Shown in pieces: positions 1-64,000 of a DNA stretch of 64,000 nucleotides (positions are counted from its first letter, which is position 1; every line of letters starts with the position of its first letter). This stretch comes from Rhodothermales bacterium. GTDB taxonomy: Bacteria; Bacteroidota; Rhodothermia; Rhodothermales; Bin80. The notes below the pieces were generated by a model. The model was given only the letters and a program-made list of their open reading frames with translations, made no database searches and was not told the origin of the DNA. The translations under genes were made by a program, and so were the position numbers. The DNA is taken from the NCBI GenBank assembly GCA_965203305.1, contig OZ241874.1, positions 1,968,976-2,032,975 on the forward strand, given 5' to 3'.

Positions 1-716
1 GTCTCCTTCTCCTGAACTGTGAGGAGCGGTCTCACATCATAGGCCATTATCCATGGCCCCCGCAGGTGATGAACAGTTGGCAAAAGATCTGCACAGAAAA
101 CAACCGTCCCTTCCTGTCCAGAAATCTTGACCAACTGCTGTGCTTTTGTATGTCCGTTCATGACCAGCAGTTCTATCCCCTGAAAAATTTCGCTGCCCCC
201 CTGATGCGTCTTCATCTGGCCTGTGGCAACTAGCGGTTCAAAGTTGTCCGAAAAGAAAGAGTCCTTTTCACGGATATTGGGATTCCGGGCTTCTTCCAGA
301 TGATCCTCTTGAAGATGGTATGTGGCGTTTTTGAATGCAGGTACAATCTCTTCTCTGTTACGCTCTGTGCCTCCTCCCGCATGATCAAAATGCAGGTGTG
401 TCAGAATTACATCGGTCACATCATCCGTGCAAAATCCTGCCTGCTCAAGGGAAACTTTCAGAGTGCTTTCTTCCAGTGCATAGATGTCTCTGAACCGCTC
501 GCTGTATTTATTTCCGGCACCCGCATCAATCAGGATGACATGTCCATTGCCTTCCATGAGGAGTGATCGCATGCACATCTGGATACGATTGCGTTCATCG
601 GGAGGTGTTCGTCTTTCCCACAGGACACGCGGGATAATTCCAAACATTGCGCCGCCGTCAAGCCTGAACTGTCCAGACTCAATTGCATGCAGTGTATATG
701 CTCCAATCTTTGGCAT
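1..716 (-). CDS. MBL-fold metallo-hydrolase, 3' end beyond window start
   Basis: Absent from the ORF track because no stop lies in the window. Own translation from the ATG at 716-714: MPKIGAYTLHAIESGQFRLDGGAMFG...VILTHLHFDHAGGG (HxHxDH metal motif encoded at 381-398). Frame stays open to position 1. Confidence 0.8.
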   Translation of the reverse strand, partial: MPKIGAYTLHAIESGQFRLDGGAMFGIIPRVLWERRTPPDERNRIQMCMRSLLMEGNGHVILIDAGAGNKYSERFRDIYALEESTLKVSLEQAGFCTDDVTDVILTHLHFDHAGGGTERNREEIVPAFKNATYHLQEDHLEEARNPNIREKDSFFSDNFEPLVATGQMKTHQGGSEIFQGIELLVMNGHTKAQQLVKISGQEGTVVFCADLLPTVHHLRGPWIMAYDVRPLLTVQEKE

Positions 717-726
717 GAATCCTGAC

Positions 727-796
727 GAGTCTCTTGCAAAAATCCCGAGCGACGGAGAAGTATTGCTCCAGGGGTGTTAGCATTTTTGCAGAAGCC
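727..796 (+). repeat. Short unit of the GAGCCTCTTGCAAAA-bounded dispersed repeat family
   Basis: GAGTCTCTTGCAAAAATCCCGAGCGACGGAGAAGTATTGCTCC shares ~45 nt with the units at 35200 and (reverse strand) 18653. Closes with inverted TTTTTGCAGAAGCC. Lies 11 nt upstream of the MBL gene ATG. Confidence 0.5.
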
Positions 797-2355
797 ACCT
801 GACGATTGACTTCTCCTGCGGGCGGAAACTCATTGAGTCCCTGTTGAAGAAATGGTTTGAGGTTCCAGATAGAGAGTAAACATTCCTGATCAACTACTAC
901 CGACTTCAGATTTCTTCCGCTTGGCTAGTCTCAATTCTGACATACCTCATTCAGAATGCACAACGAGTTTGTCAGCGTGTTACTACCTTGCCAGAAGAGG
1001 TGCTGAGGATAGAAATCGTGCAAGTTCATACAAACGCCTCTCATATGCAAATATCCTGAAAAGACACACCAAAACAATTCACTTGAGCAGTACATGCGTG
1101 CGGAACATCTCGAAAAAACTATTCCTAAGCAATGCCGGAAACGATCTCAACTCTGGTTATTGTCCCTGGAATTATCACTGTGACATAGAAGATTCACGCT
1201 CCTTTTCAACTTCGTCTCTGACACGCTTTCCGATTCCGAACAGATATCCCCAGATCGCCTTCACTTCGCTGTTCAAGTCAAACGATTGCTTCCCAAGTCA
1301 TCAACCGATGTCTTAAGGGCCTTGTGGTCTCCTTTCATCTCAATTCTGACATTCTCCACTGCCTCAGAAATCGTTATTATGACTGAGACATCCATGTATC
1401 TTGTGAGTGCTATGTGTTGAATGAGTCCTTATGAGTTCTTGAGTGTATAGTTCCCTGATGACGTAAAAAAGCGGAAGGCAGTACCATACTGGATCGAATT
1501 GACATTAAAACCAAGGTAGCATTTTGTCTCTTCAACATACCCGTCTGTAAATTTCTAACTCTCTGGGAACTGAATATGCTCTTTGTCGCCTCGCTTAGGA
1601 TGATAGCGCCATACTTGGAATATTCTGAATTTTGAGACGGACACGAGGTATTTCAATTTTCTTTGAGGCCTCAAAAAGCTGTTAGGGGAGTAAGTTCAGG
1701 ACTCAGGGATAATCTCAAAGCAATGGCATTAAGCACTTATCCTGCCTGCAATTTCGAATAGCTTGATCTTCTAAGGGATCAACTGCTCTCTGGGGCAGAG
1801 ATGCTGATTTGATGGTACTACCACCAGTACCAAATTTTCTGTCTGTCCAAATAGTCTGGAGTTAAGAACTCCCTTTAACTTGGCCATCAGATAGTGTTTC
1901 AGGGCATAGGCAGTTTGAGTATAACATCCAACCCTCTTTATCCGTTTCAGGCTACTACGAATAATGACATGTGAAAAAAAATCCTTGCTCATATAGCCAG
2001 AGAAGGCATTTCCTCGTGCTATAGCTTGGACATATACATGCCTTTCAGCTCTCCCAAATGCGGCATTGCATCCAAGAGGAAAATTTCAATTTCATCCAAA
2101 AAGATAGTGTATGTTCAGAAATTCACAGTAACCTCAAATACGGGGGATTAAAGCGGCACACTCTCCCTCATAGCGTTCATATATGGGGCGATTCAGGGCG
2201 TTCGTTCGCTATGAGAGATTCGGGGGAATCTTGCGCGAAGATTACATGTTTGCGGGCCTGTTGATTTCATATCCCAATTCGCCGAAAATCTTCCATCTTC
2301 GTCGGGAAACATATCTCCCCAAACCCCTCATACGCCCCTAAATCCCATATATTAG

Positions 2356-3653
2356 GGAATTATCCAGTAAAATCCGCAAGTCTGGAACCGGGAGAGAGTA
2401 TTATTTCTCCAGTCCCATGTCCGGGGACTGCTCTTTTGGAGGGAAATTCCTGATGATGTATTCCCGCAGGGACGGGATCGGGGCGGAGTATAACTTCGTT
2501 GTTTCTTCCATATGGAAGACTCCCCGGCGAACCGCCTGGAAAAAGAGTTCTGCGCCTTCCCCCGCTCCGTACTCCTTGTCCAGTTGGTCCACGGCCACCT
2601 CCTGTTCTATCCCGCCTTCCCCCGAACTTGCCAGCAGTATCCGTGCAAAACTCCTGCACTCTTTCGCCGTGAAGGGACTCAGACGGTGTTTATAGTATTC
2701 CATGCGATTTGCCCGTCCTTCTTCCATGACGGAGGCAAGTCCCATGTCTGTCATCTTGTTGCCATGTTTTTTCAGGTAGGAGACGGCGGGTTCCGTATAC
2801 GATATGATGTGTTGCGCCCATCCGTATGTTTCCTGGGTGATCGCATCAATCCACGCGGTGGGGTCTCCCTGTGCTTCCCCTTCCTTTGTGAGCCAGTCTT
2901 CCACCACCGCCCTTTCTTCTTCCCTTTTCAGGGGTTCCATGTTGAACCTGGACCCAAGCAGTGGGCGGGATATGCCCAGTGCTGCAAAGGATTCGAAGGT
3001 CATCCCCAGCCCGCCCGCCAGCAGGATGACGGATTTCCCGACCCCGCCATTGTGAATCTTTTTCAGAAGAGTGCGGACAGGCTTGCGGTGCTCTTCTGGC
3101 GGACCACCGTCTTCGCCCAGATGCTGGGCCTCGTCCAGAATCAGTAGGAGTGGTTCCCCCGCTTTTTTTATCAGCCCCAGAGGGGTAGCCCTGGATGTAT
3201 CAACCACGGATGTTTTTCTGCGTTTTGCTCCCCCCTTGACCAGGTTTAAATTCAGCGTCCCCCCTCCTTCCACGGTGTGCGACACGGTTCTTTTTTCTGG
3301 CGGGAGACCAAGCGTTTCCTGCAGTTTGTCTGCATCCCACAAATCATCCGGGTCAATCTCTGCGACATGCCATCCAGCTTCCGCCGCCTTCATCCAGCAT
3401 TCGGCCAGAAGTGCTGTTTTGCCGATCCCCGGCGGGCCTTGCACGAGGAACGTGCTTCCCCCACTGGTCTCCCCGGACTTGGCCAGCAAGTCTTCGAATC
3501 TTTTCAGGATTCGTTTCCGTCCGTGGAAGTAGTCGGTGGCTCCCCGATCATAAAGTCCTTGTATCCCGCTCATTTCCTGTCGTGGTTGGTCAAAAAAAGA
3601 CTACGCTTCGGGGCAGGGTCTGTTCCCGCACTTGCGGATTTTACTGGATAAGC
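2356..3653 (-). mobile_element. AAA+ ATPase cassette, copy 1 (IR-bounded, putative mobile unit)
   Basis: TTATCCAGTAAAATCCGCAAG at 2360-2380 and its exact reverse complement at 3631-3651 (21/21). Perfect 12-nt direct repeat CCCATATATTAG at 2344-2355 and 3654-3665. Confidence 0.55.
2401..3573 (-). CDS. ORC/Cdc6-like AAA+ ATPase with C-terminal helical (wHTH-like) region, cassette copy 1
   Basis: 390-aa ORF. Walker A FLVQGPPGIGKTALL, Walker B LLLILDEAQHLG, VILLAGGLG. Four paralogs in the window. Confidence 0.85.
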   Translation of the reverse strand: MSGIQGLYDRGATDYFHGRKRILKRFEDLLAKSGETSGGSTFLVQGPPGIGKTALLAECWMKAAEAGWHVAEIDPDDLWDADKLQETLGLPPEKRTVSHTVEGGGTLNLNLVKGGAKRRKTSVVDTSRATPLGLIKKAGEPLLLILDEAQHLGEDGGPPEEHRKPVRTLLKKIHNGGVGKSVILLAGGLGMTFESFAALGISRPLLGSRFNMEPLKREEERAVVEDWLTKEGEAQGDPTAWIDAITQETYGWAQHIISYTEPAVSYLKKHGNKMTDMGLASVMEEGRANRMEYYKHRLSPFTAKECRSFARILLASSGEGGIEQEVAVDQLDKEYGAGEGAELFFQAVRRGVFHMEETTKLYSAPIPSLREYIIRNFPPKEQSPDMGLEK

Positions 3654-3780
3654 CCCATATATTAGCGGTATTATGAATTTTTGGAGGGACACTAAATAGC
3701 CAATTTCTCTCCAGATCAAGCGGCTCAAGCTCAACAATCTTGTTCGAAATATCTACTTGAATCTCTCTCAAAACTCTTCG

Positions 3781-3879
3781 GAGCCTCCTGCAAAAATCCT
3801 TTTATACCGAACCAGTATGCCTGTAAACACTCCCGGGGAATTATTATTCTCAATATTCAGAATTTTGCAAGAGAGAAGG
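3781..3879 (+). repeat. ~100-bp repeat unit with inverted CTCYTGCAAAA ends
   Basis: About 85% identical by eye to the reverse complement of 5121-5220. Bounded by CTCCTGCAAAAAT and ATTTTGCAAGAGAG. Confidence 0.7.
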
Positions 3880-3922
3880 CTTTCTTTTCCGAAGAAGTCT
3901 GGACAATCATTGAGCACTTGGC

Positions 3923-4572
3923 TTACGCTTCAACCAGAGTATCAGAGTGTTTGATCTGTGGATCAGTCTTATCATTCAGAGGCTTGGACTGCGCATTAAA
4001 ACGTCTGGTCAGATCCGCAAGAAGTTTAGCTTGCTCATCTTGATGTCTGGTCAGATCTTCAAGGTTCCCGGTCTGTTTGTCGCAGCGTTTGGTCAGATCC
4101 GCAAAGTGCTTGGTCTGTTCGTCGCAGCGTTTGGTCAGATCCGCAAAGTGCTTGGTCTGTTCGCCGCAGCGTCTGGTCAGATCCGCAAAGTGCTTGGTCT
4201 GTTCGCCGCAGCGTCTGGTCAGATCCGCAAAGTGCTTGGATTGCAATTCACATCTCTCGGTTTGTACATTAGACAAAACATCAATGCGCTTGCCGAGTTC
4301 GGTGAAGTTCTTGCTGGCTTGGAGAAGGCCCTGATTTTGCGATTCAATCACAGTGTCAATGCGCTTGCTGACCTCACGAAGGCTCTGATTAACTTACGAA
4401 AGCCCTGATTTTGCGATTCAATCACAGTGTCAATACGCTCGCTTACGGCATCAAATCGCTTGTTCACGGAAGCGTTCGTATGCCGAGATGCGATAATCAA
4501 AGTTACAATAATGCCCGAAAGGGTCACGATAGTACTTACTGAGGCTATAGTGATGGACTGTACTAGCTCCAT
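3923..4572 (-). pseudogene. Membrane-anchored protein with 14-aa tandem repeats, split by a 74-bp direct duplication
   Basis: ORFs 4348-4572 (N-terminal TM helix ITIASVSTIVTLSGIIVTLIIA) and 3923-4351 both contain IDTVIESQNQG. A 33-nt perfect repeat at 4328-4360 and 4402-4434 is spaced 74 nt (not a multiple of 3). Removing one copy joins the two frames. Confidence 0.6.
3986..4240. repeat. 42-bp tandem repeat (coding; 14-aa units ADLT(R/K)RC(G/D)EQTKHF)
   Basis: Four near-identical 42-bp units at 4070-4111, 4112-4153, 4154-4195 and 4196-4237. Degenerate units extend back to ~3986. Confidence 0.85.
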
Positions 4573-5120
4573 GAGTTCAATTCAGGTTTTGTTTTGAGTT
4601 TTTTCTGTATAATTTCGAGACTCGCAAACTGCCTAGTAACCTTCTATGCATTGTACACGAGATTGTTCCTGGCATGTTCCATACCCTGCATTTCCAATTC
4701 TGATTTTTTTTCTCCACCAGATAGTACCATATGCATGGTACAAGGTTCCAGACGCACATGTTCCCAGATCTCTGAACCATGACTTCCTATTGCAATCACA
4801 ATGTGGTAATACGCACCTCCGAATCTTTTTAAGAAGGGCACGCATAAATGGGATTCGCCGGTTCTATCCCGATAGTTATAGACAGACATCTAAATCTGGG
4901 ATGTATAGAGAGAGTGTGTTTGGAAGTACTATACAGCACATTTTGCTACACCATGTTTGGCACGAGGAGGCTCTGGCAAAATTTCCACATATTCACCTTG
5001 TCATGTCCACAAGCATTCTCAGAGCAATCACTGCCCCAATTGGGGATGCCTGCGGAAATAACAGAACTACACTAATTGGGATAGAGCCGATTCCGCCCAG
5101 ATAGAAATTGGCAGGCTTAT

Positions 5121-5220
5121 CCCCCGATCCTCTTGCAAAATTCTAGATATTGAGAATAATCAATCACTGGGAGTGTTCAAAGGCGTACCGGTTCGGTTAT
5201 AAAAGTGTTTTTGCAGGGGA
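5121..5220 (-). repeat. ~100-bp repeat unit, inverted partner of 3781-3879
   Basis: The reverse complement aligns with 3781-3879 (shared CTTTTATA.CCGAACC.GTA.GCCT.T.AACACTCCC...ATTATTCTCAATAT..AGAATTTTGCAAGAG). Confidence 0.7.
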
Positions 5221-6024
5221 ATCTGGTTTTCAATTGTTCACCCCACCGTTCAGCTTAAAGGCTTGCCTCCCAAGTTTTCAACTGACGTATTGAGAGCACT
5301 GTGTCAAATTTCATTGCAACCCTTAGGGTCACTATTTCTTCTGAAAATTTATCCCAACCATCTTTTCCCTCAACTCTGTTCTCCTCGTTATCCACTCTCA
5401 TCTCAACTACTAACTTGTTCCAGTATCTTTCGTATCTGAAAATCGCCCGCGTCAATATCCACCAGTATCCTGCCGCAGTTCAGGATAGTATGCCAAACCC
5501 TGCTCCAGAGAAAGTAACATTGATGATAACATAGCCAACAAACAGGAGTATTACAACTGAGACGGGGCAGTACATTGCCTTATGCGCTGAGCAGTATACC
5601 AGGAAGCAAGTCCAGAAATGTATAAGTCCCTGTTCATTCAGTCAGGTAAAAGGCTGATATGATGCTGGCTTCTCTGGGACAGAGAGGCTGATTGAGCGGT
5701 ATCACTGTGTCCTATTCCACATTTTTCTATACATCTGAACAATCTGAAATCAAAAACCTCCTTCAATATTGCTGTATCAGTTCAGCCACGAGATAATGTG
5801 TCACTCCATATCAGTTTGAGAGATACATCTTGTTTAGTCTGGTCTGCCATTTGAATTACTGTGAAAAATGGCTGGTAACACACCCTTGATTATAAATTCG
5901 GCAATTATTTTCCTGCATCACAGCCGGGATGCATATCCGTTTTTCTACTCTCGGATGCACGGTGGCGTACCCACGAAGAAGAGCCTCTGCTTGCCCGGAA
6001 AACAGATGCTCTTGACAGAGTCAC

Positions 6025-7359
6025 ATGAGGATGCGGGATATGTATTCCTCTTGCATTTTCATCACTAGCATAATCATGTATCGGATTCTGTCTGTCTGCC
6101 TTTGCCTCTTATGCATATATGGCAGCACAGAATGTGCAGCACAAGATGGCTTTGGCTCCATGAACCAGCTTTCAGAAAAACTGGTTCAGCGGCGATGGCA
6201 AGTTCACAAGCAAGTGAATGCTATGGCAGGTGTTTCCCTGATTGGTGCACAGTGGAGAGGCCTTGCATCACTGAACTTCGAATTGGCTAAACATCCCTTT
6301 GCTGTTCAATTAGCTGGAAATCTCAGACAGGGGCCCCTGGGACGATACGCCCCTGACTGGAATGAGACCTATGATGTTTTGCGGCTCATCCGGTTTGCGC
6401 GTGTCCAAACCCAAAATATGTATGCCCGCATCGGTCCAATAGAAGACATGCGACTGGGAATTGGACATGTCGTCAATCATTACCGTTCGTCCGTCTCATG
6501 GGATGCTCGCACGATTGGTTCCGAAGTAGCATGGAGTGGAAACCGGTTTCATCTCAGTGCCTTTACCGCAGATATTCTCTTCAATAACCTGATTGGTGTG
6601 AGGGGGAGTGTCGCTCTTCCATATTCCAGCAAACTTGGAGTCAATTATGCGAACCATATTCCAACTGACCTCATAGCCTGGAGCATTGACCTGCAGAGTG
6701 AAGTTTTCGAGACAGGCAGAATTGCCTTTGCTCCCTATGTCAGTTATGCATGGTATACTCAACACGGAGACGGGCTGGCATTCGGGGCAGATGTGCAGAG
6801 CTCCGGCTTTCTGGATGTGCTGAGTTTCCGGCTGAGAGTCGGGGCTTTTTACAGTAGCAGGCATTTTATTCCAGGTTACATCGGAACCTTGTTCAGCGTG
6901 AATAACCCGCAGAACCGAATTATCCGCAGAGGTGCCGTTCTGGAAAACATTATGCCTGAAGATTACGCAGGTCTGCTCCTGCGAGAGGCTCGCGGAGTCA
7001 ACGACCTGATAACAGAGTTTGACCTTCAGATTCTGGAAAGATTTCGAATAGCTTACAGCTGGCGGAGGCACTTCGGATCTCAGCCCCTCAGCGAATTTCA
7101 TTTTCGTCTTTTCATGAGACAGGGTGCCTACTTCAATCTCCAGGTCGGTGTTGATCGTCTTGGGGAGCACAGGTTCACAGACATCTTCTCCTCATTCTCT
7201 GAGCAGAGTGCACTAATCCTTGTGAACATACTTCGCATCAGACAGTCTGTATTTCTTCGGACAGAGGCACGATATACGTTCGAACCCATTGAGTCTGGAA
7301 CTCACTATCTCGTTCAGAGACGCTTTGAGCCAACACTGGGAATTCGAATCCATCTTTGA
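6025..7359 (+). CDS. Hypothetical secreted / outer-membrane protein
   Basis: 444-aa ORF. Likely true start at 6076 (MYRILSVCLCLLCIYGSTECAAQ, signal-peptide-like). No family recognised. Confidence 0.55.
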   Translation: MRMRDMYSSCIFITSIIMYRILSVCLCLLCIYGSTECAAQDGFGSMNQLSEKLVQRRWQVHKQVNAMAGVSLIGAQWRGLASLNFELAKHPFAVQLAGNLRQGPLGRYAPDWNETYDVLRLIRFARVQTQNMYARIGPIEDMRLGIGHVVNHYRSSVSWDARTIGSEVAWSGNRFHLSAFTADILFNNLIGVRGSVALPYSSKLGVNYANHIPTDLIAWSIDLQSEVFETGRIAFAPYVSYAWYTQHGDGLAFGADVQSSGFLDVLSFRLRVGAFYSSRHFIPGYIGTLFSVNNPQNRIIRRGAVLENIMPEDYAGLLLREARGVNDLITEFDLQILERFRIAYSWRRHFGSQPLSEFHFRLFMRQGAYFNLQVGVDRLGEHRFTDIFSSFSEQSALILVNILRIRQSVFLRTEARYTFEPIESGTHYLVQRRFEPTLGIRIHL

Positions 7360-7442
7360 GAGCTTTCCCTGAGGGTTTGATTTCAAACTGAACCATCCCC
7401 GTATCTCCTTGTCTATCCCTGAAGATACACCACACGGCATCT

Positions 7443-10400
7443 CTACTGTACATCCACCCATTCAGTGGACAGTATCTCCGCCTGCTCAAGTACTGTTTCG
7501 GCTGCTTTTTCCTGCTTGTCTGGCGGGTAGCCATATTTTCGCAGATTCCGCTTTATCAGAGCCCTGAGGTTTGCACGAACATCCTCACGAATCGTCCAGT
7601 CAATCCTGACATTTTCCTGCACGGTTCTGACAAGTTTTCGTGCAATGTCGCAGAGCTTGTCTTCCCCCATCTCCCGAACTGCACTGTCATTGGTTTCCAG
7701 TGCATCATAAAATGCCATCTCATCTTCGGACAGCCCCAGTGCTTCGCCGCGAGCGTTTGCCTCTCTCATCTCCCGTGCAAGCTCAATCAGTTCTTCAATG
7801 ATTTGTGCCGCTTCTACGGCACGATTCTGATACCGGCGGATGGTCTGTTCCAGCATTTCGGCAAAAGACCGACCCTGAACGACATTCTTTTTTCTGCGGG
7901 TTGCAATCTCCCCTTTCAGAAGTTTCCGTAGCAGCTCAACTGCAAGATTGGGCTTGTGCATATTCAGGACTTCCTTCAGAAAGTCTTCCGAGAGGATGGA
8001 CACATCCGGTTTTTTCAATCCCGCGGAGGTAAAAATATCTGTTACTCCTTCGGGCATTATGCTCCGAGAGACAATCTGACGCACCGCATGATCTATCTCC
8101 TCATCAGTCTTTCCTTCGGATGCTGCACGCTTTGACAGTGCCACTTGTACGGTCTGGAAAAATGCCACATCATCTCGTATTCGCTCAGCCTCCTCGTGTG
8201 GAACGGCCAAGGCAAACGCTTTCCTGAGCTGACGGACGACGGTTACATATCGCTCTTTGCCTTTTTCCTGTGCCAAAATATGTTCCATTGCAGCTGGCAA
8301 CAGGGCGAGTTGCTCTGACGAGGAGGCAACTTTCCAGTCAAATCCGTGAAACATATCACAGCAGATTTCATAGTTTTTGAGCAAAACCTGAACTGCCTTT
8401 TCCTTGTCCACCGTTGCATCACCTTGTCCACCGCTTTCTGTATAGTTTGCGAGTGCCTGCTTCAGTGCATAGGCTAGACCCAAATAGTCAACAATCAAAC
8501 CTCCTGGCTTCTCCTTGAATACACGATTGACTCTGGCAATAGCCTGCATCAATCCGTGGCCTCGCATTGGCTTGTCTACGTACATGGTGTGCAGGCTGGG
8601 GGCATCAAAGCCTGTCAGCCACATGTCACGCACCAGAACCATCCTGAGTGGATCTTCCGGGTCCCGAAATCGCTTTGAGAGCAGCTCTCTTCTGGATTTG
8701 TTTCGTATGTGTGGTTGCCATTTAATGGGGTCCGAAGCTGATCCGGTCATGACGATCTTTAGCTCACCTGAATTGTCATCATCGTTACACCAGTCTGGAC
8801 GAAGACGCTCCAGCTCTTTGTACAAATCAATACAGATACGCCGACTCATGCAGACCACCATTGCCTTTCCCTTCATTACCTCCAGTCGCCCTTCAAAATG
8901 GTTGACGATATCTTCCGCAATAATTGCTGTGCGCTTCTTTGCACCAACGATAGCCTCCAGTTGTGCCCACTTTGTTTTTACCTTTTCCCGGCGATTGGCT
9001 TCTTCAGCCTCCGTGACTTCCTCAAAATCGCTGTCAATGTTGGGTTTCTCGTCCTCGTTCAGCTTGAGCTTCACAAGGCGATTTTCATAATAAATCGGAA
9101 CGGTGGCACCATCATCAACGGATCTGCGGATATCATAAATGCTGATGTGATTCCCAAATACTGCGCGAGTATTGGCATCCGCATGCTCAATGGGTGTTCC
9201 GGTAAATCCAATGAATGAGGCATTGGGCAATGCGTCTCGCATATGCCGTGCATAGCCGTCAATAAAATCATACTGGCTGCGATGCGCCTCGTCGGCAATC
9301 ACCACGATATTGTGTCGGTCCGAGAGTAGCGGATGCTCTTCTCCTTTCTGATCAGGAAAGAACTTTTGAATTGTCGTGAATACAATGCCTCCTGATTTTA
9401 CGGAAAGTCTTTTTCGTAAATGTGCCCGGCTTCTCGCCCGAACAGGTGACTGACGGAGGAGATCGGAACACCGTGAAAATGTGGCAAACAGTTGATCATC
9501 CAGATCATTCCGGTCGGTCAGTACAACAATGGTCGGATTTTTCATTTCCGGTTCCCGTACGATACGACCTGCATAGAACGCCATCGTCAGGCTCTTGCCG
9601 GATCCCTGCGTATGCCAGACTACACCAATCCGGCGATCTCCTATATCTCCTCCATGCATCGTGTTCTCTCTGAGGGCTACTTCCCTCTGCATCTGTGTGG
9701 CACGCAGGGTTTCTTCAACAGCTACATCCACAGCATGATATTGGTGATATCCGGCCATCTTTTTGGACAGCACACCACTTCCGTCATCCTCAAACACAAT
9801 GAAGTCCCGGATTAATTTCAGAAGTCTTTCTGGCTTGAGAACACCCTCTGTCAATACCTCTAGTTGCAACTTATCCCGAGACTCCTCCTCCTCCTTCCCC
9901 GAAATCGTTCGCCATGGCTTGAACCACTCTGGTCCAGCAGTTAGCGTCCCGATACGCGCTTCTATTCCATCTGATATGATCAGAGCGGCGTTATAAGTAA
10001 AGATGGAAGGAATCTGCGACTTGTAGGTTTGCAGTTGCTGATAGGCGGACTGGACAGTCGTCCTCTCATTCGAAGGATTCTTCAGCTCCACAATGACCAG
10101 CGGCATCCCGTTGACAAACAGTACGATATCCAGCCTCCGTCTCCGTTTATTTTCTTCCACGGTAAATTGGCTGACGGCAAGCCAGTCGTTCTTGCTGTGA
10201 TCGTCAAAATCAATTAGCCGGACTTGGGCACCCCGGAAACGCTTGTCATATTCATCATAATACTCCGTCGGTACACCGTCTATGAGCATGCGGTGAAATG
10301 CATGGTTACGACTTTCCAGTGCAGAACCACCGGGGTGGTACACATCTATTTGTGCACTGATCAGAGCACTCATGGGAAGCCACGAGTTCAGCCTGTCAAG

Positions 10401-10577
10401 GGCATCACACTGTCTGCCCCCAAAAATCACCTCCTGCTCTCTCTTCACTGAACCAATGCCTCTCTCATGCCGGTCAAGATCACTCTCATGTTTAACCTCC
10501 CATCCAAGGCGTTCCAGCCACTCCAGTAAAGTGGTTTCAAGTGTTGATTCGGTAGGAACTGCAATGCCATCCGTCAT
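7443..10577 (-). CDS. hsdR: Type I restriction enzyme R subunit
   Basis: 1044 aa. Helicase motifs [10 protein letters not shown] and [11 protein letters not shown]. Same strand and operon context as hsdS and hsdM. Confidence 0.9.
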
Positions 10578-10593
10578 TATTTACCAGTTTTCG

Positions 10594-12348
10594 TTATTGC
10601 TTTTCATAGCGGTAGTCAAAGATACAGGAGGCTCCCAGCATCTCGCGAAACCAGAGCGTCGCACTGGCACCGAGAGCGTCTCTGAGATGTATCGATTCAT
10701 TCAACAGAAAATGCACCGGTTGTGCCTGTCCTTCGTTGATGACGATACCAGATGCATAGAGATGTATACGATCCAAAGCATCCAGTATCGGATTCAGGTG
10801 TCCTTGAATCCCGGGCATATTTCCTGAATGACTGGGAATAATCTGCGATCCTCCATTCGGGGCAGGCCGAAGAAAAATTTTTAATGGACTTTCCGGCAAG
10901 TAATGTCGCTCCACATGTGCCTCGAATCCCTCTGCCGCACAGAACACGGTCACTGGAAGTCTGGAATGGAGGGAGAACCGGACCTGTCCAAGTGCATCTG
11001 TTTGTGCTTCCAGGTATGTATTATTCGGATAGAGTACGAGCACTTGTACTCCCGGCTGCGGTTTTTCCGTGTCTCCGTGAGAAGCCATCACAGAAACAGG
11101 TATACCCTCAGGCACCGGGAGACGGGCTGCAGGCAAAACAATTTTCAGTTCGCGCCCTCCGATTAACTGGAACATCGGCTTCTGCCCCGTCAGAGAGTAG
11201 GTATCATCCTCAATAATCCCAACTCCTTCCCCTCTCCGTTCTATAAAATACTCACGGCCTCCAGATCCCGGAAGATCACCAACCGGGCACTGTCCCAATC
11301 GTGAAGCCAGCAGTTCATTGCGTGTGAACTGGCTCATGCGGAGATCCTCCGTAGTCATGGAATTGCACAGACCACCGGGAGAGTACAATTCCAAACGATC
11401 TTTAAACATAAGCAGGCGGATGTGTGATCCGCGAACTGCATAGTCACGGTGGACCACTGCATTTACAACAGCTTCAAAAACCGCCCTGATACTAAACTGG
11501 GGCAAATCCATTCGGGCAGGATCCTTGTAGGCTGCAGTGCGCATATTCTTCTCTACGAAACGTACAGCTTCGCGGATCTGCTGATCAATGGGGCCAGCGA
11601 TATCCCGGGAATCTATCTGCTGACTGCTGTCCATTCGTTGTCCCCTGTAGCACACAGCTTGCACCCATGCATTCGGCAACCATTTTCGCGGATCCTCTGA
11701 TGCCAGCAGTACGCCTCCCACCGTTGCCAGGAAATCACCGCTTGCATCTCGTTTGATGAATTTCAATTTCGCCAGAGCAACTTCGGAAGATTCCTGTATC
11801 CGGGAGCTCATATACTTGCGCCACAGCCCCCTGTGAAGACTTTTAATACCGGTATTCCTGATGACCTGGGTATCTGTGGAAGAGTCATCGGACTGCCCGC
11901 GCATATGAGTCAGCCTACTGACCTCGGCTGCCTCCATTTTATGCTTTCGATCTCCTTTCCGACGAAAGTATCCTCCTGGAGAATGATGCACCGTCGTGCT
12001 CTGGGGGATTTCCACCAGGAGTGCGCCACCGCCATCAGGTTCCACTGCCACCCTGAAGACGCTGTAGTCAAGAGACGGCTTGATGCTGTCCATACATATC
12101 TCACCTACCAATCTGACGAGTGTATCCAGCTCCGAACGATCCAAAGATTGTGGTCGTCCGTCATCCGTTACTCCCAGTACTAGCCTGCCTCCGTTACCAT
12201 TGCCGAAAGCGGCCATCTCATCCGCAAGGGAATCTCTCCGGGGTGCCGTAACCTTCTTGCCCCGGAACTCAACGGCCTTCAGCTCCATGTTTGTATCCTC
12301 CCCCAGAGCGACCTCCTGCCAGAACCTTGTCGGATTACTCAATGCCAT
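10594..12348 (-). CDS. AlbA_2 (Schlafen-like) + HATPase_c_4 (RecG-C-terminal-like) putative DNA-binding protein
   Basis: 584 aa. N-terminus ELKAVEFRG...GGRLVLGVTDDG, then AVVNAVVHRDYAVRGSHIRLLMFKDRLELYSPGG. Start overlaps the hsdS stop (TAATG at 12348). Confidence 0.65.
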   Translation of the reverse strand: MALSNPTRFWQEVALGEDTNMELKAVEFRGKKVTAPRRDSLADEMAAFGNGNGGRLVLGVTDDGRPQSLDRSELDTLVRLVGEICMDSIKPSLDYSVFRVAVEPDGGGALLVEIPQSTTVHHSPGGYFRRKGDRKHKMEAAEVSRLTHMRGQSDDSSTDTQVIRNTGIKSLHRGLWRKYMSSRIQESSEVALAKLKFIKRDASGDFLATVGGVLLASEDPRKWLPNAWVQAVCYRGQRMDSSQQIDSRDIAGPIDQQIREAVRFVEKNMRTAAYKDPARMDLPQFSIRAVFEAVVNAVVHRDYAVRGSHIRLLMFKDRLELYSPGGLCNSMTTEDLRMSQFTRNELLASRLGQCPVGDLPGSGGREYFIERRGEGVGIIEDDTYSLTGQKPMFQLIGGRELKIVLPAARLPVPEGIPVSVMASHGDTEKPQPGVQVLVLYPNNTYLEAQTDALGQVRFSLHSRLPVTVFCAAEGFEAHVERHYLPESPLKIFLRPAPNGGSQIIPSHSGNMPGIQGHLNPILDALDRIHLYASGIVINEGQAQPVHFLLNESIHLRDALGASATLWFREMLGASCIFDYRYEKQ

Positions 12349-14345
12349 TATTTCGGCTCTGTCGCGGATGTTACGGGCAAGGATTCCTGCAGTAAAGAGG
12401 GAGGATTTACTCCGGGATTCTGGAGAATATTTTCGACTTCAGTGAGTCGGATTTCTCCAGATATCAGCTTGGGAAGCAGAGTATTGCGTATCCGAGAGAG
12501 CATCTCGTTTGCCTTAGTATTTACTACAATGCATGCATAAAGTGGCCGTACCAGGCCGTAATAGGCAGTCAGAATTTTACTTGAAGGTACTGTAACTGGA
12601 ATGGGACAGAAGGATCTTTTGTTAATCTCCGCAAAGGTTGATCCACTGGATACAGCCTTGATGTATTCAATATTTTGATGGCACCAAAACAGAACAAAAA
12701 TATTGGGAAGTTGCTTGTTACAAACCATGGCAATGAACCCTTGATTCACTGCGGTTGGGTCTTCAGCAATGGCCAAGTAGCCAATAGGAGCGCGTGAGGA
12801 AAGAAGAACGGTACCGGCAGGCAAGAGCCCCGAACTTATCTTATTCAATCCGGCATCAGTAATCTTTCTGTCTGTGTCAAGCAACACCGGTGATGTCAAC
12901 TTGGACAAGTCCTTTGGGGTGGCCCAATTATGCGTACCACCATCCCAGTAGGAGTGGTCTTTCGTACTGGGAGTTCCACCACCGAAAACATCAACTTCAC
13001 TACCGATTTCGGATACCATCCACCCGGCAGGCTTGCCTTCGTCATCCAGCATATCTGGAAACAACTCCCATATTTCGGGAGGCAGGTAGGAATCGCGTCC
13101 TTCCATTTTTGCCCGCACCGGCCCGAAATCCACAAACCAGTCCTTGAAGATCGTCCGTGCGATTGCCTCCAGCGTCTGATTCATCTGCCGGTTCAGTTGG
13201 ATCTTGTCATCCAGCGTGCCCAGGATATGGGCAATGGCTCGCTGTTCTGGAAGAGGAGGAAGATCAATCTCCAGTTCACAGATATCGGTAGGGCGTATTG
13301 CCGGATATGCTGATGTGCTGTGTTCAGCGATGGTCTGGAGTCGTTCTACGATTTGATCTTGTGCCAGAAACCAGTAGAGAAAACCAGTGTCTGCGATATC
13401 TTCTCGCGCATGGAATACTGCGAAGCCAGTGGATGCGAGGACGTTTTCAGGGATGTCTCTCAGCAATCCAAAGTGTCTCTGATTCGGTCTCACAGTTGAG
13501 AATACAATATCACCAGTTTGTACTTTTCGGCGCGCACGGCTGGGGAGCTTGCCATTTCCGGTGTCAAAGCGTTGAAATGCCTCTATCCAGTTATCTGTGA
13601 TGCTGCCCGTATCAAGATAATTGACGAATGGCCATTCCTCGCACTGGGAATATGTCTCTTTGTTCATGACGATGCATTCATCCAGCCTGATTCGGGGCCA
13701 TATTCTATGTGGAATCATACCATTGCCCAGTCTAACATGGTCTGCTGGAATCTTCTGTCTGATTTCTCCGGATAAGTCGTCCCAAACAGATATGCATACG
13801 CGAAATAACAAATCGCTTTCTTCCAGTGATTTCCCCAACTCATCAACCTGTTGCTGTTGTTTGGGGGTGGAAAATACAGCAAGGTACAGATCTGATTTTG
13901 GAGTTGCCGAACCATTCACCCTGTCTCCATAAGCCCATACTTCTGTATCTGGCAGATGCTTCTGAAGCAATTTTTGAATGGTTCTGAACTCCTTTTCGGG
14001 AATGTCTATGATCGGGCTAACTGTGTCCTTGGGACTTTGTATAAGCACACCATGCGCACGCACAATGCCTCGGAAATCATCCTCCAGTCTTGCAAATTCT
14101 ACGATATCAACTCGGAAAGGAAGCTCTGACTCAACGAATTCCTCCTTCAAATTCCAGAGTGTACTTTGGGGCAGAGGCACTTCTCCCATAATGGCAATGT
14201 CAAGATCAGAATAGTCCCACGCAGTCCAGGTGGCACGGGAGCCAAAGGCAAGTACACTGCGATCTGGCACATGCCGCTGAAGAGTCTCACGAACAATGTC
14301 CCAGTGGTCAGGACGCAGATCAATGGAGGGAGGAGATGCACTCAT
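12348..14345 (-). CDS. hsdS: Type I R-M specificity subunit HsdS with two N-terminal MNT (minimal nucleotidyltransferase) domains
   Basis: 665 aa. aa ~30-100 LAFGSRATWTAWDYSDLDIAI...LPFRVDIV. aa ~120-215 VWAYGDRVNGSATPKSDLYLAVFS...LLFRVCISVWDDL, paralogous to ORF 17477-17797. Then HsdS TRD and conserved-region motifs (LPPLPEQRAIAHILGTLDDKI, LLPKLISGEIRL). Confidence 0.8.
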   Translation of the reverse strand: MSASPPSIDLRPDHWDIVRETLQRHVPDRSVLAFGSRATWTAWDYSDLDIAIMGEVPLPQSTLWNLKEEFVESELPFRVDIVEFARLEDDFRGIVRAHGVLIQSPKDTVSPIIDIPEKEFRTIQKLLQKHLPDTEVWAYGDRVNGSATPKSDLYLAVFSTPKQQQQVDELGKSLEESDLLFRVCISVWDDLSGEIRQKIPADHVRLGNGMIPHRIWPRIRLDECIVMNKETYSQCEEWPFVNYLDTGSITDNWIEAFQRFDTGNGKLPSRARRKVQTGDIVFSTVRPNQRHFGLLRDIPENVLASTGFAVFHAREDIADTGFLYWFLAQDQIVERLQTIAEHSTSAYPAIRPTDICELEIDLPPLPEQRAIAHILGTLDDKIQLNRQMNQTLEAIARTIFKDWFVDFGPVRAKMEGRDSYLPPEIWELFPDMLDDEGKPAGWMVSEIGSEVDVFGGGTPSTKDHSYWDGGTHNWATPKDLSKLTSPVLLDTDRKITDAGLNKISSGLLPAGTVLLSSRAPIGYLAIAEDPTAVNQGFIAMVCNKQLPNIFVLFWCHQNIEYIKAVSSGSTFAEINKRSFCPIPVTVPSSKILTAYYGLVRPLYACIVVNTKANEMLSRIRNTLLPKLISGEIRLTEVENILQNPGVNPPSLLQESLPVTSATEPK

Positions 14346-14362
14346 TGCAGAGAGTTATGCGC

Positions 14363-14803
14363 CTATTCATCCCTTGTCTCCAAAAAACGAACCAGATCAT
14401 GTGCATCATGAATGAACTTTTCTATGGATTCATACACATGTTCAGCTCTCTCGAAATCATAAATATGGGTGGTTCTATTCCGTCCTTCATTATACTGCAC
14501 CCAATTGTCTACATCATGGATAAGTCTATGCTCAGCTGCGATTCGAAAAAAATGCCGTCTAGTTACTCCTTTTACTATATCTGGAGATATATTCTCTTCA
14601 AGCCATCGCCTCATCATCTTCCAGCAGAGTTCATACGTTATTTCAAAGTGCTGGACAACACCAGCACGAATCGCAATACGCTCAAAATGACTCAACTGAA
14701 TCATGCGCTCATTATCCTCGCTCACAGCAAGAACTTCAACAAGCGCATCAAGAGACTTTTTTAAGTGATCAATCTGGAGAGGCATCGCTTTTTTTGACTT
14801 CAC
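14363..14803 (-). CDS. HEPN domain protein, HI0074 (nucleotidyltransferase substrate-binding) family
   Basis: 146 aa. Rx4H motif RNRTTH. Paralogous to 17026-17439 and 17785-18210. Confidence 0.75.
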   Translation of the reverse strand: MKSKKAMPLQIDHLKKSLDALVEVLAVSEDNERMIQLSHFERIAIRAGVVQHFEITYELCWKMMRRWLEENISPDIVKGVTRRHFFRIAAEHRLIHDVDNWVQYNEGRNRTTHIYDFERAEHVYESIEKFIHDAHDLVRFLETRDE

Positions 14804-14873
14804 TGATTGTGGTCACAGGGCACACTCCCCGCAATAAGGATATGTCTCTGAGCAGAAACATCATCACGAATTT

Positions 14874-16460
14874 CTACTTCCCCTCCTCCATTTGAAATCC
14901 CAATACACCCAAATTTTGCTTAATTGCGCTGTCAAGTCTGGCACTTTCAGTCTGCTGCCTGTGAAGTTCGGCTACCAGTCTCCCCATCTTGTCCGCAAAC
15001 GGTTCTGTATCTTCTTCCTCAGCTTCCATGCCAACATAGCGTCCCGGTGTCAGAATGTAACCATTCCTGCGAACCTCATCCAGCGTGGCACTTTTGCAAT
15101 AACCCGGGATGTCCTCATAGTCACCTGCCTCTGTTTCCGCCCGCCATGAATGATAGGTGCTAGCAATGCGGCTGATCTCCTCGTCACTGATTTCGCGACG
15201 CGTTCGGCTTACCATCTGACCAAATTTGCGTACATCAACAAATAGTATCTCATCCCGCTTGCGCTCACGGGAAAGGAACCACAGACAGGCAGGAATCTGG
15301 GTTGAGTAGAAAAGCTGCCCGGGAAGTGCTACCATGCAATCAAGCAAGCCATCTTCAATCAGATTCTTTCTGATTTCTGCCTCTGCCGACTGCCCTGATG
15401 ACATTGATCCGTTTGCCAGTACAAACCCTGCAATTCCTCCCGGAGCTAAATGGTGCAGGATGTGCTGAACCCAGGCATAATTGGCATTGCCCTTTGGTGG
15501 TATGCCATGAACCCATCGCTTGTCCTCTACCAGATGCTCCCCTCCCCAGTCGGAAACATTGAATGGTGGATTAGCAAGAATAAAATCTGCCTTTAAGTCT
15601 GGATGTTGATCATTGAGAAAAGTATCTCCATGTGCAACCTGTCCGTCAATGCCGCGAATCGCCAAATTCATTTTTGCCAGTCTCCAGGTTGTATGATTCG
15701 ACTCCTGACCCCAAACGGATATATTGCCTCTCGCCTTACCTCTATTGCCATTTCCCGTGGCATGCGACTGAATAAACTCGACCGATTGAACAAACATCCC
15801 GGATGAGCCGCAACATGGATCATACACCCGCCCATGATACGGTTCAATCATTTCAACCAGAAGCCTCACAATGCATCGGGGCGTATAAAACTCGCCTCCC
15901 CTCTTGCTCTCAGCACTTGCAAATTGAGAAAGGAAGTATTCATAAACGCGACCCAGTACATCTTTGGCTCGGGCTTCTTTTCCACCTACCCGGATGTCGC
16001 TAATCACATCTATGAGTTGTCCCAGTCTTACCTTATTGAGCGCAGGACGGGCATAGTTCTTCGGAAGAATATCCTTAAGGCTCTCATTCTCGCGTTCAAC
16101 TGCAATCATTGCCTCATCAATATGCTGGCCAATCGTAGGCTGACGTGCCTGCTCCATCAGATTCCCCCAGCGTGCTTCCTGAGGCACCCAGAAAATATTT
16201 TCTCTCCGATACTCGTCAGGATCCTCTGGATCGGCACCCTGGTTGCGCTCTCCCTCAAGCACATCATGTCGTTCTTCAAACGCATCCGAAATATATTTCA
16301 GGAAGAGAAGTCCGAGTACAACATGCTTGTATTCAGCCGCGTCCATTGAGCCACGCAGAGCGTCCGCCATCTCCCAGAGTTTGGCTTCATACTCTGCCAT
16401 CATATCTTTCTTCCCCATGGCTGAATCACCGTTGTTTTGCCCCTTGCTATTGCGTGACAT
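14874..16460 (-). CDS. hsdM: Type I R-M DNA methyltransferase M subunit
   Basis: 528 aa. N6-adenine MTase motif [11 protein letters not shown]-binding region [12 protein letters not shown]. Confidence 0.9.
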
Positions 16461-16696
16461 AAGCTGTTCTATACAAGTTTGTTATTTCTGCATATCCATT
16501 TTACTCCTTGCATGCTTCGCAGAACGTTTGCACTTCACGGCTATTATTCCAGATATGCATTTCGTCACGAAACTCTCTCTCGTCCCTGTTACGATCCCAC
16601 ATTAAAACAGTACTTCTTCCGTATTGGCATGTAGTATTCATCCGAAAATGTACAACACCCAGATGCAGTCAGATATCAATGATTCATGGCTGGATT

Positions 16697-17026
16697 TCAC
16701 TTATCTGCGAGGGAAACATCTCCCCTGTCCCGTCGATACCACTCAATACCATAGTTCAAAATGTGATCCTTGAGTTTCTGATTCCGTATTGACTTGTACA
16801 GAACCAGATCTACGGACTGCGCCATCGGGATACAGTCCAGTATAGCAGCAAGGCTTGCCTGATCCGTCAGTGTTAACTCCTCTCCAAACAGTGCAATGTC
16901 CACATCGGACACTACGGTGCTGGTTCCCATTGCTCTGGACCCAAATAAAACAGCTCGTTCCACTCGTTTATTTGCCGCGAACTGGGCAATGATTGCATCC
17001 CGATGTACATCCTTAATACCGCCCAT
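16697..17026 (-). CDS. MNT-type nucleotidyltransferase (antitoxin-like)
   Basis: 109 aa. LFGSRAMGTSTVVSDVDIALFG (GS...DxD). Start overlaps the upstream HEPN stop (TAATG). Confidence 0.75.
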   Translation of the reverse strand: MGGIKDVHRDAIIAQFAANKRVERAVLFGSRAMGTSTVVSDVDIALFGEELTLTDQASLAAILDCIPMAQSVDLVLYKSIRNQKLKDHILNYGIEWYRRDRGDVSLADK

Positions 17027-17439
17027 TATGAAATACGTCTGGCTTCAAGGGTTCGGTGGATTCGCAGGAGTACCGGGTGATAGTGCTTCTTGATCAGATC
17101 TTGGGCCTCTACTGCAACCTCACTCAGATAAATATGGCTTAATAAATTGCGCTTGTCCAAAGCATCAAGCAGTGTCTCGCAATCATCCTGGCTAAGATAA
17201 CCAACTTCAAAGCTCTTGCGGATGACCGCTCGGGGCACCCGTACATCATGTTCTTCACAGGAAAGCAGGTCCTTCAAAACGTTCCATGACAGTCCAAAAC
17301 AGAACTCAAATGTCTTGATTAACCCGGCAAGCTCAAGGTTATTGTACTGCTCTTGCTCACAAGCATCAGTCAGCTGTGCAAGTGCTTTTCCATAACTGTC
17401 CAGTCGCTGGTGCCAGCGTTGTTCGCCTGAATTGCCCAT
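17026..17439 (-). CDS. HEPN domain protein, HI0074 family
   Basis: 137 aa. Rx4H motif RNLLSH. Confidence 0.75.
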   Translation of the reverse strand: MGNSGEQRWHQRLDSYGKALAQLTDACEQEQYNNLELAGLIKTFEFCFGLSWNVLKDLLSCEEHDVRVPRAVIRKSFEVGYLSQDDCETLLDALDKRNLLSHIYLSEVAVEAQDLIKKHYHPVLLRIHRTLEARRIS

Positions 17440-17476
17440 CCCTCTAGTATTCCCGATTTTGCCTGAGAACAGACTC

Positions 17477-17797
17477 TTATGGCACTCTGTTCACCAGCGG
17501 GAAAGCTTCAGAAGCAATTTGTTCCTTGAACCTCTCTGGCAGATCGTCCCACACGAACAAATCCACACGGAATGGCAGATCACTTTCCTCAAATTCTTCC
17601 CGCAAATCTCCGATCTGTTGCTCTTCCTCGGGTGTTGAGAATACAACGAGATCCAGATCTGATTTTGGAGTAGAGGTTCCTTTCACTCTGGATCCATATA
17701 TCCAGACGGTTGTGTCAGGAATGTAACTGGCAAGTAACCTCTGAATGATCTTGAAATCCGCCTCCGTAATGTCCACAGCTGAGATTATCTCTTCCAT
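17477..17797 (-). CDS. MNT-type nucleotidyltransferase (antitoxin-like)
   Basis: 106 aa. VWIYGSRVKGTSTPKSDLDLVVFS. Overlaps the upstream HEPN gene by 13 nt. Confidence 0.75.
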   Translation of the reverse strand: MEEIISAVDITEADFKIIQRLLASYIPDTTVWIYGSRVKGTSTPKSDLDLVVFSTPEEEQQIGDLREEFEESDLPFRVDLFVWDDLPERFKEQIASEAFPLVNRVP

Positions 17798-18210
17798 ATT
17801 TCTCCGGTCATTTTCTGGTAGAGACGAATAGCATCATCAATGAAGTCTGGAATCAACTCTGTACAATCCTCGGCTTTCCCTTTATTGTAGTCATGTGATG
17901 TATCATTCCGTGCATTCGTGTATTTCAACCACCGGCTCAGAGGTTCTTCCAGCAAATCATTTTCAAAGGCCAATCTTAGTACAGGCTTTGGGCTGTTGGG
18001 AGGGGAAGAAACTCCAAGTTCCTCGGCTAGATATCGCCGCAGAACCTTCCATAAGCAATCGTAGCAGGTCTCAAACCGCTTGATCACTGATTCAGTGACC
18101 GCCTGCCCCATAAGTTCAAATTCAAGCATGACTGGCATGGGATTTTGGCAATTTTCATTTTGCTCCTCCAGTCGTTCAAGCGATAGTCGGAATTTCGTAT
18201 AGTCCATCAT
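17785..18210 (-). CDS. HEPN domain protein, HI0074 family
   Basis: 141 aa. Rx4H motif RNDTSH. Confidence 0.75.
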   Translation of the reverse strand: MMDYTKFRLSLERLEEQNENCQNPMPVMLEFELMGQAVTESVIKRFETCYDCLWKVLRRYLAEELGVSSPPNSPKPVLRLAFENDLLEEPLSRWLKYTNARNDTSHDYNKGKAEDCTELIPDFIDDAIRLYQKMTGEIWKR

Positions 18211-18554
18211 ATCCTTGCAACCTACATCTCGTAAAAATCAAACAAAAGAGCCTCTGGCAAAATTCCCGGTTGAGGAAGAGACATTAACCTGAGAATGCTT
18301 GCAGGCACATTAGGTCGGTTGGCGTGCAGAGATATTCCTATAAGAACCCCTCAAAATCATCTTACGCACAAGACCAAAGATGTTCATATCATCCACATCT
18401 TCTGTGCCAGTCCAGTGATTTCTGGATTTACGGAAGACACAAATTAAAAAAATCTGGGCGCATTTCAACGCGGCCCGCTATATGCGATTAGGCTGGTGTG
18501 TATCCAGAATCATTCCACTCTGAGAATCAATCATCTGCAAGAACCAAAGGTTTT

Positions 18555-18653
18555 GAGGCTCCTGCGAAAACATACTCTGGACCCGATCTAATGTGTCCGA
18601 AAGCACTCTCGGAGCGATATTTCTCCGTCATCTGGGAATTTTGCAAGAGGCTC
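18555..18653 (-). repeat. ~100-bp unit of the GAGCCTCTTGCAAAA-bounded repeat family
   Basis: Reverse strand reads GAGCCTCTTGCAAAATTCCCAGATGACGGAGAAATATCGCTCC...TTTTCGCAGGAGCCTC. The first ~45 nt match the units at 727 and 35200. Confidence 0.55.
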
Positions 18654-18905
18654 GTTTTGCCAAAATGACAAATCGAAACCGTCAAAGTCAGGAACAAAAT
18701 GTAATCCCTCTACTCGTTATTCAGAAGTGTGCACAAGAATACAAGCCCCAAAGGCTCGGCCTTGCTCAGGATCGCCGCCCTACGAAGAAGGCAGGAGCTA
18801 GGCTTACTGCTAAGGGGCAGATGTACTGTTCTATAATTTCCGAAACAAGAGGTTCCCGCCTTAATATTTTTCTGCCAAAAACACGGATATGTTGGCTTTT
18901 TACAT

Positions 18906-19043
18906 TTAAGATGTAATAACCCTGAATTCAATCCGAGCCAGTATCACCAGCAACGGCCCCCGTGTGGTCTGGACTGCTTCCTTCTGCTTTTCGTTCAGAC
19001 CATCAAGGATTTTCGCTGTATCGAATTTCTGCATCCCACTCAT
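18906..19043 (-). pseudogene. UvrD/PcrA/Rep-family helicase, N-terminal ~35-codon stub
   Basis: From the ATG at 19043: MSGMQKFDTAKILDGLNEKQKEAVQTTRGPLLVILA, the conserved N-terminus preceding Walker A in UvrD-like helicases. Similarity ends before GAGSGKT. Confidence 0.6.
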
Positions 19044-19052
19044 TTTCTTGAT

Positions 19053-20371
19053 GGAATTATCCCGTAAAATCCGCACAGGATGCAGGGAGAGAGTATTATC
19101 TCTCCAGTCCCATGTCTGTGTCCCGATCACTGTCCATACGATCTTGCCTGCGGCGTGCTTCCACCTCACGGATATGCGCAGCGCGTTCCGTCAAGTACTT
19201 GTGCAGGGACGGGATGGGGATCGTGTAGAAGCCATTTTTACGGTAGAGAACGCCTTGACTGACCACTTGTGCAAACACGGCTTCGCCCAATTTCTCCAAA
19301 AGCTCTTTTTTGGGGACATGTTCCTGCGCATTACGAAATATCTTCACCAAGCGGAGGATGTCATCGTTGTCGACCCCATACAGTCGGCCTTGATAGTATT
19401 CCATGCGTTCTTCCCGCCCTTTCTCCATGACGAGACGCAGCAACTCCGGGGTCATCACCCCATCGTTCGCGTAGACCAAGTGGGCGGCATTCCGTGCATA
19501 GGAATCTACATGCCTGGGCCACAAATACGTCTCTTGGGTGATCGCATTGATCCAGTCTGTGGTGTCCCCTTTTGCTTTCCCTGCCCTTTTGAGCCAGTTC
19601 TTGATCACCTGCCGTTCCTCCTCCTCTTCCAGTGGTTTCATATCAAAATGGCATTGAGCTGCCATCCTGGATATCCCCAGTGCTTTGAATGCGGCATGGG
19701 TCATCCCCAGTCCACCCGCCAGCAGGATCACGGGCTTCCCCAACTCTCCATTGTGAATCTCCGTCAGAAGATCGCTGACCTCGTCTTTGTACGGTCCATT
19801 GATATTTTTGCTTTCTCCCATACGCTGGGCCTCGTCCAGAATCAAGAGGAGCGGGTCCTTTATTTTCTGGATCAGGCTCTTGGGGGTGACCTTCGGAGTG
19901 GCTTTTTTTGTCGTCCGTGATAGCCCCCCTTCGAGGGATGCCCCAAAGTATTTCACTTTCCCGCCACCCCCGATGGTTTTTTCTGTGGCGACCTCTTTTT
20001 TCTTCAGCCCCAGGCATTCCGCCATCAAGTCCGGATCCCACAGGGCCGTGACAACAAGTTTTCGGACCTCCCACTTCTCTCTCTTTGCCTTCTTCCTGCA
20101 TTCGTCCAGCAGGGCCGTTTTGCCGATCCCCGGCGGCCCTTGCACAAGGAAGATGGTCCCTTCGTTATTTTCTTTGTCATCCACCAGCCTGTTCTCAAAG
20201 CTGTCCAGTATGGGGGTGCGCCCGTGGAAGTAGGGGGTGGCTCCACGGTCTGTGGATTTTCGAAGCGGATCCATGGTTCCTGTCGTGGTTGGTCAAAAAA
20301 GACTACCCTTCGGAGCAGGGTTTGTTCCCCTATTGCACCCCTTGCGGATTTTACGGGATAACTCCCAATAA
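19053..20371 (-). mobile_element. AAA+ ATPase cassette, copy 2
   Basis: TTATCCCGTAAAATCCGCA at 19057-19075 and CTTGCGGATTTTACGGGATAA at 20341-20361 (19-nt perfect IR). GATGG occurs on both sides (19050-19054, 20372-20376). Confidence 0.55.
19096..20274 (-). CDS. ORC/Cdc6-like AAA+ ATPase, cassette copy 2
   Basis: 392 aa. FLVQGPPGIGKTALL, LLLILDEAQRMG, VILLAGGLG, IPIPSL. C-terminus DTDMGLER. Confidence 0.85.
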   Translation of the reverse strand: MDPLRKSTDRGATPYFHGRTPILDSFENRLVDDKENNEGTIFLVQGPPGIGKTALLDECRKKAKREKWEVRKLVVTALWDPDLMAECLGLKKKEVATEKTIGGGGKVKYFGASLEGGLSRTTKKATPKVTPKSLIQKIKDPLLLILDEAQRMGESKNINGPYKDEVSDLLTEIHNGELGKPVILLAGGLGMTHAAFKALGISRMAAQCHFDMKPLEEEEERQVIKNWLKRAGKAKGDTTDWINAITQETYLWPRHVDSYARNAAHLVYANDGVMTPELLRLVMEKGREERMEYYQGRLYGVDNDDILRLVKIFRNAQEHVPKKELLEKLGEAVFAQVVSQGVLYRKNGFYTIPIPSLHKYLTERAAHIREVEARRRQDRMDSDRDTDMGLER

Positions 20372-20622
20372 GATGGTGGAGAGATACCATCAATGAAAAG
20401 ATATATCTGGCATGCAAAAATAGAGATTATTATTGGTTTTCCAGCTCCATCCACAGAATATGTCCATGCAGATCTTGCCTCGTATGCTTTTCCACCAAGT
20501 TCGCCAAACTTATCTAGCCATGTGGTCGTGACTTCTTCCCATGCAGGGGATTTGCATCCAGCAAAATAAACAGTGAGCGTTGCAGTGATCAGGATCAGTG
20601 CTTTTGAATAGACTCTATTCAT
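20293..20622 (-). CDS. Small lipoprotein whose 3' end now reads into cassette copy 2
   Basis: Start at 20622: MNRVYSKALILITATLTVYFAGC (lipobox). The last ~27 codons are encoded by the cassette end, including the IR (20341-20361) and leader. Confidence 0.45.
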   Translation of the reverse strand: MNRVYSKALILITATLTVYFAGCKSPAWEEVTTTWLDKFGELGGKAYEARSAWTYSVDGAGKPIIISIFACQIYLFIDGISPPSYWELSRKIRKGCNRGTNPAPKGSLF

Positions 20623-20638
20623 TTCAGGAGAGGAAGGA

Positions 20639-20939
20639 TGCCTATTCCAATCAATTGGGCCGGTGAATCCAATTTTATTGGGCCACCCGTTCGGCATGTT
20701 TGGGATAGTGTTCATGACTCGGCAGATTGGGGCTGTAATTCTTGTTCTCCTTTGATCTTTCGCATGGACTCTCCGGTTAACGGAATGCGGTGTGCATTGT
20801 TGACGAGGCGATCCAGAATGGCATCCGCCAATGTGGGATTTTCCATGGTTTCATGCCACTTGTTGACCGGATACTGACTGGTGACAATGGTAGAGCACCA
20901 TACCCCTGAGAAAAAAACCTCCATCAATGAGAATCGCAA
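20639..20939 (-). mobile_element. IS21-family right-end remnant (istB 3' fragment plus terminus)
   Basis: Translation ...[53 protein letters not shown] resembles the IstB C-terminus. The ~75 nt after the stop, ending TG at 20639, recur inverted at 37845-37922. Confidence 0.65.
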
Positions 20940-21375
20940 CCCTAGTCATTCAGAAAAATTTTGCACGCTAAAAGCCTCAAATGTTTAGATCACTCGGAAT
21001 TTCCCATGGGCACTAGTAAGAGCCTCTTGCAAAAGTAGCATTTTAGAACGTTCAACCCATTTCTGAGGCCCAGGCTTCCTTGATTCTTGCCAAGTCCGGT
21101 TTGCGTCGGATTCTTTGTGCAGAACCGAGAGGTCTTCTTCGCCTGTCAAGAGGAGATGTTGGATACAATCCAAAACGTGAGTTTTCCATGACATAGTTCA
21201 ACAATCGGACACAACTTCCAGAGAGAGTATATAATCCTCTGCATCCGTGTATGTCAAATGGCATGGGATCATATTCTTGCAAGATTTGATGATAATCCGC
21301 CACCCCAAAACGCTCAATTGTTGTGTTGTAACATGGTAATCCCCTTACTCCATATACCTCCCGATATTAGTATCA

Positions 21376-22191
21376 TCAGAAATTGCTTACCAGACCCATT
21401 GCAGCCTGTCGTAGACTGTCTGGGATTTTTGAATCGAGCTTGCGTGTGTCCAAGTTCTGAACTGGTGCCAGCAAACGTACGCTATTCGTCATAAAGGCAG
21501 ATTCTGCAAATGACAATGCTTCCTCCGCAATCTGTTGCTCTGTGATTTTCAGCCCCATTTCTGTGGCACTGTCTATGACCCACTGACGCATGACTCCCGG
21601 AAGAACACCATCCGAAATTAACGGAGTCATCCAAGTATCGCCAAATTTCAGAAACAGATTTCCGCCTGTTGTACAACAAACATGGCCAGACTCATTCAGG
21701 AATAGAGCATCATCATAGCCTGCGGTACATGCATCTCGCAAGGCTATGATGTTGTCCGTATAGGCAAGAGTTTTATGAATGCTTGCTGGAGATGTGCTAT
21801 TTCTTCGAATGAGGCTTGTCTGCAGTGTAATGGGGGAAAACTGGTCATCTGTATTCAGAGGGGACAGGCCTAGCAGAACCGTTGGCTGAACCTGATGTGC
21901 ATTTGCAAGCCCTCTTTCCGCAGGTCCAGAGGTAACCGTGATCCGCAGAATGCCATTATGATCTCTGGTCAATTTCCTGTCAAGCAGAGTGCTGATTTTT
22001 TCAAGGCTGATGGAGATGTCAAGTGCAGAGGCATCCCGAACAAGTCTGCTCAAATGCGCCTCACGCAGAATCATGGAGCCATGTATGACCAGAGAAGTGT
22101 CAAATACACCATCCGCAAGCAAAAGCCCCCGATCCCGCAGATCAAAAAGATGGCTCGTATTTTGTTGCCGTAACTGCTCCAGGAAGAACAT
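21376..22191 (-). CDS. pabC: Aminodeoxychorismate lyase (class IV aminotransferase fold)
   Basis: 271 aa. Translationally coupled downstream of the pabA/pabB-like genes. The assignment rests mainly on context. Confidence 0.6.
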   Translation of the reverse strand: MFFLEQLRQQNTSHLFDLRDRGLLLADGVFDTSLVIHGSMILREAHLSRLVRDASALDISISLEKISTLLDRKLTRDHNGILRITVTSGPAERGLANAHQVQPTVLLGLSPLNTDDQFSPITLQTSLIRRNSTSPASIHKTLAYTDNIIALRDACTAGYDDALFLNESGHVCCTTGGNLFLKFGDTWMTPLISDGVLPGVMRQWVIDSATEMGLKITEQQIAEEALSFAESAFMTNSVRLLAPVQNLDTRKLDSKIPDSLRQAAMGLVSNF

Positions 22192-22763
22192 TAGAATCGC
22201 TCCATAATCCGTATGAAATTTTGCAGGAGTGCATGTCCGGATTCACTCAGAATTGATTCCGGGTGAAACTGTATCCCGAATGTCGGCTTTCTCCTGTGAC
22301 GCAGTGCCATGACCTCGCCTTCCAGTGATTTAGCCTGAACATCCAGATCGCTTCCATCAATGTCTGTTACAATCAGAGAGTGATACAGCCCTGCTTTCAG
22401 CGGATTGGGCAACCCTTCAAACAGATCAGATCCACAGTGCGCAATTGGGCTCGCCTGTCCATACTTGGGAAACAGTGCCCTCGTCACCCGACCGCCATAC
22501 GATTGCGCAATTGCCTGATGTCCTAGACATACACCGAGTATGGGAAGTTTTCCCGAAAAATGCGCAATCGCATTCATGCTGATCCCGGCTTGATCTGGCG
22601 TACCCGGCCCTGGAGAAATCACCAGTGCTTTGGGGGCTATTGCTTCAATATCATTCAGGGTCACATGTCCTGCATCCACCACCTTTGTACGCTGGGCAAG
22701 CTCCTCAAAGTATCTGCTAAGATTGAATACAAAACTGTCACGATTATTTAGTATCAGGATCAT
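22191..22763 (-). CDS. pabA: Aminodeoxychorismate/anthranilate synthase component II (glutamine amidotransferase)
   Basis: 190 aa. PILGVCLGHQAI and FGIQFHPES motifs. Confidence 0.8.
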   Translation of the reverse strand: MILILNNRDSFVFNLSRYFEELAQRTKVVDAGHVTLNDIEAIAPKALVISPGPGTPDQAGISMNAIAHFSGKLPILGVCLGHQAIAQSYGGRVTRALFPKYGQASPIAHCGSDLFEGLPNPLKAGLYHSLIVTDIDGSDLDVQAKSLEGEVMALRHRRKPTFGIQFHPESILSESGHALLQNFIRIMERF

Positions 22764-24118
22764 TCCGGGCTACTCGTGCCATCAAATATCTTCCGTGCCT
22801 TCAGTAGAGTTTCAGAATACTCTTCGTCTGGATCTGACAGGGATGTGATCCCGCTGCCAACATCCAGACGTATCTGATCACCGTCAAACTGGATCGTCCG
22901 AATCATGATGTTAAAATCTGCCGCACCATCGAATCCAAAATAGCCAAAGGATCCGCAAAAGGCACGACGGGGGGAATGTTCAAGTTGCTGGATAACCTCC
23001 ATGGCCCGGCTCTTTGGTGCACCTGTAACAGAACCCCCAGGAAATACCGCCGAAAAAAGATCAAACGCATCCTGTCCTTCTTTCAATTTTCCCTGAATGG
23101 AAGAAGTAAGCTGATGCAACCCCGCGTAGGATTCCAGGGTGCAGAGCTCCGGTACCTGCACCGAACAAACCCTGCATACTTTGGACAAGTCATTCCGAAG
23201 CAAATCAACCACCATGGTGTTTTCTGCACGATCTTTCTCTGAACCGAGAAGCCTTTCCCTCAATTGCCCGTCTTCATATAGATCATCGGATCGCTCAATC
23301 GTTCCTTTGATTGGTCTTGCTTCAGCCTCTCCCTCAGAACTCAAAGAAATCAGCCGCTCTGGTGAAGTACAGGCGATAGCCCTCTCCCCGAAAATACCAT
23401 AGGCAGAAAAGGGAGAGGGATTGCTGTTTCGAATCGCATAATAGATTTGTAATGGCCCTGAGCTGTCAGGGTCCGATGCTGTGAAGGTTTGCGCAAAATT
23501 TGCCTGATAAATATCACCTGCACGGATGAATTCAAGGATATCATTCACCGATTCCACATAAGCCGCTTTTGCAATCTCGTTATGCCAAGTTAGATTCAGC
23601 ACCGGCACATCAGGCTGAATCATTTCTTCTATGTTCTCCCTGATTGCGCGCATATGAGCCTCAGCCACATCCTTGCATGGCTCGTACGATCCGTTTTGAA
23701 GACCAGATGAAATGATCCACGTACGGCTTGCGTGATGATCAACGGCAATAATAGTATCATATAGCCTGAAGTGACAATGATCGCCTCCCTCCGCAGAATG
23801 GCGAGATATGGTATGCGCATCAGTTTCCGCGAATTCGTAGTCAAAAAAGCCGACCAGTCCGCCCTGGAACGACGGACCATCATTAATCCGCCCGGTTGCA
23901 TAACTCCCGAGAATCCGCCGCAAATCATCAAGGTTTGCCGTAGAGGGAATTGACTCTACTGGATCAATGCAAAGGTAAGAGTAGCGACCGAACCGCAGGT
24001 CATTGGATGAGCTGTCAAGCCAGATCATGCCTCGCCCCTGCGCATACAGATGAGCCAAAGATGGCAGGTCTATTGACGCAAGCTCTCGTGCCCACATATC
24101 ATTACAGATTCTGCACAA
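22760..24118 (-). CDS. pabB: Aminodeoxychorismate synthase component I
   Basis: 452 aa. Chorismate-binding motif FPGGSVTGAPKSRAMEVI. Operon with pabA and pabC. Confidence 0.75.
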   Translation of the reverse strand: MCRICNDMWARELASIDLPSLAHLYAQGRGMIWLDSSSNDLRFGRYSYLCIDPVESIPSTANLDDLRRILGSYATGRINDGPSFQGGLVGFFDYEFAETDAHTISRHSAEGGDHCHFRLYDTIIAVDHHASRTWIISSGLQNGSYEPCKDVAEAHMRAIRENIEEMIQPDVPVLNLTWHNEIAKAAYVESVNDILEFIRAGDIYQANFAQTFTASDPDSSGPLQIYYAIRNSNPSPFSAYGIFGERAIACTSPERLISLSSEGEAEARPIKGTIERSDDLYEDGQLRERLLGSEKDRAENTMVVDLLRNDLSKVCRVCSVQVPELCTLESYAGLHQLTSSIQGKLKEGQDAFDLFSAVFPGGSVTGAPKSRAMEVIQQLEHSPRRAFCGSFGYFGFDGAADFNIMIRTIQFDGDQIRLDVGSGITSLSDPDEEYSETLLKARKIFDGTSSPE

Positions 24119-24585
24119 GTGAGATCCAATCTACGCAGGATTGTCCACAGCTAATAAGCCCCGGTAATCCTTTGGGAATTCACATTGACCATAGAACGGG
24201 CAGCGGAGAATGCCTTCTGCAAACAGAGCCTCTTGCAGAAATACTTTGGTAAAGGACCATGCATACTTGCAAGCACTTTCAGGGGACCGAATCTCCGCCA
24301 ACTTGATATTTTTGCAGAAACCTCTACTGCTCATTACTGAAGTTACCCCCTGGTATATAAGCCCCTCAGGTGAGCGAACAGGAATTCCCTGCCCTGCATA
24401 TCCGAGAATATCGTCTGGCATTGATGAATCTGTTTTTCGGTTAGTTTTCGACAGTCAAACACAGGAATCTGTGATAACATGGACAGAACAACATCAGACC
24501 TCCCCATTTGCTGTCGGCTGCCAATATCCCAAAACAGGATAATCTTCAATGTTGAATCAGACCAGAGAATGCGAACAATGAGAGA

Positions 24586-25918
24586 TTACCTCTCCATTCC
24601 CATATCTGTGTTTTGCCCCTTGTCCGGGTCGTCTTTGCTCTGTGAGATTCCTGTTCTGGTTTGATTTTTCCCTCCTCTTTTTCGGGAAATGGGCTGTCTG
24701 CTTTATGATTCTCTGGTTCCTTTGGGGGAGACTCTTTTCCTGTTTCTTCCCCAGAAACCTGTTTCAAATGGGACTGTTCCCGGGCTGTGAGCTCCTTCTC
24801 CGCCAGCCATTCCCGTATCATGTAGTCGTGGAGAGAGGGGATCGGAATGATGTATCTCCGCCCCTTCTTGTGCAGAACGCCCTTTGACAGGGCCCGATCA
24901 AATCCACCTTCCCCAATCGCCCGCTTGATCTCCTCATCTGTCAGTCCAATCTCCAGCGAAACATGCTGAAACAATTCCGCCAGTCCATTGAATTCATTAT
25001 ACGTCAAGTCTTCCGTCCGGCCACGGTAGTATTCCCTGCGGTTTACCCGCCCCTGCTCCATGACGATACGCAACCCCTCCGCGGTCATCTCCCCCTCGGA
25101 TTTCTTTAAGTACTCCAGGGCAGGGTCCAGGTAGGACGCGATGTGGTGCCCCCACCCGTGTGTCTCTGCTGTGATGGCATTCATCCAAGCAGTGATGTCC
25201 CCCTTCGCCTTCCCCTCCTCTGTGAGCCAGTCCTTGATCACCCCTCGTTCCTCCGCTCTGGAGAGTGCCTCAAGATTGAAATAGCAGTTGCTCTTGAACC
25301 GGGATATGCCCAGCACTCCCTCAAATACAGACCGGGTATTCCCTAGTCCACCAACCAGTAATACCAAAGGCCTGTCCATCTTCCCATTGTAGATATAGTC
25401 TAGAAGGGAGGTTGCCAATTCTTGTTTTCCCGCAGGGATGAGGGTCGGACTTCCAAATCGCTGTGCCTCATCAAGAATCAGCAGGAGCGGGGCATCTTTG
25501 CTCTGAAGAGCCTTGATAGGGGTGGATGCATCTCTGTCCAGATCAAGCGATATCCCTAGAGAGGCAATATCTATTTCGACCTCTGCGGAGATTCTTTTTA
25601 ATCGACGTTTGGCTTTCCCCAGACATTCCCACAGAATATCTGTGTCCCAGAGTGCCCCTGGTCTGATCTCTGCGGTGCCCCAGCCTTTCTCCTCCGCCCA
25701 TTTTCTGCACTCCGCCAGGAATGCGGTTTTGCCCACACCTGGGGGCCCTAGACCAGGAAACAGGAACCCTTCTTTCCAGGGCTGGACCGGAATAATAACC
25801 GCAGAAAGTACTTCTTCTCGTTTTCCCGCCCGTGGAAGTATCTTGTCTCCCCGCGGTCGTCAATAATTTCTCCTTCTGGAAGTGGCTTGTCCTGATCGGG
25901 AAGTTTTGTGCGGAACAT
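24586..25918 (-). pseudogene. ORC/Cdc6-like AAA+ ATPase, cassette copy 3, decayed
   Basis: From the ATG at 25918: MFRTKLPDQDKPLPEGEIIDDRGETRYFHGRE...GSCFLV, then in-frame TAG (25748-25750) where paralogs have Q of FLVQGPPG. The frame then shifts at the following C-run; the ORF-track frame 24546-25736 continues GPPGVGKTAFL. A second frameshift near 24640-24650: the conserved end TDMGMER-TAA (stop 24586-24588) is in another frame. Confidence 0.75.
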
Positions 25919-26094
25919 AGCGGAGACAGGAGATGGCTGGCAGAACTTTTATGCTTGGACACTCAGACACTGCTTCAGGTTCCCCCGGTTTTTGGGGCCA
26001 GGTTTGTGCAGGGCCGGGTTGGATGTCTACCCAACTGCTGAACCCAGAGAAGGGAAACGGAGCAGAAACACGCAGGGAGTCTGCCCGTTCCCAG

Positions 26095-26120
26095 CTTGCG
26101 GATTTTGCTGGATAACTCCC
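26095..26120. repeat. Right (upstream) IR arm of cassette copy 3; the left arm is missing
   Basis: CTTGCGGATTTTGCTGGATAACTCCC. No matching TTATCCAGC arm lies 3' of the copy-3 stop. Confidence 0.7.
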
Positions 26121-26142
26121 AAAATGTCTGTACCTCTCCACC

Positions 26143-27147
26143 CTATGATACTCCTTCACTCATTTCAATCATACGCTCAATGGGCTTGAGTGCTCGTCTG
26201 CGGACGGATTCTTCCATGCGAATTTCTGGCAATTCATGCTGCATGCAGAGGTAAAGCTTTTCGAGCGTATTCAGGCGCATATGTGGACACTGGCTGCAGT
26301 TGCATCCGCTTTCAGGAGGAGCAGGAATAAACTGCTTGTGCGGAGAGTCTTTCCGCATCTGATGCAGAATTCCTTCCTCGGTTGCAATGATGAACGAGTC
26401 TCCTTCATCTTCCCGTGCAAACCGGCGGATTCCGCTCGTGGAGCCGACATAATCAGCATGCCGAAGGACAGCTTCTTCACATTCCGGGTGCGCCAGCACC
26501 CTGGCATCGGGAAACTCCACTTTCAGGGAAAGCAGCTTCCGCTCGCTAAATGTTTCATGTACGATGCAGACTCCGTCCCATATGATCAGGTCGCGTCCTG
26601 TCTTGCGCTCAAGCCAGCGGCCCAGATTGCGGTCCGGTGCAAAAATGACGGGCTGGGATTCCGGGATCATCCGTAACAGATGCTCCGCATTCGTGGAAGT
26701 GCAGATAAGATCACTTCTCGCCTTTACAGCAGCGGAGCAGTTGATATATGACATCACTAGATGATCTGGATGCCTGTCACAGAAAGCCTGAAATTCATCC
26801 GCAGGGCATGTGTCTGCCAGAGAGCATCCCGCATTCAGATCTGGAAGGACAACTTTCTTGTCAGGACACAGAATTTTTGCCGTTTCTGCCATAAAATGAA
26901 CCCCGGAAAAAACAATCATGTCGGCCGAAGTTGCCGCTGCCTGCCGGGAAAGCCCCAGTGAGTCACCGATAAAATCGGCAGCATCCTGGATGGCAGGCTC
27001 CTGGTAATAGTGTGCAAGCAGAATGGCATTCTTTTCCTTTTTGAGAAGCTCTATTTCCTCATAGAGGTCCAGCGCTGGATCAACAGGCTCGTCAATAAAT
27101 CCAGCCTGATCCAGTCTGCTGCCAGGAAGATCAATGGGCACGGGCAT
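26143..27147 (-). CDS. nadA: Quinolinate synthase
   Basis: 334 aa. [30 protein letters not shown] and conserved Cys ligands. Typical NadA length. Confidence 0.9.
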
Positions 27148-27266
27148 GATTTTTCAGGTTTGGCTGTGTGTTCCCTGCACTGAATCTTATGCTCTTACCT
27201 GACAGCGAACGCCCAAGAAATGTTTTTGTGGCAATGATCCTGACATGCCTGCCTGATTCGGCGGGT

Positions 27267-27947
27267 TTACCCCTCGTGAAGCTGCCCGTCCCGTAACCGC
27301 AGGACACGATCACACAACTGGCTCAGGGCAGGGTTATGGGTCGCGATTATGAATGCCTGGCTGTACTGCCGGCTCAGACTCAGCATCTCTTCATGCAATG
27401 CTTCGGCAGTTCCTGTGTCCAGACTTCCTGAAGGCTCATCGGCAAGAACCAGTGCCGGCTGATTCATTAAGGCACGTGCCACGGCGACTCGCTGCTGCTC
27501 TCCCCCAGAAAGCTCGGACGGGCGATGATGAAAACGCGAATCCAGTCCAAGCTGTTGCAGCAATGTTTCTGCTCTGCCCTGCGCTTTGCGAAGCGATTCT
27601 CCCCCGATGAGTGCAGGCATCGCTACATTCTCCAGTGCACTAAACTCGGGGAGCAGGTGGTGAAACTGAAATATGAATCCGACAGACTGATTCCGCCAGC
27701 GGCTCAGCGAGCGGTCATTCTGCTGAAAAACATCCTGCCCGTCGTAAAAGACCCTGCCCTGATCCGGCCGATCCAGAGCTCCCAACAGATTAAGGAGTGT
27801 CGTCTTGCCTGTTCCACTGTCCCCTACGATTGCTACAACTTCGCCTTCGTCAACACGCATGGAGATTCCCCTGAGCACTTCCAGTCTTCCGCCTGATCCC
27901 GTTTCAAACCCCTTGTGAAGATTTTCTACAACCAGACGCGACTGCAT
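27267..27947 (-). CDS. lolD: ABC transporter ATP-binding protein, LolD/MacB-like
   Basis: 226 aa. GDSGTGKTT, LSGGEQQRVAVARAL, VLADEPSGSLD, FIFQFHHLLPEFSALENV. Confidence 0.65.
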   Translation of the reverse strand: MQSRLVVENLHKGFETGSGGRLEVLRGISMRVDEGEVVAIVGDSGTGKTTLLNLLGALDRPDQGRVFYDGQDVFQQNDRSLSRWRNQSVGFIFQFHHLLPEFSALENVAMPALIGGESLRKAQGRAETLLQQLGLDSRFHHRPSELSGGEQQRVAVARALMNQPALVLADEPSGSLDTGTAEALHEEMLSLSRQYSQAFIIATHNPALSQLCDRVLRLRDGQLHEG

Positions 27948-29239
27948 CAGAACCGCGTGTTAACTACATTGGCAAACTTTGACCCGAACGTATACGAGAA
28001 GGCAATACTGGTGCTGGCATAGTAATCTGTCGCCAGCTCGCGCTGCTGAAGCAGAATGTCCTCCAGTAACAGTTTTCCGGCAGGCAGAAAGAGCTGATCC
28101 CGAATCATCTGAAAACTTCCCTCCACTTCCAGAGAGAATCCCTCAAAAAGACGCACAGAAATATTCGCGAAAAACTCTGCGCGCTGCTTTGACAGGTCAT
28201 GCAGATACTGGGATCCCTCCAGTCCGCTGAAAATATCTCCCCACGGGCGACGAATCGCAACGGTCGCATCCAGATGATGATGTGGCAGCCACTCTTCAGT
28301 TTCGCCAAAAATCGTCGGTTCAAAGTAATCCGCATACAAAAACCCGATCCGATATACAAATGTGATCGCTCGTCGCGTGGCGACTTCGTACGGAAGCAGA
28401 CTGTATTCAACCCCGGGAACGACTTCCAGCAAATGCCTGAGGTTGCGGTCATTACGTGTCACATAGTCCACAAAGAGTCCTGCGGACCAGTGAGGTCCCA
28501 GGCTTCGGATCAGATAGCTGTCCAGTCCATGCCGGCTGATGCTGCTGCGTATGACTGCCCCTTGATCTCGTTGAATCCGTACAAGGTCATAGTTGAAGTA
28601 GGGACGAATCCTGGCCTTCCACTCCTCGCTCCGGTGATCAGCATAAAATCCCCATCGCGAATCAAATACCGTACGGTTGGACTCCAGATCCAGCTCAAAA
28701 TCTCCTCCGTACAGATTGAATATCCAGTGCCTCCACGGATCTCTGCTAAGCAGCTGATCTGATTGCACAGATTCATTCCTGGCATAGTTGATGGAGAAGA
28801 CATCGGTGGAACCTTCCGAACCCAGGAAGGGTGCCAGCCCCAGCCGAAGAGCTTCATTGATGACTGCTCTTCGCTGCTCACCGGATGTATCCTGTCCGAG
28901 TACCCTGCTGAGATTCAGGCTTGAACCTTCCAAAGTCCCCCGTCCAATAAAAGACAATTCATACAGGTTGCCTCCAAATACTGTGATGCTCCGGGTCACA
29001 AAGATGTGCACATCTGCCTGGTTCTGGTCCCGGACATAGTCAACAAAATTCAGCTCTGTCCGAATATGCAATTCATCACAGGTGTCGCAGTCCAGAAACA
29101 CGCTGAGCCTTCCCCCGTCAGAAACCTGAGCGATACCGACTCCGGCAGGAATCACCAGAAGCAGTCCGAGCATGCCAAATACGACGGCCGGATAAAAATC
29201 AGACATCACGTTCAAGTTTATGATGCTTGATTCGGGCAC
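27947..29239 (-). CDS. Outer-membrane beta-barrel-like protein
   Basis: 430-aa ORF. Probable start MSDFYPAVVFGMLGLLLVIPAGVGIAQ. C-terminal ...FANVVNTRF (terminal aromatic residue, typical of OMPs). Confidence 0.55.
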   Translation of the reverse strand: MPESSIINLNVMSDFYPAVVFGMLGLLLVIPAGVGIAQVSDGGRLSVFLDCDTCDELHIRTELNFVDYVRDQNQADVHIFVTRSITVFGGNLYELSFIGRGTLEGSSLNLSRVLGQDTSGEQRRAVINEALRLGLAPFLGSEGSTDVFSINYARNESVQSDQLLSRDPWRHWIFNLYGGDFELDLESNRTVFDSRWGFYADHRSEEWKARIRPYFNYDLVRIQRDQGAVIRSSISRHGLDSYLIRSLGPHWSAGLFVDYVTRNDRNLRHLLEVVPGVEYSLLPYEVATRRAITFVYRIGFLYADYFEPTIFGETEEWLPHHHLDATVAIRRPWGDIFSGLEGSQYLHDLSKQRAEFFANISVRLFEGFSLEVEGSFQMIRDQLFLPAGKLLLEDILLQQRELATDYYASTSIAFSYTFGSKFANVVNTRF

Positions 29240-30584
29240 TCAGGTTTGCGTGCGGAATCCCGAGCTTTGCGGAAGTTTTGCGTATATCCCAGTTACTCTC
29301 CTCAAGTTTTTCACGAAGAAAGATTCGCTCGGCATGATCACGAAACTCTTCCATGTTCCCATGTTTCTTGACAGCAGGTTCCGTCTGGTCTTTTTTGGAG
29401 AAGGCTGGCAGGACAAGACGGTCCACATCTGCGAGGGTAACGGATTTCTTTTCACTGAGGATCATGAGCCGCTCCACTACATTGCCGATTTCGCGAACAT
29501 TCCCTTTCCAGGGAAGTGTGGAGAGTTTTTTGATGGCCCCCTTGGTAAAGGTTTTCGGCCGCAGTCCGTTACGTTTGGAGAGTCTGGATGCAAAATGCTC
29601 CAGAAGGACGGGGACATCACCTTTTCGTTCTCTGACCGGAGGCATGGTCAGGGGAATTACGCTGAGTCTATGATACAGGTCCTCCCGAAAATCACCCTCC
29701 TCAATGGCCGTGCGCAGATCCTTGTTCGTTGCCGCAATCACACGGACATCTACACGGATGGTACGCTCCCCCCCTACCCGGGTAAGTTTGTTTTCCTGCA
29801 GTACTCTGAGCACCTTGGCCTGGGCAGACATGCTCATGTCTCCGATCTCGTCCAGAAAGAGTGTGCCCCCGTGAGCCTGTTCAAATTTTCCGATTCGCTG
29901 GCGATTCGCCCCGGTGAATGATCCCTTCTCGTGGCCGAAGAGCTCGCTTTCAATGAGTTCGGTCGGAATTGCGGCGCAGTTGACTTCAACGATGGGTCCC
30001 TCCGTTCGCAGGCTCTGCGCATGAATCCAGCGAGCGGCCAGCTCCTTGCCCGTCCCGGGCTCCCCTGTAATAAGCACTCTTGCTTCCGTCGGGGCAACAC
30101 GTTCAATGAGTTCTTTCACATCCTGCATTGTACGGCTTTCCCCAAGCATCGGTGTCAGGGCACTGCCCTGCTGCTGTTTCAGTGTCTGTTTCAGGCGCCG
30201 GTTTTCGACAACAAGCTTCCCCCGCTCCAGGGCAGAGCGAACAGTGACCAGAAGATGCTGCAGATCTGGCGGCTTTTCAATAAAATGGAATGCTCCCGAC
30301 TGGGTAGCCTCTACAGCCGTTTTAATATCGGCATGACCGCTGATCATGATAACGGGCAGTTCTGGCCATGTCTCTACACAAGTAGCCAGAACCTGAAGCC
30401 CGTCCTGTTTCGGCATCTTGATGTCCAGAAGAACGACATCAAAGGTCCGCTTTTTGAGTTTCTCTATGGCCTCATTGCCATCGCCTGCCTCATCAACTTC
30501 AAGATCCTCATACTCCAGAATCTCCCGAAGAGTCCTTCGAATGCTTACTTCATCATCAACGACCAGCACGCGAGGAGCGGACAT
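29199..30584 (-). CDS. Sigma-54-dependent response regulator (NtrC family)
   Basis: 461 aa. Receiver domain (VVLLDIKMP); AAA+ sigma-54 interaction domain (GEPGTGKE, ESELFGHEKGSFTGA); C-terminal HTH. Confidence 0.85.
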   Translation of the reverse strand: MSAPRVLVVDDEVSIRRTLREILEYEDLEVDEAGDGNEAIEKLKKRTFDVVLLDIKMPKQDGLQVLATCVETWPELPVIMISGHADIKTAVEATQSGAFHFIEKPPDLQHLLVTVRSALERGKLVVENRRLKQTLKQQQGSALTPMLGESRTMQDVKELIERVAPTEARVLITGEPGTGKELAARWIHAQSLRTEGPIVEVNCAAIPTELIESELFGHEKGSFTGANRQRIGKFEQAHGGTLFLDEIGDMSMSAQAKVLRVLQENKLTRVGGERTIRVDVRVIAATNKDLRTAIEEGDFREDLYHRLSVIPLTMPPVRERKGDVPVLLEHFASRLSKRNGLRPKTFTKGAIKKLSTLPWKGNVREIGNVVERLMILSEKKSVTLADVDRLVLPAFSKKDQTEPAVKKHGNMEEFRDHAERIFLREKLEESNWDIRKTSAKLGIPHANLSARIKHHKLERDV

Positions 30585-30592
30585 CTGCTCAG

Positions 30593-31294
30593 CTATTTGA
30601 GAGCGAGGACCTGCCCCAGCATATAGTTGAACTCGTCAATCAGACTCGTTTCCGGGTAGTCCTCCTTCGCTTCCTTGATCACATTCTCTGCAGCATCCAG
30701 ATCGCCGGACTCCAGGTAGCCACGCGCGGCAGAGCGCAAATAATATGGGGCACGTACCGGATTCTCATCCATGTCTGCTGCGCGCCGGAACAGATCCGCT
30801 GCCAGTGAGAAATCCCCCTGCAATTCATGAATGGCAGCACGACCGGCGGTTGCACTGGCACCAAGAAAATCGTTTTTTGCGCTGAAGCTCTCAAACTGCT
30901 CCAGTGCCAAGTCATACTCTTTCAGTTCAAAGTATGCATTCCCAGCATAAAACCGTGCTGTATTGCCCGCGGGAGTGCTTCCGTAGCGATCCACAATGTC
31001 CAGGAGTCCCAGTGTTTCCCCGCTGCCATCCAGAGCAACCCGATACTCATCCCGTTCATACTCAAGGATGATCGCCCCCAGGAGCTCCTGCGCCTGGGAA
31101 TCACGCTCTCCCTGGATATAGTTGTATCCGAAAACACCTGCAATTACCAGGATGATTCCGACAGCCAGCCCTGTCAGGATACGCCTGTTGCCGTAATAGA
31201 GTGCCAGGAGAGGAGCGTACCAGCTTCTGCGTGATTCCGCCCGCTGACTCCCTCTTTGCCTGATAGCTCCTGTGGGAGCCTTCATTTTTGCCAT
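30593..31294 (-). CDS. TPR-repeat membrane protein (YfgM-like)
   Basis: 233 aa. One TM segment (ILTGLAVGIILVIAGVFGY) followed by TPR-like repeats. Confidence 0.55.
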   Translation of the reverse strand: MAKMKAPTGAIRQRGSQRAESRRSWYAPLLALYYGNRRILTGLAVGIILVIAGVFGYNYIQGERDSQAQELLGAIILEYERDEYRVALDGSGETLGLLDIVDRYGSTPAGNTARFYAGNAYFELKEYDLALEQFESFSAKNDFLGASATAGRAAIHELQGDFSLAADLFRRAADMDENPVRAPYYLRSAARGYLESGDLDAAENVIKEAKEDYPETSLIDEFNYMLGQVLALK

Positions 31295-31508
31295 TTGCCA
31301 GTTTTTGTGTTCGTTCAGTCTTCTGACAGATCAAAGACCTGCTCAACAGGATCATCTCCCGTACTCGTTCGTTGTACCCGCTTCCGTGAAGAATGCTCAC
31401 TCTCTGAATCCTTTGTTATCCAGTTCCCGAAATTCTGGAGAACAGGGAAGAAAGTGCGAAATTCTTCGTCCATCTACACAAACCAGAAACTTCAACAATC
31501 AATCCAGA

Positions 31509-32519
31509 ATGGCTTACAAACTTGCTATCAATGGCTTTGGTCGTATTGGCCGCCTCACACTGCGTTCAATCCTGGAGCGCAACCTTGACAATTTCAAGAT
31601 CGTTGCCGTCAACGACCTTACAGATGCTGCTACACTAGCGCACCTGTTCAAGTATGATTCCGTGCACGGAACATGGCCGGGGAATGTATCCACAGAGGAT
31701 GGCCACCTGTACATTGACAGCCTCAAGATTCCCGTTTTGAGCGAACGTGATCCGGCGAATTTGCCATGGAATGCTCTCGGTTGCGATGTTGTCATTGAGT
31801 CAACAGGATTTTTCAGGAACCGCGCCGGGGCCGGAAAACATCTTGCGGCAGGTGCCCGGAAAGTTGTCATTTCTGCGCCTGCAAAAGATCAGGTTGATGC
31901 CACTGTAGTACTTGGGGTGAACGAACATGTCCTGACGGGACAAGAGGAGATTATCTCTAATGCCAGTTGTACCACGAACTGTATTGCTCCCATGATCAAG
32001 GTGGTTGATGATGCATTTGGAATCCAGAGCGGTCTGATGACCACGGTCCATGCCTATACCAGCGACCAGCGGATTCAGGATGCTCCCCATAGTGACCTGA
32101 GACGTGCGCGGGCGGCTGCATATTCTATTATCCCCACTACAACGGGGGCTGCAAAAGCTGTCGGGCTGGTTCTGCCGCACATGAAAGGCAAACTGGACGG
32201 AATGGCCATGCGAGTGCCAATTCCCAATGGTTCGCTGACAGATCTTACTGTTCAGGTAAATGCCACTCCCAGCAAAGAGGAAGTCAACAGTGCGTTTCAA
32301 ACTGCTGGCAACGGATCCCTGAAAGGCATCCTGGAATTCTGTACAGATCCTATCGTGTCTATTGACATCGTTCACAATGCCCATTCTGTAATCTTTGACA
32401 GTCTGGCAACGATGGTGCAGGGAAACACGGTCAAGGTTCTGGGCTGGTACGATAATGAATGGGGATATTCAAACCGTGTTGCTGATATTGCTGCCCTGCT
32501 GATGCAAAAGGCCGGATAG
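31509..32519 (+). CDS. gap: Glyceraldehyde-3-phosphate dehydrogenase, type I
   Basis: Start taken at MAYKLAINGFGRIGRL inside ORF 31272-32519. Catalytic SCTTNC. Followed by pgk. Confidence 0.9.
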   Translation: MAYKLAINGFGRIGRLTLRSILERNLDNFKIVAVNDLTDAATLAHLFKYDSVHGTWPGNVSTEDGHLYIDSLKIPVLSERDPANLPWNALGCDVVIESTGFFRNRAGAGKHLAAGARKVVISAPAKDQVDATVVLGVNEHVLTGQEEIISNASCTTNCIAPMIKVVDDAFGIQSGLMTTVHAYTSDQRIQDAPHSDLRRARAAAYSIIPTTTGAAKAVGLVLPHMKGKLDGMAMRVPIPNGSLTDLTVQVNATPSKEEVNSAFQTAGNGSLKGILEFCTDPIVSIDIVHNAHSVIFDSLATMVQGNTVKVLGWYDNEWGYSNRVADIAALLMQKAG

Positions 32520-32530
32520 GCCCAAAGCAT

Positions 32531-33733
32531 ATGCCTAAATTAGCTCTGAATGATCTGGATCTGCACGGAAAGTGTGTCCTTGTGCGTGTAGATTTTAATG
32601 TTCCGTTACACGTATCTGGAGATTCTGATCGCTACGAAGTTGCTGACGATACCCGCATTCGTGCGGCTTTGCCAACCATCAAAACGATCCTGAAAGCGGG
32701 CGGAAAAGCTGTACTTATCAGCCATCTGGGCCGCCCGAAAGGGCAACCTGAACAAAGGTACAGCTTAGCTCCGGTCGCGGATCGTCTGGGAGAGATTCTG
32801 GGCATGCGTGTACGATTCTCAAGTGAGACGATTGGCAGCATCATTGAGAAGACTATCCGTACCATGCCAAATGGCAGTCTGATCCTCCTTGAGAATACCC
32901 GATTCTTTCCCGGAGAAACGGCAAATGATCCGGCCTTTGCTTCGGAACTGGCCAAGCTAGGGGATCTGTTCGTAAATGATGCCTTCGGCACGGCACACCG
33001 GGCCCATGCTTCCAATGTGGGGGTTGCCAGCCACTTCTCGCAAGCTGCGGCAGGATGCCTGCTGGAAGAGGAATTAATACAGCTTGGCAACGCACTTGAG
33101 GCTCCGTCCCTTCCTGCTGTTGCACTCCTTGGAGGAGCAAAAGTATCCGACAAGATGGGAGTGATCACCAATCTGCTGGGAATCGCAGACCATATCCTGA
33201 TCGGTGGAGCAATGGCGTACACATTTCTGAAGGCGAAGGGAATTCCTGTTGGAGACTCACTGGTAGAAGAAGACCGCCTGGATGAGGCAGGCAAAATACT
33301 GGACGAAGCTGCTGGAAAACTTCACCTGCCCGCTGACCATATTGTCAGCACCTCTCTTGATGCACCGGAAGCATGCGAGACGGTCACTGGAGGAATTGGA
33401 TCGGGGCTTATGGGACTGGACATTGGCCCGGCAACCGTTACCGAGTATACGAATTTGGTGCTGGGAGCAAATACCTGCATCTGGAATGGTCCGATGGGAG
33501 TGTTTGAGATCCCTGCATATGCCTCTGGTACAAACGCTATGGCACAGGCTATGGCTTCCGCAACGGGTCAGGGTGCAGTCACGATCATTGGTGGAGGAGA
33601 TTCCGTCGCAGCGATCAAACAGGCGAATTTGCATGAGAGAGTGACGCATGTATCCACCGGGGGTGGTGCCATGCTAAAGTTTCTGGAAGGGGCAAATCTT
33701 CCTGGACTGGATGCACTGACGGATCAACCGTAG
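32531..33733 (+). CDS. pgk: Phosphoglycerate kinase
   Basis: 400 aa. VRVDFNVP, AHRAHAS, IIGGGDSVAA motifs. Confidence 0.9.
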   Translation: MPKLALNDLDLHGKCVLVRVDFNVPLHVSGDSDRYEVADDTRIRAALPTIKTILKAGGKAVLISHLGRPKGQPEQRYSLAPVADRLGEILGMRVRFSSETIGSIIEKTIRTMPNGSLILLENTRFFPGETANDPAFASELAKLGDLFVNDAFGTAHRAHASNVGVASHFSQAAAGCLLEEELIQLGNALEAPSLPAVALLGGAKVSDKMGVITNLLGIADHILIGGAMAYTFLKAKGIPVGDSLVEEDRLDEAGKILDEAAGKLHLPADHIVSTSLDAPEACETVTGGIGSGLMGLDIGPATVTEYTNLVLGANTCIWNGPMGVFEIPAYASGTNAMAQAMASATGQGAVTIIGGGDSVAAIKQANLHERVTHVSTGGGAMLKFLEGANLPGLDALTDQP

Positions 33734-34124
33734 CCCTGGTTCCGCTCTGCAGCAGACTTTCTCTCCTGTCGTATTTCCGTGTAGTACTTCTCTGATGGAA
33801 TGGCAACTCATCTGCATGTACATTAGCGGACGGAGTGAGCTTCATCCGATTCACACAGTGTGCCCCGTCTGAATGGAGCTTTCCGAAGATGAGTTTTCAG
33901 TCAGACAGTACAGATATACCCACGAAGGCAGTGAATCTCCATAAGTCTATTGACTTTGGCTTCATGGATGTCTTGACTTCGACGGTTAATTTGCGCACAG
34001 AGGCATTGGAGGGCGATTTTCACGAAAACTGAACACTACAATTCAGAGATCGAAAAACCCTGTCCGTAACGCACGGAAATACAAGTTTCTACCGAAATGT
34101 CAAACCAAAACCGTCGAAGTCACC

Positions 34125-34976
34125 ATGAGTGAGCATACATTTGACATCAACGAAATTGGAGCAACCGCCTTTGTAATTGCATCCATCCGGGCCATGGAAT
34201 CTGAAAAAACGGAGCCACTCTTCCATGACCCCTATTCAGGATGGTTTTCCAATGAATGGGCCCAAGAAGCAGCTCGTAAAATGGACGCGGCTTTTCCGCC
34301 TGCAACGACCATGATCCGCTTCCGCACCTGCTACTTTGATCATATAGTTGAACACGGTATTGCAAACGGAATCAGACAGTTCGTACTGCTTGGTGGAGGC
34401 TTTGACATGCGGGCACACCGGTTCAGAGATTCAAGTGTTAATTTCTTTGAGGTAGACCAAAAAGCTGTCCTGGACTACAAATGTTCTATTTTTGAACGAA
34501 ACGGATTTTCTCGGCAGCCTTCTGTCCCGGGCAATTACCTCGAAATTGATGTCCCCGCAGAGCTTGCCAGCCTTGGTCTGAAGCTTGACGCACCTACTTC
34601 AATTCTGTGGGAGGGAAACACGATGTACTTGCTACCTGAGAGTATTATCCGTTTTCTGAACCGGTTGGAAAGCAGGATGCCCGCATTCCAGATTGCCTTC
34701 GACTATTTCGCAATGGATCTGCAGAACAGAGAATTGAATAGCGGGGAAGACTTAAAAAGAATTGAGGGAGTAGAGAACGCGCTTGGTGTATCTTTCACGG
34801 CGGGGTTCCCGGACCTGTCAGTCTTTGAGAAAGAGACTCCGCTCCAAATTGTCGAATCCAACTCGGTCGTAGATCTTGCCGAGAAGTATGGACAAGGGCA
34901 TGCGGTAGCAACCTATCCAGAAGACTGGCAAAAAACTCTTAGTCTGTATCGTTACTGCGTATTGAAGAGAAACTAG
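34125..34976 (+). CDS. Class I SAM-dependent methyltransferase (TIGR00027/LCM-like)
   Basis: 283 aa. FVLLGGGFDMRAHRF resembles the LGAGLDTR SAM-binding motif of that family. Confidence 0.6.
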   Translation: MSEHTFDINEIGATAFVIASIRAMESEKTEPLFHDPYSGWFSNEWAQEAARKMDAAFPPATTMIRFRTCYFDHIVEHGIANGIRQFVLLGGGFDMRAHRFRDSSVNFFEVDQKAVLDYKCSIFERNGFSRQPSVPGNYLEIDVPAELASLGLKLDAPTSILWEGNTMYLLPESIIRFLNRLESRMPAFQIAFDYFAMDLQNRELNSGEDLKRIEGVENALGVSFTAGFPDLSVFEKETPLQIVESNSVVDLAEKYGQGHAVATYPEDWQKTLSLYRYCVLKRN

Positions 34977-35199
34977 GGAGTGTCTGTAATATCCGACCAT
35001 CTGGAAGCGAAACCCTGCGAGTATGAAAAAACCGATAAATGCTGGACATACAATGGCTCTTCAGCGAATGATTTTGAGTGATATGCGTGCTCTGAGAAGA
35101 GGGGGAATCAGCCCCTTCTTCGCCCTTGATTTGATGGTCATCTGGTGTACCATTACCTCTGCGTTTGAAATGACCTTCAACATAGGAAACCAGTCAGTA

Positions 35200-35297
35200 G
35201 AGCCTCTTGCGAAAATCCCGGATGATAGAGAAATACTGCTCTGAGATTGCTTAAAGGCGCATCGGGGCAGGTGTACAGATGCTTTTGCAAGAGCCTC
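35200..35297 (+). repeat. ~100-bp unit of the GAGCCTCTTGCAAAA-bounded repeat family
   Basis: GAGCCTCTTGCGAAAATCCCGGATGATAGAGAAATACTGCTC...CTTTTGCAAGAGCCTC. The ends can pair at 13 of 16 positions. Confidence 0.55.
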
Positions 35298-35333
35298 AGC
35301 ATACGTTAAGAGACATGAATCCAAGAGTACGCC

Positions 35334-35809
35334 TCATTGTCCAAGCACTGCCCTCAGACTGTCCCCACACCTCATCATCCTAATAGTTTCTCTACACTCA
35401 TGGAATCCGATCCTGTTACGCCTCAGTTTCTTGAGCTGGTGTTTGTTTCGTTTGCCGCAGACTACAACAGGCTTGAACTGGAATCCTTGTGCTTCGCTTG
35501 AAAAGATGAACTTCTCAGCAACAGAAGCACCTGCCTGAAATTGCTGAATGACCTTACTTGCGTCCAACCTCTACGCTTCAGTTCAATGACCACCCAGCCG
35601 CTCATATCCTTACTTTTTCCTCTAGTAACCAGAAGGTAGTCACAGCGCGTCATGTCTGTTGCCAATGGCGAGCCGGACCTGTCAAAATCAACAACAATAC
35701 GATCAGATACGCCAGCCATCACCACTTTACATCCGTCCTTGTTCAGCCCGCCACTTACCAGACATGCCTCATCAAACCTTTGGCTGATGTCATCCAATGA
35801 TTCCATCAC
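35334..35809 (-). pseudogene. Small PD-(D/E)xK-like protein, frameshifted
   Basis: ORF 35462-35809 carries CDYLLV...VVIELKRRG (D...ExK pattern). The sequence continues in another frame as ORF 35334-35567 (DASKVIQQFQAGA...). The GTG start overlaps the ATPase stop (GTGA). Confidence 0.45.
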
Positions 35810-37371
35810 GAGTTGTTCTCAATGAGGCTTGTGATGTCAGCTGAATCGTTGTGCAGAGCATATGCAACATCATCAAAGCCAGAGGAATACAGGTTGGAAT
35901 CATCAAGGTACACCTCTTTTACAACTGTACCCTCAAGGTACTTCTCCGGTTCAAACAGCCATACACCTACTTGACCAGTATCCAGGGCTATCTCGCCGCT
36001 ACCGTTGTACCGAACTTTGGGATGTGATCGACGCACTATGTTGGCTAATTCTTCCAGCAACCATTCGCTGTGCGTGGTGACGATTACCCGAACACCGATC
36101 TTGATGAGTGCGGCAATTTCACGTATGAATTTGACCTGCATTGCCGGATGCAGATGAGATTCTGGTTCTTCCATAATCAAGACATTGCCTGGCTTAATCA
36201 CATGACGGAGATACAATACCACGGGTGCGAGCTCCGAAACCATGGAAGACGCGTTTGCCAGCGTGAGATCTTCTTCCCAGCCGCGTGGCCGATACGTGAA
36301 ATTCGGATAGTTGGCTGGTCGCGTGATGCGAATCGCTCCGTCAAGAATATTATCTTCAATGCTTCTGCCAAGATCCTGTTTGCCCTTCCGAATTGGCTCA
36401 AATCCAACTAACTGTTCGAGGAAATCTGCCAGCACCCCAGAAAGCATTGGCGTGTTAGCGGCAGGGATAATGCCCGCAGCCGATGCGCTCGCAATCAAAG
36501 CGTTGACCACCACACTGTGCGCATGCATGACACCGGTCCGGTCTGCGGGCAGGTAATAGGCGGGCGAGTGCAGGGTGCCAAACAGCGATGGTATCAGTAC
36601 ATTGCCAAGCGATGACAAAAGATCTTGGATCGCGAACAGGCGATATTCTATATCCTGATCTTTCTGGAAGAGATATAGCATGCGTTCAAGCCACTTTTCT
36701 TTCCTTCTGTCCCCGGCTCTGGGGTCAATCGGAATTGGTATCTTCTCCGGGATCATAGTTTCAAAAGCGGGGATCTCACTGAGCGAAACCGTGTGATTAA
36801 CAAAATATGGAGGATCCCCGACAGATTGCCGCATCACGAGACACGACTCCCTCACCGCCTAGTTCCTGCGAACCAGTCTGTCAATTTCGTCAACCCCGAA
36901 GCATCTGACGATTTCATGGGATAATGTATCCATCTGTTGACTAAATCCAGAGCGAAGTCTGTCAGCGAATGGAGGGGGCAGGACAATGCTGCCTTGATTT
37001 GGCGGTGAAGAATTGATCTCAATAGCATTTATTGAGCCTGACAGGGTGTTAATTTTCTCTTCGGAGATATCGCCGAACCCCCGCTCCAGTCGGGACCGCC
37101 ATCCTCCAAAAGAATGTCTCTTACCAGAGTATGTACCGTCGTTGAAAAAACGATGTAACGCATAGATCAGGATCGCCAGATAGGACTTCCCCGTATTGCT
37201 GGCCCCCACGAACACCATGAGTGGCCTCAGATCAACTTCTGCCTTGGCAATTGGTCCGAAATCCGTCACCTCAAGTTTCAGGTCTTTCTTTTCAGTCCGC
37301 TCATCAGTCTTTTTGTATTGGGCTGTCGCAGGCATGACATTAAGGTTGTTTCGGACCGTCGTTCGTGACAT
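35806..37371 (-). pseudogene. ABC-type (AAA_15/AAA_21-like) ATPase interrupted by one in-frame TAG
   Basis: ORF 36859-37371 has Walker A VFVGASNTGKSYL. ORF 35806-36855 has YYLPADRTG, Walker B VLIMEEPESHLHP and TTHS. The two ORFs share one frame, separated only by TAG at 36859-36861. Confidence 0.7.
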
Positions 37372-37744
37372 GTCGCAATTTACTGTTTTGTACTTGCTTC
37401 AAGGCAGAGCCTGCAGATCAGGAAATTGATTCGTACTCCGAATCCGTTGAACTACTTGCAGAACTTTTCCTGCACCCCATACACAGCGTCTGTAAGCACC
37501 TTCCAGTCAGCAATTTCTTTGCATTTGTAAGTTCTGCAGTAGGCTCTTTTCGTACTGATGTTGCACTCGTAAGGTGGCTGCCTGATTCATCAGAGAAAGT
37601 TTTTTGTATAGAGATTCCCCCGACAGACAGTGCAATGAGCAGATGCTTGCAAGAAACATCCACAACTTGTATGATGTCCCATGCTCATTCTTACAGAAGG
37701 TGCGTTCAGCAGGGAAGAATCTTTCAACATCCTGACTTTGGCTT

Positions 37745-37922
37745 CCTGGATGTCTTGTCAGCAATGAACACAGAATCCAATTAACCGGAGAGTCCATGCG
37801 CAAGGTCAAAGGAGAACAAGAATTACAGACCCAAGTGTCCGAATCATGAAGACCATTGAAAACATACCGAACAGATGGCCAAATAAGATTGGATTCACCG
37901 GCCCAATTGATTGAAATAGGCA
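37745..37922 (+). mobile_element. IS21-family right-end remnant (degenerate istB 3' fragment plus terminus)
   Basis: ...[22 protein letters not shown]-stop, then ~75 nt matching the reverse complement of 20639-20715 and ending ...AATAGGCA at 37922. Confidence 0.6.
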
Positions 37923-38237
37923 CTTCCGAAACCATCCCGATTCAGGGAGTATCTGACTTGTGTCTGGCAGCATCTCGGGGTTACAGACTGAGAAGTCAGG
38001 AGTAAGGCTGGAACACTGTAAACCGCAAGGATGGGGGCCATTTCCACTCACCGTAAAGATTTGGAAATTATCCAGCAAAATCCGCATGAAGGCAGGGAGA
38101 GAGTGTTATCTCTCTATCCCCGTATCTGCGTCCCGATCACTGTCGGAAGGGTCTCTGCCCTGTGGAGGTTCCTGACCAGGATTGCCTTTTCCCTCCCCTT
38201 TTTCTGGGGAGGGACTGTCTGGAGTATGGTTTTCCGG

Positions 38238-39440
38238 CTACTCCTCGGGATCCGCCTCGGGTAACTGTCTCGGCTCCCCCTGATCCTTGGACTCCGGATG
38301 TTGCTCCGAAATCTCTTTCGGGGGAAAATTCCTTACAATGAAATTTCGCAAAGACGGGATCGGAACGGAATAACATCGTAGTTTCTTATTAAGGTAAAAG
38401 ACTCCCTTGCGTACCGCCCGCCAGAAGATTTCTTCCCCTTTCCCCATCCCATACTCTCTGTCCAGCTGTTCTATAACATCTTCCTGCTCTACAATGCCCT
38501 CCTTAGAACTTGCTGCCAGGATTCTGGCAAGGCTTCGGCACTCTTTTGCAGTGAAGTCACTCAAACGACCTTCATAGTATTCTCTGCGGTTTTTCCTCCC
38601 CTGTTCCAGGACAGACAGAAGCTCTCCCCTGGTCATCTCCCCATCGTTTTCCTTGAGATGGGCCGCAGCTGGGACCGTGTATGCGATAATGTGCTGGGGC
38701 CACCGGTAGGTCTCTTTGGCAATCGCATCCACCCAATCCGTCGTGTCTCCCTTCGCCTTCCCCTCTTCTTTGAGCCACTCTCTGATCACCGTCCACTCTT
38801 CCTCTTCTTCCAGTGGATCCAGGTTCGTGATGGATCCTAAGGAGGCACGATAGATTCCCAGACTGTTCAATGCCCTGTCTGTCGTGCCCAATCCGCCAGC
38901 TAACAGGATGACAGGCTTCCCCAGCCCGCTGTTATGAATCCGCTTCAGGAGATCTCGGACATCGTCTTTGTATCCTCCGGTTATCCTGCTGTCTTCGCCC
39001 AAATGCTGGGCCTCGTCAAGAATAAGCAGAAGGGGGGTGTCACCTATCTTGAGTATGTCTTGTGGGGTGCGGGGGTGGTGATCAACCGTGATTTTTGCTT
39101 TGCCCTTCGCAACCAGAAATTTCGTTATCCCTGCTTCACCTTCCCCGCCTGTAACCCTGATTTCGGGGCCGATCTCAAGTGTTTTCCGCAACTTGTCTGG
39201 ATCCCACAGATCTCTCGGGTCAATCTCTGCCACTTCCCACTCCTGCTCCTCTGCTATATCCCAGCATTTTGCCAGCAGAGCGGTTTTCCCCACGCCAGGA
39301 GGCCCCTGTACCAAAAATATAGTTCCGCCTTTGGATTCGCTGAACTCCTCAAGTGCCTCCCGGAACTTCGAGAGGATCGTTTCGCGTCCGCGAAAGTGTT
39401 TAGCTGCTCCTCTGTCTCGAAAGCCTTTAATCTTGCTCAT
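38238..39440 (-). CDS. ORC/Cdc6-like AAA+ ATPase, cassette copy 4 (C-terminal tail cut by in-frame TAG)
   Basis: 400 aa. FLVQGPPGVGKTALL, LLLILDEAQHLG. After TAG (38238-38240), 43 more in-frame codons reach the family-typical ...DADTGIER-TAA at 38106-38108. Confidence 0.8.
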   Translation of the reverse strand: MSKIKGFRDRGAAKHFRGRETILSKFREALEEFSESKGGTIFLVQGPPGVGKTALLAKCWDIAEEQEWEVAEIDPRDLWDPDKLRKTLEIGPEIRVTGGEGEAGITKFLVAKGKAKITVDHHPRTPQDILKIGDTPLLLILDEAQHLGEDSRITGGYKDDVRDLLKRIHNSGLGKPVILLAGGLGTTDRALNSLGIYRASLGSITNLDPLEEEEEWTVIREWLKEEGKAKGDTTDWVDAIAKETYRWPQHIIAYTVPAAAHLKENDGEMTRGELLSVLEQGRKNRREYYEGRLSDFTAKECRSLARILAASSKEGIVEQEDVIEQLDREYGMGKGEEIFWRAVRKGVFYLNKKLRCYSVPIPSLRNFIVRNFPPKEISEQHPESKDQGEPRQLPEADPEE

Positions 39441-39607
39441 CGTTTCTTCTGGAAGTGGTTTGTCCTAGTCGGGAAGTTTTGTACAGAACATGGTGAGGAC
39501 AGGATAGCGTTGGCAGAACCTTTGGGCTTGGACACCCAGACACTGCTTCAGGTTCCCTCTATTAGGAAATTATCCAGCAAAATCTGCATGAAGGCAGGGA
39601 GAGAGTA

Positions 39608-40939
39608 TTATCTCTCTATCCCCGTGTCTGCGTCCAGATCACTGTCGGAAGGTTCTCTGCCCTGTGGAGATTCCTGACCAGGATTGCCTTTCCCCTCCCC
39701 TTTTTCAGGGGAGGGACTGTCTGGAGTATGGTTTTCCGGCTCCTTCTCGGGATCCGCCTCGGGTAACTGTCTCGGCTCCCCCTGATCCTTGGACTCCGGT
39801 TGTTGCTCCTGAATCTCTTTCGGAAGATAATTTTCTAACAGCCAGTCCCGCATGGACGGGATCGGGACAGAGTAGTTCCCTTCCTCATCGTAGTAAAACA
39901 CCCCCTTCTTCACGGACAGAAAAAATAGCTCCTTTGCTTTCTCCTCCCCATACTCTCTTGTGAGATGCGCAAGAATCTCTGTCTTTGTTAGCCTCCCGTC
40001 TTTGGGAACACCTCCTATGATCTGAGCAAAACTGGTTCTTTCTTCAGAAACAAATTCCGACATCCGCCCTACATAGTATTCTCTGCGGTGTTTACGCCCC
40101 TGTTCCAAGACAGACAGCAACCCCTCCTCTGTCATCTCCCCGCCGTCTTCTCTGAGATGGGCTGCGGCTGGCACCGTGTATGCGATAATGTGCTGGGGCC
40201 ACCTGTAAGTCTCTCTGGCAATCGCATCCACCCAATCCGTCGTGTCTCCCTTCGCCTCCCCCTCTTCTCTGAGCCACTCTCTGATCACCGTCCGCTCCTC
40301 CTCTTCTTCCAGTGGATCCAAGTTCGTGATGGATCCGAAGGAAGAGCGAGAGACCCCCAGACTGTTCAATGCTCTGTCTGTCGTGCCCAATCCACCAGCT
40401 AACAGGATGACAGGCTTCCCCAGCCCGCTGTTATGAATCCGCTTCAGGAGATCTCGGACATCGTCTTTGTACCCTCCCGTTATCCTGCTGTCTTCGCCCA
40501 AATGCTGGGCCTCGTCAAGAATCAACAGAAGGGGGGTGTCGCCTATCTTGAGTATGTCTTGTGGGGTGCGGGGGTGGTGATCAACCGTGATTTTTGCCTT
40601 GCCCTTCGCAACCAAAAATTTCGTTATCCCTGCTTCCCCTTCCCCGCCTGTAACCCTGATTTCGGGGCCGATCTCAAGTGTTTTCCGCAACTTGTCTGGA
40701 TCCCACAGATCTCTCGGGTCAATCTCTGCCACTTCCCACTCCTGCTCCTCTGCTATATCCCAGCATTTTGCCAGCAGAGCGGTTTTCCCCACGCCAGGAG
40801 GCCCCTGTACCAAAAATATAGTTCCGCCTTTGGATTCGCTGAACTCCCCAAGTGCCTCCCGGAACTTCGAGAGGATCGCTTCGCGTCCGCGAAAGTGTTT
40901 CGCCGCTCCTCTGTCTCGAAAGCCTTTAATCTTGCTCAT
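39608..40939 (-). CDS. ORC/Cdc6-like AAA+ ATPase, cassette copy 5
   Basis: Start taken at MSKIKGFRDRG (40939) by analogy with copy 4. First ~205 aa are ~99% identical to copy 4. Long acidic/Pro-rich tail ending DADTGIER. Confidence 0.8.
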   Translation of the reverse strand: MSKIKGFRDRGAAKHFRGREAILSKFREALGEFSESKGGTIFLVQGPPGVGKTALLAKCWDIAEEQEWEVAEIDPRDLWDPDKLRKTLEIGPEIRVTGGEGEAGITKFLVAKGKAKITVDHHPRTPQDILKIGDTPLLLILDEAQHLGEDSRITGGYKDDVRDLLKRIHNSGLGKPVILLAGGLGTTDRALNSLGVSRSSFGSITNLDPLEEEEERTVIREWLREEGEAKGDTTDWVDAIARETYRWPQHIIAYTVPAAAHLREDGGEMTEEGLLSVLEQGRKHRREYYVGRMSEFVSEERTSFAQIIGGVPKDGRLTKTEILAHLTREYGEEKAKELFFLSVKKGVFYYDEEGNYSVPIPSMRDWLLENYLPKEIQEQQPESKDQGEPRQLPEADPEKEPENHTPDSPSPEKGEGKGNPGQESPQGREPSDSDLDADTGIER

Positions 40940-41598
40940 CGTTTCTTCCAGAAGTGGTTTGTCCTGGTCGGGAAGTTTGTACGGAACATGGTGAGGACAG
41001 AAGAGCACTGGCAGAAATCTTAGGGTTGGACACCCAGACACTGCTTCAGGTTCCCCCTATCAGGAAATTATCCAGCAAAATCCGCATGAAGGCAGGGAGG
41101 GAGTGTTATCCCTCATTGTTCGCCTTCCTTGTCCTAATTCAACATTGCGGATTATCCTGTCCCCTCTCCTGATGTATATGAATCCTCTGCGAAAGGAATT
41201 GGACCGGAGACTGTTACGCGAAGTGTTTGATTCATGGGAGGATTGCAGAAATTGCGCGGAGGTATGGTACAAGGAACCGCTTGTACATGCGGGAAAAGAA
41301 GGTTGGGATAAAGGACTTCTATCCTAATCTGAACGTTTCATGTCAGGGGTTGGAAGATACCTGTTCCGGGCTTGCGAATTTTGCTGGATAAGTCCCAAAG
41401 ATTTCTGGCAACTGACTGACTCCTTGACTCAGTTCTCGGAACAGTCTGATCCATTTTCCTCTGCAATTTGCGGGGAGATCGTCCTTCTCTGCTCCTGTTA
41501 CTGACTCTCTGTGTAACATGCGCATCATTGACGCATGTTTTCGGAGTGACGGGGAAAGGGCATGGATCACATGCTGATCCATGAAAGCTGCTCCCCAG

Positions 41599-43062
41599 TC
41601 AGTTCGTCCGGGATTCACTCATAAACGTGCGGTATCTCTGGACATAGGCCATGGCTTCATTCCGATTCTGCAGCCTGCGATGGAGATTCACCATGTGCTC
41701 CAGTAATGTACGCTGATCCTGCACATCCAGACTTTCCCAGCCAGACTCTGCACGTTCGGCTGCCTCCAGTGAGGCCTGCGGATCATTACGAAGGAGCAGT
41801 GACAGGGTCAGGGCCGTGCGTGCTGCCTGCGAGAATCCAGTGGACTCGCTTTGAAGAAGGTAGGCTAGAGCATTCCGGAGCTCTCCCTGACTGCGCATCT
41901 CCATGGCAAGTGTATAACTCATCACGCCGTAATCCTCTTGCACTCTCGTGCGAAGGGGAACCGTTTCCGGGGCAATCTCCTTCCACACAGCCTGGATAAT
42001 AGAGATTCCCTCCTCCGTTTCTTCTGTATTGTACAGTGCCCGGGCAAGTTGGTAGCGGACTTCCAGTTTTGCCAGCGGACGCGCCACATCCAGCAAAAGA
42101 GCGCGCATTCCTCCAACAGCATCCGCCGGATTTGATGCAGCCGTCTGCAATAGCGTATCAAACCGCTTCCGCGTCACCACGGTAGTATCCCACAGAAGCC
42201 ACTCACGCTCTGACTCCACATACTGCCTGCTTTCCTGATCAAGGACATATGCATCTGCTTCGTTCAGAACTGCCAGTGCCTGGTTTCCCTGATCGGCCTC
42301 AATGAAGGCACGGGAGGAGTTTGCAAGGTAAATAAACGCAGTTGACGAGTCCAGTACCATCGTTGTGTCCAGAGATAACAGGGCTTGATCTTTCAAGAGC
42401 ACGGACGCTCTGTACCACCATGCACCAGAGTCCAGCCAGTTCTTGGCATTGCCAAGAGATTCTTTCGCACTTGCCAGCAGAGCTGCATAATCGTGCCGCT
42501 CAGGGTGCAGCTTTGTGAGCCGCTCCAGGATCTTGATCTGCTCATCTAATGCATTCTCCTGCCCTAAACGTTCATACAGCAGTTCGTACACGCGACTAAG
42601 CCAGTAACTGGCTTCCAGATCGTACGGGTTCGCATCCAGCGCAAGGCGAAACTGTTCTGCTGCGCCCTGCAGCTCTTCCAGTCCGAGCACTTCCCCCGAA
42701 AGCAGCTGGGCACCTTCATTGAATCGGCGAATTGCCTCTGCTTCTGCCTCCGTATCTACATCTACCGAGTCCGAGGAAGTCACCAGATGTTTCGTCAGGC
42801 TGTCTGCAATATCAAAAAGCCTGCGTCCCCCTTCCACCGCCTGGCGAGCTTCCATAACAGACTGATCGCTCACCAATCCTCCTCTGGATGCATATACATC
42901 CGCCATCGCAATGAATACACTGTCCACACCCGGCAGGCTCGGAAGTTCAGGCTCCTCTTCCTCTACAATCAACGCCTCCTTGGGAGAGCATCCAAAGATC
43001 AGAAGGGCCAATATCAGAAAGGATAATGTTCTCATTTCTCTGCTTCTACTACGGTTTCCCAC
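41599..43062 (-). CDS. TPR-repeat lipoprotein
   Basis: 487 aa. Signal plus lipobox LLIFGC. Helical repeat composition. Confidence 0.6.
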   Translation of the reverse strand: MGNRSRSREMRTLSFLILALLIFGCSPKEALIVEEEEPELPSLPGVDSVFIAMADVYASRGGLVSDQSVMEARQAVEGGRRLFDIADSLTKHLVTSSDSVDVDTEAEAEAIRRFNEGAQLLSGEVLGLEELQGAAEQFRLALDANPYDLEASYWLSRVYELLYERLGQENALDEQIKILERLTKLHPERHDYAALLASAKESLGNAKNWLDSGAWWYRASVLLKDQALLSLDTTMVLDSSTAFIYLANSSRAFIEADQGNQALAVLNEADAYVLDQESRQYVESEREWLLWDTTVVTRKRFDTLLQTAASNPADAVGGMRALLLDVARPLAKLEVRYQLARALYNTEETEEGISIIQAVWKEIAPETVPLRTRVQEDYGVMSYTLAMEMRSQGELRNALAYLLQSESTGFSQAARTALTLSLLLRNDPQASLEAAERAESGWESLDVQDQRTLLEHMVNLHRRLQNRNEAMAYVQRYRTFMSESRTN

Positions 43063-44102
43063 CAGTCTATAAAGGCGGCATAGAATGCTTTCGCTTCTTC
43101 ACTGGTAATTTCTCGCTCCTGGGATATGATCCGGGCAATCCGCCCGTCGTTGTGTGTCACTCGCCCCACACGGAAACGGGAGACTTCTTTCTGCAAGCCC
43201 CGATCAAAGAACAGATAGGAGTCTTCTCCGTCCACCATGACCACCTGCAACTGATCGTATCCGGATCGAACGAGAAGGTAGAATTGCACCTCACGCCCGT
43301 CAATAGCAGAGGATGCAATGGCCGTATGGTCACCGCTTGCATGATCCAGGTGCACCCGTACCACAGCCGGGTGTGGATGGGGATTGTTCTTCACCCACTC
43401 CATAATGGCAGATGTTACATTATCTCTTCCCCCTCCCCCGGAAAGCATGCTCTCGTCAAAGGCACGAATCTCGGGAGCTTCGGCTCCCACCCGCTCGGAC
43501 GGAACCTCGCTGGCGGGGCCTCTCATAGAGGAATTCGCACCCGCAGGGCCTCCCGCGCTCAGCTGGTCCGATGGAAGTGCAAGTCTTGTACCGGGAAGCG
43601 AGATTCGACTGCGACCCTGAATCCCCCGAGCAGCGGCAATCTCCGTTCCGCTTGGCGAGCGATCCAGCGCAAGCCGGGATTCCGGCAGAGCACTCAGTTG
43701 TCCACCGTCATTGATTGCCAGCCGGGACTCTGCCAGGGATGTTCGCTCTGGGTTGCTATCCAGTCCGGCAGGAGGCTGCAGGGATATGCTTTCTCTGACA
43801 GGAAGAGATACCTCCTCCACAGTGACCTCTGGAGCTTCTGATTCGGCCGGTGATGCTTCTACTGGAACAGGAGGCGGTGGCGGGGGAGGTGGTATTGCGA
43901 CCGAGGTAAAGGTCAAAATACGGGATGTGTATTCCGATGGAGACACATCTGACCATGCTGCCAGGAGATACATGCCAGCGAGTAGGGAGAGTGTAATCCC
44001 CCACCCTCCCAGACGATCCTGTACATTGCGACTCGCGAGTATTTGGCGAAGCGCAGACATGTCCGGGAGTTTCAGTCTTGACAGAATATTTTTGTCACGC
44101 AT
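43032..44102 (-). CDS. Membrane protein with poly-proline linker, in the TonB position of an exbB-exbD cluster
   Basis: 356 aa. N-terminal TM segment, then PPPPPPPVPVE linker. Downstream of exbB-exbD-exbD on the same strand. The C-terminal domain is not recognisably TonB by eye. Confidence 0.4.
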   Translation of the reverse strand: MRDKNILSRLKLPDMSALRQILASRNVQDRLGGWGITLSLLAGMYLLAAWSDVSPSEYTSRILTFTSVAIPPPPPPPPVPVEASPAESEAPEVTVEEVSLPVRESISLQPPAGLDSNPERTSLAESRLAINDGGQLSALPESRLALDRSPSGTEIAAARGIQGRSRISLPGTRLALPSDQLSAGGPAGANSSMRGPASEVPSERVGAEAPEIRAFDESMLSGGGGRDNVTSAIMEWVKNNPHPHPAVVRVHLDHASGDHTAIASSAIDGREVQFYLLVRSGYDQLQVVMVDGEDSYLFFDRGLQKEVSRFRVGRVTHNDGRIARIISQEREITSEEAKAFYAAFIDWWETVVEAEK

Positions 44103-44120
44103 TGCAATCTCCGTATATTT

Positions 44121-44498
44121 TTAATTCTCATTCCATTCACTGGCCGAGCAGGAAAGATTGATACTCGCACAGACATCCAGGGCATCCACCAGATTCTGGA
44201 CAAGAACCCCCCGCTCTGGTGTGATCAGGATGGTGGTTTCTGAACTGGCCGACTCTGACAGGCAGGAGCGAAGCTCCGCTGTGTCTGTTCCTGTACACAC
44301 CTGTACTCCCTCTCTGGCAACCCACCAGGACTGGATTCCAAGATTAAGTCGCAATACATCCTGTATTTCGCCTTCCTCATCGCTGCCCCGAGGCAGCTCC
44401 ACTTCTCGCTCAATCGCCAGATCTGCCTGGAGGAGAAATGCCATCAGAAGGATGAGAGTCAGATCCAAAAAACGGATCATCATTCGTGTATTGCGCAT
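44121..44498 (-). CDS. exbD: ExbD/TolR-family biopolymer transport protein
   Basis: 125 aa. N-terminal FLDLTLILLMAFLL TM segment typical of ExbD/TolR. Supported by context. Confidence 0.7.
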   Translation of the reverse strand: MRNTRMMIRFLDLTLILLMAFLLQADLAIEREVELPRGSDEEGEIQDVLRLNLGIQSWWVAREGVQVCTGTDTAELRSCLSESASSETTILITPERGVLVQNLVDALDVCASINLSCSASEWNEN

Positions 44499-44516
44499 GA
44501 TCTGGTCTGGGATAGG

Positions 44517-44876
44517 TTATCGCGAACGATGCTCAACAATGAACACAGCCGGACGGTCTGCCTGCTTGAAGATACGATGGATCTGTACAAGCAGGAATGC
44601 ATCCGCATTTGCATCTACACGCAACTCAATTGGCCTCTGCTCTTCTGCGCTGATTCGTGCCAGTTCCAGTGCATTCACATTCCCGAGGCCTGCCACCATA
44701 AGACTGCCATCTGCACTCACTGCAGCCTGAATCGGATCCAGTATTGCCCCCTGATCTTCCAGATCACGACTTACCGGAAGTTCCACATTGAACTCGGTGA
44801 TCTTTACGACTGCCAGCAGGCTCAGCAACAGCAGGAGCGTAAGGTCAATCAGCCGGACAACGAAATTGGACTGCAT
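44517..44876 (-). CDS. exbD: ExbD/TolR-family biopolymer transport protein
   Basis: 119 aa. LIDLTLLLLLSLL TM segment. Adjacent to the exbB-like gene. Confidence 0.7.
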   Translation of the reverse strand: MQSNFVVRLIDLTLLLLLSLLAVVKITEFNVELPVSRDLEDQGAILDPIQAAVSADGSLMVAGLGNVNALELARISAEEQRPIELRVDANADAFLLVQIHRIFKQADRPAVFIVEHRSR

Positions 44877-44901
44877 GTGCCTGTCGGCGCGAGCCGTATC
44901 T

Positions 44902-45636
44902 TTAGTTCGTTTGGGCTTCTGTGTACTCTCCGGCTCCTCGAGTGACCTGCTGCTGCCCCAGATAGCTCATCCTCGTCGCCACATTCTCGCCCCACGCACG
45001 CCCTTTTGCCAAATGCTTGCCTGCATAGCGGCTCACGAAAGTCTCTGCGGCTTCCAGGATCAGAGATGCAGCAACCCCCAGCAATGTGGAGACCAAGGCA
45101 AGGCTGATTCCTACGTAAACCGTATTGGGGTCCGTGCCTGCAGCGGCGAACGATGAGTACATGCCGACCAGAGTACCTGCGAGTCCCAGCCCCCCGGCAG
45201 CACTTGAGCAGTACGTGACGAGCTTGTTCGTGAGCGAAAACGACTCCTGCTGATCAGAGATGACCGCTCCCACTGTTTTTAACAGTCCGCCATGATCCGA
45301 AGTGAACTGTGAACGGCGCAAAAGACGCTGTAACAGGTTATGATAGATACTCTGTCCCGGCTTTTCGGCCTCTGACTGAAAGTCCCTGGCCTCCATGGAG
45401 TCCGTATCCATGTTTCGTAACGATTTTGACTGAACTCCATCGTGGTACAGGCGCACCAGCGTATTCATGAGAGCTGCCAGTCCAAGGACGAATACGAGCA
45501 GGATGGGCCACTGAAATCCACCAGCCAGGCCGATGATGTCAAGAATGTTTTGTGCGGCGGACGGATCGGATGCGGACGCAAGCGTATCCTGCGCCTGAGT
45601 AGTCGCGTCTTGCGCCTGCAGAAGGGTTATTTTCAT
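44902..45636 (-). CDS. exbB: MotA/TolQ/ExbB proton-channel protein
   Basis: 244 aa. Three TM segments; conserved C-terminal region GISLALVSTLLGVAASLI. Confidence 0.75.
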   Translation of the reverse strand: MKITLLQAQDATTQAQDTLASASDPSAAQNILDIIGLAGGFQWPILLVFVLGLAALMNTLVRLYHDGVQSKSLRNMDTDSMEARDFQSEAEKPGQSIYHNLLQRLLRRSQFTSDHGGLLKTVGAVISDQQESFSLTNKLVTYCSSAAGGLGLAGTLVGMYSSFAAAGTDPNTVYVGISLALVSTLLGVAASLILEAAETFVSRYAGKHLAKGRAWGENVATRMSYLGQQQVTRGAGEYTEAQTN

Positions 45637-46007
45637 GTCGTATGGAAGGCCTGCAAAAGAATGAAGCAGGTTTGTTTTGGTGAAGATGTAATCGTTTGCA
45701 AATATACGAATTTATCGCGCGGAGCGAATAATCTCGCGAGAAAATTTGTGGTACAGCATTCGTTCTGAAGGCTTTTTATGCCTAAACGATACCCTGATAC
45801 AGTACCTGGAAACATAGCTGATATTCGGATGCTTGGGGCTGCAGTCACATCTGCAGGGTCACCGGCAGTGCTTCTTGATGTCTTGCACACAACCTCCCAC
45901 TCCATGTCAGAATATGCCAAAATTTTTGCTCACCCGATCTGTCCGAGCGAAATACTGGCGAGAACCGCTCACGGAGCCCATGTAATTTTGAACATCCATT
46001 CCCACGT

Positions 46008-46295
46008 TCAGGCAACTGGTTCAAATGGGATAAATCCAGAGCCTGTACAGGTTCTGGAGAAGAGGGAATTGCAACCAGGGTTGCCCTCCGAATCCTGGCA
46101 GTCCACAGAATTTCTTGAAATGGAAGCCTCTGCCAATTCAAGGGATGATCGCGGAGACCATACAGGTGTGGGATCAGGGATGCCTTTGTCCGTTCCAGAT
46201 TCATGCCAGATGGAAGACATGATACGCTCTGCATTCTTTCCGCTAGTACTCTCTGTAATTCCCGCCCCTAAAAGACAGCCTGTCATTGTACGCAT
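46008..46295 (-). CDS. Hypothetical protein, left-hand 'B' member of a duplicated overlapping gene pair (possibly degraded)
   Basis: Start MRTMTGCLLGAGITESTSG parallels MRTLKTCVIQSGISKAVSG at 52623. Overlaps the stop of 46283-46954 by 13 nt. Confidence 0.35.
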   Translation of the reverse strand: MRTMTGCLLGAGITESTSGKNAERIMSSIWHESGTDKGIPDPTPVWSPRSSLELAEASISRNSVDCQDSEGNPGCNSLFSRTCTGSGFIPFEPVA

Positions 46296-46954
46296 GATCT
46301 CGTTTTCACTTTTCCTTCCTCTGCCCACGCTTCCACGCAATCTCCTTCATCCCGGAAATAGCTCACCCGGATCGGACGGGCCATTTCAAACCGCTGGCGG
46401 TCCATTTCGCATGCGGCAGCTTCGGGAGCACCGCCATACTGAAGAGCTTCGGGGGCATAATCCCACATCTCCAGACGCACTGTCCCCTGATCACGAATCA
46501 GTTGCAGCTGGAGATCTTCTCCTTCATAATGCCGCTCCACTGCTTCTACACAACTCACCGCAATCGCGGCAGATGCATCCTGCTCCATGTGTGCAGCCAG
46601 GAGTGCAGGGCCAGACTCCTCGCGGAGTGCCTCATACCGGTAATCTACTTCCAGATTCCAGCCTGCGACCAGATCTCGGAATTCTCGCGGGATAAATTCT
46701 CCGAGATAATGCACCTCTGCGGTGGGGTTCAGGATTAGCAGGTCATCCGGTCCATATCCGTTCGCTGTAACATCCACAAGTTGGATGGAAGCAAGAGAAT
46801 CCGGTGGCAAAATCAGCAGGTCTGACAAGATCTGATCCATAACCATCGGGTCTGTCAGGGTCACCATCGGGCGGATCAGCCTGTCAAAGGACTGTCCCGT
46901 AGCAGAAGAAGTGAACAGAAAAACGAACAGAAGAAAAATTCTCGGATTCATCAT
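46283..46954 (-). CDS. Secreted hypothetical protein, left-hand 'A' member of a duplicated gene pair
   Basis: 223 aa. Signal peptide MMNPRIFLLFVFLFTSSATGQ. C-terminus YFRDEGDCVEAWAEEGKVKTRSCVQ matches YRDASECQEAWTESGKRRMRSCAL of 52611-53168. Confidence 0.55.
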   Translation of the reverse strand: MMNPRIFLLFVFLFTSSATGQSFDRLIRPMVTLTDPMVMDQILSDLLILPPDSLASIQLVDVTANGYGPDDLLILNPTAEVHYLGEFIPREFRDLVAGWNLEVDYRYEALREESGPALLAAHMEQDASAAIAVSCVEAVERHYEGEDLQLQLIRDQGTVRLEMWDYAPEALQYGGAPEAAACEMDRQRFEMARPIRVSYFRDEGDCVEAWAEEGKVKTRSCVQ

Positions 46955-47415
46955 GGAATTCTTATAGGCTGTGCAGAGACACAGAGGGCAACCCCTGCTC
47001 TGAATTCCAACAGTATTTCATGGAGAAGGTTTTCAGAGACTGTCATGCACATCAAACTGAAATATCTGTAACTGTTTTCGGAGTGATCGGATTTTTTTTT
47101 AAGTTTTGAGTCAACTTTGCAAGATAGAAAAACTTCAGGAAAATGCATCTTTACCGAACATGAACAAGGGGCAGAAAGCAGGGGCATTTCGCAAGTCACA
47201 AAGGATGACTGCCGTCCACATCTCTGTCTAGCAAGGTCACCATCGACGGAACATGCTGCCAAGCCGTTTGGAGACACACTCAGGTTCAAATGGTCAATCA
47301 GAAAGCTGTATGCAGAGGCATGCGATGCAGTCCATCTGCCCTTCATAAATCCCATCCATGGAATGTGCATGACTGGGGAATGATTGCCGGTTTCTATACT
47401 GTGATCATTCATGAA

Positions 47416-49740
47416 TTACGGACTGCTCTGCTCCATGTTGATCACAATCTGTGACGAAGTGGCATTAATCGTGTACTCTTGTTCCATGAGGATTTCCTTG
47501 GTTACCCGGTTTTGGATCTTTATGTCATAGGTTCCTGGCAAGAGCTGTGTAAAGAATGCACCGTCCCTGTAGACATCCAGTGTTCGCTCCATCCCCATGC
47601 CTGATACCTCTATACTCAGCACTTCATAGGCCGCCGGCCAGCCCGTCAGCTGTCCCTCCACCAGTGGAAGAAGTTGCAGGGGAATATCAATATATCGGGT
47701 CCTGCCAGCCTCGGCAACAAAAGCAAACTCATATCCGGTCGCCGGATAGAGCATCGGGTCCATGATAGACTCTGGTCGAATGGATACCGTGTAGGTTTCG
47801 TTTGGAGACAGATTCAGCGCACGAAACACGCCATCCATGCGGCGCAGGGGATGGCTGTGCAGATTGATCTGGGGCCCAGGGAGCGGATGCTCCGTATCAT
47901 CCAGTGTTCCGTTCAGATTCTGATCCACAAACACACGGAAGACTGCCTGTGAATTGTTCTGGACGATGGCACTGAAGCTCAGCCCCCTATCTATTCCGAC
48001 GGTCCCTCGTACCCTCTGCATCACACGCACATCATCTTTGGTCACTCTGCTGTTCGCTCCGATCCATGCCCAGTCTGTATTCAGCTGGAGGGACAGCCGG
48101 AGCTGTGACTGTCTCCGTCCCCTCCCCCGGTCTCCTTGCACAGCAAAAGACCATCTTCCATCAGAGACACGCAAGGAAGACCGATAGGCTCGTACCTTCC
48201 CGTCCTCCAGATTCACTCCACCGCTTATGAACACAAGACTCCGCCGGACCGAGCGTCTCCAGGAAACCTGCGGAGACATGGAGGGAAAGTCCGGCTGTCC
48301 TGCCAGCCAGCGTCCCGTAAGGGATGCTCCAATTCCGGACCGAGAATACCACCGAAGACTTGGAGAAATCTCTGTAGTGGGAGAAGCATTTGGAAATCTC
48401 CGATGGCTGATGGCACCGGACACGGACAGTTCGCGAAACTGGAACAGCGCGGTTCCGGTGAGAACATGATAATTATCTCTGTAGCGGCGATAGTCAACCT
48501 CCAGTCCACTTCGCCCCTGCCAGTGCCGGAGACGGGCAGATCCGGTCCCCTGTATGAGATCAGCATCTGCTTCGGCAACCACAGCAGGCAGAAGACGTGC
48601 GGTAACTCCGGCAATTCCCCGGTTCGGCTTGATTCCTCCTGTACCCCGGACGGTCAAAAAATTTGATACGCCGTAGGCAATTTCCATGGTGCCACGATCC
48701 GATGCGCGAAGATCATACTGCAACCGCCCGCGAGGCAGTGCACTGCGGGGGGTAAGGTAATACATAAACTCCGGCTCCATCGGATCTTCGCCCAGGGGTT
48801 CTACCTCTATGCTGGAACGTGTCGTGCCATAGAACAGCGGCAGACGCACGGAATACCGCCCTTCCCCATCCGCCTGTGTCTGGTCAGTTGGGGTGCCCCC
48901 TACTTTGGCACGAACAATTGCATGCGGGATGGTCTGGCCGCGTTGTGTCCGCTCCGCAAAAATGCGGGGCAGTACCAGAGGCTCGTTCGTCAGCCGAAGT
49001 GAAGGTGTTTGCTGGGAGTGTCTGTAGTCTACCTGAGCACGGGTGAGCCACGGGCGACCTGTCACAATCGTGTAGCTGGCCGTGGGGTTGCGACGGGAAA
49101 GATTGGCACGAACGACTCCTCCTGCCATCGCTGCCGTAGTCCGAACCTGCCCGGACCATGTGTGGCCGACCGTTCTGCTCCATGTGTACTGCAGGTCATA
49201 ATTCAGCTGCACCCCACCGAGCAAACTCCGCTCTCGCGGAAACAGAACCTTGGCAGGAGGCTCTGAGCCGAGCGGCCTCCGACTGCCGAATCTGGTCGGA
49301 TCAAAGAGAGAGGCAGCAGAGGAGATTCTAAGGGTCAGACCCGCTTCGTCCCATTCCATATCTGAACCAAATGCTGTTTGCAACGCATCTAGGGAGATCA
49401 GCATCTGTCCCTCTGCTCCTGTCATGGACTCCATGTCAGACATGCGCGGCTCTCTGTTCACCGTCAATGTGCCTGCGATTGCATCAAACGCCAGTACGCG
49501 TCTGGCATCCCTTGCAACCACCTGAGCCGAGTCTGCAGTCTGCACCTCATATCCGAGGATCTCTATCAGCTCTACAACATCAACCCAGAACAGCTCTCCA
49601 TCATTCCATGCCATCATGATGCCATTATATCTTGGAGCCTGGAGTGCGATAGGAACATCAAAGAGAATAGTCTGTGCTCGGACTGTCGTCGCCGGTGCGA
49701 GTGCACAGACAATACAGAGCAGCATGCCGTACCATCTCAT
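47416..49740 (-). CDS. Large outer-membrane protein, putative pilus usher
   Basis: 774 aa. Signal peptide ...APATTVRAQ. Immediately downstream of the chaperone-like and pilin-like genes. The usher call rests on context and size only. Confidence 0.45.
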   Translation of the reverse strand: MRWYGMLLCIVCALAPATTVRAQTILFDVPIALQAPRYNGIMMAWNDGELFWVDVVELIEILGYEVQTADSAQVVARDARRVLAFDAIAGTLTVNREPRMSDMESMTGAEGQMLISLDALQTAFGSDMEWDEAGLTLRISSAASLFDPTRFGSRRPLGSEPPAKVLFPRERSLLGGVQLNYDLQYTWSRTVGHTWSGQVRTTAAMAGGVVRANLSRRNPTASYTIVTGRPWLTRAQVDYRHSQQTPSLRLTNEPLVLPRIFAERTQRGQTIPHAIVRAKVGGTPTDQTQADGEGRYSVRLPLFYGTTRSSIEVEPLGEDPMEPEFMYYLTPRSALPRGRLQYDLRASDRGTMEIAYGVSNFLTVRGTGGIKPNRGIAGVTARLLPAVVAEADADLIQGTGSARLRHWQGRSGLEVDYRRYRDNYHVLTGTALFQFRELSVSGAISHRRFPNASPTTEISPSLRWYSRSGIGASLTGRWLAGQPDFPSMSPQVSWRRSVRRSLVFISGGVNLEDGKVRAYRSSLRVSDGRWSFAVQGDRGRGRRQSQLRLSLQLNTDWAWIGANSRVTKDDVRVMQRVRGTVGIDRGLSFSAIVQNNSQAVFRVFVDQNLNGTLDDTEHPLPGPQINLHSHPLRRMDGVFRALNLSPNETYTVSIRPESIMDPMLYPATGYEFAFVAEAGRTRYIDIPLQLLPLVEGQLTGWPAAYEVLSIEVSGMGMERTLDVYRDGAFFTQLLPGTYDIKIQNRVTKEILMEQEYTINATSSQIVINMEQSSP

Positions 49741-49743
49741 TGA

Positions 49744-50547
49744 TCATCGAACAATGATGACATCCTTGGGCTGCTGCAGGCGATTGTGTACTGATTCCGG
49801 AATTGACGACTCTTCATTGCGCAAAAACATCACACGTAATGTATCCGAAATCTCGCCTTTTACCTGGATGTCTGTGCGCCTTCGCGTAAAGACTGTTGTA
49901 ACAGCATCGCCGTAGGTCTCTTCGCGGTCCACGCTGCCCACCGTGACTCGCCCCGTCCATGGAAGTGTACCATCATTATGAAGCAGGATGGACAGTGTAC
50001 TGTCCTGCAGGGAGAGTATTTCTGGCCGGATCACCGGCTGTCCCTGCCCCTTAATAAATACAAGGGGAGCCACCAGAGTGTATTCAATCTGCACTCCGGC
50101 CGAGCTGGCTGGCACCTGCTCTCTCACTACCGGTGCACGCTGGTTCAGCTTGTAACTGACCATGCTCACATACCCGCCCGGCGGGAGGTTATCCGTGCTA
50201 GAGATGGCATAGCGTACCGTTTGGGTTTCCCCTGGGGGAATGATCATGCGGGGCGGGAAAATAGACAGATGCTCGGTCAGATCCAGCATGGGCGCGTGTT
50301 CTTCCCCGAACACAATCCCTGCCGATGCCCCGTCTGGTGGAGACTCAATCACGCCATAGGATACCGAAACGGAAATCTCGGCAAGCCGCGTTCCCGTATT
50401 CGAGATTCTGAAGTTTCCATATGGACGCTCACTGCTGAACCATGCGAACGAGGGGGACATGGAAACCGACAGTTCCCCCTCATCCTGGGCAAACGTTTTA
50501 TGACTAAACATCAGCACCGCCAAGGTACTGATCAGTAGCATACGCAT
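49744..50547 (-). CDS. PapD-like periplasmic pilus chaperone
   Basis: 267 aa. Signal peptide. IFPPRMIIPPGETQTVRY resembles the chaperone strand motif. Confidence 0.55.
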   Translation of the reverse strand: MRMLLISTLAVLMFSHKTFAQDEGELSVSMSPSFAWFSSERPYGNFRISNTGTRLAEISVSVSYGVIESPPDGASAGIVFGEEHAPMLDLTEHLSIFPPRMIIPPGETQTVRYAISSTDNLPPGGYVSMVSYKLNQRAPVVREQVPASSAGVQIEYTLVAPLVFIKGQGQPVIRPEILSLQDSTLSILLHNDGTLPWTGRVTVGSVDREETYGDAVTTVFTRRRTDIQVKGEISDTLRVMFLRNEESSIPESVHNRLQQPKDVIIVR

Positions 50548-50550
50548 AAT

Positions 50551-51072
50551 TTAGTTTCGTATAATATGGACGGACATGACTCCTTCATAGATCCCTGGGG
50601 TGGCTCCACTCACCGTAAGCAGTCCTCCGATTTGGAGTCGTGCACAACCGTCTTCTCCGATAGCTCCCTGAACCCTGAAAGGATCTATTGCCTGCGTGAA
50701 GCCACTGGCCTCGCATTTGGAGCTTTGTGCCACAAGCACAGAGTAGGTCGGTGATCGGGCTTCCCGGTTGGCTGAGTATAGACTGGTCGGGGGGGAGACC
50801 TGAACCATGTACGGATATCCCGGATCACCTGTAAGCAGTACGCTTCCCGTACTGTGCGGTCCGAACGCTAGTCCTCCACGCTCTCCGCTCGCCGGATCAA
50901 TCCGCACCTCCCCTGCATCACTGCCCACTTCTCCGAAGTTCAGATGGGTCGATGAAATGGACAACATCAATGTGGCCGGAATTATTTCTGCCTGAACCGC
51001 CAAACTGCCCTCCTCCTGCGCATAGAGCACCATCGGACACGCCAGCAAAAGAAGTAAAAGGAGTCTGATCAT
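50551..51072 (-). CDS. DUF4402/SCPU-like secreted pilin-like subunit
   Basis: 173 aa. Signal peptide, LNFGEV..AGEVRIDP, C-terminal IGGLLTVSGATPGIYEGVMSVHI pattern. Confidence 0.55.
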   Translation of the reverse strand: MIRLLLLLLLACPMVLYAQEEGSLAVQAEIIPATLMLSISSTHLNFGEVGSDAGEVRIDPASGERGGLAFGPHSTGSVLLTGDPGYPYMVQVSPPTSLYSANREARSPTYSVLVAQSSKCEASGFTQAIDPFRVQGAIGEDGCARLQIGGLLTVSGATPGIYEGVMSVHIIRN

Positions 51073-51577
51073 GATTCAAAGGGAGTCACAGAGGACATGT
51101 TCGCCCTCTCGGATAGCACTTCCCTCCGCCAGATATCAAAGGTGGTGAGCCCCTTCTGCTCCAGTGAGTTGGACATGGAGCAGATTCATAACTCTGCGAA
51201 GATGTCATGTTTTTTACTTTTCTCGTTGCATACACAGTTTCACTGCCTGCCATCACCCAGATCTGTCCCGGATACAACAGTCATACGTTGATCCCTGCTC
51301 GGATTTCTTGCATCAAAAGACAGAACCTTCAGGCCTGTTGGCAATGGGGTGCTCGTTACAAAGAAGTCTGGTAAAGTGTAATTATGTGGCACTGGAAAAT
51401 CATCACTCCCATACATGAACAAAACTCTGCAATTTCTATCGTCGGGGCAACAAGGCGAATCAGTGTGTTGTATGTTCACTTCACTTTCTCCTGCTTACGC
51501 CATATGCATCTTCATACTCTGAACGCAAGAAATGCATACGGAGTATCCAAGGTAGACTGTGCACCGTTACTGCCGAG

Positions 51578-52162
51578 CTATTCGGGACAGCTTGATGACA
51601 CACTGATCGTCGCAGAGTAACTCCCTTCATCCTGTGTATTGGATATCCCAGAGAGCGTCCCGCCGAACTGAAACCAATAGGTCACATTGTCCGAGGTAAT
51701 ATTTGGTTTATCAAAACTACTGGGGATCGTGGTCCATGGACCTCCAGTTTCTGTCTCAGAGCTCGCCCAGTTTCCGGCAAAGGTGATTTCAGGAGCAGTT
51801 GGACCAGTCCCTGAAGCAATTTCAGTGGGAAAAGTAACTGTGACCGTGACACTGCTGGTATTTTGAGGATTCACGGACATCTTACCAATAGTCCTGGTCC
51901 CACCACCAAGAAGCAGACCACCGCCGAGGGTGGGAGTGCCTCCACCATCTTCTGTAGACGAGTATGCCACCGTTCCTGCCGAACCGGTGTTCGGTCTCTG
52001 AAGGTTCCCGAAAGCAAGATCGGTTCCATTCGACAGTTCACATGTGCCGGGGGCTGACTCAATTGTAGCAGTGACATCAATGTTCTCACTGGAAGTCGCC
52101 TGTGCGAGGCTATTCTCAATGAGGAGAACCAAGAGCAGCGCGAGAATGGATAAGTATTTCAT
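51578..52162 (-). CDS. DUF4402/SCPU-like secreted pilin-like subunit
   Basis: 194 aa. Signal peptide, LAFGNL, C-terminal FGGTLSGISNTQDEGSYSATISV. Confidence 0.55.
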   Translation of the reverse strand: MKYLSILALLLVLLIENSLAQATSSENIDVTATIESAPGTCELSNGTDLAFGNLQRPNTGSAGTVAYSSTEDGGGTPTLGGGLLLGGGTRTIGKMSVNPQNTSSVTVTVTFPTEIASGTGPTAPEITFAGNWASSETETGGPWTTIPSSFDKPNITSDNVTYWFQFGGTLSGISNTQDEGSYSATISVSSSCPE

Positions 52163-52206
52163 TTTCTGTATAGAATCTTGTGTGTATTTCTGTTGAATGT
52201 GTATTG

Positions 52207-52623
52207 TTACCTGCGAGATTTACACGAATTTCGTGTCATTTCTCTATGTTGCATTGATGATGTGTCAGCTATCTTTCCGATCTCAATGGATCTCTCATCC
52301 GCCGCGATACTGGCATTGATAGTGAGGGATTGGACATGTGTAACGGATTTCCCACCGTGAAAAATTGTGCCAACATGACCGTTGACATCTGTCACCTTCT
52401 TATCAAAACTCAGTGGTCCACCACCACTGCCAGATACCAGAGTCATATACTCTCCGAAATCAACCCGTCCATCACCGAACAACAGGCAATAATAGCAAGT
52501 ACAGGAGATGCCAGAAGTGATGGAATGATGCATACCGTTTGCTACCGGACCAGATAGATTCCTGCCCCCGCTCACGGCCTTGGAAATCCCACTCTGAATG
52601 ACACAAGTCTTTAGAGTGCGCAT
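52207..52623 (-). CDS. Hypothetical protein, right-hand 'B' member of the duplicated overlapping pair
   Basis: Start at MRTLKTCVIQSG. Contains VSGSGGGPLSF...GHVGTIFHGG, loosely reminiscent of the trypsin-fold GxSGGPL region but without the Ser. Overlaps the upstream gene's stop by 13 nt. Confidence 0.4.
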   Translation of the reverse strand: MRTLKTCVIQSGISKAVSGGRNLSGPVANGMHHSITSGISCTCYYCLLFGDGRVDFGEYMTLVSGSGGGPLSFDKKVTDVNGHVGTIFHGGKSVTHVQSLTINASIAADERSIEIGKIADTSSMQHREMTRNSCKSRR

Positions 52624-53168
52624 GACCTCATCCTCCTCTTGCCGCTCTCGGTCCACGCTTCTTGACACTCGCTCGCATCGCGGTAATGGTATCCCGCATT
52701 CGGAGTTCTCTCTCCAAATGCGAGAGTTCCAAGAGCACTTCCATCACTCATCGCCAACGAATCGTATCCCTGTGTTTCCGAATAAACAGTACCTCTTTGT
52801 GGTCGGGGGAAAAGGCAGATGGTATCTCCTCGGCAGTCCTGCCCAACTGCATTCAGCAGGTTGTCCGCAACAAGTGCAAAGGATGGATCTCCATCTTGGA
52901 AGGGATCTGTTGGTACAGTTTCCCTTCCCTCACGAGCCTCATTACAGCGTTCGTGGTATCGTTGCCGACACCAAAATACCCAGTTGCTAAGCCTCAGGGG
53001 AGTGGACAGGATCAGTAGTTCCGACAGGATACTCCGCACGAACTGGAGAACTGTCGGCCCTACTGTAAGGGAAGCTATCCGGCCAAATGACTGACCTTCA
53101 GCAGGCAATCCAGGCGGAAGAGACAGGCGATACGATGCCGTAACAGACGAGTTTACCCCCCCCCCCAT
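52611..53168 (-). CDS. Hypothetical protein, right-hand 'A' member; start codon runs into a G11 tract
   Basis: ATG at 53168 is followed by G-run 53156-53166. SFGRIASLTVGPTVLQFVRSILSELLIL aligns with SFDRLIRPMVTLTDPMVMDQILSDLLIL of 46283-46954. No signal peptide in the current frame. Confidence 0.4.
   Translation of the reverse strand: MGGGVNSSVTASYRLSLPPGLPAEGQSFGRIASLTVGPTVLQFVRSILSELLILSTPLRLSNWVFWCRQRYHERCNEAREGRETVPTDPFQDGDPSFALVADNLLNAVGQDCRGDTICLFPRPQRGTVYSETQGYDSLAMSDGSALGTLAFGERTPNAGYHYRDASECQEAWTESGKRRMRSCAL
53156..53166. repeat. Homopolymeric C11 (G11 on the coding strand)
   Basis: cccccccccccat read directly from the sequence. The tract includes the G of the ATG. Confidence 0.9.
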
Positions 53169-53755
53169 TTTTTGACTTTTTTTAGGGTAAGGCAACGAGC
53201 AAAATCCCCTGGATTAAGGACTTTCATTGTCTTATGATCGTTTGCATACACCTGCCTCAGGGTACACGGTGGGCGTGAGTGAAACTATTATGCCAAATAT
53301 AGTCATAAAATCCGAACTTTTACGCGTCTCTCGCTGAAGTTGCTCCATTTTCTGAATCAGATTCTGTAATATAGTTGGAATCCAATACCTGTTGGGTCAT
53401 GTCTTATCCCGTTAACATTGACAATGTTCCTAGACTCTTACCAACAGCGTTTGCTTCGGAATATGCGTATATGGGCTGAAATTCCCATATTCATATCCCC
53501 GTAATGACTATTTACAAACTGATTTTGCACCTCAGCAAAGGCTACAAAAGATTTCGTTGAAATTTTGGCAATTTACCCACGCTTGAAAACAGCTATGGAC
53601 AGTATACCCGCAAAAACTCGTAAGGTTGTGTCACAGGCTTGACAGCATCCCTATACGGGACATCCCCTCGGCTGGATATACTAGGGCTGGTTTCATGCAA
53701 ACATGTCTCACTCTGCAAATATCTGGGATACACTGATGTCCTCCTCCAGTACACG

Positions 53756-53998
53756 TTATACCTTGCCCATGCCCGGCACCAGTTCTGCAAATTCATTCCA
53801 CCTTGCCTTCCACCGCGCGTTCAGCAATCTTATATCTTCCTCCTCATAGCCCTGACCCGTAACGCAGTAATCTTGAATGAATTTTTCAATTTTCCTCAAC
53901 TCCGCAAATGTGCTGGCTTCCTTAATTCGCTTATGAGCCTTCTCAACTGGATTCTCCATATTGCGGAGGTCAGGTGGAGGGTTATTTGACATGGCCAT
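53756..53998 (-). CDS. Hypothetical small protein
   Basis: 80-aa ORF with balanced composition. No family recognised. Confidence 0.35.
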   Translation of the reverse strand: MAMSNNPPPDLRNMENPVEKAHKRIKEASTFAELRKIEKFIQDYCVTGQGYEEEDIRLLNARWKARWNEFAELVPGMGKV

Positions 53999-54582
53999 TT
54001 TCTATGGTTTAGTGAATGATCATTGGGAAAGCAACATATTCTCTTATGCCGTACTATCAAACCTGCTTCAGTGGGGAGATGATTCCGGTGCGGAGGACAT
54101 CTGCCTCCTCAACTCCTTCAAATTGTCACCGCCCCTATAATCTCCAAAAGTATCTCTTCTGTTCCTGTCCATCCGTTTCTGTTTACGAAATATCCCACTC
54201 ACAATCGGATTATCCTTCCTGTTTAGATCATCCACAGTCTTGGACACATCAAATGCTCTGTTCTCCGCTTTATGAAGAGATGAGGCATAGTGGCTTCCGT
54301 CCCTTGAATACCCCTCGTCGGTAATATAATCTGACCATGTCCATGAAAACACAAATACTCTTATCCCCAGTGATCTTAGCTTCCATACCAAACGCTAGTT
54401 TGCCACAGCGTAGTTCAACAATCGGACATATCTCCCCTGTTCCCTTTTTTGGGATGATTTTTTCGTATTCCACAGGTTTCAGCGACTTCGCGGGTCAGAT
54501 CATGGTGGCTTTTCTCTTCGTTCTGCGCTGTTTTTCCGGCAAAGTACGCCGAGAGTCTGCCTGGTGAATCGCGGATGGGCAT

Positions 54583-54617
54583 AGCACTCCCCGCTCCCTG
54601 CGGAGTGCTGTTTTTTT
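54583..54617 (+). terminator. Rho-independent-terminator-like hairpin
   Basis: AGCACTCC (54583-54590) pairs with GGAGTGCT (54602-54609), 11-nt loop, then G + T7 (54611-54617). Lies 23 nt beyond the transposase stop but on the opposite strand. Confidence 0.4.
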
Positions 54618-54639
54618 CTCGGCAAGAATCCTGCCTGTT

Positions 54640-56508
54640 TCATGAATCAGGAGGCTTTTCCTCTTCGGGAAGCAGCGTACATTCTTTCGCTGGTGCTTTC
54701 TCTTCGGGACCATCCCGGCCCCGCTCCTCTCCCTTCGTCTTCTCGGGATCATACAGGATCCCCAGAATCCGAAAGATCTGTTGCACGAACGGGGTCAGAT
54801 CCTGATCCATCCGCGTGATCAGGTACCGCTGTCGGAGTTGGTGGAATTTGGTGATGATGCGCTGAATCTTGTTGAGGTGCTTCCGAATTGTACTCCAGCT
54901 GGACGGGATGCCCCGGGCCTTGAGCGGGATTCGGATCATCTGTGCAAAGCAGACCCCCAGCAGCGCAAGAAACAGATGCCCCTCAATCCGCTCGTCCTTG
55001 CTGTGATAAATGGGCCCCAGTCCAAACTCGGATTTCATGGAGCGAAAGACATGCTCCACCTCATACTGTCGCCAGTAGGTCTGGGCCACCTCCCGGAGAG
55101 ACCAGTCCAGATGACTGGTGCGGATCACATACCCGCCACAGGCCTGCATCCACGACGCATGCGCCGGAAGACGGGTCACCCGAATCGTGTCCGCATAGTC
55201 GGTCTCTTCGTTGCGAATCACCTCCACATCGTAGAGATATGCCACGTGCGGGTGATCGCGTTCCAGACGCGTCACCCGTCTCTGCACCGGAGCAAATTTC
55301 TTGACACACCCGGGTTTGGACAGTCCCTCCCGCAATTTGTCCAGCGCCTTCTCATACGCCTCACACCGCCGCTGCTTGATCTGCAACTCCGTCTTTGCCT
55401 TTGCCTCACTGTAAATGTACACGCGTCGTTCGCCATTCTCTTCGGACAGCTCCCACGCCTTGATCTGCCTTCCGCCCCCCGTCTCAAACCGGGCATCCGC
55501 AGGTCCCGTGGGAACAGGCGGCGTGCTGCTGCGCTCTATGCCGACCCAGTCAAAGCCCTTCTCCTGCATGAGGGCCACATTCCCATCCGTACAGATCCCG
55601 GCATCCATGACCAACGTCGAATCCTCGTCCCCCAGCTTCTCCAGAACACCAGCCAGGGTGCCCGGCTCGCTCACATTCCCCGGCAGAATCTCCATCCCGC
55701 AGGGCATCCCGTTCCCGCTCATGGACACCGAAAGAGACGTTTGCCGAAGATCGTTCCGCTTGTTCTTGCTCCGCCCGTGCCGCAGGTATTGTCCCTTCTC
55801 CTTCCCGTAATACGGCGTGTTGGTCAGATCATACAGAATGATCTTTCCCCCGAAAGGAAGCGTGGACTGTGCCCTCTCATAGAGCCACGAGAGAATCTCG
55901 TCCCGGTGCCGGTTCAGCAGATCCACCGTCCGGTACAGCGTGTTCAGACTCGGGGCAGGAAGATTCAGAAGCTCCAGAATGGCAGAGGTGGAGGTGAGCC
56001 AGTCATGGGTGTGCCGCTCGCTGCCCGGACTCAGCATCTTGCCAATGACCATCACATAGATCAGCTTCACCTGCTCTTCGGTACATCCCAAATCCAGCAA
56101 CAAGCAATCAAAGCCAACCCGATGAAACAGGGACAGGAGCAGACGCTCGCCCCCAACCGTACCGGAACCAGGATGCGAAATCCGAAGGAAACTCACCACA
56201 CGCTCTGCCGGCGTGCGAGGGGTTCCCACCTCACAGCCACGCTCCACCAGGTTTTGCGCAATCTGCTGAACCAGATCCCGAAAGAACGGGCGCTGTTCCG
56301 CAAAGTCCAGACGAGGTGCTCCGTCCATTTGTGCCTTCACATGAGCCCCAAAGACTTTGATCTCTTCCTCGGACAGATCCACATCTTTGCCGAGGCAAAA
56401 CAGCGTTTTTCGTTTGGGGATGCCGTTGACCCGTTTGCAGTAGGACAGATAGAATCGGAATCCTTTCTCTCCTGTCTTGAGGCGGTAAGGGGCTCGGAAG
56501 AGGAACAT
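54640..56508 (-). CDS. IS4-superfamily (IS1634-like) DDE transposase
   Basis: 622 aa. N-terminus YRLKTGEKGFRFYLSY. C-terminal YWRQYEVEHVFRSMKSEFGL (Y-R-E-K signature region). Terminal IRs not identified by eye. Confidence 0.7.
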   Translation of the reverse strand: MFLFRAPYRLKTGEKGFRFYLSYCKRVNGIPKRKTLFCLGKDVDLSEEEIKVFGAHVKAQMDGAPRLDFAEQRPFFRDLVQQIAQNLVERGCEVGTPRTPAERVVSFLRISHPGSGTVGGERLLLSLFHRVGFDCLLLDLGCTEEQVKLIYVMVIGKMLSPGSERHTHDWLTSTSAILELLNLPAPSLNTLYRTVDLLNRHRDEILSWLYERAQSTLPFGGKIILYDLTNTPYYGKEKGQYLRHGRSKNKRNDLRQTSLSVSMSGNGMPCGMEILPGNVSEPGTLAGVLEKLGDEDSTLVMDAGICTDGNVALMQEKGFDWVGIERSSTPPVPTGPADARFETGGGRQIKAWELSEENGERRVYIYSEAKAKTELQIKQRRCEAYEKALDKLREGLSKPGCVKKFAPVQRRVTRLERDHPHVAYLYDVEVIRNEETDYADTIRVTRLPAHASWMQACGGYVIRTSHLDWSLREVAQTYWRQYEVEHVFRSMKSEFGLGPIYHSKDERIEGHLFLALLGVCFAQMIRIPLKARGIPSSWSTIRKHLNKIQRIITKFHQLRQRYLITRMDQDLTPFVQQIFRILGILYDPEKTKGEERGRDGPEEKAPAKECTLLPEEEKPPDS

Positions 56509-57152
56509 GCCGTGGCGGTTTATCCCAAATTTTAAACCGCATATCCGGGGGTAGGTTCCCGGAAAAAAATACGGTATACTACAACGGGGTTCTGGAGAGC
56601 AAATCCGTAATAAATAAGGGAAAACAGGGCAAATACGAAAGTAATTACACCAAAACAGGCAAATAAGTGGAATTTCTAAGGCAAAATTGGGAAGAATTTC
56701 CGCGAAAATCGGATTTTTTAAGAATCATGGCGAACTTGCGCAAAGGAGTGAAGTTCCCGTCTCCCGCGACGAGTGCAATCACACTGCACCGACCGAGCAA
56801 AGTGAGTTAAAGGGCCTCACAGGCGAGGTCAATATCAACTCCCTTCTCTTTGTCTTGACTATTTCTGGGCTGGGTATGTGTTCTGATTCCCGCATCCAGC
56901 ATGGCTTTTTCCTGCCTCTATTCCTTGAGAATTTTGCCCCTGTCTTGGTTGGTCTCATACAAACGTATCCCCCCTGACAGCTTACATGGAGGCTTTTCGG
57001 ACGGATACTGAGATGGCGGCTCTCCACTAAACTTGTGGAACAGCCAATAATCTTACACCGATGTGAAGAGTGATAGAAAATTCTCATGAAACCAGAATCT
57101 GAGAGGTGCATACAAGCGGCCCTGTAGACTATAAAATAACGCACTATACATA

Positions 57153-57458
57153 ATGGGATTTTTCAAAAGTTCCAAGTTCAGAATTGTGTTCAGATGCGAA
57201 CACCCAGACGGTGACTATACGTATTCAGACGAATACTACTGTTCTCTGGGCACTCTTAAGAGTACTATCGCTGATGCCGCGGAATGTTGTAAGAGCAAGC
57301 AGGGCTACTCTTACGATGAAAACGCAAGATTGGAGTTGCGCACTGCGGAAGGTCCAATAATTGGTTCTATACCTTTATGGGCTGCGGAATTTGAATACAA
57401 TAACGATCTTGTGCAAATCTGCGAAAAAGTCAGGCTACATTTTGGGCTTGATGAGTAA
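57153..57458 (+). CDS. Hypothetical small protein
   Basis: 101-aa ORF. No family recognised. Confidence 0.35.
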   Translation: MGFFKSSKFRIVFRCEHPDGDYTYSDEYYCSLGTLKSTIADAAECCKSKQGYSYDENARLELRTAEGPIIGSIPLWAAEFEYNNDLVQICEKVRLHFGLDE

Positions 57459-57856
57459 ATCATGTGAAACAAAAACTGACATGTGGCTATTAGTCTATAC
57501 TTTTCCAGAGGATAAAAATCGGTGCAAAGATGTGCAGAAACCTTTTTAGTGTGGTCGTCTGAATCTGCCAAGTAGAACCTATTCCTTGGTGCGGACATGT
57601 TGCTATTTGCTTCCCGCGAACGATATAACGCAATAGTCCGAAAGGAGACTCTCTCTCCACAGAGTTAACTGTTCGCAAGGACAGTTCATTCTTTTCTCCA
57701 AAAGGCCAAGGTTGACTAATAGCATCTTCTGGGTCTATTTTTGGGATAGGCACCTTTCATTGATGTTGTGCCCGCACCAGCAATTATTTTGCGGAGCAGA
57801 CAGCTACGCTCCATTCTGAACATGAACGAAGGTCGGTATCATAGAGCCAACTCTTC

Positions 57857-58561
57857 TCAGGCATCCATCCGTTCAAATATCCAGGCTGTGTACAGGAGCC
57901 CGCTCCAGTAGGAGCGAATCAGGCTCAGTCCGGCGTTGTGGCATATCTGGAGAATTCGGACTGGATCAGCATACGCGATTCCCTTCTCAAGTCGCTCAAG
58001 AAGGCGATCTTTCTTCTTTCCTCTATATCCCCGGAGATCCATGTAACGAATCCACGCATCATAGAACAGCTTGAAATACGGTTCTTCGGGATTTCCATGC
58101 AGGTCAAACAGAATCACCGTCCCGCCAGGCTTGACTCGCTGGGCAACGCTCTGCATCAGTTCGTCTTTGGATCCGTCATCCATGAGAAAATGCATCACAT
58201 TGATCACTGTTGCGGCATCAAACGGATACCCAAGATCAAGCTCATGCGTATAGGCATTGTGAAATTGCACACGCGAAGACACCCCTAGCCGCTCGGCTGC
58301 CTGGCGAGAGTATTCAATCATTGCCTCTGAGGGATCTACACAGTCAAATGTCCACGCGTGCTCTGATGGAGCGAACACTTCAATTTCCTGACCAGTACCA
58401 CATCCTACAATCAATAGTCGGGATTCTGTGTCCAGACGCTCCTGCAGAAGGGCGAGTGTTGCCACGAAGAGTTCGTCATACCCGGGAATCACAAGGCTGG
58501 CAAGCTCCTTGTAATCATCCCCGTAATCGCCGTCAAAGTTGAATGCTTTCGGATCTTTCAC
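57857..58561 (-). CDS. Class I SAM-dependent methyltransferase
   Basis: 234 aa. Motif I LLIVGCGTGQEI. Confidence 0.7.
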   Translation of the reverse strand: MKDPKAFNFDGDYGDDYKELASLVIPGYDELFVATLALLQERLDTESRLLIVGCGTGQEIEVFAPSEHAWTFDCVDPSEAMIEYSRQAAERLGVSSRVQFHNAYTHELDLGYPFDAATVINVMHFLMDDGSKDELMQSVAQRVKPGGTVILFDLHGNPEEPYFKLFYDAWIRYMDLRGYRGKKKDRLLERLEKGIAYADPVRILQICHNAGLSLIRSYWSGLLYTAWIFERMDA

Positions 58562-58607
58562 TTATCTTCACCTTAAAGTTTGTATTGGAATTGACAGGCC
58601 TCTGAAT

Positions 58608-59636
58608 ATGGCAAATATCATTCTTTCACCGGGCTGGGCACTCAAGGAAAGTGCCTGTACAACCAAAGCTGCTTATACGAACCGGCGCAAATTTGTTAAG
58701 TCTCTCGGTTTGGGTGCCATTGGCTTTGCCGCTCTGGGCGGATGTGCTGTACAAAGTCAAAATACGATGGACGGCCCCCTGGATAAAATTCCAAAGAATG
58801 CCCCGCATGACCTGTTCCCTGCCCCGCATAATAAGACGTTCCAAGTTCCCGAACGGGAAATGACAGAGCGTATTCTTGCTTCGTCCTACAATAATTTCTA
58901 TGAATTCATCAATCAGGGTGACCTGAAGAATGTATGGCCACTGGTAGATGACTACAAGCCCTTCCCCTGGACACTTCAGGTTCGGGGGCAAGTTGAAAAG
59001 AAACAGACTTGGGATCTGGTAGCATTGATCAAGTCCATGCCACTGGAAGAGCGGATCTATCGATTCAGATGTGTGGAAGCCTGGTCCATGACCATTCCCT
59101 GGACCGGCTTTCCCCTCTCTGCCCTGATCAAAAAATGCAATCCGAAATCCTCTGCCACCCACATCAAGTTCACCTGTGTTTCGCGCCCGGATGAGTTGCC
59201 TGGACAAGAGAAATCGACATGGTATCCTTGGCCCTACTTTGAAGGACTGAGGATGGATGAGGCAACGAATGAACTGGCATTCGTTGCTGTTGGCATGTAC
59301 GGGGAGGCACTTCCCAAGCAGAATGGCTCTCCACTTCGGCTTGTTCTTCCTTGGAAGTATGGCTACAAAGGCCCGAAGGCGATTACACGCATTGAGTTTA
59401 CACGCAAGCAGCCCGATACATTCTGGAATAAACTGCAACCGAGGGAGTATGGGTTTCTGTCGAATGTCAATCCGAATATCCCCCACCCGCGATGGACCCA
59501 GGCATCTGAACGATTCATGCAGAGCGAGGGAGTAGAACGGCGAATCCGTACACAGTTATTCAATGGATATGATGAGTGGGTGCGTGATTTGTACCCTGAT
59601 GAGCCCCGCTCCCCCGCAGGTCCAATTATTCGGTAA
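58608..59636 (+). CDS. msrP: Protein-methionine-sulfoxide reductase catalytic subunit (YedY/MsrP, molybdopterin)
   Basis: Start taken at MANIILSPGW. Tat-like NRRKFVKSLGLGA. EERIYRFRCVEAWSMTIPWTGFPL, LRLVLPWKYGYKGPKAI, NPNIPHPRW closely follow E. coli MsrP. Confidence 0.85.
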   Translation: MANIILSPGWALKESACTTKAAYTNRRKFVKSLGLGAIGFAALGGCAVQSQNTMDGPLDKIPKNAPHDLFPAPHNKTFQVPEREMTERILASSYNNFYEFINQGDLKNVWPLVDDYKPFPWTLQVRGQVEKKQTWDLVALIKSMPLEERIYRFRCVEAWSMTIPWTGFPLSALIKKCNPKSSATHIKFTCVSRPDELPGQEKSTWYPWPYFEGLRMDEATNELAFVAVGMYGEALPKQNGSPLRLVLPWKYGYKGPKAITRIEFTRKQPDTFWNKLQPREYGFLSNVNPNIPHPRWTQASERFMQSEGVERRIRTQLFNGYDEWVRDLYPDEPRSPAGPIIR

Positions 59637-59639
59637 TTT

Positions 59640-60086
59640 TCAGGACTGTTTCCGGCGCAAGCCTCTGTTCCAGAAATAAGCCAGTACACCGGAAAGGATC
59701 GCGCCGATCAGACTGATCCCCACCTGCGATGCTGCGATGAGCCAGTGAGCAGGCATCAGCTTGTCAATCACAATTTCCTGTGATGCCCCCGGTCGGACGG
59801 ATACCCGGAGAGAATCCTGTCCTTTTACACGAGACCAGAGGGACTGGGGAAGAGACATTCGTTCATGTTCAATCGCCTGTCCATCTGGCAAGGTAACCTG
59901 AAGATGAATGTAGCCATAGGTCACATCTGCCCGATTGGTTGTGTCAAATTCTTTCACTTTTGCTGTAGCAGATATACCCTGTTTCCATGTGCTGCGCAGC
60001 TCCTTTGCCACGAACCCCTGATTCACGGACAGGAGGATCAGCACTATCGGGACTCCCCAGAAAATTCGGGCAATGATCTTTACCAT
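59640..60086 (-). CDS. Membrane protein (DUF3592-like topology)
   Basis: 148 aa. N- and C-terminal TM helices flank a soluble segment. Confidence 0.45.
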   Translation of the reverse strand: MVKIIARIFWGVPIVLILLSVNQGFVAKELRSTWKQGISATAKVKEFDTTNRADVTYGYIHLQVTLPDGQAIEHERMSLPQSLWSRVKGQDSLRVSVRPGASQEIVIDKLMPAHWLIAASQVGISLIGAILSGVLAYFWNRGLRRKQS

Positions 60087-60099
60087 CAGATCTTGTCAC

Positions 60100-60630
60100 T
60101 CAGACCAGGAAAAGGTAGGGTTTCCATGCTTCTTCAAGAGATCCCATAAAATCCCGAATAAACATCACATGGCTGGGCCGGAATGGTTTCCTTCTCAGTG
60201 GCATATTTGCCTCTTCAGGAGTCCGGTCTCCCTTTTTATTGTTGCACGAGTTGCAGGCAGCAACCAGGTTTGTCCAGCGATCTTTTCCGCCCCTGGACTT
60301 GGGAAGCACATGGTCTACGGTGAGGGATTCTCTCCGATTACAATACTGACATCTGTGTCCATCTCTCCGAAGCACATTCTTTCTGGACAACATGATATTC
60401 CTGTACGGGATACGTACATATCCCCGCAGACGAACAATGCTGGGACAGGGAAATTTTGTTGAAGGAGATCGGAAAAAGAGATCCGGAATGGACTCCACGA
60501 GATCTGCTTTCTTCAGATGAACAAGTACAACTGCTCTCCGCACTGTGCAAATGGTCAGTGCACTGTAGTCGTGATTCAGTACAAGCACATGCGTCTTCAT
60601 GCTATCCGTTGTCTGGATACTGAACCGCAC
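60100..60630 (-). CDS. HNH endonuclease
   Basis: 176 aa. RDGHRCQYCNRRESLTVDHVLPKSRGGKDRWTNLVAACNSCNNKK. Confidence 0.8.
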   Translation of the reverse strand: MRFSIQTTDSMKTHVLVLNHDYSALTICTVRRAVVLVHLKKADLVESIPDLFFRSPSTKFPCPSIVRLRGYVRIPYRNIMLSRKNVLRRDGHRCQYCNRRESLTVDHVLPKSRGGKDRWTNLVAACNSCNNKKGDRTPEEANMPLRRKPFRPSHVMFIRDFMGSLEEAWKPYLFLV

Positions 60631-60736
60631 ACGCCACAGACTTGAAAAATGGAGTAGCGAAGATATCAGGGACTCGTTGCTCTGTTAAATTAGATAATCT
60701 CTGATTTGCTCCAATTCTTGAATTACTTCATGGATT

Positions 60737-61537
60737 CTATTCAAACTCTAGCACTTCCACTTCGTCTCCTCTCTGAATGATACCCGTATTTTCTGGCACC
60801 AGGTTCTCTCCGAAATACACCTTACCGTCTCTCTTTCGGAAACGGCTCAATGTGCGCAGAGGCTCCTTGCTCTGGGAAGCTGTATCCTGATCTACGGTTG
60901 TGATCACGCAACGAGTACAGGGTTTCACAACCGAAAAAATGACTTCTCCTATACGTAATTGCTTCCATATATCTTCCCCGAACGGTTGATCCCCAGACAC
61001 GACTACATTGGGTCTGAATCGCTCCATGGGAACGGGCTCGGGTAATTTTCTGTTCAGTTCCTGAAGTGAAGCATTCGTGGTACAAAGTAAGGGATACCCA
61101 TCTGCAAATGAGACGGTACTCCCCGGCTTGGCATACTTCGTATCTGTGGGTCTTGAGCCAGTGTCGTACATATAGACAAGACGGACGGGATGCTCAAGGA
61201 AATCTGTCAGCCACGCATTTACCCTGTCAGAAGCTACTCGGGCAGGAACGGAATCACGCCATATTGATACCTGCAGAACCGGGGCCGTTTTTCCCGGAAC
61301 CTCAACCATAACAGGTTGCTGCCCAAATGCTGTGAGGAGCAACATACCATCACGCTGTGGGACAGCCTGAATCAGGGACATGCGGGGAAATTCGCGTTGC
61401 GTAAGAAACGTTACATCGTCATCAATCATCATCCAACGCCTGTCCCCGGCAAGCCCCCATGGATTCACCTGACTGCGCAATTGGGTGACGCGATGCGTTG
61501 ACTTGATCGGATAAATATACAGCCCCTCAAGAAGCAT
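60737..61537 (-). CDS. MOSC domain protein (YcbX-like)
   Basis: 266 aa. N-terminal beta-barrel region LYIYPIKS. C-terminal VVKPCTRCVITTVDQ with the conserved Cys. Confidence 0.75.
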   Translation of the reverse strand: MLLEGLYIYPIKSTHRVTQLRSQVNPWGLAGDRRWMMIDDDVTFLTQREFPRMSLIQAVPQRDGMLLLTAFGQQPVMVEVPGKTAPVLQVSIWRDSVPARVASDRVNAWLTDFLEHPVRLVYMYDTGSRPTDTKYAKPGSTVSFADGYPLLCTTNASLQELNRKLPEPVPMERFRPNVVVSGDQPFGEDIWKQLRIGEVIFSVVKPCTRCVITTVDQDTASQSKEPLRTLSRFRKRDGKVYFGENLVPENTGIIQRGDEVEVLEFE

Positions 61538-62289
61538 AAAAATACAGAAATCGGCGAATGAATATCATCTTCTACAAATGAAGCAGTACATATGATCTTT
61601 GAACACCTTCCAAATCAGCCCTTATAGAGATTTCACAGCCCTGGTCTTCGTGGAATGAAATTCCTGCTGGCTTCACCTACAGGCAGAAAAGTAACCTGCA
61701 GAGTTGAACCCTGACATAAGGGCCCTGATACTTCCTCTCTCGCAGAGCAAATTTTTGTTCGCAGAATTACGGGGCTGGCATGGGCGCGTATTCTGACTAC
61801 TTCTTTTCTGTTGAAAAGTGGCAGAACCCGTGTTATGGCTGTTGGGCTGATTTTGACGCTTCTCTTTGATGCATTTTCCGTACAAACCTCATATGTACAG
61901 AAGTTATGGAGAATCATGCGGGACAGATTCATAAATCTTTCCAGACTGGGGTAACCATGATTGCAAATTTATAAGTTCTATCCCGATTCGCGTTATTTTA
62001 CTATTTCCAGAGGCTGGTACCCCCGAGTGTTTAGATGCTTGGTACCGGTGATCAGCATGCTCTGATGGATCGTATGTGGAAGTTCCCGCAGACCTCCCCA
62101 ATCAGGGCAGTGGTTGCTCTGAGAATGCTTATAGGCATGGGAAAGCGGATATGCGGGAATTTTTCAGAGTCTTTTCGTGCCAAGATCAACCCGCCGAAAT
62201 ATGCTGTACGGTGCTTCCATACAGCACCTCTCTACAAAGCCTACATTTAGACCTCATATACATAACAATCGGAACAGAACCGGATTTTA

Positions 62290-63294
62290 TTATCCGCTTT
62301 CGCCACACATGACGGATAACCTCCAGCGATGATCATACCAGCCGGGCGACAGGTTTTCAAATCCATGAGCCGTAAAAGAGACTGAATAATCTCGCCATGG
62401 AGGGTCACTAGGTGGGAAGAAGAAGCTTTGTCTAATCGCCGCCCGTAGCTCAAAGGTTGGACTAGGACTCTCTGGTCCAAGGGCATCAAATATGATATTC
62501 CCTGAACCCAAGACCTGCAATCCAAATCCTACATTCCAGGTTCTGGTTTGCCCCTCCACGACCTTGTCAAACTCAAAATCTAAGTTATCGGGATCAACAA
62601 CACGTATTGCGCATACTTGTTGGCTCTTGTGGACGATATAAGCAACAGGAATGTCCAGCTCCCAGCGTACACCAGACCGGGTAACCGTGAGCTGGATGAT
62701 ACCGGTGTACGTACCTGGAATTGCGTAATCAATGCCCGTAACAGTCCCTCCCAGAGCCCACTCCATACGCTCTTCAGGCTTTTTAAGCATGGATATACAC
62801 TGCACTCCAGGTGGGCTGGTACTCCGCAATTTTTGTTCCACATCCTTTATCATGCAGTGTACAAAGGGAGACCACCATGCTTCTCTCCCCTGTCCTCTCA
62901 GACGGACCATTCTTGGTACCTGAGTCACATATTTCTGCCCTGGCACGGGATTCCGGGACGAATTCCACCATACTCTCCCGCACGAGTTCCCCATATCCTC
63001 TGGAGCGCAGACCTCCGATGTCTCGGGAGCATGAAGCTTGTACTCGGGAAAATTGTTCGGATGATACTCTACTCTTACACCTGATCCGAGGTACAGGGGG
63101 GTATCCTTCGGCTCCTCCTGTGCGTGAACGCTTGACAGAATACCGAAGAGTGCGACAGTGGGTACGAGTGTGCGTATGGAGAGGGAAAGGGCACCGAATA
63201 TCATGCCTGAATTAAATCCGTTTCCACAAGTCAATGATATGCACCGGAGTGGGATAAGCTCAAATTCAGATTCCATTGAGTCTGAGCCGTTCAT
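62290..63294 (-). CDS. Secreted hypothetical protein with a DUF4402-like segment
   Basis: 334-aa ORF. Hydrophobic signal-like segment ...VALFGILSSVHAQ. Internal GGTVTGIDYAIPGTYTGIIQLTVT resembles the pilin-like C-terminal motif. Confidence 0.4.
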   Translation of the reverse strand: MNGSDSMESEFELIPLRCISLTCGNGFNSGMIFGALSLSIRTLVPTVALFGILSSVHAQEEPKDTPLYLGSGVRVEYHPNNFPEYKLHAPETSEVCAPEDMGNSCGRVWWNSSRNPVPGQKYVTQVPRMVRLRGQGREAWWSPFVHCMIKDVEQKLRSTSPPGVQCISMLKKPEERMEWALGGTVTGIDYAIPGTYTGIIQLTVTRSGVRWELDIPVAYIVHKSQQVCAIRVVDPDNLDFEFDKVVEGQTRTWNVGFGLQVLGSGNIIFDALGPESPSPTFELRAAIRQSFFFPPSDPPWRDYSVSFTAHGFENLSPGWYDHRWRLSVMCGESG

Positions 63295-63493
63295 AACTGA
63301 AGTTGCTGTGGATGGTCATCATCATCGGTGAACGGAAAGAAACCCATGTTATTCTGGACGAGTGGTATCTGCTCGTACCCGGGAGCAGATGACAACAGCC
63401 ACCCGAACTGGATCATTTCTACAGAAGTAGCCAAGTTGGGTTTTCCTGCCCATACATGAGACATCCTGATCATATTGTGAGGAAAGAGCGAAG

Positions 63494-64000
63494 TTAGGGA
63501 CTACATCGCAGCATAACGGATATTGTACCACTATACTTCCCTTCCCGGGTATCTGATGTAATGCCGGATATCTTGCCACCGAACCGGTTTCTCACTCTGT
63601 CATCCGGTTCGCTATCCACACGAAAAAAATGGTAAAGCGCGAAGGATCTGGATACATCCCTCCATCCACGCATTTGTACGTCTCGTTTGAAAGCCCACAA
63701 AAATTCATAATCAATGGTTTTCTCTGGCTCAACCCCATGTTCCAGTACTTCTGGCGTACTGATTATCTCTATGCCACATAAACCATTACAGTTGACGTAA
63801 TCTACGATCAAAGTTTCAAGCCTGGGAGAAGAACTTCCTGAAACGGATTTGACACCACCAAAAGTGACACGGCTTTCATCTACGGGATTGAGCGTCATTC
63901 CACCACCAGATGAGCCCGATCCTGGTTTTTGCAGAGTCCCGAAATCCACCCCATTATCAGAATTGACTGTTACCTTAATTTCACACTCTTCGTCCAGGAC
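63494..64000 (-). CDS. DUF4402/SCPU-like pilin-like protein, 5' end beyond window end
   Basis: Frame is open upstream of the listed start: VLDEECEIKVTVNSDNGVDFGTLQ... C-terminal FGGKISGITSDTREGKYSGTISV. Confidence 0.5.
   Translation of the reverse strand, partial: VLDEECEIKVTVNSDNGVDFGTLQKPGSGSSGGGMTLNPVDESRVTFGGVKSVSGSSSPRLETLIVDYVNCNGLCGIEIISTPEVLEHGVEPEKTIDYEFLWAFKRDVQMRGWRDVSRSFALYHFFRVDSEPDDRVRNRFGGKISGITSDTREGKYSGTISVMLRCSP

Follow-up and report, generated by a model that had tools for sequence, protein, structure and literature searches.

A type I restriction-modification specificity subunit fused to minimal nucleotidyltransferase domains and encoded behind a HEPN gene

Results

In the window, by which we mean the whole 64,000-nucleotide stretch of DNA analysed here, a type I restriction-modification (R-M) operon encodes an HsdS specificity subunit of 665 residues that starts with two minimal nucleotidyltransferase (MNT) domains and is directly preceded by a gene for an HI0074-type HEPN protein. 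The fusion is not peculiar to this locus: proteins of this kind make up a large family of broad phylogenetic range, in which a HEPN gene upstream is almost obligatory. They are widespread, in uncultured as well as in some cultured bacteria, and have apparently escaped study: the first-pass annotation knew of no characterised MNT-HsdS fusion, and literature searches, which found no paper describing one, agree.

The genes run on the minus strand, to which all coordinates below refer, in the order HEPN, MNT, HEPN, MNT, hsdM, HEPN, the MNT-MNT-HsdS gene, an AlbA_2/HATPase_c_4 gene and hsdR. All nine open reading frames proposed earlier were found in place and every proposed domain scored in Pfam or NCBIfam, so that the observation was confirmed overall; the interpretation built on it was supported in part. 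The gene hsdM (14874..16460), for the N6-adenine DNA methyltransferase subunit, matched PF02384 (E 2.7e-106), PF12161 (E 8e-28) and PADLOC MTase_I (696 bits). In an independent assembly it was called as 514 aa with a start at about 16417. The 1044-aa endonuclease/translocase subunit encoded by hsdR (7443..10577) scored 607 bits with TIGR00348 (cut-off 284) and 1064 bits with PADLOC REase_I, with further matches to PF04313, PF18766 and PF11867. Between hsdS and hsdR lies the gene of a 584-aa AlbA_2 (Schlafen-like)/HATPase_c_4 protein (10594..12348; PF04326, E 6.5e-13; PF13749, E 1e-14), the start of which overlaps the hsdS stop; homologs of it recur, at varying positions, in about 14 of the 82 type I loci related to this one. 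IS remnants were seen on the flanks of the island. The operon had been described as interleaved with three HEPN-MNT modules. This holds for the third pair but is an overstatement for the other two, since these sit upstream of hsdM, with a gap of 236 nt, and only the third is truly within the R-M gene set. The two free pairs belong to the same family as the third and are ordinary two-gene modules next to the operon.

All three HEPN proteins exceeded the cut-off of the HI0074 model TIGR01987 (55.8 bits) and retained, as read from their translations, not only the Rx4H motif already noted but also a tyrosine two positions after the histidine (Rx4HxY). HEPN-1 (17785..18210; RNDTSHDY; PF08780, E 1.5e-23; TIGR01987, 63.8 bits) overlaps the downstream MNT-B gene by 13 nt; its Pfam match begins at residue 3, and we therefore preferred the long frame of 141 aa over the 114-aa call made for locus L083. 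HEPN-2 (17026..17439; 137 aa; RNLLSHIY; PF08780, E 2.2e-27; 68.6 bits) overlaps the MNT-A gene by 1 nt. Both free nucleotidyltransferases are intact at their catalytic positions, MNT-B (17477..17797; 106 aa; PF01909, E 6e-12; PF18765, E 1e-11) with GS...DLD...D and MNT-A (16697..17026; 109 aa; PF18765, E 2.1e-14) with GS...DVD. HEPN-3 (RNRTTHIY; PF08780, E 2e-31; 86.4 bits) is separated from the fusion gene by 17 nt and is presumed to be the toxin paired with the HsdS-borne MNT. The gene itself, first placed at 14363-14803, is real, but instead of the GTG at 14803 the ATG at 14785 is the probable start (14363..14785). The resulting 140-aa form is the call in the source genome (P0121) and in nearly all homologs. 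It matched the structures 1jog (HI0074, E 1.6e-15) and 8xdj (a Legionella HEPN toxin, E 4e-7).

Domain searches of the 665-aa protein gave PF18765 at residues 21-104 (E 2e-14) and two stretches of PF01420. The first domain, MNT1 (residues 1-105; 14031..14345), resembles HI0073 (PDB 1no5, E 8e-21), on which it superimposed in Foldseek with a TM score of 0.94, an rmsd of 1.0 Å and 46% identity. Its catalytic residues G35-S36, D47-L-D49 and D80 are all present, in agreement with the GS...DLD signature read earlier. With the NCBIfam MntA equivalog model, the MNT scores stayed below the cut-off (53.8 bits against 60). The second domain, MNT2 (residues 106-213; 13707..14030), was marginal when scanned alone (PF01909, 21.1 bits; cut-off 21). 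It was identified by its paralogy to MNT-B and by its AlphaFold2 model, in which it folds confidently as an MNT (pLDDT about 90) with the alpha/beta order of MNT1. MNT-B, already recognised as a paralog, proved to be the closest one (51% identity over residues 113-208, E 4e-36). MNT2 reads GD...DLY...C, which bears out the loss of catalytic residues, and we regard it as a probable pseudo-enzyme. The HsdS moiety (residues 214-665; 12348..13706; PF01420, E 1.5e-30; PADLOC Specificity_I, 321 bits; Foldseek match to the type I S subunit 1yf2, E 6e-25) comprises two target-recognition domains (TRDs) and the central and C-terminal conserved helices, modelled as long helices at 365-405 and 589-629. 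The inter-domain geometry of the monomer model is unreliable (pTM 0.66, low-confidence linkers). A truncated second hsdS copy is present in this genome, and hsdS genes are prone to recombination.

We rejected the possibility that a frameshift or mis-join had created a false MNT-MNT-HsdS reading frame, and give it a negligible probability. Split hsdS, hsdM or hsdR frames of the kind typical of long-read indel errors did occur at three related loci (L012, L063, L073). Against an artefact here, a 26.7-kb contig of a different, separately built ENA assembly was 99.976% identical over 12.4 kb and carried the identical 665-aa gene call, independent assemblies contain 13 other double and 88 single fusions, a complete plasmid in RefSeq provides an example, and the AlphaFold2 model is confident and continuous.

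Among the 120 best database homologs, 102 were MNT-HsdS fusions (88 single, 14 double). The N-terminal MNT kept GS and DxD in every one of these 102, whereas the inner MNT of double fusions lacked GS or DxD in 10 of 14 cases, and at least one of three positions in 12 of 14 when the third acidic residue was included. Searching from the other side, we found that 79 of the best 150 relatives of MNT1 in a library of 1.84 billion proteins had HsdS length (≥480 aa) and that up to about 115-121 of them run on into HsdS-like sequence. The PADLOC specificity-subunit set already includes a model with an MNT-like N-terminus, PDLC03138 'Specificity_I', positions 2-89 of which are matched by the free MNT-B (E 2.6e-17).

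The linkage to HEPN was assessed in 82 related type I loci, 23 fused (from species-representative genomes) and 59 unfused. An HI0074-type HEPN was present in 22 of the 23 fused but in only 2 of the 59 unfused loci (Fisher p = 1.2e-16), and in 21 of the fused loci its gene lay directly upstream of the fusion, abutting or overlapping its start. The MNT retained GS and DxD at all 23 fused loci and the HEPN retained Rx4HxY at 19. The motif was missing in about three, where the MNT was intact (e.g. L082), and at one, L007, a HEPN was not detectable. An intact MNT where the HEPN or its motif is missing hints that this domain may have another role as well. The order hsdM-HEPN-MNT::hsdS recurs in Proteobacteria, Acidobacteriota, Chloroflexota, Rhodothermales, Spirochaetia, Latescibacterota, Nitrospira, Poribacteria and Desulfovibrionales, and a cultured example is found on the Zymomonas mobilis plasmid pZMOB01. 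On Acetobacter plasmids, an intact hsdM-HEPN-MNT-hsdS-hsdR operon with overlapping genes is unfused, MNT and hsdS sharing 8 nt, and a free HEPN-then-MNT pair of the same family was found in a housekeeping context. An evolutionary series from the free pair over the unfused operon to the single and then the double fusion is visible in the sequences.

Discussion

The explanation that we favour, and to which we give an even chance, is that a type I R-M operon captured a type VII-like toxin-antitoxin module of the HI0074/HI0073 type between hsdM and hsdS, and that the MNT, joined to the HsdS N-terminus, AMPylates the HEPN RNase and makes toxin control dependent on HsdS. HEPN-3 would be the RNase toxin; MNT1 would use ATP to AMPylate the tyrosine of its RNRTTHIY motif and perhaps also bind it, keeping it inactive, and the non-catalytic MNT2 would probably serve as spacer or docking partner. 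HsdS would contain the sole dedicated neutraliser of HEPN-3, so that control of the toxin would be tied to the continued production, stability and accessibility of this subunit. Were a phage anti-restriction protein, for example, to block HsdS or the M2S complex, or were either of them lost or depleted, HEPN synthesised from then on would stay unmodified and cut RNA, and the resulting arrest of the cell would act as a second line of defence, as a penalty for operon loss, or both. The arrangement, if this reading is true, may link cell suicide or arrest to restriction failure. The architecture, its conservation, the linkage to HEPN and the retained catalytic motifs are observations made here, and HEPN toxicity and AMPylation of the HEPN tyrosine are known from published work on relatives; the toxicity of HEPN-3, its modification by MNT1 and, above all, the trigger, whether a guard against anti-restriction or addiction, are our inference. 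AMPylation being covalent and catalytic, toxin already present would not be released at once when the antitoxin is lost or blocked; it would take a de-AMPylase, or fresh synthesis, to provide active toxin. Furthermore, the two free MNTs, which are of the subfamily of the fused one and lie 2-3 kb away, might cross-neutralise HEPN-3 and weaken the dependence on HsdS.

In another reading, the HEPN and the fused MNT would make loss or disruption of the otherwise dispensable operon, and of hsdS especially, costly, with no sensing of phage or anti-restriction; the fusion would ensure joint inheritance and expression of the antitoxin and the specificity gene. We consider such pure addiction unlikely. 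The module does belong to a bona fide toxin-antitoxin family, several related loci are on plasmids or beside integrases and mobilisation genes, the island is flanked by IS remnants, hsdS genes are recombination-prone, this genome has a truncated second copy, and a selfish benefit of embedding has been discussed by Payne et al. With covalent neutralisation, however, post-segregational killing of the classical kind would be inefficient, the MNT as fused resides in a stable structural subunit and not in a labile antitoxin, and addiction leaves unexplained why, at the loci sampled, the fusion was always to HsdS and never to HsdM or to HsdR. A passive origin, in which an ordinary HEPN-MNT pair was inserted, the MNT lost its stop codon and the fusion was tolerated, the toxin-antitoxin pair working as it does elsewhere and with no cross-talk to restriction, appears improbable to us. 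Overlapping genes, as in the unfused Acetobacter operons, would make such a loss easy; free pairs of the family exist in a housekeeping context and twice beside this operon, and unrelated genes such as the AlbA_2 gene are commonly embedded in type I operons. Yet a neutral accident is not expected to prevail among the closest HsdS homologs, 102 of 120 of which are fused, as are the majority of the nearest relatives of the MNT, to persist over many phyla while the TRDs diverge, or to be followed by recurrent acquisition of a second, degenerate MNT.

It is also conceivable, but in our opinion quite improbable, that HEPN is the substrate-binding subunit of a two-subunit nucleotidyltransferase, as originally proposed for HI0073/HI0074, and that the HsdS-tethered enzyme modifies another target, such as HsdR or HsdM (to alleviate or regulate restriction), the ends of DNA, or a phage protein entering the cell. 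The Pfam name of PF08780, 'NTase substrate binding', is in keeping with this idea, the intact MNTs at L007 and L082 fit it, and a tether to the DNA-recognition subunit would put the enzyme at target sites. The experimentally studied HEPN-MNT pairs, including the Legionella pair with its short MNT, are nevertheless all self-contained toxin-antitoxin systems with HEPN as the substrate, and the acceptor tyrosine is conserved at 19 of the 23 fused loci.

Among solved structures, those closest to the modules are of HI0073/HI0074 and of the Legionella type VII HEPN-MNT pair, in line with the family assignment made at the outset. The Legionella pair is an experimentally shown type VII toxin-antitoxin system in which a single short MNT, without alpha4, binds a tetramer of HEPN and poly-AMPylates Y105, the tyrosine of RX4HXY (PMC11586414). 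One tethered MNT per complex would hence be mechanistically sufficient. In the same system, R and H of the motif are not catalytic residues (PMC11586414), so that retention of Rx4HxY is no proof of RNase activity. Toxins held in check by R-M systems have precedents in PrrC with EcoprrI (PMC3710099; PMC12707154) and in Ronin (bioRxiv 2023.04.06.535777).

Organization of the gene cluster

Nine co-oriented ORFs were called on the minus strand between positions 7443 and 18210. In transcription order they encode HEPN-1 (17785-18210), MNT-B (17477-17797), HEPN-2 (17026-17439), MNT-A (16697-17026), HsdM (14874-16460), HEPN-3 (14363-14803), the 665-aa MNT-MNT-HsdS protein (12348-14345, hereafter the fusion), a protein with AlbA_2 and HATPase_c_4 domains (10594-12348) and HsdR (7443-10577). 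Pfam and NCBIfam confirmed each domain assignment of the first-pass annotation: the three HEPNs belong to the HI0074 family (PF08780), the two free MNTs to PF18765/PF01909, hsdM and hsdR are canonical, the eighth protein carries both its domains, and the fusion contains a nucleotidyltransferase (NTase) domain and two Methylase_S stretches. HEPN and MNT genes of a pair are adjacent and co-oriented, with a 13-nt overlap, a 1-nt overlap or a 17-nt spacer, and stand in the order HEPN to MNT, as in the free relative at locus L085. All three modules had been described as interleaved with the R-M operon. This holds for the third, which lies within the R-M gene set, but not for the two free pairs, which stand upstream of hsdM and are separated from it by a gap of 236 nt. 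For HEPN-3, the start first assigned, at 14803, is less likely than an ATG at 14785, which gives a protein of 140 aa as in the call of the source genome and in nearly all homologs.

HsdM matched PF02384 (N6-adenine methyltransferase, E 2.7e-106) and PF12161 (N-terminal domain, E 8e-28). In the HsdS moiety of the fusion, Pfam recognized two PF01420 stretches, corresponding to two target-recognition domains (TRDs), and the AF2 model placed long helices, the conserved helical regions, at residues 365-405 and 589-629; a Foldseek search matched this moiety to 1yf2 (E 6e-25). HsdR scored 607 bits with TIGR00348 (cut-off 284.55) and also matched PF04313, PF18766 and PF11867. Judged by domain content, the operon has the predicted HsdM, HsdS and HsdR of a type I R-M system.

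Of 82 related type I loci (best of at least 584 relatives), about 14 encode a homolog of the AlbA_2 (Schlafen-like) and HATPase_c_4 protein, its gene varying in position and being found before hsdM or between hsdS and hsdR. The protein matched PADLOC models of pAgo-associated proteins (E 2.8e-15), and its architecture is reported to be widespread in BREX systems (PMC12839542). This gene is independent of the HEPN-MNT module.

Consensus scans for promoters and terminators over 7000-19500 gave counts not above those in shuffled sequence, an Rfam search of the window gave no match and no tRNA was found in it. The roughly 880 nt between HEPN-1 and the ATPase gene upstream (18211-19095) hold short overlapping ORFs only, with neither an Rfam match nor a convincing promoter or terminator signal. 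Two paralogous AAA_16/STAND-like ATPases of 390 and 392 aa (41% identical, E 4e-94) flank the cluster at 2401-3573 and 19096-20274, both on the minus strand; they could be further defence genes or duplications at an island border. Just outside the cluster lies a C-terminal fragment of IstB, the IS21 helper (20712-20939, minus strand), farther away a DDE_Tnp_1 transposase (54640-56508, minus strand), and from about 21.4 kb onwards housekeeping genes are found, among them a class IV aminotransferase and a chorismate-binding PabB/TrpE-like enzyme. The transposon genes and the onset of housekeeping genes suggest that the R-M/TA block is an inserted island.

Motifs and classification of the HEPN and MNT domains

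The three HEPNs scored 86.4, 68.6 and 63.8 bits with TIGR01987, all above the cut-off of 55.8. The catalytic motifs noted in the first-pass annotation were borne out for HEPNs and MNTs alike, with one addition: the HEPN motifs read RNRTTHIY (HEPN-3), RNLLSHIY (HEPN-2) and RNDTSHDY (HEPN-1), and since a tyrosine follows two residues after the histidine in every one of them, the full RX4HXY motif is present. In HEPN-3 this tyrosine is Y115 of the 146-aa ORF, or Y109 of the 140-aa form. HEPN-3 further carries Q-x-F-E (Q51, E54), matching the Q44/E47 site of the Legionella HEPN, where HEPN-1 and HEPN-2 have K-x-F-E.

MNT-A, MNT-B and MNT1, the N-terminal MNT domain of the fusion, have GSx(9-13)DxD and the third acidic residue. 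The second, inner domain, MNT2, does not, as it reads GD...DLY...C. Pfam placed the NTase domain of the fusion at residues 21-104, and the MNT2 segment (residues ~106-213) obtained only a marginal Pfam score when scanned alone. MNT2 nevertheless has the helix-strand order of MNT1 in the AF2 model (pLDDT ~90), and its nearest relative is the free MNT-B (51% identity, E 4e-36). Relatives of MNT1 among single fusions are closer, up to 65-66% identical; pairwise identities gave no clean answer as to which MNT of the double fusion is ancestral. The AF2 monomer of the fusion was confident for each domain, with an unusable inter-domain geometry.

None of the MNTs reached the 60-bit cut-off of the MntA equivalog NF047752 (fusion 53.8, MNT-A 45.0, MNT-B 43.7). 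By these scores they are related to MntA and outside its equivalog, and we assigned them to the HI0073/HI0074 branch of HEPN-MNT modules rather than to MntA/HepT proper.

The fusion is genuine

The first-pass annotation had considered that the fusion might be artificial, created by a sequencing frameshift, or that its N-terminal part might not score as NTase. Neither is the case. Besides the Pfam score, the same 665-aa gene is present on a contig of another ENA assembly (L083), which shares 99.976% identity with the window over 12.4 kb. The best 120 homologs of the protein comprise 88 single MNT::HsdS fusions, about 540 aa long, and, with the query included, 14 MNT-MNT-HsdS proteins of about 620-670 aa; only 18 are plain HsdS. 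MNT1 alone, searched against 1.84 billion cluster representatives, gave 3341 matches, of which the best 150 were inspected: in 79 of these the MNT stands N-terminally in a protein of 480 aa or more, up to about 115-121 of the 150 run on into HsdS-like sequence (the count of 121 takes in a few HEPN::MNT proteins with a C-terminal MNT) and only 14 have the size of a free MNT. Finally, the first 89 positions of PDLC03138, a model in the PADLOC set of type I specificity subunits, match an MNT. The architecture is real, conserved and common, and not peculiar to this genome. Looking up the exact 665-aa sequence returned no gene record; a search with HEPN-3 led to the same locus via its 140-aa gene call (P0121).

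An internal start at Met210, which would yield a plain HsdS, was considered because P0055, an hsdS product of the same genome, begins there, and was rejected. DNA homology to the P0055 gene extends 89 nt upstream of its ATG into the sequence encoding MNT2, so P0055 is a 5'-truncated copy and its ATG merely the first one available. No Shine-Dalgarno-like sequence was found before Met210 in the window. P0055 (577 aa) is an orphan without an adjacent hsdM. Its first ~225 residues, comprising TRD1 and the central conserved region, are nearly identical to their counterpart in the fusion (L091, a contig of the window's own genome, positions 6131-6885 against window 13053-13806, 95.6% DNA identity over 755 nt). 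Its TRD2 differs from that of the fusion, and P0055 may be a silent cassette for TRD shuffling.

No description of an MNT-HsdS fusion was found in the literature searched, in keeping with the first-pass annotation, which knew of no characterized one. Anantharaman et al. (2013) described that NT-associated HEPN families cluster with R-M operons, proposed a PrrC-like logic for R-M-linked HEPNs and reported fusions of R-M-associated HEPN domains to nucleases, helicases and ATPases, not to methylases. An MNT fused to a specificity subunit is absent from their text, though a figure may draw such an operon; of an MNT-TRD architecture, paper and supplement as searched contain only the abbreviation 'RM_TRD' in a figure legend. 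The HsdRMSp system of Zymomonas mobilis ZM4 (Lal et al. 2021) looked like a candidate for a fusion already assayed, with two CDD domains in hsdSp and a gene number skipped between hsdM and hsdS. It was rejected because pZM32 encodes a plain 420-aa HsdS right after hsdM and no HEPN.

Conservation and genomic context

One genome per GTDB species was scanned with an alignment of the fused proteins. Since the scan retained the 80 best out of at least 584 relatives, the frequencies apply to this HsdS clade and not to all type I systems. We annotated 82 loci with our own ORF calls and HMMs, taking starts as longest-ORF approximations. An MNT::HsdS ORF was present in 23 of these 82 loci (best of at least 584 relatives). 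An HI0074-like HEPN, sought with an HMM made from three sequences only that may miss divergent members, was detected at 22 of the 23 fused loci and at only 2 of the 59 unfused ones (Fisher p = 1.2e-16). In both of these the MNT has an ORF of its own and the hsdS ORF is split, so that they look like broken fusions. At 21 of the 23 fused loci the HEPN directly adjoins or overlaps the fusion at its 5' end in the arrangement hsdM-HEPN-MNT::hsdS, with hsdR downstream where the contig allows.

The N-terminal MNT kept GS and DxD in all 102 fused proteins among the best 120 homologs (third position acidic in 97) and in all 23 fused loci of the species-representative genomes, and an Rx4HxY HEPN occurs at 19 of the latter. 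The inner MNT, on the other hand, lacks GS or DxD in 10 of the 14 double fusions among the best 120 homologs, and at least one of the three positions, the third acidic one included, in 12.

Hosts of fused loci, many of them MAGs, include Gamma- and Alphaproteobacteria, Acidobacteriota, Binatia, Dehalococcoidia, Rhodothermales, Spirochaetia, Latescibacterota, Nitrospira, Poribacteria and Pseudodesulfovibrio. Several of the closest loci have names or lineages that suggest symbionts of sponges or other marine invertebrates (Spongiisociaceae, Poribacteria, Candidatus Poriferisodalis, a Bathymodiolus symbiont, Endozoicomonas); the fusion family may be overrepresented among symbiont genomes that have many R-M and TA systems. 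The arrangement is also found on plasmid pZMOB01 of Z. mobilis ATCC 10988, where a HEPN (RNLTSHTY) precedes a 527-aa MNT::HsdS and hsdR.

A HEPN 63% identical to HEPN-3 stands in the context hsdM-HEPN-MNT::hsdS-hsdR beside integrase and mobilisation genes, and one 44% identical belongs to a free HEPN-MNT pair among housekeeping genes. Acetobacter plasmids carry the unfused form, hsdM-HEPN-MNT(101 aa)-hsdS(432 aa)-hsdR, with overlapping, intact genes. Since free pair, unfused form and fused loci are all represented, a plausible origin would begin with a free HEPN-MNT pair that was inserted between hsdM and hsdS; loss of the MNT/hsdS boundary would then have created the fusion, and a second MNT would have been gained and later have decayed.

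Two Gammaproteobacteria MAGs show variants of the module. In one (L006:6385-9413) the order is HEPN-MNT-HEPN-MNT::HsdS, the extra pair abutting the fused module much as in the window; in the other (L004:6986-9441) an ORF with MNT and HEPN matches overlaps the MNT::HsdS ORF. Both may be intermediates toward double-MNT fusions.

Proposed mechanism and alternatives

The best-supported reading, by analogy with characterized relatives, is that MNT1 AMPylates HEPN-3 and would in this way keep an operon-encoded RNase silent. The architecture, the broad linkage of HEPN and fusion, and the retention of motifs in MNT1 and HEPN against their decay in MNT2 were computed here; HEPN toxicity and tyrosine AMPylation are borrowed from the relatives. 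A single HsdS-tethered MNT could suffice for catalysis, given that one MNT binds the HEPN in Legionella and that MNT1 has three helices only in the AF2 model. Through the fusion, the silencing of HEPN-3 would depend on HsdS.

The covalent link between MNT and HsdS is suggestive of a toxin silenced by the R-M system and activated when restriction is inhibited. The first-pass annotation had proposed such a guard against anti-restriction, for which PrrC in EcoprrI is a precedent, as is Ronin, whose toxin HsdMS holds back until Ocr or ArdA appears. We infer the physiological trigger. In its widest form, which we consider rather doubtful, the proposal is that the HsdS-borne MNT couples restriction to a HEPN RNase across widespread, previously unrecognised restriction 'guardians'. 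The resting M2S(R2) complex would keep the RNase AMPylated, until an insult, such as an anti-restriction protein that mimics DNA, occupies, distorts or destroys the complex containing HsdS; AMPylation would stop and the RNase would abort the infection. The degenerate MNT2 of the double fusions, as a pseudo-enzyme, would dock the HEPN oligomer or position it.

Several observations argue that silencing may not simply depend on HsdS. The AMP modification is covalent, and two potentially cross-reactive free MNTs are encoded nearby. Moreover, the fused locus of a Binatia MAG (L007:6935-8659) has an MNT::HsdS with intact GS/DxD and no detected HEPN, and at about 3 of the 23 fused loci the HEPN is without the motif while the MNT is still intact; at one locus of a Latescibacterota MAG (L082:6522-8779) a double fusion with both MNTs intact adjoins a HEPN lacking Rx4H. 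As rivals of the guard model we consider that the module plays an addiction role, that it passively hitch-hikes, or that the MNT is a nucleotidyltransferase with another substrate.

Significance

HEPN toxin modules within R-M operons and HEPN-MNT pairs resembling type VII systems are already known. What is new is that the antitoxin enzyme is joined covalently to HsdS, here together with a pseudo-MNT. The wiring of immunity to suicide or dormancy ('live virus-free or die') has few worked examples, among them PrrC, Ronin and PARIS. Here the wiring is literal, in that the antitoxin enzyme and the R-M specificity subunit are one polypeptide, in many bacterial phyla. Because the fusion also occurs on plasmids of culturable Zymomonas and a natural unfused control exists in Acetobacter, the coupling hypothesis is testable in tractable hosts, and such a test would show how a catalytic (type VII) antitoxin is regulated without degradation. 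Should the 'guardian' proposal be true, it would provide the first instance of a toxin-antitoxin enzyme forming a physical part of a restriction enzyme, and the principle of PrrC and Ronin would be generalized across many phyla. Fused S subunits are annotated only as 'restriction endonuclease subunit S', which makes the embedded toxin control invisible to defence-system finders. Deleting a fused hsdS for better transformability could unleash the toxin.

Comparison with known systems

The nearest solved structures are those of HI0073 and HI0074. MNT1 matched HI0073 (1no5) with E 8e-21 (Foldseek TM 0.94, rmsd 1.0 Å) and HEPN-3 matched HI0074 (1jog) with E 1.6e-15. Next comes the HEPN toxin and MNT antitoxin of Legionella pneumophila (8xdj/8xeh/8xeo), whose HEPN (8xdj) matched HEPN-3 with E 4e-7. 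Both pairs belong to the same sequence subfamily as the window module and share GSx10DxD and RX4HXY with it; their MNTs, like MNT1 in its AF2 model, are short and lack the long alpha4 helix. In Legionella the HEPN acts as an RNase and is toxic (Jin et al. 2024, PMC11586414). One copy of the short MNT binds the HEPN tetramer and poly-AMPylates Y105 of RX4HXY, and RNase activity needs the Q44/E47 metal site and, unexpectedly, not the R and H of the motif (PMC11586414). Unlike the free MNTs of these pairs, MNT1 is the N-terminal domain of an HsdS and is followed by the degenerate MNT2, and the window module lies between hsdM and hsdS.

The canonical type VII systems are HepT/MntA of Shewanella oneidensis and HEPN/MNT of Aphanizomenon flos-aquae, in which a GS/DxD nucleotidyltransferase oligo-AMPylates the tyrosine by Rx4H and so neutralizes the HEPN RNase (PMC7641770). 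The window module would follow the same logic of a HEPN RNase with an AMPylating MNT. HepT/MntA HEPNs, however, belong to the DUF86/PF01934 branch, to which the window match is weak (E 0.003), and their MNTs have the alpha4 helix; the window MNTs also fall below the NCBIfam MntA cut-off. The gene order differs as well, HEPN to MNT in the window and almost always MNT first in the dyads surveyed by Anantharaman et al. In FhepTA, MNT and HEPN are a single protein and the fusion alters how neutralization is regulated (NAR 2026, PMC13000451). A type VII component is fused to another polypeptide in both cases, but the MNT of FhepTA is fused to its own toxin and that of the window to a subunit of another defence system, with the toxin separate.

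Genes embedded in type I RM, BREX and DISARM systems are often defence genes (Payne et al., bioRxiv 2024.01.29.577857); the text of that study, as searched, mentions no MNT, nucleotidyltransferase or HsdS fusion. The free MNT-A and MNT-B matched PADLOC PDC-S09 candidate models, PDC-S09 being a single-gene candidate, and the three HEPNs matched no PADLOC model.

Ronin (RonA with an HsdMS decoy) has a toxic effector held in check by HsdM/HsdS and unleashed by Ocr, ArdA or Aop1 (Silas et al., bioRxiv 2023.04.06.535777). Its HsdS is a platform that couples the sensing of anti-restriction to cell death, to which the window system may be likened. Ronin is without hsdR and its effector is a 61-aa membrane protein, whereas the window locus has a full-length hsdR, no RonA-like gene, an RNase-type HEPN and, as proposed here, an enzymatic control.

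PrrC, a HEPN-superfamily RNase encoded inside the hsd operon of EcoprrI (type Ic R-M), is kept silent by the R-M proteins until a phage peptide that inhibits restriction sets it free (PMC3710099; PMC12707154). Being embedded, silenced by R-M and released by anti-restriction, it is the conceptual model for a guard. The HEPNs of the window are not of the PrrC/RloC class: they are single-domain proteins of 137-146 aa that match PF08780 only, and no PADLOC PrrC model. The embedding is nevertheless similar, as an RNase-type HEPN gene, HEPN-3, lies within a type I hsd operon between hsdM and hsdS, an arrangement kept in 21 of the 23 fused loci. PrrC itself joins an ABC ATPase to a HEPN, lacks an antitoxin enzyme and is silenced by non-covalent association, whereas the toxin in the window is a small HI0074 HEPN and its link to the R-M system a predicted AMP-transferase fused to HsdS.

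Follow-up and report, generated by a model that had tools for sequence, protein, structure and literature searches.

Does the second copy of a repeated ATPase cassette in this locus occupy a clean insertion site, so that its removal rebuilds the gene junction that preceded it? The window, i.e., the whole stretch of 64 kb that was analyzed, carries several such cassettes, units of about 1.3 kb in which one AAA+/winged-helix ATPase gene lies between 26-nt inverted repeats. The original prediction held that copy 2 had entered an overlap between a lipoprotein gene and a UvrD/PcrA-like gene, and that its deletion restores an uninterrupted ATGA junction. Our analysis supports a mobile cassette family with a regular target duplication, while the junction restored at copy 2 most likely reflects a chance agreement of reading frames. 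The locus comprises the following features:

18946-21221, no strand: strain-specific block of 2276 bp (blastn of sister locus L080 against the window)
18946-19043, minus strand: N-terminal PcrA/UvrD-like helicase stub of 33 codons (PcrA residues 4-30, E 0.003)
19044-19051, no strand: 8-mer abutting the left terminus of copy 2, TTTCTTGA
19052-20366, minus strand: cassette copy 2, inverted repeat to inverted repeat, 1315 nt, delimited by homology with other copies
19052-19077, no strand: inverted repeat on the 3' side of the gene, TGGAATTATCCCGTAAAATCCGCACA
19086-19105, minus strand: conserved hairpin GGAGAGA-N6-TCTCTCC (repeat family D8; fold z -1.5 to -1.9)
19096-20274, minus strand: intact AAA+ ATPase gene of copy 2, 392 aa (Walker A GPPGIGKT, Walker B LILDEAQ, C-terminal winged helix)
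20341-20366, no strand: inverted repeat on the 5' side of the gene, CTTGCGGATTTTACGGGATAACTCCC on the plus strand
20367-20374, no strand: 8-mer abutting the right terminus, AATAAGAT
20367-20622, minus strand: orphan ORF with a lipoprotein-like signal (..TVYFAGC), from the ORF list, running into the cassette to 20293
20639-20940, minus strand: IS21-family remnant, comprising an IstB C-terminus and an element end (inverted repeat I1, alignment A1)

The observations behind the prediction were reproduced. GATGG is present at 19050-19054 and 20372-20376, and deletion of 19055-20376 (1322 nt) leaves ...GGT ATC TCT CCA CCA TCA AGA AAA TGA on the minus strand, within a reconstructed junction that reads ...CCACCATCAAGAAAATGAGTGGG... 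The ORF from 20622 then ends in ...DGISPPSRK*, and its TGA overlaps the start codon of the ORF from 19043 as ATGA, whereas without the deletion the former ORF reads through the inverted repeat to 20293. The interpretation of this deletion as an empty site did not survive the delimitation of the element. Homology of copy 2 to the sister-genome copies L001 (86%) and L158 ends at 19053/20366 in the alignment, and the termini lie at 19052 and 20366; the outermost base of the left repeat is a T, for a G in the consensus. The left GATGG overlaps two bases of the inverted repeat and the right one begins 5 nt past the right terminus. The GATGG repeat does not line up with the element ends and does not exceed chance expectation: about 8% of pairs of random 14-nt windows with this composition share a direct repeat of at least 5 nt, and an in-frame TGA at the reconstructed junction has a prior of around one third. 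The 8-mers that do abut the termini, TTTCTTGA and AATAAGAT, agree at only one of eight positions, leaving copy 2 without the 8-bp duplication of its family, and neither deletion that the family rule would prescribe (1315 or 1323 nt) produces the ATGA junction.

This family rule emerges from the other copies. An inverted-repeat consensus, GGGAaTTATCCAGCAAAATCCGCAAG, is common to 24 termini across copies. Six independent copies, two of them from the window and four from the sister genome, have an 8-bp direct repeat, perfect or 7/8, that abuts the GGGA...TCCC termini. A target duplication of this length is what a staggered cut of 8 bp leaves behind. The remaining copies in the window are:

2355-3656, minus strand: cassette copy 1, with duplication ATATATTA at 2347-2354 and 3657-3664
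24534-26120, minus strand: cassette copy 3, old, located between nadA and pabB and also present in the sister genome
38063-41396, minus strand: composite of copy 4, copy 5 and a gene-less mini unit, sharing one 8-bp duplication

Copy 1, which sits within the right end of an ISL3-type miniature element, matches its duplication at 8/8 positions, as does the composite (AAAGATTT at 38055-38062 and 41397-41404), in which the mini unit comprises 334 bp (41063-41396). Copy 3 has a degenerate left repeat and a gene that is frameshifted in the window. Perfect duplications (8/8) were likewise found in the sister genome at L001 (ATTTGAAA), L159 (CAATAATT; L160 is the same insertion) and the two-gene composite L158 (ATATATTG), and 7/8 matches at L083 (AAAGCAAA / AAAGTAAA) and L162 (ATCTAATG / ACCTAATG). 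The target 8-mers are AT-rich and duplicated on insertion. Both the 12-nt repeat reported around copy 1 (CCCATATATTAG, 2344-2355 / 3654-3665) and the 8-nt repeat around the array (38055-38062 / 41397-41404) are present and go well beyond chance expectation. Each is in truth 8 nt long, the additional G and CCC at copy 1 being inverted-repeat termini, and the supposed variation in repeat length (5, 8 and 9-12 nt) gives way to a uniform 8 bp abutting the termini. Tabulation of flanking repeats, which had been suggested as a check, thus yields a consistent length in six independent copies with copy 2 as the exception. As a positive control, when the L159 unit is removed with one copy of its repeat, an AlbA_2 fragment of 90 aa and an AlbA_2/HATPase_c_4 fragment of 411 aa become a single ORF of 490 aa. 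Insertion with target duplication is therefore upheld for the family, by the six copies and the restored L159 ORF, and fails for copy 2 itself (1/8).

The neighborhood of copy 2 also speaks against the proposed junction. In the sister genome, which is the closest one (PabB is 99% identical), 529 unrelated bases take the place of the 2276-bp block, which contains the helicase stub, copy 2, the orphan ORF, the IS21 remnant and another IS end. The comparison with a related genome hence revealed no empty allele, as the sister lacks the whole of 18946-21221. The helicase stub is cut exactly at the inter-strain breakpoint 18945/18946 (alignment with L080). In the superfamily 1 helicase core, Walker A (GxGKT) follows an N-terminal LNxxQxxAV..GPxLV segment. 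The ORF starting at 19043 (N-terminus MSGMQKFDTAKILDGLNEKQKEAVQTTRGPLLV) corresponds to PcrA residues 4-30 only, diverges before Walker A and ends after 87 codons; the UvrD/PcrA-like part is no more than an N-terminal stub of 33 codons, a point that the original prediction had missed. A search of 5.8 billion proteins matched the orphan lipoprotein ORF only to its own annotated form (P0121), and no other copy of the stub or of the orphan ORF occurs in any of the loci retrieved. A probe adjoining the junction, GATGGTATCTCTCCACCATC, had no match in the metagenome collection. The remnant at 20639-20940, presumably derived from IstB on the basis of one motif, has a paralogous inverted copy at 37754-37922. 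Since the flanks of copy 2 carry unrelated 8-mers, the stub and the orphan ORF probably never adjoined each other.

The only ORF in the copy 2 unit is the ATPase gene. Its AlphaFold model (pLDDT 86) and a Foldseek search describe an AAA+ core, a helical lid and a C-terminal winged helix, with ORC2/Cdc6, RuvB and the archaeal ATPases 2qen and 2fna as top PDB fold matches (E ~1e-8 for ORC2, Cdc6, 2qen and 2fna). Copies 1, 4 and 5 exceed the Pfam AAA_16 cutoff of 32.6 bits (41.5, 40.9 and 39.2 bits, respectively), while copy 2 falls slightly below it (31.9 bits). Weak matches to AAA_22 were found for copies 4 and 5 (28.5-28.9 bits, cutoff 27), and to a PHROG annotated as 'DNA transposition protein'. 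A PDB-sequence profile search, PADLOC and PHROGs gave no specific match, and Pfam, NCBIfam, PADLOC and PHROGs returned P-loop/AAA+ matches and no transposase domain within the cassette. Neither did Pfam, NCBIfam and the fold search reveal a nuclease, DDE, HUH or recombinase domain in the ATPase. The conserved hairpin at 19086-19105 includes the stop codon of the gene and encodes the conserved C-terminus ..GLER*. A candidate terminator-like hairpin in the 5' leader was discarded, as it folds no better than shuffled sequence (z -0.3 and +0.5).

Copies of the cassette are scattered over unrelated contexts. The L083 cassette of the sister genome is 95.6% identical to copy 1 in a different context, and the best match of copy 2 (L001, 86%) also occupies a different location there. 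Dozens of diverged copies per genome make up about 1% of two Rhodothermales-like genomes. The repeat-bearing copies form one clade in the tree and have diverged to around 43% protein identity, with repeats that are still about 80% identical, and paralogs are reciprocal mosaics (e.g., P0011 and P0014 against copies 1 and 2). Every repeat pair seen encloses a member of the ATPase family or nothing. In a one-genome-per-species collection, which excludes the window's own genome, ATPase relatives were found only at 35-41% identity in Rhodothermales MAGs, and no inverted repeats flank them; apparent repeats at L013 are a terminator palindrome after each gene of a tandem array. Relatives are absent from viral contigs and plasmids, and no record of the exact copy 2 protein was found. 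The inverted-repeat probe gave 73 single matches in the metagenome collection, with no extended repeat or partner, and one match in the viral collection, all attributed to chance.

Taken together, copy 2 is probably a member of a family of mobile ATPase cassettes moved in trans, which lost its own duplication and lies at a coincidental junction. The cassettes fit the behavior of non-autonomous transposable elements, i.e., mobile insertion cassettes that lack a transposase. A transposase encoded elsewhere in the genome would recognize the repeats and move the units in trans. The only transposases seen with 8-bp duplications are of the ISL3 type, and their ends are unlike those of the cassette. 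Neither the 64-kb window nor about 150 kb of the sister genome yielded an autonomous element whose inverted repeats match, and comparison of the cassette repeat with the ends of ISL3 (two types), a DDE_Tnp_1 IS, IS21 and other IS fragments gave similarities no higher than shuffled controls. Because no IS end that was seen resembles the cassette repeat, mobilization in trans is something that we infer. The duplication of copy 2 may have been lost by recombination between two cassettes at different sites, or alternatively by an adjacent deletion ending at the element terminus. Both routes are plausible because the paralogs are visibly mosaic and the neighborhood is a patchwork of IS fragments. 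The absent duplication is the one observation that points to such a rearrangement, which we consider plausible. A reciprocal recombination product would be flanked by AATAAGAT on the 3' side of its gene or by TTTCAAGA/TCAAGAAA on the 5' side.

Three other readings deserve consideration. In the first, copy 2 arose by simple insertion into the lipoprotein-UvrD/PcrA overlap, with GATGG as a duplication of 5 nt. In its favor, deletion of the 1322 nt places the TGA that follows ..SPPSRK within ATGA, and both flanking ORFs lie on the minus strand. This reading is already weakened, since the duplications elsewhere are 8 bp and abut the termini whereas GATGG is out of register, the 5-nt repeat (~8%) and the frame (~1/3) come cheaply by chance, the helicase is a stub of 33 codons, the lipoprotein ORF lacks a homolog, the whole block is absent from the sister genome and the junction probe matched nothing in the metagenome collection; we regard it as very unlikely. 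The units might, on the other hand, not be mobile at all, with inverted repeats that serve as regulatory or site-specific recombination sites (e.g., for gene inversion) and copies spread by ordinary duplication. Tandem arrays in the window (38-41 kb) and at L158, tandem paralogs in related genomes and the fact that inverted repeats around a whole gene could support inversion speak for this. It is nonetheless contradicted by the duplications and the L159 reconstruction: at six sites the termini are flanked immediately by perfect 8-bp direct repeats that are unrelated in sequence, precise deletion restores a split gene, and near-identical cassettes occur in different contexts in two strains. We consider immobility barely credible.

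The third reading concerns the role of the ATPase, which could be a working part that binds its own repeats and, in the manner of IstB, TnsC/TniB and MuB, recruits or directs a transposase encoded elsewhere, or acts through a mechanism not yet described. One gene family with diverged proteins and conserved repeats is unlike a random passenger, so the ATPase may belong to the element machinery. The enclosure of this family or nothing by the repeat pairs and the monophyly of the repeat-bearing copies agree with this, as do the deep divergence of the proteins next to conserved repeats, a predicted winged helix that would be suited to DNA binding and the weak AAA_22 and PHROG 'DNA transposition protein' matches. 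Against it, the protein has no nuclease, DDE, HUH or recombinase domain, its likeness to transposition ATPases is that of the general AAA+ fold only, the homologs at 35-41% identity in other Rhodothermales lie in ordinary tandem arrays without flanking repeats, and L163, a member of the same clade, lacks canonical repeats. On balance, such a role seems unlikely. The stronger version, in which the units are a self-sustaining mobile element whose Orc/Cdc6-like protein recognizes the ends and borrows a DNA-cutting enzyme or uses unrecognized chemistry, appears distinctly unlikely; if true, it would explain why gene and ends stayed linked through deep divergence into dozens of mosaics. We retain the reading of transposase-less cassettes moved in trans as the probable one. 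For copy 2, the 8-bp rule of the family and the strain comparison both oppose an empty site, and the case cautions that an out-of-register short repeat can yield a tidy gene junction by chance. Cassettes that recombine into mosaics, split genes and nest inside other elements may be relevant to the study of mobile DNA and of symbiont genomes.

No published description of such an element was found in the literature, and several known systems invite comparison. Integron gene cassettes have a single 3' attC, make no target duplication and form arrays beside an integrase gene; we rejected this assignment, as the repeats here lie on both sides, with 8-bp duplications, and the copies are scattered in unrelated contexts. 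The predicted fold of the ATPase resembles the Orc1/Cdc6-like and 'archaeal ATPase' proteins (1w5s/1w5t, 2qen, 2fna; AAA_16, ATPase_2), families that tend to form large paralog sets as the cassettes do. Identity to them is only 11-15%, no origin-like context occurs here and, to our knowledge, they have not been described as cargo of repeat-bounded mobile units. IstB of IS21, TnsC of Tn7, TniB of Tn5053 and MuB of Mu are also AAA+ ATPases within elements bounded by inverted repeats. In all of these that we know of, a DDE transposase adjoins in the same element, whereas the cassettes have none, and the likeness consists of the weak AAA_22 and PHROG matches. The ISL3 family shares the 8-bp duplication and a size of ~1.3 kb, and its members in the same genome lie at different positions in the two strains, with 8-bp duplications. 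The cassettes lack the DDE_Tnp_ISL3 gene, ISL3 transposases being encoded elsewhere, and both types of ISL3 ends seen have no significant similarity to the cassette repeats.

The closest likeness is to mobile insertion cassettes such as MIC231 and the qnrD and qnrS2 mic elements, which likewise consist of two terminal inverted repeats in the absence of a transposase. MIC231 of Bacillus cereus is moved in trans by the IS231A transposase; here, an autonomous IS with matching ends is absent from the window and from ~150 kb of the sister genome. The target duplication is shared by the family, not by copy 2. The cassettes match the definition of mobile insertion cassettes (PMC3913671). Compared with these elements, the family is unusual: its cargo is always the same Orc/Cdc6-like ATPase family, of which each genome has dozens of copies, mosaic in structure and diverged to ~43% identity, and some units are composites with extra internal repeats.

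The 64-kb window contains a ~1.3-kb unit in five copies, complete or partial, and each unit comprises one minus-strand gene (encoding a 390-400-aa protein) enclosed by terminal inverted repeats.

2355-3656, minus strand: copy 1, ATPase gene
19052-20366, minus strand: copy 2, ATPase gene
about 24534-26120, minus strand: copy 3, ATPase gene
38063-41396, minus strand: copies 4 and 5, ATPase genes, with a gene-less mini unit

The cassette protein is a P-loop AAA+ ATPase (copies 1, 4 and 5 exceed the Pfam AAA_16 cutoff; copy 2 falls slightly under it). No match to transposase, integrase or nuclease families was found in Pfam, NCBIfam, PADLOC or PHROGs. The predicted fold (AlphaFold, pLDDT 86) combines an AAA+ core, a helical lid and a C-terminal winged helix, and among solved structures it most resembles those of archaeal ORC2/Cdc6, RuvB, NB-ARC modules and two archaeal ATPases (2qen, 2fna). 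The ATPase family is greatly expanded, with about 19 clusters (90% identity) in the 3.83-Mb genome of the window and about 30 in the 3.67-Mb sister genome, a close relative with 99% PabB identity (ENA contig ctg6977_145x_c); the second-best PabB matches, from Rhodothermales MAGs, reach about 70%. The paralogs are reciprocal mosaics of each other. Protein identity among copies drops to about 43%, while the terminal repeats are still about 80% identical, and the cargo between them belongs to the same gene family every time. ATPase homologs with 35-41% identity are common in other Rhodothermales MAGs, often in tandem arrays, and flanking inverted repeats are absent around them; L041, L048, L059 and other loci, for instance, carry three or four paralogs arrayed in tandem on one strand without such repeats. 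The repeat-bearing copies group in one clade of a neighbour-joining tree, and the sole outside member of that clade (L163) lacks canonical repeats.

Termini were aligned for the window copies, the sister loci L001, L082, L083, L157, L158, L159 and L162, locus L160 from another sample, and L080, the sister locus orthologous to the copy 3 region. The alignment gives GGGAaTTATCCAGCAAAATCCGCAAG as the consensus terminus. In seven cases the 8-mers immediately adjoining the two termini agree, two of them at 7/8.

Target duplications abutting the terminal inverted repeats
Copy 1: ATATATTA, match 8/8
Copies 4-5, composite: AAAGATTT, match 8/8
L001: ATTTGAAA, match 8/8
L159 (identical insertion in L160): CAATAATT, match 8/8
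L158, two-gene composite: ATATATTG, match 8/8
L083: AAAGCAAA / AAAGTAAA, match 7/8
L162: ATCTAATG / ACCTAATG, match 7/8

These count as six independent events: copy 1 and L158 were taken as one, because they occupy an identical site of an ISL3-type miniature element and a single ancestral event may lie behind both. In L159, the cassette splits an AlbA_2/HATPase_c_4 gene into 90-aa and 411-aa fragments (L159 5712-8493), an insertion also found in a second sample (L160, ERZ26693861). Removal of the unit and one 8-mer restores a single continuous 490-aa ORF, and the empty site reconstructed in this way is valid for the cassette family. A cassette 95.6% identical to copy 1 lies in a different sister-genome context (L083), and the nearest relative of copy 2 also sits elsewhere (L001, sister genome). 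Such near-identical cassettes in different contexts, together with the 8-bp duplications and L159, demonstrate that the units are transposable. The original inference of insertion with target duplication is thus borne out by six events, but the non-uniform repeat length it described is not, the duplication being uniformly 8 bp. The repeats reported for copy 1 (12 nt) and for the 38-41 kb array (8 nt) both exist; the former is the copy 1 8-mer listed above plus bases belonging to the repeat termini.

The shared position of copy 1 (within window 2104-3700) and the L158 composite (within L158 3654-7310), with target ATATATTA/G, lies within the right end of the miniature element, which has no transposase and whose ends match a full ISL3 copy in L001 (11262-12882; inverted repeat TAGTGTCTGTCCGAAAATTCA). 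It may reflect one ancestral insertion carried along by the outer element, or a preferred target. Just right of copy 1, overlapping ORFs contain four 42-nt repeats in tandem and a 74-nt direct repeat (3982-4233 and 4324-4467). A 19-nt motif (GAGCCTCTTGCAAAA..) is present in at least eight copies (726, 3780, 5125, 18247, 18636, 21019, 24225, 35199), with inverted pairs at 18247-18265/18636-18654 and 3792-3873/5130-5211, and looks like the ends of another miniature-element family. Between copies 1 and 2, a defence-type neighbourhood (7443-18210), conserved in the sister genome (L080), comprises a type I restriction-modification system (a 1044-aa HsdR-like ORF; HsdM, 14874-16460) and, after it, two gene pairs, each a nucleotidyltransferase with a substrate-binding (HEPN-like) partner (16697-18210).

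The window's copy 3 is a pseudogene (24546-25962): relative to its intact 455-aa sister ortholog (L080 8206-9573), it lacks 1 nt at about codon 57 and 5 nt near the 3' end. The tandem copies 4-5 (38063-41060) correspond to a single gene in L157 (9760-11710); either a gene was recently duplicated in tandem or one was lost by recombination. The array contains three repeats of the 3'-side type and only one of the 5'-side type, the reverse of L158. The mini unit (41063-41396; 334 bp) bears cassette repeats at both ends and occurs in both strains (L157 7566-9876); in the sister genome a DDE_Tnp_1 IS, inserted with an 11-bp duplication, interrupts it.

Copy 2 had been read as an insertion with a GATGG duplication between a lipoprotein gene and a UvrD/PcrA-like gene. 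GATGG does occur at 19050-19054 and 20372-20376, and deleting 19055-20376 (1322 nt) makes the ORF from 20622 (minus strand), which in the undeleted sequence reads through the inverted repeat as far as 20293, end in ...DGISPPSRK-TGA, with the TGA falling within the ATGA at which the 19043 ORF begins. Homology of copy 2 with L001 and L158 ends at 19053 and 20366, and the abutting 8-mers, TTTCTTGA (19044-19051) and AATAAGAT (20367-20374), agree at one position. GATGG is out of register: its left copy overlaps the left repeat by two bases, and its right copy starts 5 nt past the right terminus. A repeat of such length between two 14-nt windows has a chance of about 8%, and the GATGG repeat is at chance level. 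Deletions that obey the 8-bp rule of the family have other outcomes: removing the unit alone (1315 nt) yields an in-frame fusion with the helicase stub, and when either 8-mer goes with it (1323 nt), the ORF reads on to an unrelated stop. Only the boundaries originally chosen produce the ATGA junction, whose frame has a prior of about one in three.

The comparison with related genomes and the metagenome collection turned up no empty allele. The sister genome is 95-97% identical on both sides of the region and carries 529 unrelated bases in place of 18946-21221; it lacks the whole block (helicase stub, copy 2, orphan ORF, IS21 IstB remnant and another IS end) and therefore has no empty allele. 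L081, a more distant relative (PabB 73%), has no cassette at the copy 2 or copy 3 position. A junction-adjacent probe found no match in the metagenome collection, and neither the helicase stub nor the orphan ORF flank has a second copy in any fetched locus. The stub does resemble PcrA residues 4-30, but is cut by the left edge of the block after 33 codons, before Walker A. Among 5.8 billion proteins, those of the sister genome included, the "lipoprotein" ORF has no homolog except itself as annotated. The evidence does not support the empty site reconstructed for copy 2.

Retention of both ends with unrelated flanking 8-mers is a classical product of inter-copy recombination or adjacent deletion. 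Copy 2 most likely arose by recombination between two cassettes at different sites, or by an adjacent deletion stopping at the element terminus. Both routes would fit, because the paralogs are mosaic, the 2.3 kb around copy 2 is pieced together from IS fragments and the strains differ at the neighbouring array (two ATPase genes in the window versus one in the sister genome, plus extra IS insertions); the rearrangement itself is inferred. Two IS21-family remnants (20639-20940 and 37754-37922), an inverted, 84% identical pair with an IstB C-terminus (assigned by motif) and an element end, adjoin copy 2 and the copy 4-5 array, respectively.

Two ISL3 insertions in the sister genome (L157 12007-13294 and 15876-17164; ends GGTAYTAGTGCAATTC) are absent from the window and have clean 8-bp duplications, one being TATCGGTT; ISL3 is therefore currently active in the lineage. 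ISL3-type elements in these genomes thus share the duplication length of the cassettes and vary in position between strains, whereas their ends, like those of the other IS seen in the comparison, are unlike the cassette repeat. In a less likely reading, the ATPase would help to mobilise the cassette via its predicted winged helix, as the constant cargo and the divergence of the genes (~43% protein identity) between ends ~80% identical could suggest. A mobile insertion cassette is defined as a unit with two inverted repeats and a target duplication but no transposase; for the type example, MIC231, the IS231A transposase acts in trans (PMC3913671). The cassettes share the two inverted repeats and an 8-bp target duplication and, encoding no transposase, fit this definition. 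The family is best seen as a mobile insertion cassette variant, whose constant ATPase cargo and divergent genes within conserved ends would be atypical if the passenger were passive.

Follow-up and report, generated by a model that had tools for sequence, protein, structure and literature searches.

A 46-nt sequence shared by two stop-codon hairpins of ATPase gene cassettes in a Rhodothermales bacterium looks like repeat decay rather than the scar of a chromosomal exchange

Introduction

Template switching at quasi-palindromes is an established mechanism and, like palindrome-associated ectopic repair, has been described in E. coli and yeast (PMC7202029, PMC8794818, PMC7999016). It is anchored by a short hairpin, starts copying at the stem, leaves a short inverted tract, tends to make imperfect palindromes more perfect and needs no reciprocal product, and in each of these respects it resembles what may have happened at the two loci described below. 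Classical events of this type stay within one locus and involve a few bases, whereas here 46 nt are common to two loci separated by 16.5 kb, and such an event is one that we infer.

Integron cassettes and small deleted transposons are the other systems that invite comparison. The attC site has the architecture R''-L''-loop-L'-R', with extrahelical bases and a conserved GTTRRRY core. Like the units studied here, attC cassettes are single, promoter-poor genes accompanied by an imperfect palindrome, form tandem arrays and vary in number between strains. Unlike integrons, the present loci yielded no IntI integrase, attI site or Pc promoter; the stem measures 6-7 bp and its loop contains the stop codon, the units have inverted-repeat arms of 30-45 nt, and one protein family is encoded throughout. 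MITE-like deleted inverted-repeat elements resemble one of our loci, a stub in which two inverted arms surround ~50 nt as a gene-less miniature of the full cassette. In contrast to MITEs, no transposase is present in the full-length units, target-site duplications are lacking and a single copy of the stub is known. As to the encoded protein, its structural model, an AAA+ domain followed by an all-helical C-terminal region, matches the Orc1/Cdc6 and PF01637 (SSO1545) AAA+ families (TM ~0.52), which are also expanded as paralogues in some genomes; the cassette protein shares 11-15% identity with these proteins and is assigned by Pfam to AAA_16 only.

The cassettes were found in a 64,000-nucleotide stretch (hereafter the window) of a 3.83-Mb contig; the similarity of nadA and pabB places the organism in the Rhodothermales. 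Its initial annotation had noted that the stop-codon hairpins at 24.5 kb and 41.1 kb carry hybrid ends, and had proposed that these are the reciprocal products of an exchange inside the palindromic hairpin, an old chromosomal rearrangement of the intervening 16.5 kb being thought more likely than a discrete element. We report here that the sequence shared by the two loci looks like fairly ordinary repeat decay and not like the scar of an old chromosomal exchange. Taken alone, the finding is small repeat archaeology; it would mark the stop-codon hairpin as the place where, time and again, paralogous ATPase cassettes lose, acquire or swap their ends without rearrangement of the chromosome. The wider oddity is that a Rhodothermales lineage carries dozens of single-gene cassettes bounded by inverted repeats, whose ATPases are predicted to adopt an Orc1/Cdc6 fold.

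Results

Five minus-strand paralogues in the window encode ATPases of ~390-477 aa that match Pfam AAA_16 and, weakly, NACHT/STAND families. These are copy 1 (2401-3573; AAA_16 and NACHT), copy 2 (19096-20274; AAA_16), copy 3 (24546-25962; AAA_16/STAND-like), copy 4 (38238-39440; AAA_16) and copy 5 (39608-41041; AAA_16). The AAA_16 ATPase is the sole gene of each cassette and no transposase accompanies it, and the family numbers dozens of paralogues both in this genome and in a conspecific genome of 3.67 Mb. NCBIfam and PADLOC assigned no family to the protein. Along its entire length the AlphaFold model of copy 1 (pLDDT 78) matched archaeal Orc1/Cdc6 and SSO1545, the Sulfolobus "archaeal ATPase", with TM ~0.52, the structures 1w5s/1w5t, 2qby and 2fna giving TM ~0.5 with E values of 1e-7 to 1e-8. 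The GTDB species-representative genomes do not include the species of the window; among them, the best relatives of the ATPase are found in Rhodothermales/Bacteroidota MAGs (33-48% identical), and no inverted-repeat (IR) arms were detected around these genes. Many of the related MAGs presumably come from sponges or corals, as their isolate names suggest.

The window contains nine matches to a 19-nt arm motif, TTATCCAGYAAAATCCGCA, where chance would predict 0.02. Five of the matches are L-type arms (plus strand, 3' side of the genes; 2360, 19057, 38068, 39570 and 41068) and four are R-type arms (minus strand, 5' side of the genes; 3633, 20343, 26097 and 41373), exactly as the initial annotation had listed them. 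Including their flanks the arms measure 30-45 nt (arm sequence, TTATCCAGCAAAATCCGCA), the cassette arms scored E values of 1e-9 to 1e-12 in a profile search, and the cassettes thus possess terminal inverted repeats of the kind that mark IS elements and MITEs. Target-site duplications are absent from copies 1 and 2, where the flanks extend the inverted repeat and form no direct repeats. The stop codon sits in the loop of a hairpin with a 6-7-bp stem, and this hairpin forms the centre of a longer imperfect palindrome of ~22 nt per arm. Rfam, tRNA, promoter and terminator scans returned nothing at the 24.5-kb or the 41.1-kb locus. Cassettes elsewhere in the species show several arrangements of these ends: in L083-A and L109 an arm follows directly after the hairpin; L083 is a complete head-to-head cassette pair, L083-B being truncated at its 3' end inside its own hairpin; and at L109 the gene is preceded by no more than the R-type end of what is presumed to be a leftward neighbour. 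In copy-5-like units, the arm directly upstream is a direct repeat of the unit's own 3' arm.

A repeat search of the 64-kb window revealed an inverted repeat of 56 nt with arms at 24534-24589 and 41105-41160 that are 82% identical/complementary (E 2.5e-8 in a self-BLAST of the window), which bears out the ~80% identity across the two hairpins reported in the initial annotation, whose quoted sequences are all present where it had placed them. The repeat comprises 10 nt of hairpin and 46 nt termed X (X' when reversed), of which 38 of 46 positions are identical in the two copies. At both loci X starts exactly at the stem base, and the alignment ends abruptly at 24534 and 41160. When 3 mismatches were allowed, a 24-nt pattern from X matched only the 24.5-kb and 41.1-kb loci in the window (0 of 100 shuffles gave a match), and a third copy was not found within the 64 kb. 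The two layouts, X'-hairpin-gene and IR-hairpin-X, are therefore real and formally complementary as the annotation had it, with homology switching at the hairpin in both; the loci are specifically related, and their relatedness is anchored at the palindromic stop-codon hairpin. Both junctions also exist in a sister strain (ENA ERZ25068685, ~97% DNA identity), at 12568-12623 of L079 and at 9779-9834 of L078, and the 24.5-kb junction recurs in L001, an independent low-coverage assembly (99.96% over 14 kb).

At the 24.5-kb locus, the copy-3 hairpin (24580-24595; GAGAG-ATTAC-CTCTC) belongs to a short-loop subtype (GGAGAGG-TAAT-CTCTC) shared with cassettes L083-A and L109. X occupies 24534-24579 on the minus strand (X' on the plus strand) and is identical in the sister strain; read in gene sense 3' of the hairpin, it consists of a 30-nt spacer followed by TTGAAGATTATCCTGT. 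It holds the position and orientation of the arm that directly follows the hairpin in L083-A and L109. The copy-3 ATPase gene (24546-25962, minus strand) is frameshifted into ORFs at 25543-25962 and 24546-25736, and is intact in the sister strain, where it encodes 455 aa. Its 3' end reads through the hairpin into X because it is out of the family frame. X was also considered, and rejected, as coding sequence and as a likeness of the gene's 3' coding end; the peptides LFAFSGLIQH and LFAFLVLIQH follow from the DNA identity, and the similarity to the coding end was not significant. The right (5') arm (26084-26130, minus strand) ends ~13 nt from the stop codon of nadA (26143-27147, minus strand), the end of a conserved nadA...gap-pgk block, and on the other side lies pabB (22760-24118, minus strand), the first gene of pabBAC and the ancestral neighbour of nadA. 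No canonical arm (TTATCCAGYAAAATCCGCA with at most 5 mismatches) is present between 22995 and 26097, including the region left of the copy-3 hairpin. The original statement that copy 3 has no IR arm there consequently holds for canonical arms, but towards its outer end X is similar to a decayed arm lying in left-arm orientation.

The 41.1-kb locus begins with two tandem 1502-nt units on the minus strand (38059-41062; copy 4 at 38059-39560 and copy 5 at 39561-41062), each made up of an L arm, a hairpin, an ATPase gene and a 115-nt upstream region, and 88% identical to each other. After them stands a third L-hairpin module alone (41063-41114), 96% identical to that of copy 4. In this gene-less stub the orphan L arm and its spacer (41059-41096, plus strand) lead to a hairpin (41097-41114; GAGGGA-GTGTTA-TCCCTC, with TCTCTC on the right stem in the sister strain) of the same subtype as those of copies 4 and 5, followed by X (41115-41160, plus strand). 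The imperfect palindrome continues over 41161-41172 (plus strand), a segment absent from copy 3, in which TCCTGAT (41166-41172) pairs with ATCAGGA (41059-41065). A unique spacer without detectable relative (41173-41359) and an R-type arm with a match to the arm motif (41360-41407, minus strand) close the locus. In the sister strain an IS element (DDE_Tnp_1) is inserted at 41168-41179, 8 nt beyond X. The sister strain has the array order A-B-A (one unit, the copy-4 unit being absent) versus A-B-A-B-A in the window, and the outer A copies are 96% identical as against 88% for whole units. We also considered the 212 nt after X (41161-41372) as a remnant of an ATPase gene and rejected it: the tblastn matches were weak and the family HMM score was equalled or beaten by 13 of 400 shuffles.

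The two loci thus differ in hairpin subtype, and since each retains its own, the specific homology between them begins at the stem base. Neither hairpin is chimeric, which speaks against an exchange inside it. The geometry of such an exchange is also restrictive. A single crossover between two hairpins (H) of one circular chromosome amounts to an inversion or to excision/integration. Undoing an inversion of 24.59-41.10 kb gives X'-H-L' and gene3-H-X, hybrids again, so that inversion offers no way back to two non-hybrid parental sites; undoing an integration gives X'-H-X and a 16.5-kb circle with L-H-gene3, nadA, gap and pgk. The parental pair L-H-gene and X'-H-X therefore needs an integrated 16.5-kb circle, with nadA inside and pabB outside, which contradicts the ancestral adjacency of these two genes described next.

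Gene order in relatives does not break at the 24.5-kb junction. Between 47.5 and 14.4 kb of the window the sister strain has a collinear sequence, except for IS insertions and cassette differences. In locus L108, whose nadA and pabB products are 89% (aa) and 72% identical to those of the window, the order is nadA, a TnpB element, pabB, pabA, pabC, a nucleotidyltransferase toxin/antitoxin pair, SLFN/HATPase, a 426-aa gene and a LON-domain gene; order and orientation match the window from 27 to 6 kb, and the TnpB element takes the position of copy 3. L081 and L107 read nadA, (glyoxalase), 426-aa gene, LON and lactamase B, so that the order from nadA to the 426-aa gene is kept in all three loci, and in L105 nadA is followed by a restriction/toxin island similar to the one in the window. 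The direct view of nadA next to pabB comes from one relative, L108. Together with L081 and L107, it indicates that the DNA flanking the copy-3 hairpin was already adjacent before the cassette arrived. With nadA and pabB as ancestral neighbours, copy 3 and its X' entered here as a local insertion, and no chromosomal breakpoint lies at the copy-3 hairpin, which argues against the old rearrangement of 16.5 kb put forward in the initial annotation, at least on the 24.5-kb side. The nadA-pabB spacer is evidently an insertion hot spot. At copy 2 the difference between the strains is no clean gain or loss of a cassette; the sister strain has 529 unrelated bp in that region and is hence uninformative as an "empty site".

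A search for the supposed parental site found no intact X'-H-X in the sister strain, in ~130 kb of other, non-overlapping conspecific DNA or in JGI metagenomes. A copy-3 orthologue with a normal left arm was not found either, the sister strain having the same junctions as the window; this comparison covers a small search space, the ~130 kb holding 10 cassettes of perhaps 40 or more. The suspicion that X might be a common dispersed repeat unrelated to the cassette ends received no support: across ~190 kb from the same species X matched none of the repeats or IS ends, and it matched nothing in 76 Rhodothermales loci (1.5 Mb). The X pattern did have 19 exact matches in JGI metagenomes, which have unrelated flanks and were set aside as chance.

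The stub sequence L-H-X is an imperfect palindrome of ~115 nt centred on the hairpin. Folding of 41055-41175 as a single long imperfect palindrome gave z-scores of -3.7 and -4.0. When X alone was shuffled (46 nt), z was -2.5 and 5 of 300 shuffles were as good; with 15 nt added (61 nt), z was -3.3 and 1 of 300 was as good. As only X was shuffled, the fold is not attributable to the hairpin. Placing the copy-3 X into the stub context gave z +0.7. Read as its reverse complement, 41130-41175 lines up with the L arm in register, as ATCAGGA, 7 nt, CAG, 3 nt and AATCCGCA, and 3 of 1000 shuffles scored as high; X6, compared with the arms that abut their hairpins, was equalled by 0-2 of 1000 shuffles. 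These p-values for resemblance to an arm (~0.001-0.01) are uncorrected and come from several alignments tried. The copy-3 X alone has no significant likeness to an arm, and an nhmmer profile of 13 arms detected neither X in the window (E 4.7 for a 10-nt piece), so that the derivation of X from an arm draws mainly on the 41.1-kb copy. That copy could have gained its complementarity to the neighbouring L arm secondarily, by palindrome correction. In the sister strain the outermost stem of the palindrome pairs at only 5 of 7 positions. Among eight other cassettes examined no further X-type end was seen, and a subfamily with such ends is accordingly not demonstrated.

Discussion

With modest confidence, we favour the reading that X is a decayed variant of the cassette 3' end, that copy 3 is a whole cassette and that the 41.1-kb stub is a gene-less fold-back. 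X would then consist of a spacer lengthened by ~17 nt and a degenerate inverted-repeat arm, and would not be foreign DNA. If X is the cassette's own variant 3' terminus, copy 3 is complete, running from the R arm through gene and hairpin to a variant L arm, and probably entered the ancestral spacer between nadA and pabB as one piece. The stub could be a mini-cassette or a fold-back of ~115 nt, with the order arm, hairpin and inverted variant arm, just upstream of copy 5, and its left half directly repeats the L-hairpin of copy 5 itself. If such L-hairpin repeats recombine unequally, this would set the number of 1.5-kb units, one in the sister strain and two in the window; this difference in number and the 96% identity of the outer A copies fit such a process.

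The two copies of X may be linked by descent, or by short non-reciprocal copying primed at the palindromic hairpin, for which a template switch, ectopic gene conversion and a hairpin-to-hairpin deletion are candidate events. That X starts at the stem end, and that each locus has its own hairpin subtype, is consistent with priming or recombination at the stem end and not with a crossover inside the hairpin. No exchange of chromosome arms would be involved, and either locus may have been the donor.

A deletion between the hairpins of a head-to-head pair, a leftward copy-5-type and a rightward copy-3-type cassette, could also have produced the stub, its L-hairpin coming from one cassette and its hairpin-X from the other, X then being the native 3' flank of the copy-3 lineage. 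This explanation is a close variant of the one just given. The species does contain head-to-head arrangements (the complete pair L083 and the presumed neighbour at L109), L083-B is broken inside its hairpin, and the copy-3 X stands where a 3' arm is expected. We nonetheless regard it as unlikely, given that the stub hairpin is entirely of the copy-4/5 subtype, which would require a crossover at the extreme edge of the stem, that the palindromic complementarity to L exceeds the part held in common with copy 3, and that the ATPase HMM recovered no remnant of a lost gene in 41161-41372.

The hairpin could instead be an attC-like site of site-specific recombination, in which case the 1.5-kb units would move as circles, L-H-X would be an empty attachment site and the hybrid ends would have been made by a recombinase acting on non-identical sites. 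Tandem units of gene, hairpin and arm with boundaries at the L-hairpin module and a strain-variable copy number would suit such a system, as would the upstream direct repeat of the 3' arm in copy-5-like units and the dozens of family copies per genome. Against it, the cassettes examined and their neighbouring genes include no recombinase (window arrays; loci L078, L079, L083, L085 and L109), homologous recombination between the 52-nt repeats is an equally good explanation of the variation, the strains do not differ at copy 2 by a clean gain or loss, and stop-codon hairpins are not general among distant homologues of the cassette gene, all of which makes this explanation rather improbable. A stronger form of it is very doubtful: that hairpin and arm are the recombination site of an undescribed gene-cassette system, whose units, each with the gene of an Orc1/Cdc6-fold ATPase, leave the chromosome as circles and enter it at hairpins, L-H-X being an empty or hybrid site and the copy-3 end resulting from recombination of non-identical sites. 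Were the hairpin a genuine site of recombination, we would be dealing with a new cassette system, which nothing in the present evidence makes necessary.

The genome contains many IS elements and small dispersed repeats, and the sister-strain IS lies only 8 nt from the end of X, so X might be part of some unrelated small repeat, mobile or dispersed (an IS end or MITE), that inserts beside palindromes and reached both hairpins independently. The searches of ~190 kb of conspecific DNA and 1.5 Mb of Rhodothermales loci speak against this origin, the 19 metagenome matches being due to chance, and the complementarity of X to the adjacent L arm likewise leaves it with little probability. Finally, a single exchange inside the hairpin between L-H-gene and X'-H-X, with an old rearrangement of 16.5 kb, accounts for the switch of homology at both hairpins and for the formal complementarity of X'-H-gene and L-H-X, but is highly improbable, since inversion yields hybrids again, the only fitting circle (with nadA, gap and pgk) would hold nadA apart from pabB, its neighbour in L108, the order from nadA to the 426-aa gene is kept in L081, L107 and L108, each hairpin is wholly of its own subtype, and no X'-H-X occurs in the DNA searched.

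Two smaller observations concern the flanks of X. Under the preferred reading, in which X is a decayed cassette end, the 212 nt between X and the R arm of the 41.1-kb locus have no explanation. Left of X' at the 24.5-kb locus (24500-24534) there is a possible further vestigial arm, which 5-12 of 1000 shuffles scored as high and which we note as a lead only.

Stop-codon hairpins as apparent breakpoints

The stop-codon hairpins of the AAA_16 ATPase cassettes appear to be recurrent breakpoints. At all cassette 3' ends the hairpin loop holds the stop codon (e.g. 2395-2425, 19085-19115 and 38095-38125), and the hairpin sits at the centre of an imperfect palindrome whose arms are each about 22 nt long (z -3.0 for copy 4). 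The C-terminal peptide ...D-M-G-x-E-R*, which is preceded by a highly variable linker, is kept even among homologues just 40% identical, and among the distant homologues only some have a stop-codon hairpin. The paralogue P0023, from another conspecific locus (L083 11395-11440), is broken off inside its stop-codon hairpin. An IS256-type transposase gene adjoins this truncated paralogue.

Comparison of stem pairs at the gene-less stub (41097-41114) revealed a stepwise compensatory change, from GAGAGA/TCTCTC in copy 4 through GAGGGA/TCTCTC in the sister-strain stub (L078 about 9825-9845) to GAGGGA/TCCCTC in the window stub. This series points to selection on pairing or else to correction templated by the palindrome, though no gene terminates at the stub.

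Copy 3 (24546-25962) carries a frameshift both in the window strain and in an independent assembly, and is an intact ORF of 455 aa in the sister strain (L079 11233-12600). In both strains its 3' end is off the family frame and runs through the hairpin into X, the 46-nt sequence abutting the hairpin here and at the stub. Directly outside X', the minus strand at 24500-24534 reads TTTTGGGATATTGGCAGCCGACAGCAA, which bears a weak likeness to the inverted-repeat arm (a score reached by 5-12 of 1000 shuffles, uncorrected). Such an arm-like stretch would stand back to back with X. The 415 nt between the X' side of copy 3 and pabB contain a 96-aa ORF belonging to no family, and may be another decayed cassette remnant.

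Copy-5-like units have in every case an arm immediately upstream that is directed away from the gene (41042-41062 / 39541-39560 in the window, and L083 9940-9990 and L109 9904-9950 in conspecific loci). As this upstream arm is a direct rather than an inverted repeat of the unit's own 3' arm, these units are bounded differently from copies 1 and 2.

Insertions and strain differences

The region directly downstream of nadA (24119-26142) is an insertion hot spot among relatives: it is occupied by an ATPase cassette in the window, by a TnpB (IS605-family) element in one more distant relative (L108 8249-10000) and by a restriction/toxin-antitoxin island in another (L105 11229 onward). Copy 2 with about 1 kb of flanks (18946-21221), which include an IstB fragment, is missing from the sister strain, where 529 unrelated bp were found at this position (L079 15903-16431). 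An AAA_15/AAA_21 ATPase (35806-37371) is split in the window into ORFs of 349 aa and 170 aa and is intact in the sister strain (521 aa); its top PADLOC matches were PD-T4-4_A, alongside AriA/GajA-like ones.

The ATPase family and its predicted fold

The AAA_16 ATPase family, represented in the window by genes at 2401-3573, 19096-20274, 24546-25962 and 38238-41041, is strongly expanded, with dozens of paralogues in each of two conspecific genomes (proteins P0001-P0120). Rhodothermales/Bacteroidota MAGs contain homologues of 33-48% identity in several copies, often in tandem, and isolate names suggest a sponge or coral source for many of these MAGs.

The AlphaFold model of the copy 1 protein (2401-3573, minus strand; pLDDT 78) matched, along its whole length, the folds of archaeal Orc1/Cdc6 and of SSO1545 (TM about 0.52). 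Together with the DnaA-box-like TTATCCA present in the cassette arms, this modelled likeness hints that the cassette ATPase is a candidate DNA-binding AAA+ protein recognising its own arms.

Other repeats in the window

Beside copies 2 and 4 lies a pair of repeats in inverted orientation (20632-20816 and 37746-37927, 83% identical). In the independent assembly (L001) a 70-aa gene annotated as PF01695 IstB_IS21 overlaps the former, and the latter is without annotation of its own; the ORFs overlapping the two repeats gave no Pfam match. The sister strain has an intact DDE_Tnp_1 IS whose ends are matched by the stretch 33941-34122. Dispersed copies of a repeat about 75-100 nt long (725-776, 18244-18318, 18583-18657 and 35200-35298; 75-83% identity, both orientations) possibly represent a MITE or REP-like element. 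Finally, a fourfold repeat of 42-nt period and a tandem pair of 74 nt were observed between copy 1 and a 444-aa gene (3982-4233, 4324-4467).

Follow-up and report, generated by a model that had tools for sequence, protein, structure and literature searches.

How does a block of DNA come to carry three left ends of a mobile element and only one right end? Such a block lies at positions 38055-41404 of the 64,000-nucleotide stretch analysed here (the window), the host of which is an uncultured, probably sponge-associated, Rhodothermales-like bacterium. The left end with its stop hairpin occurs three times in the same orientation, starting at 38063, 39565 and 41063. A 37-nt probe (GGAAATTATCCAGCAAAATCCGCATGAAGGCAGGGAG) matched the plus strand at these positions with 0, 1 and 0 mismatches, respectively, the number of matches expected in shuffled sequence being 0.00, and the three 52-nt end-plus-hairpin segments differ pairwise by 2-4 nt. 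In the opposite orientation the 19-nt end core is found once only within the block, at 41373-41391, with the terminus reaching 41396. The whole block is bracketed by a perfect 8-bp direct repeat, AAAGATTT (38055-38062 and 41397-41404). It is one insertion of a composite, non-autonomous, IS-like element, within which a unit made up of an outward-facing end, a 120-nt leader, an ATPase gene and a stop hairpin is present twice. The features are as follows:

38055-38062, plus strand: left copy of the target-site duplication AAAGATTT, the outer part of an inverted-repeat pair, identical to 41397-41404
38063-38086, plus strand: outer left end (IRL) GGAAATTATCCAGCAAAATCCGCA, pairing with 41373-41396 and forming the composite element's true terminus
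38095-38116, plus strand: stop hairpin of unit 4 (GGGAGAGAG-TGTTAT-CTCTCT), structurally weak
38238-39440, minus strand: ATPase copy 4, 400 aa, AAA+ with C-terminal winged helix, winged-helix module type A (Pfam AAA_16; alignment)
39441-39564, minus strand: long leader of unit 4, with the conserved blocks GAACCTGAAGCAGTGTCTGGGTGTCC and TTCCGTACAAAACTTCCCGA
39565-39616, plus strand: internal left end and stop hairpin of unit 5, the terminus abutting leader 4
39608-40939, minus strand: ATPase copy 5, with a winged-helix module of type B; counted from the ATG at 40939 it has 443 aa, and its ortholog in the relative is P0002
40940-41062, minus strand: long leader of unit 5
41063-41114, plus strand: orphan left end and hairpin without a gene; the one-unit ortholog has them too
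41115-41372, plus strand: spacer of about 250 nt, containing a 74-aa ORF (41103-41327)
41373-41396, minus strand: sole right end (IRR) GGGACTTATCCAGCAAAATTCGCA
41397-41404, plus strand: right copy of the target-site duplication AAAGATTT

The probe and the 19-nt core bear out the count of ends given in the preliminary description, and its gene order (copy 4, leader, left end, copy 5, leader, orphan end, spacer, right end) is as we find it. The two junctions that it quoted are exact: CTCTATTA is followed directly by GGAAATTATCC where leader 4 meets the internal end, and CCCTATCA by the same GGAAATTATCC where leader 5 meets the orphan end. Its view that the units are not independent insertions also stands, given the single right end and the single target duplication round the whole block.

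A full-length gene of this type has its stop codon within the hairpin loop. In the untruncated unit 4 gene this in-frame stop (TTA on the plus strand) would be 38106-38108; copy 4 is truncated through a GAG to TAG change at 38238-38240, and a low-complexity tail remnant runs on to 38109. The annotated start of copy 5 is a GTG at 41041 (477 aa). The conserved C-terminus, ...DSDRD(T/A)D(M/T)G(L/I)ER, is encoded beside the end, and the end repeat itself holds two 10-nt sub-repeats, TTATCCAGCA and AAATCCGCAN, as read from the sequence. The leader type of unit 4 recurs in sister copy 3 and at loci L082, L083, L085 and L086. Neither leader nor hairpin matched a known RNA in Rfam at E<=1, and the stability of the stop hairpin is only marginally above that of shuffles. 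About 45 nt at the start of the spacer (41115-41147 and beyond) show inverted homology to the sequence after the hairpin of copy 3. The ORF at 41103-41327 had no match in Pfam or NCBIfam; it was rejected as a gene, being without family, non-conserved and split by an IS in the closest relative (L082). A gene-less, MITE-like version of the element is present at 41063-41396.

Since no transposase is encoded in the element, its only gene being that of the AAA+ ATPase with winged helix, it must be moved in trans. Pfam analysis of the element gave P-loop/AAA_16-type domains only, and antisense ORFs, considered as hidden transposases, are without any domain. No cognate autonomous IS with matching ends was located in the 64-kb window or in ten same-lineage loci (7-21 kb each). 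Among the co-resident elements, the ends of ISL3, IS66, IS256, IS4-like and IS21 resemble those of the ATPase element no better than shuffles do; a role for the nearby IS21 relics (20639-20939 and 37754-37925), which are decayed istB tails with unlike ends, was rejected. The DDE_Tnp_IS1595 gene is absent from the element, the window and the fetched loci, and neither a tyrosine or serine recombinase nor an IS26-type transposase was found in the gene tables or Pfam results for the window and fetched loci. In public metagenome contigs the 19-nt end core gave 73 single matches, all in unrelated genes, with no ATPase and no pairs.

The element belongs to a mobile family, which has three sister copies in the window:

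2355-3654, minus strand: sister copy 1, of the simple form, in which the order is end, short leader, gene, hairpin, end; its 8-bp duplication is ATATATTA
19052-20366, minus strand: sister copy 2, simple form, without clear target duplication
24546-26120, minus strand: sister copy 3, in which a right end and about 100 nt are followed by a degenerate outward end, a long leader, the gene, a hairpin and a 45-nt module

Opposed terminal inverted repeats of 24-33 nt delimit copies 1 and 2, the array, and the elements at L083, L160, L163 and L164; the family as a whole has terminal inverted repeats of roughly 24 nt and 8-bp AT-rich target duplications. Five such duplications are perfect: ATATATTA (copy 1), AAAGATTT (array), ATAAGTTA (L160) and both ACCCCAAG and TAAAAAAG (L164); imperfect ones match at 6 of 8 positions (L083) and at 7 of 8 (composite B of L164). 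At the insertion point of copy 1 the paralogous L085 sequence is continuous across the site, a paralogous empty site. At L164 one element is nested within the gene of another, in a mirror-image structure in which right ends are in surplus and left ends fewer; nested insertion and subsequent recombination of the homologous genes with each other could explain it. Because of the perfect duplications, the paralogous empty site and the nested insertions, we conclude that the family is mobile. Copy 2 is missing at the orthologous position in the relative, where the entire region has been replaced and no clean empty site is found. The reading frame of copy 3 is broken in the window and intact (455 aa) in the relative; a search for its left end found none.

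For the ATPase, AlphaFold gave a model (pLDDT 85) with an AAA+ domain, then a lid, and a winged helix at the C-terminus. Its best structural matches are archaeal Orc1/Cdc6 and eukaryotic ORC/Cdc6 proteins, to which the predicted fold is closest, and the top Foldseek entries are 1w5t, 1w5s, 2v1u and 2qby (E 5e-9 to 2e-7, TM about 0.5); structural matches to TnsC (9g0f) and IstB are weaker, and sequence similarity to Orc1/Cdc6 and to TnsC/TniB/IstB is confined to the P-loop region. Membership among the known anti-phage defence ATPases was considered and rejected, since PADLOC gave only P-loop matches of about 20-30 residues to MkoA/MkoC, none of them full-length. The protein family, with 347 representatives at E<=1e-30 among 1.84 billion, is small and unannotated, and its members came chiefly from sponge-symbiont MAGs of several phyla. 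In the element the ATPase, of about 400-460 aa, is the product of the only gene.

The history of the array is best approached through its ortholog. At locus L082, the flanks of which are 97.3-97.9% identical to those here, the same insertion contains one unit, in the order right end, same spacer (split by an IS), same orphan end, leader, a single gene (like copy 5) and left end. The preliminary description had asked for variation in array length, and this locus provides it: the orphan junction predates the array, and the number of units varies. An ISL3 element has been active beside the array in this relative, with the TSD AAAAAACT.

Copies 4 and 5 are 94% identical over most of their length; a sharp difference is confined to the winged-helix module, where identity falls to 48-72% across about 350 nt. 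In a three-way comparison with the relative's single unit, the winged-helix block of the latter is 96-100% identical to copy 5 and 48-72% to copy 4; copies 4 and 5 have changes in common, versus the relative, in their ATPase core and tail; and the relative's terminal hairpin and end match copy 4. On this comparison the pattern is that of a recombination or conversion mosaic. The leaders of units 4 and 5 differ by 12.8% (16 of 125 sites), against a genome divergence of only about 2.5% in the flanks, which means that no simple recent duplication produced the two units. Both may be old, the relative having lost one of them, or another locus may have supplied unit 4, whole or in part.

Same-strand tandem arrays of the ATPase gene are common in related MAGs. 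In the arrays at L030, L034 and L007 inverted repeats are absent, and the units are 98-100% identical save for a sharp block of 37-60% identity at the winged-helix region; most homologs in other genomes are likewise without a flanking repeat. The occurrence of this mosaic in relatives lacking the ends speaks for ordinary homologous recombination in a multi-copy gene family.

We consider it probable, with some reserve, that the array arose by unequal homologous recombination between direct repeats together with gene conversion, one-ended transposition not being needed. The array belongs to a long-leader subtype, which has an extra outward-facing end immediately upstream of the gene's 120-nt leader, so that direct repeats of the end (with the hairpin, 52 nt) bracket the gene unit. 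Unequal exchange by homologous recombination, at first between these repeats or later between whole 1.5-kb units, would alter the number of units, giving one in the relative and two here, and gene conversion with paralogs would keep the ATPase core near-identical and swap the winged-helix module. Neither a recombination intermediate nor heterogeneity in the population was observed; we infer recombination from its end products, and the direction of change, whether gain here or loss in the relative, is inferred too. The preliminary description was right that the end-leader boundary is special and recurrent, since the exact end terminus abuts the same leader position at L083, L085 and L086. Its further step, that this break point was used twice, is not supported: the joint is already found in the one-unit ortholog, and the second joint was therefore most simply copied along with the duplicated unit. 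The first joint was probably made by a transposase.

A possible, if rather unlikely, alternative is that each end-leader joint was made by a transposase acting in trans, the array being the result of repeated targeted transposition and not of duplication. The insertion of an element, or of a single end, would have taken place at a hot spot immediately before the leader of a resident copy, with the duplicated right end then lost by recombination, or an end would have caused an adjacent deletion. At every joint the terminus is kept to the base, with three types of sequence behind the end (left-end, right-end and other). At five loci the leader meets the exact terminus 8-10 nt upstream of GGGAACCTGAAG, and the varying sequence behind it has been counted for this alternative. 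The 6-8 nt beside the terminus (TGATAGGG, TAATAGAG, TGAATAAG and TGTAAAGA) are AT-rich like true target duplications, and L164 shows both the insertion of one element into another and left and right ends in unequal number. However, the variant spacers resemble diverged copies of one ancestral joint, not independent insertions, the second copy of a target duplication survives at no joint, arrays with the same mosaic occur in relatives without these ends, and the joint is already present in the one-unit ortholog. Against recombination as the sole mechanism, base-exact termini at all joints do look transposase-made, so that transposase activity may also have helped to build arrays. Nothing requires the one-ended or read-through replicative insertion proposed earlier: distally the block is bounded by a proper right end and its matching duplication, and no transposase of the one-ended or rolling-circle kind (Tn3, IS91, ISCR, ISEcp1) is present. 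Its companion proposal, site-specific recombination at the leader-end boundary, could take the form of a dedicated cassette system, likened to integron cassettes or IS26 translocatable units, in which the end with its hairpin is a recombination site and circles of leader, gene and site are excised and integrated beside another site. The head-to-tail units in one orientation, each terminated by the same site, the orphan site at the array head and the three-site topology of a distant relative (L056, ATPase 26% identical), built with an unrelated repeat sequence, would all suit such a system. We regard it as very unlikely: neither a dedicated recombinase of the tyrosine or serine type nor an IS26-type transposase is present in the window or fetched loci, the hairpin is weak, and the opposed ends and 8-bp duplications of the simple copies are a signature of DDE-type transposition, not of conservative recombination.

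The repeats might also be binding sites of the Orc1/Cdc6-like protein, origin-like or operator, and the array an ordinary duplication of a gene with its regulatory sites. ORB elements flank archaeal origins, much as the repeats flank the gene here, and the predicted Orc1/Cdc6-like fold with winged helix and the two 10-nt sub-repeats fit this reading. It is nonetheless highly improbable, since perfect 8-bp duplications, an empty site and nested insertions mark the repeats as mobile ends and most homologs elsewhere are without them. Moreover, the end repeat is unchanged across copies with differing winged-helix types and shows no co-variation with them, which at the level of sequence argues against its being the winged helix's specific target. 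Lastly, units 94% identical could confuse an assembler, and one unit might have been falsely expanded to two. This is scarcely credible: the units differ in winged-helix modules of about 350 nt and by a nonsense change, an ENA contig from a different sample shows 100% identity along 6,679 nt that take in the array plus flanks, and the contig names appear to be in the style of a long-read metagenome assembler.

Several known systems resemble the element in part. Mobile insertion cassettes (MICs) and related IS derivatives carry passenger genes, have no transposase and are mobilised in trans (PMC3913671, PMC4337579). The ATPase element shares with them terminal inverted repeats, a target-site duplication and a non-transposase passenger gene; it differs in its copy number, each genome having at least 20-30 diverged copies with cargo of a single kind, in its extra internal ends and tandem cargo units, and in that a cognate autonomous IS was not found in the sequence examined. 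IS1595/Merlin elements have 8-bp duplications and termini starting with GG (PMC8101967). Some IS1595 subgroups carry passenger genes. The 8-bp duplications and GG termini of our element fit this family, DDE_Tnp_IS1595 being absent from the sequence examined. Its GGGAATTAT would also fit the ends of the ISNwi1 subgroup of IS1595, which we take to be ggnnatTAT. The ISL3 family has similar 8-bp AT-rich duplications, but its ends match no better than shuffles.

In arrays of the IS6 family (IS26), known as pseudo-compound transposons and translocatable units, units in direct orientation share a single IS copy between neighbours, and their number changes by recombination. The array units here, in direct orientation, likewise share one repeated end between neighbours, but this is an end of 24-52 nt and not a whole IS, there is no Tnp26-like gene, and the simple copies have opposed ends and their own duplications. 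The dimers (IS21)2, (IS30)2 and those of IS911 have abutted right and left ends, 2-3 bp apart. They too are head-to-tail, IS-like units; we rejected an IS21/IS30-type dimer because both junctions here join a leader to a left end, with no right end at either. Integron cassette arrays share with this one same-orientation units of gene and 3' site and a site at the array head. An integron array was likewise rejected, as no integrase is found in the window around the array or at L082, there is no attC-type structure, and the ends are IS-type with a target duplication. Orc1/Cdc6 and TnsC/TniB/IstB have, like the modelled ATPase, an AAA+ domain and a C-terminal winged helix; the ATPase differs from Orc1/Cdc6 in being bacterial, multi-copy and mobile, and from the systems of IS21, Tn7 and Tn5053 in having no partner transposase gene.

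Identical ends and identical junctions thus need not imply repeated or one-ended transposition, because recombination can copy a junction once direct repeats exist inside an element. The duplicated-unit arrangement, which varies in copy number, is typical of this sponge-symbiont gene family and so does not in itself attest a new mode of transposition. The elements themselves, resident in Rhodothermales-like bacteria associated with sponges, form an apparently undescribed family of IS-like vehicles, the sole gene of which encodes an ATPase of predicted Orc1/Cdc6-like fold; in the arrays of relatives the winged helix is seen to be exchanged like a cassette. The function of the ATPase could be defence, assistance in transposition or DNA recognition. 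It is a speculative and unlikely idea that the ATPases are a diversifying mobile recognition system of sponge symbionts, spread by transposon ends and not carried as passive cargo. If it were true, the ATPase motor would stay the same throughout a tandem array while recombination exchanged the winged-helix "specificity" modules, so that different foreign DNAs, for instance, could be recognised, and transposon ends would have been recruited independently in different phyla (as at L056, with its unrelated repeats and same three-end topology) to spread and re-assort the ATPases. In a bolder variant, the ATPase could take part in end recognition or target choice for a transposase yet to be found, and the family would then represent a new class of two-part transposon.

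A 37-nt probe that spans the left end and runs into its hairpin matched the plus strand of the block (38055–41404) at 38063, 39565 and 41063, with 0, 1 and 0 mismatches respectively and none expected by chance. In the opposite orientation, the 19-nt core of the end (the end repeat being GGRRMTTATCCMGYAAAATCCGCA) occurs once, at 41373–41391. The layout given in the preliminary description, namely three left ends (one of them an orphan), one right end and two genes, was reproduced exactly.

Genes and orphan end of the block
38238–39440, minus strand: ATPase gene copy 4, then a leader of ~124 nt
39608–40939 (counted from the ATG), minus strand: ATPase gene copy 5, then a leader of ~124 nt
41063–41114, plus strand: orphan left end with hairpin and no gene, with a spacer of ~250 nt beyond

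A perfect 8-bp direct repeat, AAAGATTT, stands on both sides of the whole block (38055–38062 and 41397–41404). One target-site duplication (TSD) and one right end for the entire block exclude independent insertions, as the preliminary description said. The hairpin loop contains the stop codon of the full-length ATPase gene, the conserved C-terminus being coded directly beside the end; copy 4 is truncated by a GAG to TAG change. Assembly error, which could have undone this arrangement, is very unlikely because units 4 and 5 carry different modules of ~350 nt; in addition, a contig from a second ENA sample is 100% identical to the array region over 6,679 nt. The ~45 nt past the orphan hairpin (ATTGTTCGCCTTCC...TTCAACATTG..GATTATCCTG; 41115–41160) are homologous to the sequence following the hairpin of copy 3 (24530–24579) and of its ortholog in the closest relative (L161, 12577–12625). 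The orientation of this module relative to the adjacent gene is reversed between the orphan hairpin and copy 3, and it looks as if sequence had been exchanged across the palindrome.

There are five ATPase copies in the window. Two of them, copies 1 and 2, have a simple 1.3-kb form made up of left end, stop hairpin, gene, a leader of ~60 nt and right end. Copy 1 has the TSD ATATATTA on both sides, and at another locus, L085, a paralogous sequence (75% identical) continues unbroken where copy 1 is inserted, in effect an empty site. Elements of the same lineage possess perfect 8-bp TSDs at L160 (ATAAGTTA) and L164 (ACCCCAAG and TAAAAAAG), and the L164 element at 7917–9396 (TSD TAAAAAAG) lies nested within a second element's ATPase gene. 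From the TSDs, the empty site and the nesting, these are therefore real transposable units with 8-bp, mostly AT-rich duplications.

The composite at L164 (7157–10425) is a mirror image with three right and two left ends, in which the element hosting the nested copy is joined to a third gene fragment by a right end only; as a whole it is flanked by CTTGCAA(A/G), a 7/8 duplication. At L083 (8200–9960), a simple element (8374–9895; flanks TTTATTTG and TTTACATG) has inserted into a further fragment of an ATPase gene, at its 3' end. That fragment comes ahead of P0003's long leader, with an 11-nt stub of an end between the two; P0003 has no hairpin or left end of its own, and an IS256-family element comes next. 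The target of the copy 1 insertion was a repeat family, "X", of ~300 nt, with copies ~75% identical. These are found in the window at 2107–2354 plus 3655–3760 and at ~1600–1660, and at L085 9560–9860, where the repeat directly adjoins a solo right end. Directly beside copy 1 is a ~1.4-kb segment (3792–5211) with 82-nt inverted repeats (3792–3873 and 5130–5211, 80%), four 42-nt tandem repeats (3982–4233), a 70-nt direct repeat (4324–4467) and two ORFs of ~150 aa which gave no Pfam match. A further arm related to its inverted repeats occurs at 62083–62163.

Pfam analysis of the ATPase revealed AAA_16/AAA_22-type P-loop domains only, and NCBIfam and PADLOC likewise gave matches only at the P-loop level. 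Its AlphaFold model (pLDDT 85, pTM 0.82) is closest to archaeal Orc1/Cdc6 (1w5t, 1w5s, 2v1u, 2qby) and eukaryotic ORC/Cdc6, followed by RuvB, DnaA and TnsC. The protein belongs to the AAA+ ATPases and has both a lid and a C-terminal winged helix. With 347 representatives at E<=1e-30 among 1.84 billion, its family is small; in two related genomes it has undergone a large expansion (at least 20 and at least 30 distinct clusters). Other homologs are mostly in sponge-symbiont MAGs of Rhodothermales, Flavobacteriaceae, Arenicellales, Paracoccaceae and Poriferihabitaceae. The source bacterium resembles Rhodothermales: the NadA of the window is 75–77% identical to named Rhodothermales proteins, and T9SS sorting domains are coded in neighbouring loci of the closest relative.

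In the window and in the loci fetched, all the ends observed adjoin ATPase genes. The elements encode no transposase, and their antisense ORFs are without domains. The co-resident ISL3, IS66, IS256, IS4-like and IS21 elements were rejected as the cognate IS, the similarity of their ends being no better than with shuffled sequences. One IS1595 subgroup ends in ggnnatTAT. The 8-bp duplication and GG-starting termini fit the IS1595/Merlin group (PMC8101967); no IS1595-type transposase was found in the sequence examined. Identical end sequences accompany different winged-helix types, which argues against the winged helix as the specific reader of the ends. Two decayed IS21-family relics (20639–20939, minus strand; 37754–37925, plus strand), each with an istB C-terminal tail (...LTGESMRK...) and right end (TGCCTATT...), lie 270 nt from the right end of copy 2 and 140 nt from the left end of the array, both facing the ATPase element.

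The closest genome is ENA contig ctg6977_145x_c (3.67 Mb), in which the array flanks are 97.3–97.9% identical to those in the window and the insertion is common to both. Its orthologous locus (L082) contains the right end, the same spacer (into which an IS4-like element has inserted), the orphan left end and hairpin known from the window, the leader, a single ATPase gene (P0002, resembling copy 5) and the left end. Unit number therefore differs between close relatives, the array-length variation that had been proposed for checking, and the orphan end and leader joint predate the two-unit array. Next to the array in the relative (L082 11705–11875 and 9640–9760), a MITE-like sequence of ~170 nt that derives from the IS4-like element is inserted; its ends are CCTGACTTCGAC..., and a related copy lies in the window at 33976–34122. 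An AAA_15/AAA_21 ATPase gene (PADLOC PD-T4-4_A/AriA/GajA-like; 35806–37371, minus strand) is split into ORFs of 170 and 349 aa in the window and undivided in the relative (521 aa; L082 13530–15095), where ISL3 copies flank it. The frame of copy 3 is broken near Walker A (24546–25860), its ortholog being intact (L161 11233–12600, 455 aa). The segment 18946–21221 (2.3 kb with copy 2, a small ORF and an IS21 relic) corresponds in the relative to an unrelated 529 nt (L161 15903–16431), a case of replacement rather than of clean insertion or deletion.

Three-way alignment of the two window units with the single unit of the relative located a variable block of ~350 nt, about residues 258–375 (the winged helix and preceding helix). 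Here the relative is 96–100% identical to copy 5 and copy 4 only 48–72%, its module being of a different type also found in other paralogs. In the core of the ATPase and in its tail, changes common to copies 4 and 5 set them apart from the relative at 24 and 20 sites, some 150-nt stretches being identical; in the terminal hairpin and end the relative matches copy 4. Leaders 4 and 5 differ at 16/125 sites, more than the genome divergence in the flanks. Paralogs that undergo gene conversion and unequal crossing-over yield such a mosaic, and it may reflect either gain by the window lineage or loss by the relative. The divergent block between the two tandem genes is sharply bounded (38300–38700 against 39800–40200). 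In this pair and those of L030 (1–9002), L034 (2500–6600) and L007 (3700–6700), the genes are 98–100% identical outside a ~200–350-nt winged-helix block of 37–72%. These sharp blocks, which also occur in relatives that have no transposon ends, suggest that a specificity domain is exchanged in the manner of a cassette.

In all cases the long leader follows an outward-facing end, whose exact terminus lies 8–10 nt upstream of GGGAACCTGAAG. Besides both array junctions, the joint is present at L082, at L083 (the end reduced to an 11-nt stub), at L085 (right-end-type sequence behind the end) and at L086 (with some other sequence there). A degenerate version lies ~100 nt inside a normal right end both in copy 3 and in the intact ortholog. 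As the preliminary description had it, the leader/end junction is special; the long-leader subtype therefore has three ends (right, internal outward-facing and left), its gene unit being bracketed by direct repeats of the end. That the terminus is exact to the base suggests a transposase as the original maker of the joint. Possibly an element inserted beside a resident copy and the duplicated right end was then lost through recombination; the L164 composite, with extra right ends, is the mirror image of such a product. The joints at different loci may have arisen by independent insertion into a hot spot, or may all go back to a single ancestral joint. A distant homolog at Paracoccaceae locus L056 (3732–5457; ATPase ~26% identical) has the same three-repeat topology with an unrelated 21–50-nt repeat (GGGTGCGTTCCAAATTTTTG...). 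There the first repeat is separated by 81 nt from an inverted repeat, the gene begins ~70 nt further on and another inverted repeat follows it; a target duplication is not apparent.

Within the array, the preliminary description saw one break point used twice, by one-ended replicative transposition or site-specific recombination. A single joint, copied once, is the better reading of the near-identical junctions, the orphan joint being already present in the one-unit ortholog; one-ended replicative transposition and a dedicated recombinase are both unsupported. Same-strand tandem arrays of 2–5 ATPase genes proved common in related loci. At L030, L034 and L007 the units are 98–100% identical save for a sharp 37–60% block at the same winged-helix position, and a search for inverted repeats there found none; for most single homologs in other genomes, flanking inverted repeats were likewise not found. 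A tandem organisation with swapped modules therefore does not depend on these transposon ends, and nothing argues more strongly that the arrays are made by ordinary homologous recombination and not by a transposition pathway. By this comparison, they would be a property of the gene family rather than of the ends. The block is one composite, non-autonomous, cargo-carrying IS-like element, in which homologous recombination and gene conversion probably change the copy number of the tandem gene unit.

A literature search found no paper matching the element family or the module-swapping arrays of Orc1/Cdc6-like ATPases, and both appear to be undescribed. Though the explanation of the array is conventional, the block is of moderate interest for this element family and its arrays.
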